Source of the DNA: Patescibacteria group bacterium
GTDB lineage: Bacteria > Patescibacteriota > Gracilibacteria > BD1-5 > UBA2023
Reading direction: 5' to 3'
Length of the DNA: 22,823 nucleotides
NCBI GenBank assembly: GCA_049301335.1
Contig: JBAQKV010000030.1
Location: 1-22,823 of the forward strand
Position numbers and translations under genes: made by a program. Below, piece by piece: positions 1 to 22,823 of this stretch. Each line of letters starts with the position of its first letter. Within the stretch, counting starts at the first letter, position 1. Under the pieces are notes generated by a model. That model ran no database searches. It was not told where the DNA came from and was given only the letters and a program-made list of their open reading frames with translations.

Positions 1-23
1 CAGTGGGCTTATGGAAGAATACT

Positions 24-50
24 TTGCAAACAGCTGAAAAAAGTAATAAT
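24..50 (+). promoter_or_regulatory. candidate sigma70-type promoter (TTGCAA, 15-nt spacer, AATAAT) in AT-rich leader
   Basis: TTGCAA at 24-29 and AATAAT at 45-50. It lies in the only strongly AT-rich stretch of the window (1-60). The 15-nt spacing matches the promoters at 11820 and 19034. Confidence 0.3.
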
Positions 51-56
51 CCGAAA

Positions 57-258
57 ATTTAATAGACCCAAGGAGACTCTTTTTTCCTCAGTGTCGCCCC
101 GGCCTGCCGCCCGGAGGCTCGCTTCGGAAAACTCCTTGCGACGAAACGTGCCATCCGTGGCACGTTTTCCCCAGCTCGCGCCGCTCGCCGGTGTCGCTGC
201 GGCTTCGAGTCTCCAAGGTTCAGGAGAGAAACAAAAACACCCCATTTGGGGTGTTTTT
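57..258 (+). ncRNA. candidate ~200-nt structured small RNA, class unknown
   Basis: Non-coding interval bounded by the candidate promoter (24-50) and an intrinsic terminator (234-258). An 8-bp long-range helix pairs GGAGACTC (72-79) with GAGTCTCC (207-214). An 11-bp apical hairpin runs GAAACGTGCCA-tccg-TGGCACGTTTC (143-168). No plausible ORF. I found no SRP, RNase P, tmRNA or 6S signature motif. Confidence 0.25.
234..258. terminator. bidirectional intrinsic terminator
   Basis: AAAAACACCCCA-tttg-GGGTGTTTTTT: a GC stem flanked by an A-run and a T-run, so it reads as hairpin plus U-tract on both strands. It lies immediately downstream of the tRNA-Ala 3' end on the minus strand. Confidence 0.75.
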
Positions 259-268
259 TGATTTTCAC

Positions 269-345
269 TGGTGGACCCAAGGAGACTCGAACTCCTGACC
301 TCTTCCATGCCATGGAAGCGTTCTAGCCAACTGAACTATGGGCCC
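269..345 (-). tRNA. tRNA-Ala (anticodon GGC), CCA encoded
   Basis: The reverse complement is GGGCCCATAGTTCAGTTGGCTAGAACGCTTCCATGGCATGGAAGAGGTCAGGAGTTCGAGTCTCCTTGGGTCCACCA. It folds as a cloverleaf with a 7-bp acceptor stem including the G3:U70 Ala identity pair. The anticodon loop is AT-GGC-AT and the T-loop is TTCGAGT. Confidence 0.93.
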
Positions 346-359
346 GTAAAGCGGGTCGA

Positions 360-387
360 AATATATCCGAAGCCCAATCGAAATCAA
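360..387 (-). promoter_or_regulatory. candidate promoter for tRNA-Ala (TTGATT, 16 nt, TATATT)
   Basis: On the minus strand, TTGATT (387-382) and TATATT (365-360) are separated by a 16-nt spacer. The -10 element ends 14 nt upstream of the mature tRNA 5' end. Confidence 0.45.
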
Positions 388-400
388 GCCGATTTCAGAC

Positions 401-946
401 TTACGCGTGCGATTCGGCGAATACTCCCCTGCCCTTCTCCACGTTCTCCTCTATGCGTTCCAGCATGATTTCGTTGATCGTGCCGTTCTGGTTGGATATT
501 TCGAGGCAGGCGTCCTCGTCGAGAACGAGGCATTCCGTAGGTTCTATGGCCGTAATGGTCGCCGTGCGTTCGCATCCGGCGATGAGCGCGTATTCTCAAA
601 ACAGGCTGCCTTCGCGAAGCACCGTGAACGCGTCGCCTTCGATCGAGACCTCCACGGCACCGCACATGATGACGTACGCTTCGTCATTGCAGGCATCATG
701 TTCCGCCAATACGGTCTCGCCCTGCGGGAAACGCCGTACCCTGCTACGGGAAAGGATTCCCGACACCGTCGCTTCGTCCACTCCTTCGAAGAGCCCGTAT
801 TTCCGCACGCGTTCGCCAAAGCCCTCGCTTACCCCCGGTTCAACGGGAGCGGCAACGGGTTCCGCGGGCTTGTAGCCCAAGCGGGAGAGCGACGAGAGGT
901 CGATGGGCATATCACGGGATAAATGACGGACCGAAGGATATACCAT
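401..946 (-). CDS. cyclic-nucleotide-binding domain protein (181 aa; one in-frame TGA at 596-598 read as Gly)
   Basis: ORF 596..1084 continues in the same frame past TGA to TAA at 401-403. The joined sequence reads ...AFTVLREGSLF[G]EYALIAGCERTATITAIEP..., matching the cNMP-binding FGE-x-AL and R-[ST]-A-[ST] motifs. ATG at 946 is preceded by GGAGGG with a 7-nt spacer. The longer ORF-track start overlaps tRNA-Ser. Confidence 0.8.
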
Positions 947-991
947 TCGAAATCCCTCCGCAAGCCTACTTTTCATACCGGAGCACCACGT

Positions 992-1018
992 AAAACCCCC
1001 GCTTTCGCGGGGGTTTTT
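992..1018. terminator. intrinsic terminator downstream of tRNA-Ser
   Basis: AAAACCCCCGC-tttc-GCGGGGGTTTTT, a 7-bp GC stem with flanking A and T runs. Confidence 0.7.
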
Positions 1019-1028
1019 GGCTTTCAAA

Positions 1029-1116
1029 TGGCGGAGAGAGGGAGATTCGAACTCCCGGTGGGTTGCCCCACACACGCTTTCCAAGCGTGCGCACTAGGCC
1101 ACTATGCGACCTCTCC
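1029..1116 (-). tRNA. tRNA-Ser (anticodon GGA), long variable arm, CCA encoded
   Basis: The reverse complement is GGAGAGGTCGCATAGTGGCCTAGTGCGCACGCTTGGAAAGCGTGTGTGGGGCAACCCACCGGGAGTTCGAATCTCCCTCTCTCCGCCA. Anticodon stem CACGC/GCGTG, loop TT-GGA-AA. It has a long variable arm, T-arm GGGAG-TTCGAAT-CTCCC and discriminator G. Confidence 0.92.
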
Positions 1117-1180
1117 ATGTCTACTGAAAGCGTGGATGAGTCTATAGAAAATCCCGTTTCGCGCAAATCGAAATTCGCAA

Positions 1181-1209
1181 TTTCCGTTTTCGTCCGCTTT
1201 ACGTATAAT
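1181..1209 (+). promoter_or_regulatory. candidate promoter (perfect TATAAT -10, weak -35)
   Basis: TATAAT at 1204-1209, 33 nt upstream of the ATG at 1243. The only -35 candidate at 17-nt spacing is TTTCCG (1181-1186). Confidence 0.3.
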
Positions 1210-1242
1210 CTCGCTCGAATTTTCGGTTCTCACGCCCACCGT

Positions 1243-1776
1243 ATGCAAGAACAGATCGAACAAATCAGCCTCCGGTTTTTCACCCTCATGGGAATAACCG
1301 TAGAATCCGTTTCGGCCGAAGCGGAAGAAGAAAAGCGCCGCATCTACCGCGTCGCGGTTAAAACGCCCGATTCCAAGCTCCTCATCGGAATGCACGGCCA
1401 AACGCTCGAAACCGTCCGCCACCTGCTCACCCGCCTGGTAGAGCGTACCATCGGGAAATCGTTCCTCATCCACCTCGAGGTCAACGACTACCTCCAGTCG
1501 AAAGACGACCGCCTCTTCCGCCGCATCGACGAGAAGATCGCTTCGCTTAAGACTACCGGCTGAGAAACCACCCTCGGCGAACTCTCCAGCTACGAACGCA
1601 AGAAGGTCCACGCCTACGTGGCCGAAAAGAACGTCGAAGGGCTCTCCACCCGCTCCACCGGCGAAGGCGAATCCCGCGTTCTCCATCTGGCGTATTCCGG
1701 ACCGGTCGAAAAAGCCCACGTCCACGCCAAAGCCTCTTCCCTCGCCGATCTTTCCGAAGACGGGGTCGGAATCTAA
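1243..1776 (+). CDS. Jag/KhpB-like KH + R3H RNA-binding protein (177 aa; in-frame TGA at 1561-1563)
   Basis: ORF 1063..1563 continues in frame past TGA to TAA at 1774-1776. The C-terminal extension ...ETTLGELSSYERKKVHAYVAEKNVEGLSTRSTGEGESRVLHLAY... is an R3H-type motif. The N-terminal half (LLIGMHGQTLETVRHLL) is KH-like. Start chosen at ATG 1243 (MQEQIEQ...) because upstream codons overlap tRNA-Ser. Confidence 0.7.
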
Positions 1777-1800
1777 AACCAAATAATCACGTCATACGTA

Positions 1801-2940
1801 ATGAGAACCGTCGCGCTTCTTCTGCTCGTGGCCGCATCGGGCTGGTTTTTCCAGTACGCGTCGCAAAAAACGAGACCCGTCCACCTCAATATCGAATACC
1901 GCCTCATCCAGCATCCCGAATTCATCCCCAAAGTCGAGGACGTCCGTCTCATCGCTTCGGGTTTCGATAACGTGATAGCGGATTTTTATTGGCTCTCCGC
2001 CATCCAATACGTCGGAGAAAACGCCGTTTCGTCGGAATACAAGCGTTTCCTTTACGAAATGCTGTCGCTCGTGACCGACCTCAACCCCGCGTTCACCACC
2101 CCGTACGAAGTAGGCCTCCTCCTTCTTCCCGATATCAACCCGAGCGCCGAGAAATTCAACAAGACCGAAGCCGACATGAACGTTCAGAAGGCGGTATGGC
2201 TTTGAGAAAAAGGAATGAGGACCACTTGCGACGCGAAAAAAGTCGAAAAGATCCTCGCCGAACCCGTTCTCTCGAAAGTTTGGACGGATCCGCAATACGA
2301 AAGCCCCTGCAGCAATTCGATGGTTCCGTACTACCTCGCGTACGTCGAATACTACAACCGCAAGAACGCCGACAAGGCGAGCGACTACTACCGCATCGCC
2401 GCGGCCAGTAAGGACGCCCCCACCGGAGCGCGCATGATGAGCGCGATTATGAAGGGCAAATCCGGAGGACGTGAGAAATCCATCCTCATGTTCCTTTCCA
2501 TCGCCGAATCCCTCCAGCCGGGACAAGCGAGCGCAGAGGCCTGCCGAACCGTCTCCCGCGAAATGCGCGACTATCTCGTCAAGCCGTTCTCTTCCGAATT
2601 CCAGGGCGAAATCCCCACCGAATTCGTCAAACTCGCGGAAGCGTACCGGGTAGAGGCGACAAAAGGACTGAAAGAAGACGCGGCCAAAGCGGAATCGATG
2701 GACGCGCTCTGTTCGACCTACCTCGGCAAAGCGATGCGCGAACTCAATCTCGAATATATCGCGAGAAAGGACGCGACGTTCGTGAAGAATACCGGAAAAC
2801 AGGTCATAGACGCCAAAGAGCTCCACGATTTGGGCGGATTGGACTACCTTCCGAAAGACTACCAAAAACTCGACGACGGACTCGAAATCATCTACGTCAA
2901 AGACGACGGAAAATGGGATTACGTCGGAGGAACGTACTAA
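1801..2940 (+). CDS. membrane-anchored protein of unknown function, possibly TPR-like helical (379 aa; in-frame TGA at 2203-2205)
   Basis: ORFs 1801..2205 and 2215..2940 share one frame and are separated only by TGA plus three sense codons (...KAVWL[G]EKGMRTT...). There is an N-terminal hydrophobic anchor (MRTVALLLLVAASGWFF). Stop is TAA. I recognise no specific family. Confidence 0.65.
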
Positions 2941-2942
2941 AG

Positions 2943-2973
2943 AAAAAACCGGCCCGTCAGGGCCGGTTTTTTT
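2943..2973. terminator. bidirectional intrinsic terminator between convergent genes
   Basis: AAAAAACCGGCCC-gtca-GGGCCGGTTTTTTT, a 7-bp GC stem with A and T runs on both sides. Confidence 0.8.
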
Positions 2974-3007
2974 ATCGGCGTCACGACGGACGAGTCCGTG
3001 TCCGCGA

Positions 3008-3871
3008 TTAGTTGTCGGCGTTGAAGAGGCTGTACCGGAGCGCGTCGAAGTGGCGGCTGCGGTTCTCTTTGAATTCGAGGTTGGAGATGGCGTTTCCGGC
3101 CTTCCCTACCGCCGCGACGGACATTACGGGCTTCGAGAAGCCGTTGGACGAATCCACGCGGTATTCGATAGGCGTAGCGCCCGGATTGGTAACCGCGAGA
3201 TACGCGTCTTCGTAGTCTTCGAGAAAGTCGGCGAGATTCACGGAAACGTCGGTGGTATCGTCGTTAGCGTCGACCGAACGCATGTTTCCGGCGATCACGG
3301 TAGCGGCCGAACCGTTTCCGACGATGGCAGCGAGCCCGCCCGTCCCTACGATTCCGTACGTCTTCCCCGAAGCGTCGGATCCCATTACGTTCCAAGAGAA
3401 CGGCGCGTCGGAAGAAACGGTGAAATCGAAGGTCCGCTCGACGTTCGAAGTGCCCGCGCGCGGGTCTTTGAAAGCCGCGGAATCCACGGTGGAAAGGATT
3501 TTTCCCTTATCGAAGAAGAGCGGGACGATTTCCATCTGCCCCGGTTGGAGAACGCCCGAATAGCTTTTGGAAAACGCGGAGAGCGAATACCCCATTTCGG
3601 CGGCGCGGCGGTCGGCGGAAACGAAAACTTTTCCGTCCGCGGACGAACGTTTCATGACGTCTTCGAACCCCTCGCGGTGGTTCTTCACCTTGAGCAACGC
3701 GTATTCCATTCCGCCTTCGGCTCAGGCGTACGCGGCGAAACCGTCGAAAAGCGAACGGCTGATGCGGGATTCCGCGACGAAAAGGAAAAGCACCCCCGCG
3801 GAAAGCACGACCAAAAAGGCCGTGAGGAGGATGGCGATGACGCTCGAGAATCCGCGTTGGTTGGTTCGCAT
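3008..3871 (-). CDS. PilX-like minor pilin / pilus-associated protein (287 aa; in-frame TGA at 3722-3724)
   Basis: ORFs 3722..3937 and 3008..3709 share a frame and join as ...FDGFAAYA[G]AEGGMEYALL.... The N-terminus MRTNQRGFSSVIAILLTAFLVVLSAG resembles the PilX N-terminal anchor (no Glu at +5). ATG 3871 lies 1 nt after the upstream TAG. Stop is TAA. Confidence 0.6.
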
Positions 3872-3872
3872 G

Positions 3873-4526
3873 CTAGTAGGACTTATAGATTTTCTCGCTG
3901 ATCGTCGTCTGCGCGCGGATCTTGAGTCCGGCCGCAACCTTCGGATCGACGCCCTTCCCTTCCGGAATAGCGAGGATGAACGACGCGGTGACTTTGGCTT
4001 CGCGGAGCGCTTCGGTACCCACGGTACCCGAAGTAACGGAATCGCCCGACGCCCCCACGATATGGAAGCGGAGCCCTTCGACCTTGACGCGGGAGTCGGT
4101 AAGCCGTTCGCGAGAAGAAGTACCGTCGGCGGCGACCGATTCGCGGCCGAGGTAGCACGCGCCGGAACCGGTGGAGTCGCAAGCTACCGGCCCGGAAACC
4201 GAATCTTCCATCAGGTAGTAGCGGGCGGCGTTGCCCAATGCGTCGGGACGGATGGCCAATACGGAATTCCCATTGCGGTAATCGAGGGTACGGATGGCGG
4301 AACCTCCGTCGTAGAACGAGAGGTCGACGCCCTTTTCGCGGATTTCCTTGGCGAACATTTCCGTCATCGAACGTCCGTTTTCTTGGAGGGAGCGGGCGAA
4401 TTCGAGGCGGCGGTTCAGAGAGAGCACTCCCAAATAGATTTCGAACACCGAAACCATCACCACCGCCAGAATGGTGACGGCGACGATCATTTCCACGAGG
4501 GTGAAGGCGTTCTGTCGGACTCTCAT
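3873..4526 (-). CDS. prepilin-type pseudopilin (PilW/GspJ-like, 217 aa)
   Basis: N-terminal MRVRQNA|FTLVEMIVAVTILAVV is a class III signal peptide / N-methylation motif with Glu at +5. Stop-start junctions on both sides suggest translational coupling. Confidence 0.8.
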   Translation of the reverse strand: MRVRQNAFTLVEMIVAVTILAVVMVSVFEIYLGVLSLNRRLEFARSLQENGRSMTEMFAKEIREKGVDLSFYDGGSAIRTLDYRNGNSVLAIRPDALGNAARYYLMEDSVSGPVACDSTGSGACYLGRESVAADGTSSRERLTDSRVKVEGLRFHIVGASGDSVTSGTVGTEALREAKVTASFILAIPEGKGVDPKVAAGLKIRAQTTISEKIYKSY

Positions 4527-4527
4527 A

Positions 4528-5190
4528 TTACCTTTTCCAATCGGTTATGACGGTATTCATCGAAAGCTCGCGGTACCCCGAAGCGACCGAGACGAAGTGC
4601 GCGGAAACGGCGAGCGCCCCGCTGACGGAAGCGGATCCCCCGCCCCCGGCCTGGTCGGCCGAAAGGTTGGAAACCGTAACGTACGCGTAGTACGGGGTTT
4701 TTGCGTTCGAACCGGAACAATCGTGTACGTAGCGCCCCTGGAGATCGAGACAGAGTCTGAACTTCGTACCGGATACGGCATTGGTTTCGGCGACGATGTC
4801 GGCCTTAGTGGGAGCGGCGGCGACGCGGTGGACGCGGACCGGCGAAGACGTGCTCGAAAAATCGTTCTCGATCACGTAGGTTCCCGGAGTGAGGCGGCAA
4901 TTGTCGGGAGACGGACAGAAAGACGGGTCTTCGGTGGTGACGGTGACTCCCGAGCGGAGCGAATCCCACGAACGGAGCCCCATCCAGTTGGAATCGCGAA
5001 CGTTCTTTACGAGTTCGAGGCGTTCGCGCAGGAGGTTACCCCCCACGATTTCGTCGCGCGAGCGCTCCGAAAGGAAGGTCGCGGTACGCAGGAGCGAATA
5101 CGCGGCCACGAGCCCGAGCGCGAACACGACGATAGCCACCATGAGTTCGATCATGGTGAACGCGCTGTTGGAACGGAAACGGTATCGCAT
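4528..5190 (-). CDS. prepilin-type pseudopilin (PilV/GspI-like, 220 aa)
   Basis: N-terminal MRYRFRSNSA|FTMIELMVAIVVFALG is a prepilin cleavage/methylation motif. Stop is TAA at 4528-4530. Confidence 0.8.
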   Translation of the reverse strand: MRYRFRSNSAFTMIELMVAIVVFALGLVAAYSLLRTATFLSERSRDEIVGGNLLRERLELVKNVRDSNWMGLRSWDSLRSGVTVTTEDPSFCPSPDNCRLTPGTYVIENDFSSTSSPVRVHRVAAAPTKADIVAETNAVSGTKFRLCLDLQGRYVHDCSGSNAKTPYYAYVTVSNLSADQAGGGGSASVSGALAVSAHFVSVASGYRELSMNTVITDWKR

Positions 5191-5191
5191 G

Positions 5192-5716
5192 CTAGTAAAC
5201 GGAAGCGTTACGGAACGGCTTGGAAAGACTGCCGGTGGAAGATCCCTTGAATCCTACGGTTCCTCCCGAAAAAACCAAGGCGTTCCCGTCGGCGTCGACC
5301 GAAGAAGGCGCGCCCGTAGGGGCGGAAAACTTCACCGTCACGAGGTCGGACGGCAGATCGCTGATGAGGACGTCCTTTTCGAGCGGAACTAGGCGGAGGA
5401 GCCGGTATTCCGAAGGCGCGGCGAATCCGCTGCCGGCTTTCGCCGCATAGAGCGAAAGCGACCCCGAGCCTTTCTGAAGGACTACGTAGGCGTCGCCGTT
5501 GAAATCGGTACCGGGGACGGACAAGCCCATGGCCGAAGTCAGTTTGGCTTCGGAAAAGGTCTGTTCGATCTTTTCCGAAGAAATGCGGACTTTGGCGATA
5601 TCGGAATAGTACGAATACGGCGCGTACGTCAAAACCGCGAGCAGCGAAACGATGGCGAGGACGACCATGAGTTCCACGAGCGAAAATCCGGAGGTTTTGG
5701 AAAAACGGGAATTCAT
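5192..5716 (-). CDS. prepilin-type pseudopilin (FimT/GspH-like, 174 aa)
   Basis: N-terminal MNSRFSKTSG|FSLVELMVVLAIVSLL is a canonical G|F-x-x-x-E prepilin motif. Stop is TAG at 5192-5194. Confidence 0.8.
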   Translation of the reverse strand: MNSRFSKTSGFSLVELMVVLAIVSLLAVLTYAPYSYYSDIAKVRISSEKIEQTFSEAKLTSAMGLSVPGTDFNGDAYVVLQKGSGSLSLYAAKAGSGFAAPSEYRLLRLVPLEKDVLISDLPSDLVTVKFSAPTGAPSSVDADGNALVFSGGTVGFKGSSTGSLSKPFRNASVY

Positions 5717-5726
5717 GGGAAACGGG

Positions 5727-6824
5727 TTATCCGACCACTTCGGTCACGCGCATGACGGCCGAGAAAATGGCGAGCGCGAACCAGAGGACGAATCCGCCGG
5801 CGAAAAGGATGGCGGCCGGTTCGACGAAGCGCACGAGGGTGGCGATGGATGCGTCGACTTCGCGGGAATATTGTTCAGCGAGGCGCGCGGTGACTTTGTT
5901 TACGGTGGAGGTGCGTTCTCCAGCCGCGATGATCTGTACGAAGTCGCGGGTGAAGACCTTGAAGGTCGGATCGACTTCCATGAAACTTTCGGCGAGCTTC
6001 TTGCCCATTTCGACCTTCGAGGCGACGTCGGCGATCATTTCTTCGTAGACGAGATTGCCGGTGGCTTCCCCGGTGAGGCGGAGGGTTTTGATGATGGGAA
6101 TTCCGGCTCAGATGAGGAGCGAAAGCATCGAGGAAACGCGGACGATGAGGTAGTTGCGGTAGAGCGATCCGATGAGCGGAGCGCGGAGGGCGTAACGGTC
6201 GAAGGCGAGGCGCCCCGAATAGGTCGAAAACCAAGCACGAAGCCCGAATGCCGCAAGTATGAAGAACGCGATGATGAGCGTGAAATTGTCTCGGACGAAA
6301 TTCGAGGTGTCCATAAGCGACGCCGTCACGGCCGGAAGTTCGGTTCCGGAAGTTTGGAAGAGCGGTACGAGCTTGGGCACGACGTAGGTCATGACGACGA
6401 GGACCGCCACCATGAGGAACGTCATGATGACGAGCGGGTACGTGAGCGCCCCGGTGAGCTTCATGCGGATTTCGTCGCGGGAGCGGAGGTCGGCGGCGAT
6501 GCTCGCGAACGACTTCTGCAAGGTACCGGACTGTTCGCCGGATTCTACGATGGAAATCTCCGCGCGTCCGAAGGTGCGCGGGAGTTTTTTCATGGCGGTG
6601 GATACCGGATCGCCGGATTCGACCAAAAGGACGAGTTCGGAGACTTCGGCGTAGAAGCGGGGATTCCCCACCTTTTCCAAGAACGAATGGAGCGCCTGGA
6701 TGACGGTTACGCCGCCTTCGACGAGATTGGAGAGGTGTTCGAAGAAGAGCGCCTTTTCCTTCGTTCCGACGCGGTGCCAGAAGCGTACCGGCGGAAGTCC
6801 GGTTTCCTGGGTGTTGCTTTCCAT
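5727..6824 (-). CDS. pilC: type IV pilus / T2SS platform protein PilC (GspF family, 365 aa; in-frame TGA at 6108-6110)
   Basis: ORFs 6108..6824 and 5727..6038 share a frame. The join reads ...VRVSSMLSLLI[G]AGIPIIKTLRLTGEATGNLVYEEMIADV..., which restores the second GspF repeat (compare the first repeat, LSNLVEGGVTVIQAL). It has three TM segments. Stop is TAA. Confidence 0.9.
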
Positions 6825-6825
6825 T

Positions 6826-7395
6826 TTAACGGGGGGAATAGTGGGAGAAACCGAGGCTTACGGAAACCTGAAAAGTTCCGTTCCTAGGCGACGTCGAGTC
6901 GAACGGGAAATTCGCGGACTTGATGACGTAGCGCTTCTTGCCGGTTTCGCCGGTGAGGTATTCGAAATACTGCATGAGCGCGGCCTGGTTGCCCGCGCGG
7001 AGCGTGAGGTCGACGGTTCCCTGCGAGAGGCCGTTCGGCATGCGCGAACCCTTGTCGATGCCGATGGAGAGCGGAAGGACTCCGCTCGAACCGGTAAAGA
7101 GGCTGTCGAGAATGGCGTCTTCGCGGAACGGCGCGGCGTAGCGGGCGATGTCGGCGGCGAAGGCCGGGGTCGCGGACTGTTCCTTGAACGCGTTGAGCTT
7201 GGCCAATTCGGCGGATTTTTCGGATTTTTCCTTTACGGCCTGGGCGTATTCGTCTTTCTTGCCGGTAAGCGCGTAGTAATCCGGATACGCTGAAAACGCG
7301 GCGAGGAGGATGGCTGCGGCGAGAAGGACGGCCGGAAGGAATTCGGAAGTCTGGGACTTCTTCTTGATGACTTCGGTGGGCTGGGGGCTTCGCAT
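6826..7395 (-). CDS. PilO-like bitopic pilus assembly protein (189 aa)
   Basis: Single N-terminal TM (FLPAVLLAAAILLAAF), a coiled-coil stretch, then a globular C-terminal domain. It sits between the PilN-like gene and pilC. The assignment rests on architecture and position, not on recognised motifs. Confidence 0.5.
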   Translation of the reverse strand: MRSPQPTEVIKKKSQTSEFLPAVLLAAAILLAAFSAYPDYYALTGKKDEYAQAVKEKSEKSAELAKLNAFKEQSATPAFAADIARYAAPFREDAILDSLFTGSSGVLPLSIGIDKGSRMPNGLSQGTVDLTLRAGNQAALMQYFEYLTGETGKKRYVIKSANFPFDSTSPRNGTFQVSVSLGFSHYSPR

Positions 7396-7419
7396 ACGGA
7401 AGAACGGTTATTCGGGAGG

Positions 7420-7986
7420 CTACTTGATCTTGAAATCCGCGTTGAACGTGCGGTGCGTATCGTCGCCGGAGACGAGCTTGAGTTCGCCGAGGGTGAACGG
7501 CGAGGTCGCGGCGGAGCCGCTTCCGGAACGGAAATCCCCTACGAGGCGGATGACCTTGTCGACCGGATCGACGCCGACCGAAGTTTGGCGGGCGGTAATG
7601 ATGGTCGCGACTTTTCCCGCGGTGAACTGGAAACCGTCGAAGTCGACGTCGTAGTCGCGGTGGAGACGCATGAACTCGGCGACGTATTTCTGCGCCATGG
7701 AGCGTTCGACGTCCTTTTGGAGCGAAGCCTTGTTGCGGCCGAGGAGGTCGGCGGCGGCGACTGCCGGGTCGGCCTTGAGGGCGTTGATCTGGGTTTCGAA
7801 TTCGGAGAGTTCGTGGCGAACTCCCGAAATCTGCTCGGAAACCGTCCACGTCTGGTACTTCAAATACCCGGCGAATCCCACGGAGACCGCGAGGATGAGC
7901 ACCGAAGCCGTCATGAAAGAGCGCTTGGCCGGAGCCGGGGCTTTCTCTTGGATTTCCGGGGTTTCCGGCGAAATCTGTTCGTTCAT
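7420..7986 (-). CDS. PilN-like bitopic pilus assembly protein (188 aa)
   Basis: Short cytoplasmic N-terminus, one TM (FMTASVLILAVSVGFAGYL), a coiled-coil region and a C-terminal domain. It is the first gene of the pilus operon. The canonical PilM-binding INLLP motif is not seen. Confidence 0.45.
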   Translation of the reverse strand: MNEQISPETPEIQEKAPAPAKRSFMTASVLILAVSVGFAGYLKYQTWTVSEQISGVRHELSEFETQINALKADPAVAAADLLGRNKASLQKDVERSMAQKYVAEFMRLHRDYDVDFDGFQFTAGKVATIITARQTSVGVDPVDKVIRLVGDFRSGSGSAATSPFTLGELKLVSGDDTHRTFNADFKIK

Positions 7987-8050
7987 AGGGAAAAAGATGA
8001 AACTTCCGTATTAGGCTACCACGTTTCCGGCCCGAACGCAAAATCCCGGA

Positions 8051-8079
8051 TTGACGATTGGGTGGGGAGTCCGTATATT
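8051..8079 (+). promoter_or_regulatory. strong sigma70-type promoter for tsaE (TTGACG, 17 nt, TATATT)
   Basis: TTGACG at 8051-8056 and TATATT at 8074-8079 with an exact 17-nt spacer. The tsaE ATG begins 7 nt after the -10 hexamer. Confidence 0.6.
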
Positions 8080-8085
8080 CGAAAC

Positions 8086-13964: not shown

Positions 13965-16900
13965 CTATTTCCTTACGATTTCGAACGATCCGCCCGCGTC
14001 GATCCAATGCCGGAGTTTGGAGAGAACGGCTTCGAGATCCTTCTTGGCGAGCGAACTACGGACGAACGGGACGGCGTTTTCGTATACGCGGGCGAGTTCC
14101 CCCGGACGGAACTCGTTCTTGCCGAAACTCTGCGAAATCCTCACGGCGACGCGGAAGATTCCGGGACGCTTGATGACGAACGATTCGCCGCCCACCGGGA
14201 AAAATCGGACGTATTGAACGTCGGAAACGTCGATTCCGGCCAACTCTTCGGCGACCGGACCGGTAAACGGATTGACGTCGGCGGCACCGTCTTGGGAAAC
14301 TTCGGAACCCGGGAACGGAAGGCGTCCGTCCGAGAAATTTTTCCAAGAGAATTCCTCAGACCATCCGCGCTTGACCGAACGTCCGTAGAGCTGTGAGAGG
14401 CCGATCATGAGCCCGCCGGTCACCATGAGGGCAAGCACTCGGACGCTGAGGTCGTCGACCCCGGCCCAAAGGTCGTAGAAGAGGATCTTCACGAGCATGT
14501 AGCTGCCTACGTAGAGACCGGCGGTACGGTATTTGGCCACGTCGGCGGAAACGCCCGCGAAAATGAGCGCCGAAGCGACGAGCGCGAGGTAGATGGTGAC
14601 GGCGAAGACGTTCTCGGAGAATACGCGGACGTACGCCGAAGTGACGAAGAGCGCCATGACGAGCGCGAAGGCCAGCGCGATGCGGCCTTCTTCGCGCTTC
14701 TTCGAGAAGTTCCAAGCGGAAAGCGCGACCACGGCGAGCGCGACGAGGTTCGCGGCCGCGGAGGTTTTATCAGCCTCGACCGCGCCGTATTGGACGAGCG
14801 TGAAGATTCCGGTAGCGAGAACGTAAGCGATACCCAGGAGTCCTTTTTCTTTTCCGTACGCGACGGAAGCCGCGAGGAAGAGGAACGATACCGCGAGGGT
14901 TTCGTAATCGGAAGCCACGACGCTAGTGAGCGCGAACGCCACGGCGACGGCACCGATACAATGCAAAACGTCGTAGGCGACCGCCCATCCGGTATCGCGC
15001 TTCTTCACGAAGAAAGCTCCGGCGAAGAGCGAGGCGGCGATGAGGGCGACGGTAACGAGCGCGGAGTAATTGCCGAAAGAAAGCGAGTCGAGAAACGGCA
15101 GGATCTTTACGAGACCGATGCCGAGAAGAACCGAGGATCCGGCGAGAAGGTGCGTATCCTTGGCTTTGGAATACAAAAACGCCAATACCGCGGATTCGAG
15201 GATCCATACGAACGAAACGACGCCCGGGGAATCGGCGAACACGACGGCGACGGCGAGCGAAAAGAGCGAAACCGGAACGGCCAATACTCCGTAAATTCCG
15301 TTTTTCGCGGAATCCGGAAGAGTGGAGAATTGGGAGAACGGCGCGTTCGCGATGAGGCGGGCGAGGGCAATGGAATAAACGGTGGAGAACGCGGCGACGC
15401 CGAGGTAGACGAACCCGAGCGTGACCATCGAACCTTCGTTCCCCGAGAACCAAAGGTCCTTTCCCAGATAGGCGATTTCTCCAGCGGCGAAGAGCGCTAC
15501 GACCGCCTTCTGTACGGCGAGCGCGAGCGAAGGCGTTCCGCGGGTGAGCGGAACCGATACGAACGGCACGGCGAGCGCAGCGGCGACGAAAAGCCCGAAC
15601 ATCGCCCATGAGAACCCCCACTGCGGCACGAGCACGAACGCGAGGAGTATCGCGCTCATGACGTTCGACATGAGCACGAGGAATTCGAGGCGTTTCCAAA
15701 CCGCGATGCCGGAAGAAAAGACGAAGAACGAAATTCCGGCGAGGGCGATCGCGAGGCGCTGCCCGTCAGGCATGGCGACCGGAGAGAGGTTCGAGAAGAT
15801 TCCGGAAAAGATCATGAATCCGCCGATGAGCGCGAAGAACGCGTAGCGGAACCAGGCGGAAAGCCGGTCGAGCACGAACGCCGAAGCCACTCCGTAGAGG
15901 AGGAAAATCGGCACGATGACGGCGGCGAACTGGTGCACGCCGAAAACCGCGAGCATCGCCGCGCCGAGCAGGAGCGGGATGAAGAGGGTCCAAGAGAGCA
16001 ACGCGCCTCCGGCGAACGCGGCGACCGAGAACGCCGAAAGGGCGAAGAGCGGCACGATGCCGAGGAAAATCGGAGCGACGGAGGTCGTTTTGGAAAGCAG
16101 GAGGAACAACGAAGCGTATCCGGCAGCGACGATGACGGCGGTTTTCGCGCCTCGGAAATTGCGGATGTCGACGACGGCGCCGATGACCGAAAGCAGGACG
16201 GAAATTCCCACGAAGACCGCGGTTTCCGTGGTCGAACGTACCGCGAAGGCGTTGATCATCCCCACGAGGAACGAACCGCCCACGACGACGTTCACCAGCC
16301 AGGAAGCGTCGGCATTGGATTCTTCGCCGCGTTTCGAGAGGATGCCAGCCAAGAGGTATCCGGCGGCGGTAAGGATGGCGTTATATCCGAGAAGCCCGTA
16401 CGGACCACGCGGTTCGGCACCCACCAAGAACGGGATGGCGTACCCGAAAGCGAACGAGAAGAGCAGGAAGGTGCGCGACGAATAGACCAGGGCCGTAGCG
16501 ACCGCGAAGGCCGTATTGAGCACGAGGAATCCCATCGTCACCGTGTCGGAAAGGTAGCCTTCTCCCCCGCCGACCATGAAGCGGCCGGAAAGGATGGTCA
16601 GGGCGTTGATGGCGATGCCTACGCCCAAAAGCGTCCGGGATTCCACGACGTGGCCACGGGAGTCCATCCATACGCCGATACCGTAGAGCGAAAACCCGAA
16701 CGCGAGGCCGATGAGGATTTTCCCCACCGGGCCGACTTCCTGCCAAACGAGGGAAAGGAAGAATACCGCGCCCAAAAACAGGAGCGTTCCACCGATTTTC
16801 GCGAGTGGACGGTCGGAGAAGAATTCCACGAACCAGTTCGGTTTTTCCGGTTCCGCGGGCACGACCGGACGCGGGGCACGAACCGGCGGTTGGACGGTTT

Positions 16901-17246
16901 CGAAGTATTCGGACTCCCGTTCGGCGGCAACGGAAAGGGATTCGAGCGTCGTCTCGTATTCGACGTCCGAAGCGGCAAGCGGTTCCGAAATGCGTTCGGT
17001 TTCTTTGCGAGCGGGTTCGCGTTCCGTTTTTTTAGCCGACCGGACTCCTTCGCCGAGGGCGGATTCGATGAAGTCCTTCGAAAGGAACGAAGCCCGGGCG
17101 ACCGCGGCGGAAATGAGGAAAATTATCCATCAGTATTCGAGGAACGATTCGGAAGGACGGGAAGTGAACCCGCAGAAGAAATACGCCACGAGGAAGCCGA
17201 CGATGACGCTGAGCATGATGGCGAACCGGTTGAGTACGTTGAACAT
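13965..17246 (-). CDS. very large polytopic membrane protein, DUF2339-like (1093 aa; in-frame TGA at 17130-17132)
   Basis: The 965-aa ORF 13965..16862 has a GTG track start. It extends upstream in frame through one TGA to ATG 17246 (MFNVLNRFAIMLSVIVGFLVAYFF...EY[G]WIIFLISAAV...). That region adds two N-terminal TMs and an acidic linker. More than 20 hydrophobic segments follow, organised as in DUF2339 proteins, and then a ~150-aa soluble C-terminal domain. Stop is TAG. Confidence 0.7.
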
Positions 17247-17273
17247 GGTGGGGAATTGAAGGATGCTTGCCGA

Positions 17274-18971
17274 TTATTTCGAAGACGGGGCTTTGCCCGA
17301 CATCGACCGGAGCAGAAGTCCGATGCCGGTAACGAACGCGAGCGCCACGATGGCGGCCAGCACGGAGAATACCGTGCGGTTCGATTCGAGGGGCCGGTCG
17401 TCTTTCGGGTCGCAGGCGTTGCCGATCTTGTCGCCGTCCACGTCTTTCTGCTCGGGGTCGTAGGCCGTGGGGCAATCGTCTTGGGAATCGTAGACTCCGT
17501 CGTAGTCGGTATCGGAACAGACGTCGCCCACTTTGTCGTTGTTCGAGTCTTTCTGATCGGCGTTGCTTACGGTGGGACAATTGTCGCGCCAGCCTTCGAT
17601 ACCGTCGCGGTCGGCGTCTTCGCACATGTCACCTTTGCCGTTGGAGTCGGAATCCTTCTGGTCGGAATTCACGAGCGCCGGACAGTTGTCGCACGAGTCG
17701 CCGATTCCGTCGGAATCGGAATCCTTCTGGTCGGCGTTGGCGATTTTCGGGCAGTTGTCGGCCGAATCGAGTTTTCCGTCCTTGTCGGTATCGTGGGTGG
17801 AGCGGTATTCGGCGTCGCGGTCGCAGACGTCTCACTTGCCGTTCTTATCGAGGTCGAGCTGGTCGTTGTTGGGAAGGTCGCAATTGTCGATGACGTCGCC
17901 GATGTTATCGCCGTCGCGGTCTGCCTGATCCGGGTTGGCCGCATGGATGGCGTTGTCGGTACCGTCGGGAACGCCATCTTTGTCGGAATCGAATTCGCAC
18001 GCGTCCCCCACCCCGTTGCGATTGAGGTCGGCCTGGTCGGCATTGGGAATTCCGGGACAGTTGTCGGCGTCTCAGAAAAAACCGTCGTGGTCTTCGTCGC
18101 TGCAGGCGTCGCCCCTTTCGTCGAAATTCCGGTCGGATTGGGTGGCGTTCGCGAGGTTCGGACAATTGTCGAGGGAGTCGGAAACCCCGTCCCCGTCGGA
18201 ATCCTGCCCGAAATGCGGGTTCGGTACGAATACCGGTTCTACCGGCTTATCCGAAGGCTTGAGTTTGTCGACGTCGGCGAATTTCGCGTCGCGTTCGGCA
18301 CGGAAAGCGAAAATCCCGGAGTCGTCGCAACGGTATCCGCGGTACGCCGAAACGGGCGAAGTCGAAGAAACTTTCACGAACACGGTATCCTTGGTCGCTT
18401 TTACGAACCGGAAAGATCGGATGGTCGTAATGGAATTCTGCTCCGGCGCTTTGGGGAACGTGAGTTTCACGGCCTTGGCGTCGAAACGGGAGACGGCGCG
18501 TTCGTCGGTCTCTAAAAACGTTTTTCCATCAGGGGAAACTTCTACCGAATACTGTCCTCCCACGATGTCCGAAAGGAGTCGGAAAGTTCCCCTCGGTTGG
18601 ACGGTATCGAATACGAACTCGAGCGACGCGGAACCTTCGGCCCTCACCGACGGCGGAACTTCGACGTAAGTGTCGCGGCTGGCGTCGGAAAGGTTCGAGA
18701 AAACCGCGCCGTTCCAATCCGGCGGATTGGCGAGTTTCGCGGGGATGTCCGCGTTGCGTACGACGTCTTTCGTAACGGAAGGCAGCGCTTCGCCGTTCTG
18801 CACGAAAAACAAATCGTCCCGCCAGTCGGTGGCGACCGTGACGTTCCCGGGCTGTTTGGGAGCGAATTCGGACGTCTCGACGAAACAGGACGATGGAAAG
18901 TCCGCGGCGAATGCCGGAACGGGCGCGAGCGCGACGAGCGCGCACGCGAGGAATTTCGGTTTAAAATCCAT
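17274..18971 (-). CDS. secreted, C-terminally anchored surface protein with thrombospondin type-3 Ca-binding repeats (565 aa; in-frame TGAs at 17832-17834 and 18072-18074)
   Basis: ORFs 18072..19040 and 17274..17672 plus the unlisted stretch between them form one frame, interrupted only by two TGAs. There is a signal peptide (MDFKPKFLACALVALAPVPAFA|AD). The ~240-aa beta-rich N-terminal domain is possibly discoidin-like (YSVEVSPDGKTF). About 9 repeats of D-x-D-x-D-G-x-G-D-x-C-D-N-C-P-x-x-x-N-x-D-Q follow, then a C-terminal TM (VFSVLAAIVALAFVTGIGLLL) with a basic tail. Stop is TAA. Confidence 0.85.
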
Positions 18972-18993
18972 GAGGAATCGGTTTATTTGGCGG

Positions 18994-19022
18994 ATAGTAT
19001 TCCAGAATGCGGCATTTCGCAA
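18994..19022 (-). promoter_or_regulatory. candidate promoter of the TSP3/DUF2339 operon (TTGCGA, 17 nt, TACTAT)
   Basis: On the minus strand, TTGCGA (19022-19017) and TACTAT (18999-18994) with a 17-nt spacer, about 22 nt upstream of ATG 18971. Confidence 0.4.
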
Positions 19023-19033
19023 TAAATCAGGAT

Positions 19034-19060
19034 TTGACAATCCTATTTTATTATTAGAAT
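19034..19060 (+). promoter_or_regulatory. promoter of small paralog P2 (TTGACAATC ... TAGAATC)
   Basis: TTGACA at 19034-19039 and TAGAAT at 19055-19060 with a 15-nt spacer, inside the perfect palindrome AGGATT-TGAC-AATCCT. The nonamer and spacing match the P1 promoter. Confidence 0.55.
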
Positions 19061-19107
19061 CCGAAACGGCAATCCTGCCGAGACACTAAGAAGAAAGGGT
19101 ACGCTTC

Positions 19108-19467
19108 ATGAAAAAGAACTCCGGCCGCCGCAAGAGCGTTCTGTTCACCTGCCGTGAAAATCCGGCTCCCGGCCAGAACTATGCCAGCCCCCACGTCCTG
19201 CTGCCGCGCTATGACGTTTCCAAGGTGAAGCTGGGCGTGCTGAACAACATCGGCAAGACCCCGCGCCTGCGCATTCCGCGGCACATGGAATACATCAAGG
19301 ACCTCAGCGAGGCCAACACCCGCATCCTCATCCAAGGGAGCGGCCACGGCCCGTCCTACGTGATCGCGCTCGACTGGGAAGTCATGTTCATGCTCGAACG
19401 CGCCGGTGCCGTTCGTCTGAAGGATTCCTACCGCCACGAGCTCATGGGCTCGCCCAAGGCATCCTGA
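19108..19467 (+). CDS. small basic protein, paralog P2 (119 aa to the TGA), possibly SpoVT/AbrB-like fold, function unknown
   Basis: ATG preceded by GAAAGGG. It is paralogous to P1 and B (see 11899 and 13345). The only stop-like codon is TGA (19465-19467), followed by a terminator. Leucine codons look richer in CTG than in neighbouring genes. Confidence 0.6.
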   Translation: MKKNSGRRKSVLFTCRENPAPGQNYASPHVLLPRYDVSKVKLGVLNNIGKTPRLRIPRHMEYIKDLSEANTRILIQGSGHGPSYVIALDWEVMFMLERAGAVRLKDSYRHELMGSPKAS

Positions 19468-19496
19468 CCGTCGCGTAAGCGATCGGTCTCGGGCCG

Positions 19497-19531
19497 AAAA
19501 GAAAACCCCCTCGCACGAGGGGGTTTTGATT
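19497..19531. terminator. bidirectional intrinsic terminator between P2 and ftsK
   Basis: AAAAGAAAACCCCCTC-gcac-GAGGGGGTTTT, a 7-bp GC stem. Confidence 0.75.
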
Positions 19532-19556
19532 TGCGTCCAAACGGGCGCGTTTTTCG

Positions 19557-21818
19557 TTATCCTATAACTTCCCTCGGCTTGCTTCCGTCGGCGGGTCCGA
19601 CGATACCGAGGCGTTCGAGAATGTCCATGACGCGCGCGGCGCGGCTGTAGCCGAGTCGCATATGGCGCTGGAGCATCGACGTGGAAGCCTTGCCCTGCGA
19701 ACGGACGAACGCGATGGCTTCTTCGAGGACCTTTGGGTCTTCGTCCATGCCTCCGTCGTTGCGTTCGAGACCGCCCTCGTTGTTCCCGCGGTCGCCTTCG
19801 ACGATCGACGGGTCGTAGAGGTCTTCGAGCATTTCCGGGTCGATGGTGAGCTTGATGCGATTGACCACGGATTCCACTTCTTCGGTACTGACGAACACGC
19901 CCTGTACGCGCTCCGGAGCCATCGAGCCGACCGGCGAGAAGAGCATGTCGCCCATGCCGAGGAGGTCTTCGGCGCCCTGGCGGTCGAGAACCGTGCGGGA
20001 GTCGACGAGCGACGCCACCGTGAACGCGATGCGGGACGGGATGTTCGCCTTGATGAGACCGGTGATGACGTCTACGGAAGGACGTTGCGTCGCGACCACC
20101 AAGTGCATTCCTGCGGCCCGGCCCATCTGCGCTATGCGGCAGATGGCGGCTTCGATTTCCTTCTTATTGCCCGACATCATGAAGTCGGCGAGTTCGTCGA
20201 TGATGACGACGATGACCGGTTCCCGCTTCTTCTTGTCGACCTTTTCGTTGAATTCGGCGATGTTGCGGACGCGCGCCGATTTGAAATTGTCGTAGCGGCG
20301 GATCATTTCGGCTACGGCCCATTTGAGCGCGTTCAATGCCTTGTCGGATTCGCTGATGACCGGGGTCAGAAGGTGCGGAATGCCGTCGTACACGCCGAGT
20401 TCGACGCGCTTGGGGTCGACCATGATCATGCGGAGGTCGGACGGCGAGTTCTTGTAGAGGAGCGAGAGGATGATGCCGTTCATACCGACGGACTTACCGG
20501 AACCGGTCTGCCCCGCGATGAGGAGGTGCGGCATCTTGGTGAGGTCCCCCACCACGAAGTCGCCGTTGATATCCTTCCCAAGGGCGTACGCGAGTTTGGA
20601 TTTATGGCTCTTGAAATTGCCGTGTTCGAGGACTTCGCGGATTCCCACCATGTCGCGTTTCTCGTTGGGAACTTCGATACCCACGAGCCCGACTCCCGGA
20701 ATCGGCGCCTGGATGCGGATCGACTTGGCCTTGAGGGCGAGGGTGAGGTCCTTCTTGAGGTTTTCGATCTTCGAAAGGCGCACGCCGTCGTTGGGATCAA
20801 GACGGTACTGTACGACCGTCGGTCCGGCCTTGTGGCCCGCCATTTCGACGCTGATGCCGAACTGGAGGAGCGTCTGCTTGATCATGAGCGACTTCTCTTT
20901 GATTTCGGATTCCGAAACGGTGTTCTTGTGCTCTACGTGGCTGAGGATGGAAGTCGGCGGAAATTCCCAAGTTCCGAAATCCGGGGAAGATTTCTTGGGA
21001 GCGTCATGCTTGGCGAGTTCGGCGATGCCGGTCTTGGGAACGGACTTCGCGTCTTCGGTTCCTTCGCCTTCCTCTTTTCCGAAGAAGTTCGCGAGGATGC
21101 TCTTGGGCTCCTTCTTGATGATGGGAATGTGCTTCGGAGCGTTGGCAATCGAAAGCTGCGACGGTTCGGGCTTTTCGACGGCCTTCTTTTCACGGTCGCG
21201 CTCCGCGCGGATCGCTTCGAGCTCCTTTTCGATCTTCTTGCGCTCGACGTCGTATTCGGCCTTGAGTTTCTTATCGACCTTCGGATCCTTCGAAGGCTTG
21301 TCGTCGGAACGGAATTCCTTCGCGACGGCCTTGACCGACTCTACGGACGGGAGTTTCGAATGGATGTGCGAAATGACCTTGCGGTACGAAATGCGGAGCG
21401 TGAGGTAGAGCGAGACGAGAAAGATGACTACGAGGAAAATCACCGCGGGCGAACGGCCGAAGAGGTCCTTGAAAACGTCGAAGAAATCGAGGTACCCGTT
21501 CCAAGCCGATGGGTTCCACATTTCCGAAAGCGAGGTAACGGAAATCCAGAACAGAAGGAGCCCGAAAAACCTCGCGAAATTCCACGAAAGGCGGTTTACG
21601 GCGATCATGGCGCCGATGGCAGCGACGATGGGTACGAAAAATTCGCGGTAACGCACGCCGAGCAGTTGTGAAAGGGCGCCTTCGAGAGCTCCGCCCACGA
21701 GCGAAGTCTTGTCGCCGAACATGACGAGCGCTGCCAAAAACAGCAAAAAACCTCCGAAGAAAAGGCTGCGGAGTTCTTGCCCGATTACGGGTCATTTCTG
21801 TTTTTTCTTTCTCGCCAT
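19557..21818 (-). CDS. ftsK: DNA translocase FtsK (753 aa; in-frame TGA at 21792-21794)
   Basis: The C-terminal motor carries Walker A (GQTGSGKS), Walker B (VVIIDELADFMM) and a gamma winged-helix domain (SMLQRHMRLGYSRAARVMDILERLGIVGP). There are N-terminal TM segments. The ORF-track start is an internal TTG. The frame extends through one TGA to ATG 21818 (MARKKKQK[G]PVIGQELRSLFFGGFLLFLAAL...). Stop is TAA. Confidence 0.95.
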
Positions 21819-21842
21819 GAACGGTTTCTGGTAGTCCACGGG

Positions 21843-21870
21843 ATTATACGCAAGCACCCCCCGGAAGCAA
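21843..21870 (-). promoter_or_regulatory. candidate ftsK promoter (TTGCTT, 16 nt, TATAAT)
   Basis: On the minus strand, TTGCTT (21870-21865) and a perfect TATAAT (21848-21843), which ends 24 nt upstream of ATG 21818. Confidence 0.5.
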
Positions 21871-21887
21871 AGGAAAGCGCATCCGGC

Positions 21888-21915
21888 TTGAAAAAACGGG
21901 GGTTTGGCGTATAAA
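21888..21915 (+). promoter_or_regulatory. candidate promoter (TTGAAA, 16 nt, TATAAA)
   Basis: TTGAAA at 21888-21893 and TATAAA at 21910-21915, upstream of ATG 21969. Confidence 0.45.
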
Positions 21916-21968
21916 TCTACCCGTTCGGGCGAACTCGTCCGAACCGCACAACCATTTTCAAAACGTCC

Positions 21969-22496
21969 ATGCTCAAATTCGTCGAATTCATCCAGAAGCG
22001 CCCGAAGGATCGCACCATCCGTTCGGTCCGCGCGGGATACGGCCTCGTCCTCGCCGCGCTCCTCGTCCTCGCGAACGCCGACTATTCCCTCCCCTACGCT
22101 TCCGTTCTCGGCGAACCCAACGCCACGTACGCCGAATACGCGCTCGCCGTACTCGTGCTGGTACCGGGCGCCGTAGCCGCCTTCGGATGGTGCGTAGCCA
22201 AGCGCAAGACCGTACGTCTCGCCCAGCTCGGCGGCGCGATCTTCCTCTTCGTTCTCGCTTCTTCCATCACTGCGACCCAGATCATGGCCCCGGCCGCTCC
22301 CGCGGCATCCGGCACCCTCAGCGCTTCCGAACTCGCAGGAGCCGCGACGGTCGCACCCGAAACCGAAGAACCCGTCGACGTATCCGGATGGCTCCGTCTT
22401 CTCGCCATCCTCCCCATCCTTTCGGCGGTTACCGGAAAAATGGTTACCGAAAAATGCCTCAAACACGGCGAAGTCATCAAAAAAATCCGCGTCTAG
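21969..22496 (+). CDS. membrane protein of unknown function (175 aa), possibly DUF2892/YgaP-like N-terminus
   Basis: ATG start and TAG stop. A basic N-terminus (KDRTIRSVRAGYGLVLAALLVL) is followed by hydrophobic helices and an Ala/Pro/Thr-rich linker. The family assignment is weak. Confidence 0.5.
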   Translation: MLKFVEFIQKRPKDRTIRSVRAGYGLVLAALLVLANADYSLPYASVLGEPNATYAEYALAVLVLVPGAVAAFGWCVAKRKTVRLAQLGGAIFLFVLASSITATQIMAPAAPAASGTLSASELAGAATVAPETEEPVDVSGWLRLLAILPILSAVTGKMVTEKCLKHGEVIKKIRV

Positions 22497-22506
22497 CGGA
22501 TTTTTT
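22479..22506 (+). terminator. intrinsic terminator whose loop contains the stop codon
   Basis: AAAAAAATCCGC-gtcta-GCGGATTTTTT. The TAG stop (22494-22496) lies in the loop. Confidence 0.65.
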
Positions 22507-22533
22507 CATACCTGCCATTTCGCGATAGTCGCC

Positions 22534-22562
22534 TTGACGGATTGCCCACTTCCAGCTATAAC
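22534..22562 (+). promoter_or_regulatory. candidate promoter (TTGACG, 17 nt, TATAAC)
   Basis: TTGACG at 22534-22539 and TATAAC at 22557-22562 with a 17-nt spacer, upstream of the last gene. Confidence 0.45.
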
Positions 22563-22619
22563 CGAAAAAGCGGACGTTCGCGTCCCGCGTATACAAATCT
22601 TTTTAGCAAGGAGCCCATC

Positions 22620-22823
22620 ATGCCACCAAGTTCCGGCAAATCCCGTTTCGGGAGCGCCGAGAAAGCGCTCCTCGTCATAATCCTTCTCGTTACGGGAATT
22701 TTTCCGTATTTCCCGATTACCGCCCACGGGGTGGTAAACTGGTACGTAACGGGTTTCGACGATCTGCTCATTTTCGCAGCCACGTTCCTCGCGGCTAAGA
22801 AAATCGGGCGTTCAAGCTACGCT
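22620..22823 (+). CDS. partial membrane protein (first 68 codons, continues past the window), possibly CadD-like transporter
   Basis: ATG 22620 is preceded by AAGGAG with a 7-nt spacer. The frame is open to the window end. Hydrophobic segments and NWYVTGFDDLLIFAATFL resemble the N-terminal T-x-x-D-D motif of the CadD family. It is absent from the ORF track because it has no stop within the window. Confidence 0.5.
   Translation, partial: MPPSSGKSRFGSAEKALLVIILLVTGIFPYFPITAHGVVNWYVTGFDDLLIFAATFLAAKKIGRSSYA

Follow-up and report, generated by a model that had tools for sequence, protein, structure and literature searches.

Does TGA end translation or encode an amino acid in a stretch of DNA whose open reading frames are repeatedly split by that codon? 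The window, here meaning the whole 22,823-nucleotide stretch that was analysed, had been described in a sequence-only reading as carrying 13 in-frame TGAs in 11 genes, translated as glycine under translation table 25. Each of those 13 positions holds TGA (or TCA, for genes on the reverse strand), and the surrounding frames are bounded solely by TAA or TAG. A fourteenth sense TGA, missing from that list, occurs at 13261 in gene B, so that the window holds 14 in 12 genes (Table 1). TGA-containing genes have no TAA/TAG interruptions or frameshifts, and seven Pfam domains (cNMP_binding, R3H, T2SSF, TsaE, PrsW, HrcA and TSP_3) extend across a TGA. The motifs quoted earlier (HGDLxAGKT, SLFxEYALI and DKNGKxDVCD) are all found, and the N-terminal TGAs of FtsK and the DUF2339 protein do lie within conserved coding sequence. 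Comparison of these sequences with their relatives strongly supports reading internal TGA as glycine.

The in-frame TGAs are not an assembly artefact. A 6.3 kb Logan contig (run SRR28062791), from a separate assembly pipeline, matches the window at 100% identity and contains five of the TGAs. Standard-code gene calls on that identical contig cut HrcA into 151 + 74 and T2SSF into 238 + 103, which is the fragmentation that had been foreseen. A metagenome-assembled genome (MAG) with 91–93% identity retains TGA at 9 of the 13 listed sites and has GGN at the remaining 4, and in MAGs from other samples the window sites are likewise kept as TGA or exchanged for GGN.

Table 1. Annotated features of the window, with the positions of in-frame and terminal TGA codons
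Feature	Position	Strand	Details
tRNA-Ala(GGC)	269-345	-	ARAGORN and Rfam
cNMP-binding protein gene	401..910	-	TGA 596-598, codon 105, SLF-x-EYALI; Pfam PF00027 over residues 59-141
tRNA-Ser(GGA)	1029-1116	-	ARAGORN and Rfam
Jag/KhpB-like KH+R3H protein gene	1117..1776	+	TGA 1561-1563; Pfam R3H, KH_KhpA-B
Hypothetical protein gene	1801..2940	+	TGA 2203-2205; ends on TAA, then a terminator
Minor-pilin-like protein gene	3008..3871	-	TGA 3722-3724
GspF/PilC platform protein gene	5727..6824	-	TGA 6108-6110; Pfam T2SSF x2
tsaE	8086..8493	+	TGA 8176-8178 within Walker A, GDL-x-AGKT; Pfam TsaE
PrsW-family protease gene	8557..9501	-	TGAs 9301-9303 (codon 67) and 9049-9051 (codon 151); Pfam PrsW-protease
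hrcA	11069..11767	-	TGA 11375-11377; Pfam HrcA
Gene A, small conserved protein of an uncharacterised family	11899..12234	+	111 codons; terminal TGA 12232-12234
Intrinsic terminator	12250-12271	+	Hairpin and T-run
Sigma-70-like promoter for gene B	12274-12302	+	TTGATA-17-TAGAAT; overlaps the terminator (element 12250..12302)
Gene B, hypothetical protein	12346..13272	+	TGA 13261-13263; ends on TAA
Gene C, distant paralogue of A and D	13345..13884	+	Ends on TAA in the window
Terminator 3' of gene C	13901-13926
DUF2339-family membrane protein gene	13965..17246	-	TGA 17130-17132, codon 39; Pfam DUF2339
Secreted/anchored TSP3-repeat protein gene	17274..18971	-	TGAs 18072-18074 and 17832-17834; Pfam TSP_3, 6-7 repeats
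Gene D, paralogue of A	19108..19467	+	119 codons; terminal TGA 19465-19467
Terminator	19503-19526		Common to gene D and convergent ftsK
ftsK	19557..21818	-	TGA 21792-21794, codon 9; Pfam FtsK alpha, SpoIIIE, gamma

The glycine assignment rests on columns from orthologues at about 50 related Gracilibacteria loci, standard-code profiles and structures, in which TGA columns are glycine columns. Opposite the window TGA sites, 56 of 79 non-TGA codons in orthologues encode glycine. Conversely, 362 of 559 TGAs in the relatives (65%) lie opposite a window glycine, compared with 73–82% for the GGA, GGC, GGG and GGT codons. A small Codetta-like test, with a BLOSUM-based likelihood per codon, decoded control codons correctly (61/61 and 58/59) and placed glycine ahead of the runner-up by 103 nats for the window and 604 nats for the relatives. 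Scoring the TGA columns against Pfam, as the sequence-only reading had recommended, gave glycine a score at least equal to that of tryptophan in all seven domains, with a total advantage of ~24 bits (G versus W: cNMP 56.6/50.7, TsaE 99.6/93.6, PrsW 83.2/77.9, TSP_3 154.0/150.6; X scored 52.5 for cNMP and 147.6 for TSP_3). TAA or TAG closes ~150 Gracilibacteria orthologue ends; in two standard-code outgroup loci (Clostridiales and Victivallaceae), murA lacks in-frame TGA and stops on TGA.

Individual sites show how TGA and GGN exchange. At the cNMP-binding site, 17 loci have GGN and seven have TGA, and the hrcA site in 19 orthologues is GGN in 13, TGA in three and TGG, GCC and CAA in one each. 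The Walker A site of TsaE, where orthologues have TGA three times and GGN three times, lies opposite glycine in all four TsaE chains from the PDB. Both PrsW sites are GGN or TGA among orthologues of at least 48% identity. The DUF2339 codon is GGG in L002 amid 96% identical sequence. Orthologues have TGA, GGT, GGA or GGG at 2203, and GGA, GGA, GCT and GGT at the minor-pilin-like site. For the Jag/KhpB-like protein they have TGA, GGC, GGT or AAG, in an uninformative Pfam column. Sibling repeats of the TSP3 protein carry glycine at the NGK-x-D position. The gene B codon is GGN in L060 and CGG, CCN or AGN in other orthologues, followed in all by EE and the stop; in L003 and L004 gene B has an internal TGA that corresponds to glycine. 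Three sites lie in variable columns and are therefore not singly diagnostic of glycine: FtsK codon 9, the first TSP3 site and, in distant homologues, the GspF site. The FtsK N-terminus MARKKKQK-x-PVIGQE is conserved in L004, L005, L006 and L009, with codon 9 kept as TGA in L005 and changed to AAT in L004 and ACC in L009. The GspF/PilC codon is GGG, GGT, GGT, GGG and TGA in close orthologues and GAT in distant ones, and lies opposite serine at a variable position of the M. xanthus PilC structure.

Two other readings of the internal TGAs deserve consideration. Decoding as tryptophan (translation table 4) could appeal to the high GC content of the window, as in Hodgkinia, and to the TGG at the window TGA in hrcA of L003. 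Yet none of the 559 TGAs of the relatives lies opposite a window tryptophan, while TGG codons do so in 82% of cases in the same data, and tryptophan is not among the commonly observed residues in the 79 non-TGA codons. Its log-likelihood falls 159 and 1117 nats below that of glycine, its Pfam scores are lower or equal in all seven domains, and gene content and relatives point to Gracilibacteria, not endosymbionts. Column statistics thus refute this reading, which we regard as extremely improbable. The TGAs could instead be real stops in a standard code (pseudogenes, misassembly, selenocysteine or programmed read-through), and a standard-code caller does yield plausible-looking fragments. However, 12 unrelated genes contain a clean TGA with homology on both sides, including the essential tsaE (in its Walker A motif), ftsK and hrcA, and many genomes from independent assemblies have TGA or GGN at the same sites. 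Cysteine scores 168 and 1095 nats worse than glycine, and no affected gene comes from a known selenoprotein family. At 58% GC, TGA should be the commonest stop of a standard code, whereas TAA or TAG is observed in 21 of 23 genes. We reject this very improbable reading as well.

The preferred reading, glycine, agrees with the source of the DNA. The window almost certainly comes from the chromosome of a high-GC (58%) bacterium in the Gracilibacteria / BD1-5 group, within the Candidate Phyla Radiation, that uses table 25. Its nearest genomes are Candidatus Gracilibacteria MAGs, in line with the Gracilibacteria or Absconditabacteria home predicted earlier; identity to the deposited MAGs is 91–93% for DNA and up to 95% for MurA amino acids, and Gracilibacteria/Patescibacteria MAGs supply 51 of the 53 related loci. 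Gene content, including type IV pilus genes, FtsK and TSP3 repeats, resembles that of Gracilibacteria and is unlike that of endosymbionts. Table 25 is the Candidate Division SR1 / Gracilibacteria code (Campbell et al. 2013 and Rinke et al. 2013, as cited in PMC8629427). In Gracilibacteria and Absconditabacteria UGA encodes glycine, with a tRNA-Gly(UCA) and without RF2 (PMC8629427); proteomics has confirmed the assignment (PMC4032931), and prfB was missing from every BD1-5 genome then available (PMC6851277). The window shares with this system in-frame UGA at glycine columns of conserved genes, UAA and UAG as normal stops, Gracilibacteria MAGs as nearest genomes and fragmented standard-code calls. 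In this code UGA within genes is decoded as glycine, and UAA and UAG terminate. By analogy with what is established for the group, a tRNA-Gly dedicated to this codon (anticodon UCA) would do the decoding, and release factor 2 would have been lost. ARAGORN and Rfam find two tRNA genes in the window, for alanine and serine; a tRNA-Gly(UCA) gene was found neither there nor in ~1 Mb of related loci, and those ~1 Mb yielded no release-factor gene. Because the lineage is close to deposited Gracilibacteria MAGs and the code is table 25, the variant is one already known.

Of the 23 complete genes, 21 end on TAA or TAG, as had been claimed for all confidently assigned genes; the exceptions are two uncalled ones, A and D, which end on TGA with no in-frame TAA or TAG ahead of the terminator, a pattern not expected under a pure table-25 model. 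Homologues of A (n=18, 104–120 aa) have a common end point, at which genomes carry TGA (8), TAA (3) or TAG (2) and never a sense codon, GGN included. Its substitutions fall most often at third codon positions (23/19/37), and the sequence 3' of the TGA contains 1–2 nt indels between genomes. The hairpin that follows is conserved, and L002, L005, L056 and L064 show compensatory changes in its stem. Gene D (substitutions 12/4/26 by codon position) ends on TGA in six loci (the window, L055, L056, L060, L061 and L064); L002 has a new TAG three codons upstream, and its former TGA is now TGG. Gene C, whose paralogy with A and D is supported by an hhalign probability of 92.6% (E = 4.5e-7), ends on TGA in eight related loci (L002, L003, L055, L056, L060, L061, L062 and L064), and the TGA of membrane protein E, unrelated to A, C and D, abuts a terminator in L004, L009 and L058. 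In all four families the terminal TGA marks a conserved protein end 0–45 nt upstream of an intrinsic terminator, has no backup in-frame TAA or TAG before that terminator, and alternates with TAA or TAG, never with GGN. Internal TGA is absent from the four families (0 versus ~298 GGN codons; 155 versus 4063 in other families). Scoring of the clade's coding ends that precede a terminator (35 in all) gave 15 TGA calls, or 14 once one internal PrsW TGA is removed. The terminal TGAs evolve like stop codons. Our working reading is that UGA would nevertheless still be read as glycine at the ends of A, C, D and E, with the ribosome running on until the terminated transcript gives out and then being rescued.

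UGA may instead be dual in this clade, glycine inside genes and a true termination or end-of-gene signal upstream of some intrinsic terminators, in which case the code would be ambiguous and context-dependent instead of a clean table 25. We consider this rather unlikely. It would fit the conserved ends of the four families, their lack of internal TGA and the 14 terminator-proximal ends, in contrast to internal TGAs, which exchange with GGN in most comparisons. It would also fit the persistence of the gene A end codon although the adjacent non-coding DNA of L005 and the window has diverged beyond alignment, and the base following internal TGAs, where T is depleted and G enriched relative to GGN codons. 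However, A, C and D are paralogues, so there are just two independent families, which makes for a small effective sample with phylogenetic correlation. The base after a terminal TGA is A or C, in either case a weak RF2 context in E. coli, and we know of no release factor in this group that reads UGA. The reported absence of prfB from BD1-5 genomes (PMC6851277) and the proteomics of another BD1-5 organism, with no peptides specific to UGA as a stop (PMC4032931), also count against a dual role, and a stop that is merely preferred yet dispensable beside a terminator would explain the pattern equally. Alternatively, the terminal TGAs could be non-functional relics or slightly deleterious TAA-to-TGA changes under GC pressure, tolerated only because a terminator lies directly 3' and read-through adds at most ~15 residues. 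Every case is the last gene ahead of a strong terminator, without backup stops, in a GC-rich clade that would for that reason favour A-to-G changes, and very close genomes differ between TAA and TGA (gene C in the window versus L002; gene A in L064 versus L056). We nevertheless judge it unlikely: TGA persists at the same position in paralogues just 21–35% identical and in genomes where change has saturated the flanking non-coding DNA, the mixed sense codons to which a neutral codon should decay are not observed, and these families lack internal TGA.

Codon meaning, or the end of translation, is set by proximity to the mRNA 3' end in the ciliates Condylostoma and Parduczia, which have context-dependent stop/sense codons, and in human mitochondrial mRNAs, with stop-less or non-canonical termination; these systems resemble the terminal TGAs here, although they are eukaryotic or organellar, with poly(A)-linked mechanisms or dedicated rescue factors. 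We know of no established bacterial example of a context-dependent stop/sense codon. Table 4, used by Mycoplasmatales, by several insect endosymbionts, Hodgkinia included, by Zinderia, Nasuia and Stammera and by some Eggerthellaceae, likewise turns the UGA stop into a sense codon, and Hodgkinia (58% GC) shares the high GC of the window, but the residue here is glycine, with 0% alignment to tryptophan, and phylum and lifestyle differ. In 'Candidatus Providencia siddallii' PSAC, UGA is a proposed sense codon yet a stop at some genes (PMC10540940); that transition is recent and to tryptophan, with a prfB pseudogene containing an in-frame UGA (PMC10540940), whereas the reassignment here is ancient and to glycine. 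The window departs from reported table 25 systems in that several genes end on TGA and in its GC content of 58% (relatives reach 63%), above the published range of 0.21–0.53 for code-25 lineages (PMC8629427). This GC content is the sole, mild novelty, and the customary explanation by codon capture at low GC has no obvious application to such a window. At this GC content, TGA accounts for just 3% of the glycine codons, a low share that follows from it.

The gene map was rebuilt with TAA and TAG as the sole stops, and a codon-usage log-odds score was used for code-25 gene calling; spurious ORFs are longer than real genes in DNA with 58% GC, which makes a 'longest ORF wins' shadow filter unusable. 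On this map the window (22,823 bp, 58.3% GC) holds 23 complete genes and one partial gene at its right edge. The sequence-only reading had claimed 13 in-frame TGAs in 11 genes as glycine codons (translation table 25). All 13 are present as TGA (plus-strand genes) or TCA (minus-strand genes), all are in frame in 11 genes, and the motifs quoted around them occur in the window; with one more TGA at 13261 the count becomes 14 in 12 genes. TGA was written as X in Pfam searches to keep scoring unbiased, and Pfam domains cross a TGA in seven genes: cNMP-binding, R3H (Jag/KhpB), T2SSF (GspF/PilC), TsaE, PrsW, HrcA and TSP_3. FtsK and DUF2339 domains match downstream of the TGA in both of the corresponding genes, and their N-terminal TGAs lie within coding sequence, as had been proposed. 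The ftsK start MARKKKQK-x-PVIGQE is kept in four relatives, one of which has TGA at x, and a DUF2339 orthologue with 96% identity has GGG at the window's TGA site. A 6.3 kb Logan contig, produced by a separate assembly pipeline, matches window positions 5573-11862 at 100% identity, five TGAs included, and standard-code gene calls on it are broken in the way foreseen. Standard-code annotation of the contig is, like those calls, wrong, and translation with table 25 is required.

Relatives were gathered with a scan for MurA, whose gene has no TGA, at one genome per species, which gave 53 loci: 51 are Gracilibacteria/Patescibacteria MAGs with 52-95% MurA identity and two are standard-code outgroups. 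Codons were read from alignments of the window genes with those ORFs of the loci that TAA/TAG delimit. Where identity exceeds about 45%, nearly all orthologue codons at window TGA sites are GGN or TGA, and glycine codons make up 56 of the 79 non-TGA orthologue codons at window TGA sites. Conversely, TGAs of the relatives stand opposite a window glycine in 362 of 559 cases (65%), compared with 73-82% for GGA, GGC, GGG and GGT; they stand opposite tryptophan in 0%, compared with 82% for TGG in the same data. Of the 20 amino acids, glycine comes out best in a BLOSUM62-based likelihood, by 604 nats for the relatives' TGAs and by 103 nats for those of the window. The same procedure decoded ordinary control codons correctly in 61 of 61 and 58 of 59 cases, and the sole mis-decoded codon, TCA, represents one murA column counted 38 times. 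In solved TsaE structures (PDB) the TGA site is the Walker-A glycine in four of four. The Pfam profiles, which the sequence-only reading had named as a check, score glycine above tryptophan in six of the seven domains and equal to it in the other. The TGA site of PilC (GspF) is variable and small/polar in character, with serine aligned to it in the one full-length structure; glycine is compatible with it, and the site is not diagnostic. Orthologue columns, likelihood, TsaE structures and Pfam scores thus agree on UGA as glycine. murA in the two outgroup loci lacks in-frame TGA and ends on TGA, and about 150 Gracilibacteria orthologue ends are TAA or TAG.

Pfam scores with the TGA position read as glycine or tryptophan, and codons of orthologues at the window TGA site
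Domain	Score as G	Score as W	Orthologue codons at TGA site
cNMP_binding	56.6	50.7	17 GGN, 7 TGA
TsaE	99.6	93.6	3 GGN, 3 TGA
PrsW	83.2	77.9	
TSP_3	154.0	150.6	
T2SSF	152.2	149.6	
HrcA	50.9	50.0	13 GGN, 3 TGA
R3H	tie	tie	

Because the orthologue codons, the likelihood and the structural and profile evidence point the same way, tryptophan (table 4), selenocysteine, pseudogenes and assembly error are excluded for practical purposes. Tryptophan trails glycine by 159 and 1117 nats, occupies 0% of the columns and never exceeds glycine in Pfam score. Selenocysteine recoding fares no better: cysteine is 168 and 1095 nats worse than glycine, the TGA-containing genes encode unrelated housekeeping and surface proteins, and Rfam finds only two tRNAs in the window. 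CGG/CGA-to-Trp reassignment, which has been reported for some relatives, was also rejected, as both codons align to arginine in these data. Two irregularities in relatives were noted. An hrcA orthologue with 96% identity (locus L003) has TGG at the codon aligned to window position 11375, where most relatives have GGN; either a genuine Gly-to-Trp change, a single step away from TGA, or a sequencing error may lie behind it. The ftsK gene of locus L005 aligns in two frames (residues 1-344 and 346-753), which hints at either a frameshift or a faulty assembly of this MAG.

MAGs titled Candidatus Gracilibacteria / Patescibacteria supply the best MurA matches (54-95% identity) and the syntenic loci, a result that points to the expected placement in Gracilibacteria/BD1-5. 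The closest locus, L002, on a 783 kb contig, has DNA that is 91-93% identical to the window. UGA encodes glycine in Gracilibacteria and Absconditabacteria, with a tRNA-Gly(UCA) that carries the glycine identity elements G1:C72, C2:G71, G3:C70 and U73, and with loss of RF2 (PMC8629427). prfB was missing in all BD1-5 genomes then available (PMC6851277), proteomics has validated the glycine reading (PMC4032931), and current tools assign table 25 to GTDB class JAEDAM01, which includes BD1-5 and Absconditabacterales (gTranslate preprint, 10.64898/2026.05.24.727570). The recoding recognized in the window is therefore correct and already known: code 25 in a lineage with close relatives deposited. A tRNA scan of the window found tRNA-Ala and tRNA-Ser only, with Rfam likewise giving two tRNAs, and no tRNA(UCA) occurs in the 58 related loci scanned (about 1 Mb, a few per cent of any genome). 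A scan for the GGQ release-factor motif over about 1 Mb of Gracilibacteria sequence, again a few per cent of any genome, gave none; the only match was an outgroup RF1. Several loci (L002, L009, L010, L026 and other TPA 'binchicken' records) are titled 'uncultured Candidatus Peribacteria bacterium' yet have in-frame TGA at glycine positions. Such labels give no sign of the genetic code, and the naming problem behind them is set out in the gTranslate preprint (10.64898/2026.05.24.727570).

GC content is 58% in the window, 59% in L009 and 63% in L066, and the published range for code-25 lineages (Gracilibacteria/Absconditabacteria) is 0.21-0.53 (PMC8629427). Among the 497 putative glycine codons of the first 20 mapped genes, 15 (3%) are TGA, the stop-like one at 12232 included. 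Its rarity is taken to be compositional because this share resembles that of AGA among arginine codons (2.5%). TGA use drops as GC rises, from 40-54 aligned TGAs in loci with 20-32% GC to 1-4 in loci with 58% GC, and low-GC relatives have many more TGAs within the same genes. The recoding itself offers nothing new except that code 25 persists at 58-63% GC (window, L002, L003, L009 and L066) with TGA as a rare glycine codon, which is mildly new. The finding is confirmed and its interpretation supported, and it is of low interest alone; stop-like TGAs at gene ends raise that interest moderately and are the part that deserves a specialist's attention.

The sequence-only reading also held that all genes end on TAA or TAG. 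This stands for 21 of the 23 complete window genes and fails for two, here called A and D, which end on TGA before terminators. Gene A lies with genes B and C in a plus-strand interval (11899-13884) that had been left unannotated. The gene A protein has 18 database homologues, all with the same end point; substitutions in the gene are concentrated at third codon positions, and conservation halts exactly at the TGA at 12232. Beyond this TGA come 15-24 nt and then a GC-rich hairpin whose stem shows compensatory changes between genomes; a T7 run, a promoter (TTGATA-17-TAGAAT) and the ATG of gene B follow. The A-B interval is non-coding: it has 1-2 nt indels between genomes, which place genes A and B of L003 and L005 in different frames. 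The next in-frame TAA/TAG after the gene A TGA is at 13270. Among 13 distinct genomes gene A ends on TGA in eight, TAA in three, TAG in two and a sense codon in none. The TGA of gene B is an ordinary sense codon, since its orthologues have GGN, CGG, CCN or AGN at this position and all then continue EE-stop.

Coordinates of features in the window
Feature	Position	Strand	Description
Type IV pilus-like cluster	3008-7986	-	Minor-pilin-like gene; three prepilin-type genes (N-terminal methylation motifs); PilC/GspF platform protein; two hypothetical membrane-anchored proteins
Two-helix membrane protein	9503-9715	-	70 aa; prsW/murA interval; newly listed
Gene A	11899-12234	+	Ends on TGA 12232
Gene B	12346-13272	+	TGA at 13261, two codons before TAA
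Gene C	13345-13884	+	More distant paralogue of A/D, hhalign 92.6%
DUF2339 membrane protein and adjoining signal-peptide protein	13965-18971		1093 aa, polytopic; 565 aa
Gene D	19108-19467	+	35% identical paralogue of A; found by codon-usage score
19-nt stretch	19468-19486		3' of gene D TGA
Membrane protein E	22620-22823, runs off right edge	+	5' part, GFDD motif; newly listed

Genes A, C and D form a clade-restricted small-protein family, with 18 matches in a set of 5.8 billion proteins, each about 104-120 aa long. Genes A, B, C and D have no match in Pfam or PHROGs, the predicted structure of A (AlphaFold, confident at pLDDT 79) has no significant fold match in the PDB, and a scan of the gene A alignment against JGI metagenome contigs found nothing. 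In six loci gene D ends on TGA, and a strong terminator shared with the convergent ftsK lies 36-39 nt further on; the frame 3' of this TGA is unconserved. L002 has gained a TAG three codons upstream, and its former TGA is TGG. Gene C ends on TAA in the window and on TGA in eight related loci, with the same terminator. The unrelated membrane protein E ends on TGA directly abutting a terminator in three loci (L004, L009 and L058); the name 'CadD-like' was dropped for it, as Pfam gave no match. The 19 nt that follow the gene D TGA (CCGTCGCGNAAGCGATCGG) are near-invariant between the window and L055, L056, L060, L061 and L064, despite lying outside the conserved reading frame, and could represent a structured or regulatory element of small size.

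Across the window and relatives L002-L005, L009 and L055-L068, the ends of A, C, D and E swap TGA with TAA or TAG and never with GGN. Scoring of coding ends followed by a strong terminator in the high-GC clade gave 16 TAA, 4 TAG and 15 TGA, of which one is an internal PrsW TGA, which leaves 14. The four TGA-ended families have no internal TGA against about 298 GGN, and in the remaining 19 families 155 TGA stand beside 4063 GGN (naive Fisher p about 0.003, before removal of two terminal TGAs from the 'internal' count and ignoring phylogeny). In their evolution the terminal TGAs behave like stop codons, interchanging with TAA and TAG, never with GGN, and persisting across saturating divergence, yet other TGAs of the same genomes clearly encode glycine. 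They are treated as an unexplained observation, not as a result, because the independent families involved number two. Clade-wide and with shared ancestry ignored, the base after internal TGAs is G in 49% and T in 8%, compared with 36% and 19% after GGN codons; the base before internal TGAs is T in 20%, compared with 5% for GGN codons. In low-GC relatives the majority of TGA candidates next to terminators resembled off-frame translations and were set aside, as was a candidate in L006 that is unrelated to family A.

It is possible, but in our judgement rather unlikely, that UGA is bifunctional in the high-GC clade, with glycine encoded inside genes and a selection-maintained end-of-gene codon immediately upstream of an intrinsic terminator in certain genes that close a transcription unit, namely those of the A/C/D family and of the unrelated membrane protein. 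True termination at UGA in this context, and hence a dual codon meaning, would account for both TGA conservation and the absence of internal TGA, although it would require a novel release activity in a group reported to be without RF2. For a code-4 symbiont at an early stage, an ambiguous UGA, read as stop and as tryptophan, has been put forward (PMC10540940); nothing similar was reported for code 25 in the literature searched. Alternatively, UGA could be read as glycine at gene ends too, in which case ribosomes would run out where the terminated transcript stops and be freed by a rescue system. Translation to the transcript end would need no new factor, but it leaves TGA conservation unexplained. 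A third possibility, that TAA-to-TGA drift under GC pressure left the terminal TGAs as tolerated relics, is difficult to reconcile with their conservation in paralogues of no more than 21-35% identity.

A bifunctional UGA, if true, would be the first bacterial case of a position-dependent meaning of a reassigned stop, or of genes that routinely finish without a decodable stop. Whether UGA still marks gene ends or rescue finishes genes at the terminator, the answer would be relevant to how reassignments of stop codons reach completion and to termination without RF2. Both gene-end readings are directly testable with existing complete genomes and metaproteomes.

The type IV pilus-like cluster is syntenic in all close relatives. 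The DUF2339 protein and the signal-peptide protein that adjoins it are both conserved in the clade; the signal-peptide protein carries a C-terminal membrane anchor and 6-7 calcium-binding repeats of thrombospondin type 3.

Follow-up and report, generated by a model that had tools for sequence, protein, structure and literature searches.

A patescibacterial gene family with terminal TGA codons ahead of a terminator in a genome that translates UGA as glycine

The P2 Gene

The window, meaning the whole 22,823-nt stretch of DNA that was analysed (contig JBAQKV010000030.1, assembly GCA_049301335.1), comes from an organism of 58% G+C related to a 'Candidatus Peribacteria' MAG within Patescibacteria (CPR). 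The P2 coding sequence (19108–19464, plus strand) comprises 119 codons with no internal TGA and belongs to an orphan family. It is preceded on the same strand by a promoter and leader start (19034–19071), composed of TTGACA (19034–39), a 15-nt spacer, TAGAAT (19055–60) and CGGCA (19067–71), which is kept in eight orthologous loci. The 5′ UTR (19067–19099) is strongly conserved between loci and carries a small hairpin, CGGCA-AUCC-UGCCG, followed by the Shine-Dalgarno sequence GAAAGGG (19093–99), both of which were read off the sequence itself. The last residues of P2, ...MGSPKAS, are followed by TGA (19465–19467, plus strand), the sole stop-like codon and one that this genome decodes as glycine; past it the frame translates as PSRKRSVSGRKENPLARGGFDL... 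and meets its first in-frame stop of any kind at a TAG (19648–19650), 60 codons on, inside the convergent ftsK gene. The latter (19557–21746, minus strand) ends in TAA, contains no in-frame TGA in the window, and matches the Pfam FtsK alpha, motor and gamma domains. The initial annotation, made from the sequence alone, had described P2 as having TGA for its only stop-like codon, then a terminator, and a first TAG about 60 codons later within ftsK; all of this held, positions included.

P2 is a real and strongly signalled gene, whose 119-residue product belongs to an orphan, lineage-restricted family. Its orthologues are 115–119 aa long, and codon positions 1 and 2 are better conserved than position 3. 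An AF2 model (pLDDT 77.6) predicts a beta-alpha-beta-beta-alpha-beta core. No homologues of P2 were found in Pfam, NCBIfam, PHROGs, PADLOC or PDB sequences, no member of the P family matched Pfam or NCBIfam, and Foldseek searches of PDB and BFVD gave no fold match for P2 (best E > 0.5). For P2, just 18 representative clusters were found in a set of 1.84 billion proteins. As regards a viral origin, neither P2 nor gene A has relatives in IMG/VR, and none of P2 was found in INPHARED phage records.

Structures at the P2 3′ End

Three hairpins lie at the P2 3′ end. The first, H1 (19437–19452, plus strand, CGAGCU-CAUG-GGCUCG), is predicted by alignment folding within the final P2 codons, where two synonymous changes produce one compensatory pair. 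The second, H2 (19458–19495, plus strand), has 14 pairs and a GNRA tetraloop, GUAA, and holds the UGA in its stem (G19466-C19488 and A19467-U19487); its folding energy is −19.7 kcal/mol (z = −3.3), 97% of cells in the alignment are paired, with two compensatory pairs, and the loop varies only among GUAA, GCAA, GAAA and GCGA. Nucleotide identity in H2 is 84–97%, compared with 52–76% at P2 third positions. A −1 frameshift to the TAA of the GUAA loop was rejected, that TAA being missing from the GCAA, GAAA and GCGA variants. A metagenome scan for the H2 motif CCGTCGCGNAANCGATYGG returned at least 120 chance matches, none of them adjoining a P2 homologue.

The third is a bidirectional intrinsic terminator common to P2 and ftsK (19502–19533, both strands), which starts 35 nt after the P2 UGA and has an 11-bp stem, a GCAC loop and a plus-strand T-tract. 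Its hairpin (19502–19527) reads AAAACCCCCTC-GCAC-GAGGGGGTTTT and the T-tract extends to 19533; the folding energy is −19.8 kcal/mol (z = −4.8). The element folds on the ftsK strand too, with the A-tract at 19497–19505 supplying the U-tract of the minus-strand terminator. The stem covaries in lineages L007 and L008, with two compensatory pairs, and the usual description of a Rho-independent terminator, namely a G+C-rich hairpin with a U-tract and conserved structure, is met. Throughout the family, the hairpin and T-tract are kept despite differing sequences, with compensatory changes, and P-family terminators are thus judged to be real. An Rfam search gave only tRNAs above threshold, with weak sub-threshold matches to terminator-containing families near the P2 terminator.

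Reading of UGA in This Genome

The organism translates UGA as glycine. Nine in-frame TGAs and no internal TAA or TAG occur in 5803 housekeeping codons of the window; the genes concerned are pilC, prsW, hrcA, jag, a thrombospondin-type-3-repeat (TSP3) protein and a DUF2339 protein, and the Pfam domains T2SSF, PrsW, HrcA, R3H and TSP_3 run across such codons. For instance, the TGA of pilC (6108–6110, minus strand) stands at the conserved glycine of ...SLLI-G-AGIPII..., and the joined 365-aa product contains two T2SSF domains (E = 8e-45). In hrcA, codon 152 of 253 is TGA (11375–11377, minus strand) in the window and in lineages L010, L004 and L005, and the frame runs on into the HrcA C-terminal domain (Pfam match at residues 100–243). 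The two TGAs of the TSP3 protein (17832–34 and 18072–74, minus strand) occupy repeat glycine positions (NGK-G-DVCD) and are GGN in relatives; similarly, prsW has two (9049–51 and 9301–03, minus strand), one of which is spanned by the PrsW-protease domain, while L005 has GGG at both columns. The DUF2339 membrane protein (13965–17246, minus strand) has a TGA near its N-terminus (17130–17132) that is GGN in six relatives, and in the jag/KhpB-like gene with KH and R3H domains the R3H match spans the TGA (1561–1563, plus strand).

Related loci point the same way. They contain 26 TGA columns, in which the alternative codon is nearly always GGN, and in nine independent assemblies the internal stops of essential genes (ftsK, murA, pilC) are always TGA, never TAA or TAG, and lie at Gly columns. 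A 214-aa gene ends in TGA-TTC-GCN-TAR, and its TGA must be translated, since the GCN after it shows synonymous variation. UGA use is low and variable in the lineage, at 2–7% of Gly codons. In L005, where TGA makes up 7% of Gly codons, with eight in one gene, efficient decoding as glycine is therefore required; the ftsK orthologue of this lineage has three TGAs, each at a Gly position, and P1, P2 and B of the same lineage retain a terminal TGA. In the sequence examined (about 20-kb genome pieces), only tRNA-Ala(GGC) and tRNA-Ser(GGA) were found, and no tmRNA gene was present.

It can be seen from the above that the P2 reading frame has no TAA or TAG under the cell's own code. The initial annotation was silent on TGA as glycine, and it is because the genome reads TGA in this way that the arrangement it had pointed out is a real anomaly.

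The P Family and Its Endings

P2 has two paralogues in the window, and the family has three paralogues per genome; the family proteins are 104–183 aa in size, and their evolution is fast and mosaic, with protein identity down to 25–60%. P1 (11820–12278, plus strand) has a promoter at 11820–51, a coding sequence at 11899–12231, TGA at 12232–34 and a terminator at 12250–12271 with a T-tract, and no in-frame TAA or TAG. It is followed by a hypervariable gene of unknown function, A (12274–13272, plus strand; promoter 12274–12307, coding sequence from 12346), in which TGA (13261–63) precedes GAA GAA TAA (TAA at 13270–72); this TGA stands where relatives have CGG (Arg) or CCG (Pro), and the relatives end in ...REE or ...PEE and then TAA or TAG. 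Paralogue B (13273–13932, plus strand) has a promoter at 13273–13311, a leader hairpin that sequesters the Shine-Dalgarno sequence, a coding sequence at 13345–13881, TAA at 13882–84 and a terminator at 13901–13926, and its relatives have TGA at the codon where window B has TAA.

Of 28 family genes from 13 lineages, 25 have a terminal TGA and then a hairpin with a T-tract: P1 in 7/7 lineages, P2 in 9/10, B in 7/8, plus two distant members. The three exceptions end in TAA (window B and L132) or TAG (L010 P2), and the family terminal codon is never GGN. The TGA lies 3–9 codons past a Y-x-H motif, at non-homologous distances in different paralogues, with the terminator hairpin 15–35 nt from it. 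TGA ends P1 and P2 in the window, whereas B and all 19 non-family genes stop at TAA or TAG; these 19 genes accordingly obey the rule of genetic code 25 that UGA never ends genes, which P1 and P2 violate. The TGA-then-terminator ending occurs in none of the non-family genes within about 170 kb of related loci. What exceeds chance is the presence of a terminal TGA in a genome where TGA is glycine, and its restriction to the P family. The claim that the arrangement is conserved in the family rather than accidental thus held, and the survey that had been proposed to find whether it occurs at the chance rate, limited here to those 170 kb, showed it to be family-specific and did not bear out the chance reading.

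The family is also distinct in its promoters and codon usage. The window has four matches to TTGAYA-N14-19-ANAAT-N0-12-CGGCA, a promoter/leader pattern derived post hoc, and these lie only upstream of P1, A, B and P2 (0.01 expected); in short form, the promoter/leader is TTGACAAT...TAGAAT...CGGCA. Leucine codons in P2 show CTG:CTC = 7:5, compared with 50:374 in other genes (Fisher p = 2e-4), and in four lineages the family has a ratio of about 1:1.2 where housekeeping genes have 1:7 to 1:9. The earlier claim that P2 favours CTG more than its CTC-preferring neighbours is therefore upheld, and the suggestion that this could point to a different origin or expression regime is supported by the family-wide bias. 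Internal TGA is absent from 2898 family codons, where about 4–5 would be expected.

The Open Frame Beyond the TGA

The frame past the P2 TGA (19468–19650, plus strand) spans H2, the terminator, a non-conserved spacer (19531–56) and antisense ftsK before ending at the TAG of 19648–50. It is not a conserved coding extension. One-nucleotide A-tract indels change the frame between P2 orthologues, in which the next stop of any kind lies from 9 to more than 80 codons past the TGA; spacer identity between orthologues is only about 30%, the coding score downstream of the TGA is negative, and L010 P2 stops at a TAG four codons upstream and carries TGG in place of the TGA. Because this frame is not conserved as protein, a 180-aa P2 product is judged not to be real, and the proposal that evidence for such a product might refute the initial finding fails, neither frame nor length being conserved.

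No TAA or TAG precedes the T-tract in any of the 19 TGA-ending family genes, which is what a non-stop message under UGA = Gly should show. The same claim for P2 in the initial annotation is true; the absence by itself, however, is near chance expectation, as TAA or TAG between TGA and terminator turns up in 6 of 38 readings when these regions are taken out of frame, against 0 of 19 in frame, and selection against in-frame TAA or TAG after the TGA is not significant.

Possible Explanations of the Terminal UGA

The mechanism that ranks first, inferred with a little less than even confidence, is that the P2 mRNA is effectively stop-less and freed by ribosome rescue. In this model, the P2 message would act as a non-stop mRNA: ribosomes would insert glycine at UGA, translate about 21 further codons until the message runs out at its terminator-defined 3′ end, and need release through tmRNA/SmpB tagging or hydrolysis of the ArfB type. 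How much P2 is present and what becomes of it (and the same for P1, and for B in relatives) would then hinge on UGA decoding and the capacity for rescue, by a logic analogous to that of arfA and brfA. It has been reported that BrfA and ArfA are expressed from terminator-truncated non-stop mRNAs (PMC6881298). In favour of the model are the reading of UGA as glycine, the TAA or TAG endings of all non-family genes, the real terminators and the lack of protein conservation in the post-UGA frame. Against it, such a design needs no UGA, and yet TGA ends 25/28 of the family genes and is never GGN; the replacements at the site are all real stops (TAA, TAG, TAA), the pattern expected of a stop codon; three strongly promoted non-stop genes would burden the rescue system heavily; and no likeness of the family to ArfA/BrfA in size, sequence or fold was found. 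UGA may serve as a slow or partly terminating codon, the choice of UGA being unexplained by the non-stop model. The P2 C-terminus would read ...SYRHELMGSPKAS if UGA terminates and ...KASGPSRK... if it is read through as glycine.

The main rival, held as possible, is that UGA has a dual meaning, being glycine within genes and terminating P-family messages, with RF2 or another factor coexisting with a Gly-inserting tRNA and a P2 product of 119 aa. The cue would be nearness of the mRNA 3′ end or of the terminator hairpin (15–35 nt) or, for P2, H2, which by analogy would make this UGA a bacterial counterpart of position-dependent ciliate stop codons. It has been reported that the reading of stop codons in Euplotes depends on position (PMC10235951), and Condylostoma likewise uses position-dependent stop codons. 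Retention of TGA at non-homologous distances past Y-x-H in paralogues, its replacement only by TAA or TAG, the lack of internal TGAs in the family, and codon usage and a promoter type of its own, as if under a separate expression regime, all speak for this explanation. In addition, according to the gTranslate preprint, some genomes with a weak UGA-to-Gly signal still carry prfB. However, a comparison of local nucleotide context found nothing that distinguishes sense from terminal UGAs, no housekeeping gene stops at TGA, and L005 needs efficient decoding as glycine and still has terminal TGAs. The P2 context is UGA-C, which is the weakest RF2 context in E. coli. Nearly all described UGA-reassigned bacteria are without RF2, and neither a bacterial precedent nor a mechanism is known to us. 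In a bolder form, which remains no more than possible, the terminal UGA is a selected termination signal or a termination-versus-readthrough switch for the co-regulated, fast-evolving P1, A, B and P2, and this set may keep 'standard-code punctuation' together with its own codon usage and promoter type. By extension, termination could need a UGA-release activity absent in normal growth, for example from an invading standard-code phage; alternatively, release activity may vary with tRNA-Gly(UCA) supply, the family being a sensor of the decoding state.

It is unlikely that the TGAs are fossil stops, that is, codons that predate the code change and are now plain glycine, with junk-extended or tagged products tolerated and no function. 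Single lineages have swapped TGA for TAA or TAG (window B, L010 P2, L132), which fits favoured or neutral repair, and other ancestral sense TGAs are long-lived, such as hrcA codon 152 and that of the 214-aa gene. Every other gene, however, has long since gained TAA or TAG; retention in 25/28 is far above neutral in genes evolving as fast as these (25–60% protein and 52–76% third-position identity); GGN never appears at the terminal TGA, whereas internal TGA columns mostly alternate with GGN; and exclusivity to the P1, A, B and P2 set would count against it.

Two explanations are all but excluded. The first is that the long product is real, with UGA as glycine, a non-terminating hairpin, a 180-aa P2 reaching the TAG at 19648, and P1 fused in frame to A. 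The P2 frame is open for 60 codons, and P1 and A share a frame in the window, L010 and L004; the extension, however, differs in frame and length in every lineage, and the negative post-TGA coding score, the low spacer identity and the upstream TAG of L010 also speak against it, while no conserved amino-acid sequence or dN/dS below 1 was seen in the post-TGA frame across lineages. The P1–A readthrough fusion was rejected in particular: the shared frame is confined to three close lineages, and the two genes are in different frames in L005 and L134. The second is a standard-code gene end, with TGA a normal stop and the other in-frame TGAs explained by pseudogene decay or errors of assembly; orthologues do interchange stop codons (B has TAA or TGA), family protein lengths are consistent with ending at TGA, and most stops also precede long open frames, but this reading of the P2 end cannot stand in a genome that uses UGA as glycine, as first the conserved in-frame TGA of hrcA and then tblastn indicated, internal stops in nine assemblies being TGA only, at Gly columns, with Pfam domains continuing across them.

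Comparison with Known Systems

A SECIS/selenocysteine reading of H2 was considered and rejected: a bacterial SECIS is likewise a conserved hairpin tied to an in-frame UGA, but H2 holds the UGA inside its stem, with the loop only 8 nt downstream, and there is no conserved extension; the downstream frame shifts by indels, L010 has TAG upstream, and no Cys/Sec alignment exists. Genetic code 25 (Absconditabacteria, BD1-5; GTDB class JAEDAM01) is closer. As in that code, UGA occurs at conserved glycines of housekeeping genes, ordinary genes stop at TAA or TAG, and the organism is a Patescibacteria/CPR bacterium; unlike in it, the organism has 58% G+C, above the published range of 0.21–0.53, UGA is used sparingly and to a variable degree, a single gene family retains UGA endings, and the closest genome with a name carries the label 'Candidatus Peribacteria', a group handled under table 11 in the literature searched. 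Run with table 11, gene callers break up this clade's housekeeping genes, and split calls are visible in public assemblies; run with table 25, they will extend P1, P2 and B wrongly. Reassignment of a stop codon is commonly portrayed as all-or-none, with UGA becoming glycine, RF2 lost and UGA stops purged; here, a G+C-rich CPR lineage with UGA as glycine keeps, apparently under selection, one UGA-ending family before a terminator.

The arfA gene of E. coli and brfA of B. subtilis, non-stop mRNA genes controlled by trans-translation, resemble the P family in that, by the code the cell actually uses, the frame meets no stop ahead of a hairpin or intrinsic terminator. They differ in being one 55–72-aa factor rather than three paralogues of 104–183 aa per genome, in showing no sequence or fold similarity to the family, and in that ArfA and BrfA need RF2, which is expected to be missing from a cell with UGA as glycine; moreover, in the P family a conserved UGA marks the end of a conserved protein. 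If the non-stop reading is true, a recoded organism would add a new family to those under control in the style of arfA and brfA. With the ciliates Condylostoma and Euplotes, the P family shares a codon that is sense within genes and apparently terminal near the transcript 3′ end. Those organisms are eukaryotes whose cue involves the poly(A) region, whereas here one family only is concerned, and this is a resemblance only; if the context-dependent reading is true, the terminal UGA of the P family would give bacteria their first case of a stop codon that depends on position or context, as well as a living 'ambiguous intermediate' in a change of code.

Gene End of P2 and Its Terminator

P2, a protein of unknown function, is encoded on the forward strand at 19108–19467 (119 codons), with a near-consensus promoter upstream (TTGACA at 19034–39, TAGAAT at 19055–60) and the Shine–Dalgarno sequence GAAAGGG at 19093–99; its C-terminus, ...MGSPKAS, is followed by TGA at 19465–19467. 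The frame after this TGA translates as PSRKRSVSGRKENPLARGGFDL... and crosses a terminator hairpin, AAAACCCCCTC-GCAC-GAGGGGGTTTT (19502–19527, T-tract reaching 19533), and no stop of any kind precedes TAG at 19648–50, 60 codons downstream, within the convergent ftsK (19557–21746, reverse strand, ending in TAA, with Pfam FtsK alpha, motor, and gamma domains). The initial annotation had described this TGA end, terminator, and distant TAG, and every element was confirmed. Its stress on the lack of TAA/TAG before the terminator is true but uninformative alone, because these codons are rare in any frame of short G+C-rich regions (0/19 in frame versus 6/38 out of frame between TGA and terminator). 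With an A-tract on one side and a T-tract on the other, the hairpin forms just as well from the ftsK strand, which makes it a bidirectional terminator. Several terminators, here (13901–13926 and 19502–19527) and in related loci, are near-identical, AAAACCCCCTC-NNNN-GAGGGGGTTTT; they lie between the convergent pairs B/DUF2339 and P2/ftsK and act bidirectionally.

Under the standard bacterial code (table 11), the P2 end looked ordinary, because TGA, TAA, and TAG are in about equal use at ORF ends, at 58% G+C most stops are followed by tens of further open codons in the same frame, P2 orthologues measure 115–119 aa, and stop codons swap among orthologues; for instance, B ends in TAA here versus TGA in four relatives, and in the P2 orthologue of L010, a related locus, a TAG comes four codons sooner and TGG stands where TGA would be. 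This reading was dropped in view of hrcA and of glycine-aligned TGAs in relatives. The 151-codon hrcA ORF closes on a TGA kept in relatives, and HrcA-like sequence goes on for 101 codons in frame to a TAG. In tblastn searches of the window proteins against related loci, the internal stops of orthologues were all TGA, nearly all opposite Gly; in locus L005, for example, ftsK has three and the DUF2339 protein eight, and murA of locus L004 has one.

Reading of UGA as Glycine

UGA encodes glycine in this genome. ORFs joined across TGA give complete proteins with Pfam domains spanning it, namely pilC/T2SSF (TGA at the conserved Gly of SLLI-G-AGIP; two domains, E = 8e-45), the PrsW protease, HrcA (C-terminal domain), a Jag/KhpB-like protein (KH + R3H), and a thrombospondin-type-3-repeat protein with TGAs at the repeat Gly (NGK-G-DVCD). 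The in-frame TGAs lie at 1561–63, 2203–05, 6108–10, 9049–51, 9301–03, 11375–77, 17130–32, 17832–34, and 18072–74, and possibly also at 3722–24. Across the window and seven relatives, 26 codon columns contain TGA, and the partner codons are almost always GGN. Housekeeping genes contain 9 in-frame TGAs in 5803 codons in the window (2.0% of Gly codons), 8 in 4438 in L010 (2.3%), 10 in 4454 in L004 (2.8%), and 25 in 4460 in L005 (7.2%), so that the UGA share varies about 3.5-fold among close lineages (2% to 7%); none of the genes counted in these four has an internal TAA or TAG. Similarly, a 214-aa membrane protein (L010 14150–14161 and orthologues; the window equivalent falls past its right end) terminates as ...LFL-TGA-TTC-GCN-TAR in six lineages (L010, L004, L005, L007, L008, and L009). 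This TGA is translated, since Phe-Ala is retained after it with synonymous GCN variation, and it is thus a long-conserved sense TGA three codons ahead of the real stop, directly upstream of a terminator. No tRNA with anticodon UCA was found in the sequences obtained, which are the window and pieces of related genomes, not complete genomes; tRNA-Ala(GGC) (269–345) and tRNA-Ser(GGA) (1029–1116) lie on the reverse strand. Table-11 gene calls in public assemblies split pilC, prsW, hrcA, ftsK, murA, DUF2339, M48 peptidase, and NrdD.

The nearest named genome is the 'Candidatus Peribacteria' MAG CAYZVC010000001.1 (90–97% identical in nucleotides across most of the window). Peribacterales belong to class Gracilibacteria. 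In the literature searched, UGA-to-Gly is assigned to GTDB class JAEDAM01 (Absconditabacterales + BD1-5), and class Gracilibacteria is handled as table 11, bar a few genomes suspected to be misplaced; a code-25-like UGA = Gly occurs here at 58% G+C, with the nearest named relative's group treated as table 11.

A type IV pilus cluster, of the sort typically seen in CPR episymbionts, also lies in the window (3008–6824, reverse strand); it comprises pilC (T2SSF) plus three or more prepilin-type (N-methyl) proteins. The hrcA gene (11069–11830, reverse strand) has 253 codons including one sense TGA, which is unusually short against about 340 aa in model bacteria, and appears to lack the central portion normally present in the protein.

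Terminal TGA in the P Family

Once UGA is taken as Gly, a TAA or TAG closes each of the 19 protein genes of the window that fall outside the family, and the only genes with a terminal TGA are P2 and P1 (11899–12231, terminator 15 nt downstream). P1, P2, and the N-terminal domain of B (13345–13881) are paralogues; the family comprises only 18 representative clusters among 1.84 billion proteins in an exhaustive profile search, and most members end 2–9 residues past a conserved Y-x-H motif. At the DNA level, 28 family genes drawn from 13 lineages were inspected, and 25 end in TGA, with a real stop in the other three: P1 7/7; P2 9/10 (TAG in L010); B 7/8 (TAA in the window); and distant members 2/3, with TGA in L133 (convergent with ftsK) and L134 (107 aa) and TAA in L132. 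The TGA-ending genes have a hairpin and T-tract 11–55 nt downstream without an in-frame TAA/TAG in between, and no internal TGA occurs in 2898 family codons. Among about 95 in-frame TGAs of table-25 ORFs at eleven loci, no non-family gene has a terminator after the TGA without a nearby TAA/TAG.

RNA Structure Downstream of the UGA

From the last 15 P2 codons to the terminator, nucleotides are far better conserved than P2 third positions (84–97% identity over 19468–19498 versus 52–76%), and in the spacer between terminator and ftsK identity is down to about 30%. Folding predicts three hairpins: H1 (19437–19452, within the coding sequence), H2 (19458–19495; 14 pairs, −19.7 kcal/mol, UGA inside the stem), and the terminator. 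Pairing holds in 97.4% of cells across ten sequences, with compensatory changes at five pairs, a result matched by none of 500 shuffles, with slid controls far lower; the H2 tetraloop varies only among GUAA, GCAA, GAAA, and GCGA, a GNRA signature. One-nucleotide A-tract indels move the post-UGA frame among orthologues, and each lineage has its next in-frame stop at a different position, on which grounds a 180-aa P2 product was rejected. The region after the UGA is a conserved RNA structure rather than protein.

Promoter, Codon Use, and Evolution of the P Family

A pattern derived post hoc, TTGAYA-N14-19-ANAAT-N0-12-CGGCA, has four matches in the window (0.01 expected), upstream of P1 (11820–11851), A (12274–12307), B (13273–13311), and P2 (19034–19071). 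The shared signature reads TTGACAAT..., TAGAAT or CACAAT, then CGGCA within 12 nt, and is absent elsewhere in the window; this sharing suggests that the four genes form one regulon with a common operator/leader element. In the B leader (13300–13344), near hrcA, a 9-bp hairpin, CCCUUCCGG...CCGGAAGGG, conserved in relatives, sequesters the Shine–Dalgarno just ahead of the ATG; judged from sequence alone, it could serve to switch translation or act as an RNA thermometer.

MurA is 94–95% identical to the window protein in all five relatives compared (L010, L004, L005, L136, and L137), whereas P1 shows 94, 70, 65, 68, and 64%, P2 63, 59, 89, 82, and 85%, respectively, and A, a hypervariable gene of unknown function between P1 and B, about 50% throughout, nearest genome L010 included. 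This fast mosaic evolution of P1, A, and P2 suggests allele exchange. The centre of A (12346–13272), at 12601–12900, has no blastn similarity to any relative, while its flanks share 95% identity with L010; P2 matches that of L010 at 63% identity but those of otherwise more distant genomes at 82–89%. Allele replacement or diversifying selection could explain both. A P1-A fusion was rejected as not conserved, the frame being common to only three close lineages.

The family had no match in Pfam, NCBIfam, PHROG, PADLOC, or PDB sequences, and no viral relatives were found. The AlphaFold model of P2 (pLDDT 77.6, pTM 0.71) has a beta-alpha-beta-beta-alpha-beta core, and Foldseek returned no significant match to it.

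In four lineages, the CTG:CTC ratio of Leu codons is about 1:1.2 in the family, as against 1:7 to 1:9 for housekeeping genes (p = 4e-3 to 1e-6). The heavier CTG use that the initial annotation had noted in P2 therefore holds and extends to the family. Its claim that TGA-then-terminator is a conserved family property also held; the genome survey it proposed, run on eleven loci only, confined the arrangement to the family, and the extended product that it said would refute it is not real. Its finding is real, and its interpretation holds up.

Mechanism of Termination

P-family frames lack TAA/TAG before a conserved terminator, and their terminal codon is conserved as TGA. The reading we prefer, although it is inferred and our doubt slightly outweighs our confidence, is that these messages are effectively non-stop: the ribosome would insert Gly at the terminal UGA, reach the mRNA 3′ end about 21 codons beyond, and be freed by rescue, as with arfA and brfA, the precedent for rescue-released non-stop messages (PMC6881298). 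This reading asks for no more than what is already known of a UGA = Gly cell. It also fits L005, where a single gene has eight UGAs that are decoded, yet all three family genes retain the terminal TGA. Its weak point is that UGA is not required, yet is kept.

The main rival, which remains possible, is that UGA is still a stop at P-family ends, its dual meaning cued by nearness to the 3′ end or by the hairpin. In its favour, TGA is retained as the terminal codon, with real stops as its only replacements and GGN never among them, which tells against the non-stop reading; against it, no local context separates terminal from sense UGAs, TGA is a stop in no housekeeping gene, and to our knowledge there is no bacterial precedent. 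Three further readings fit the data poorly: that the TGAs are fossil stops, which is unlikely, and an ordinary table-11 stop and a real long product, which are both all but excluded.

The P family is a lineage-specific, fast-evolving group, co-regulated as inferred from the shared promoter pattern, whose terminal codon has stayed UGA in an otherwise UGA = Gly bacterium. At most, if dual meaning were true, this would be the first context-dependent stop codon in bacteria; at least, it is a new variant, in a recoded organism, of the non-stop-message gene design known from arfA and brfA.
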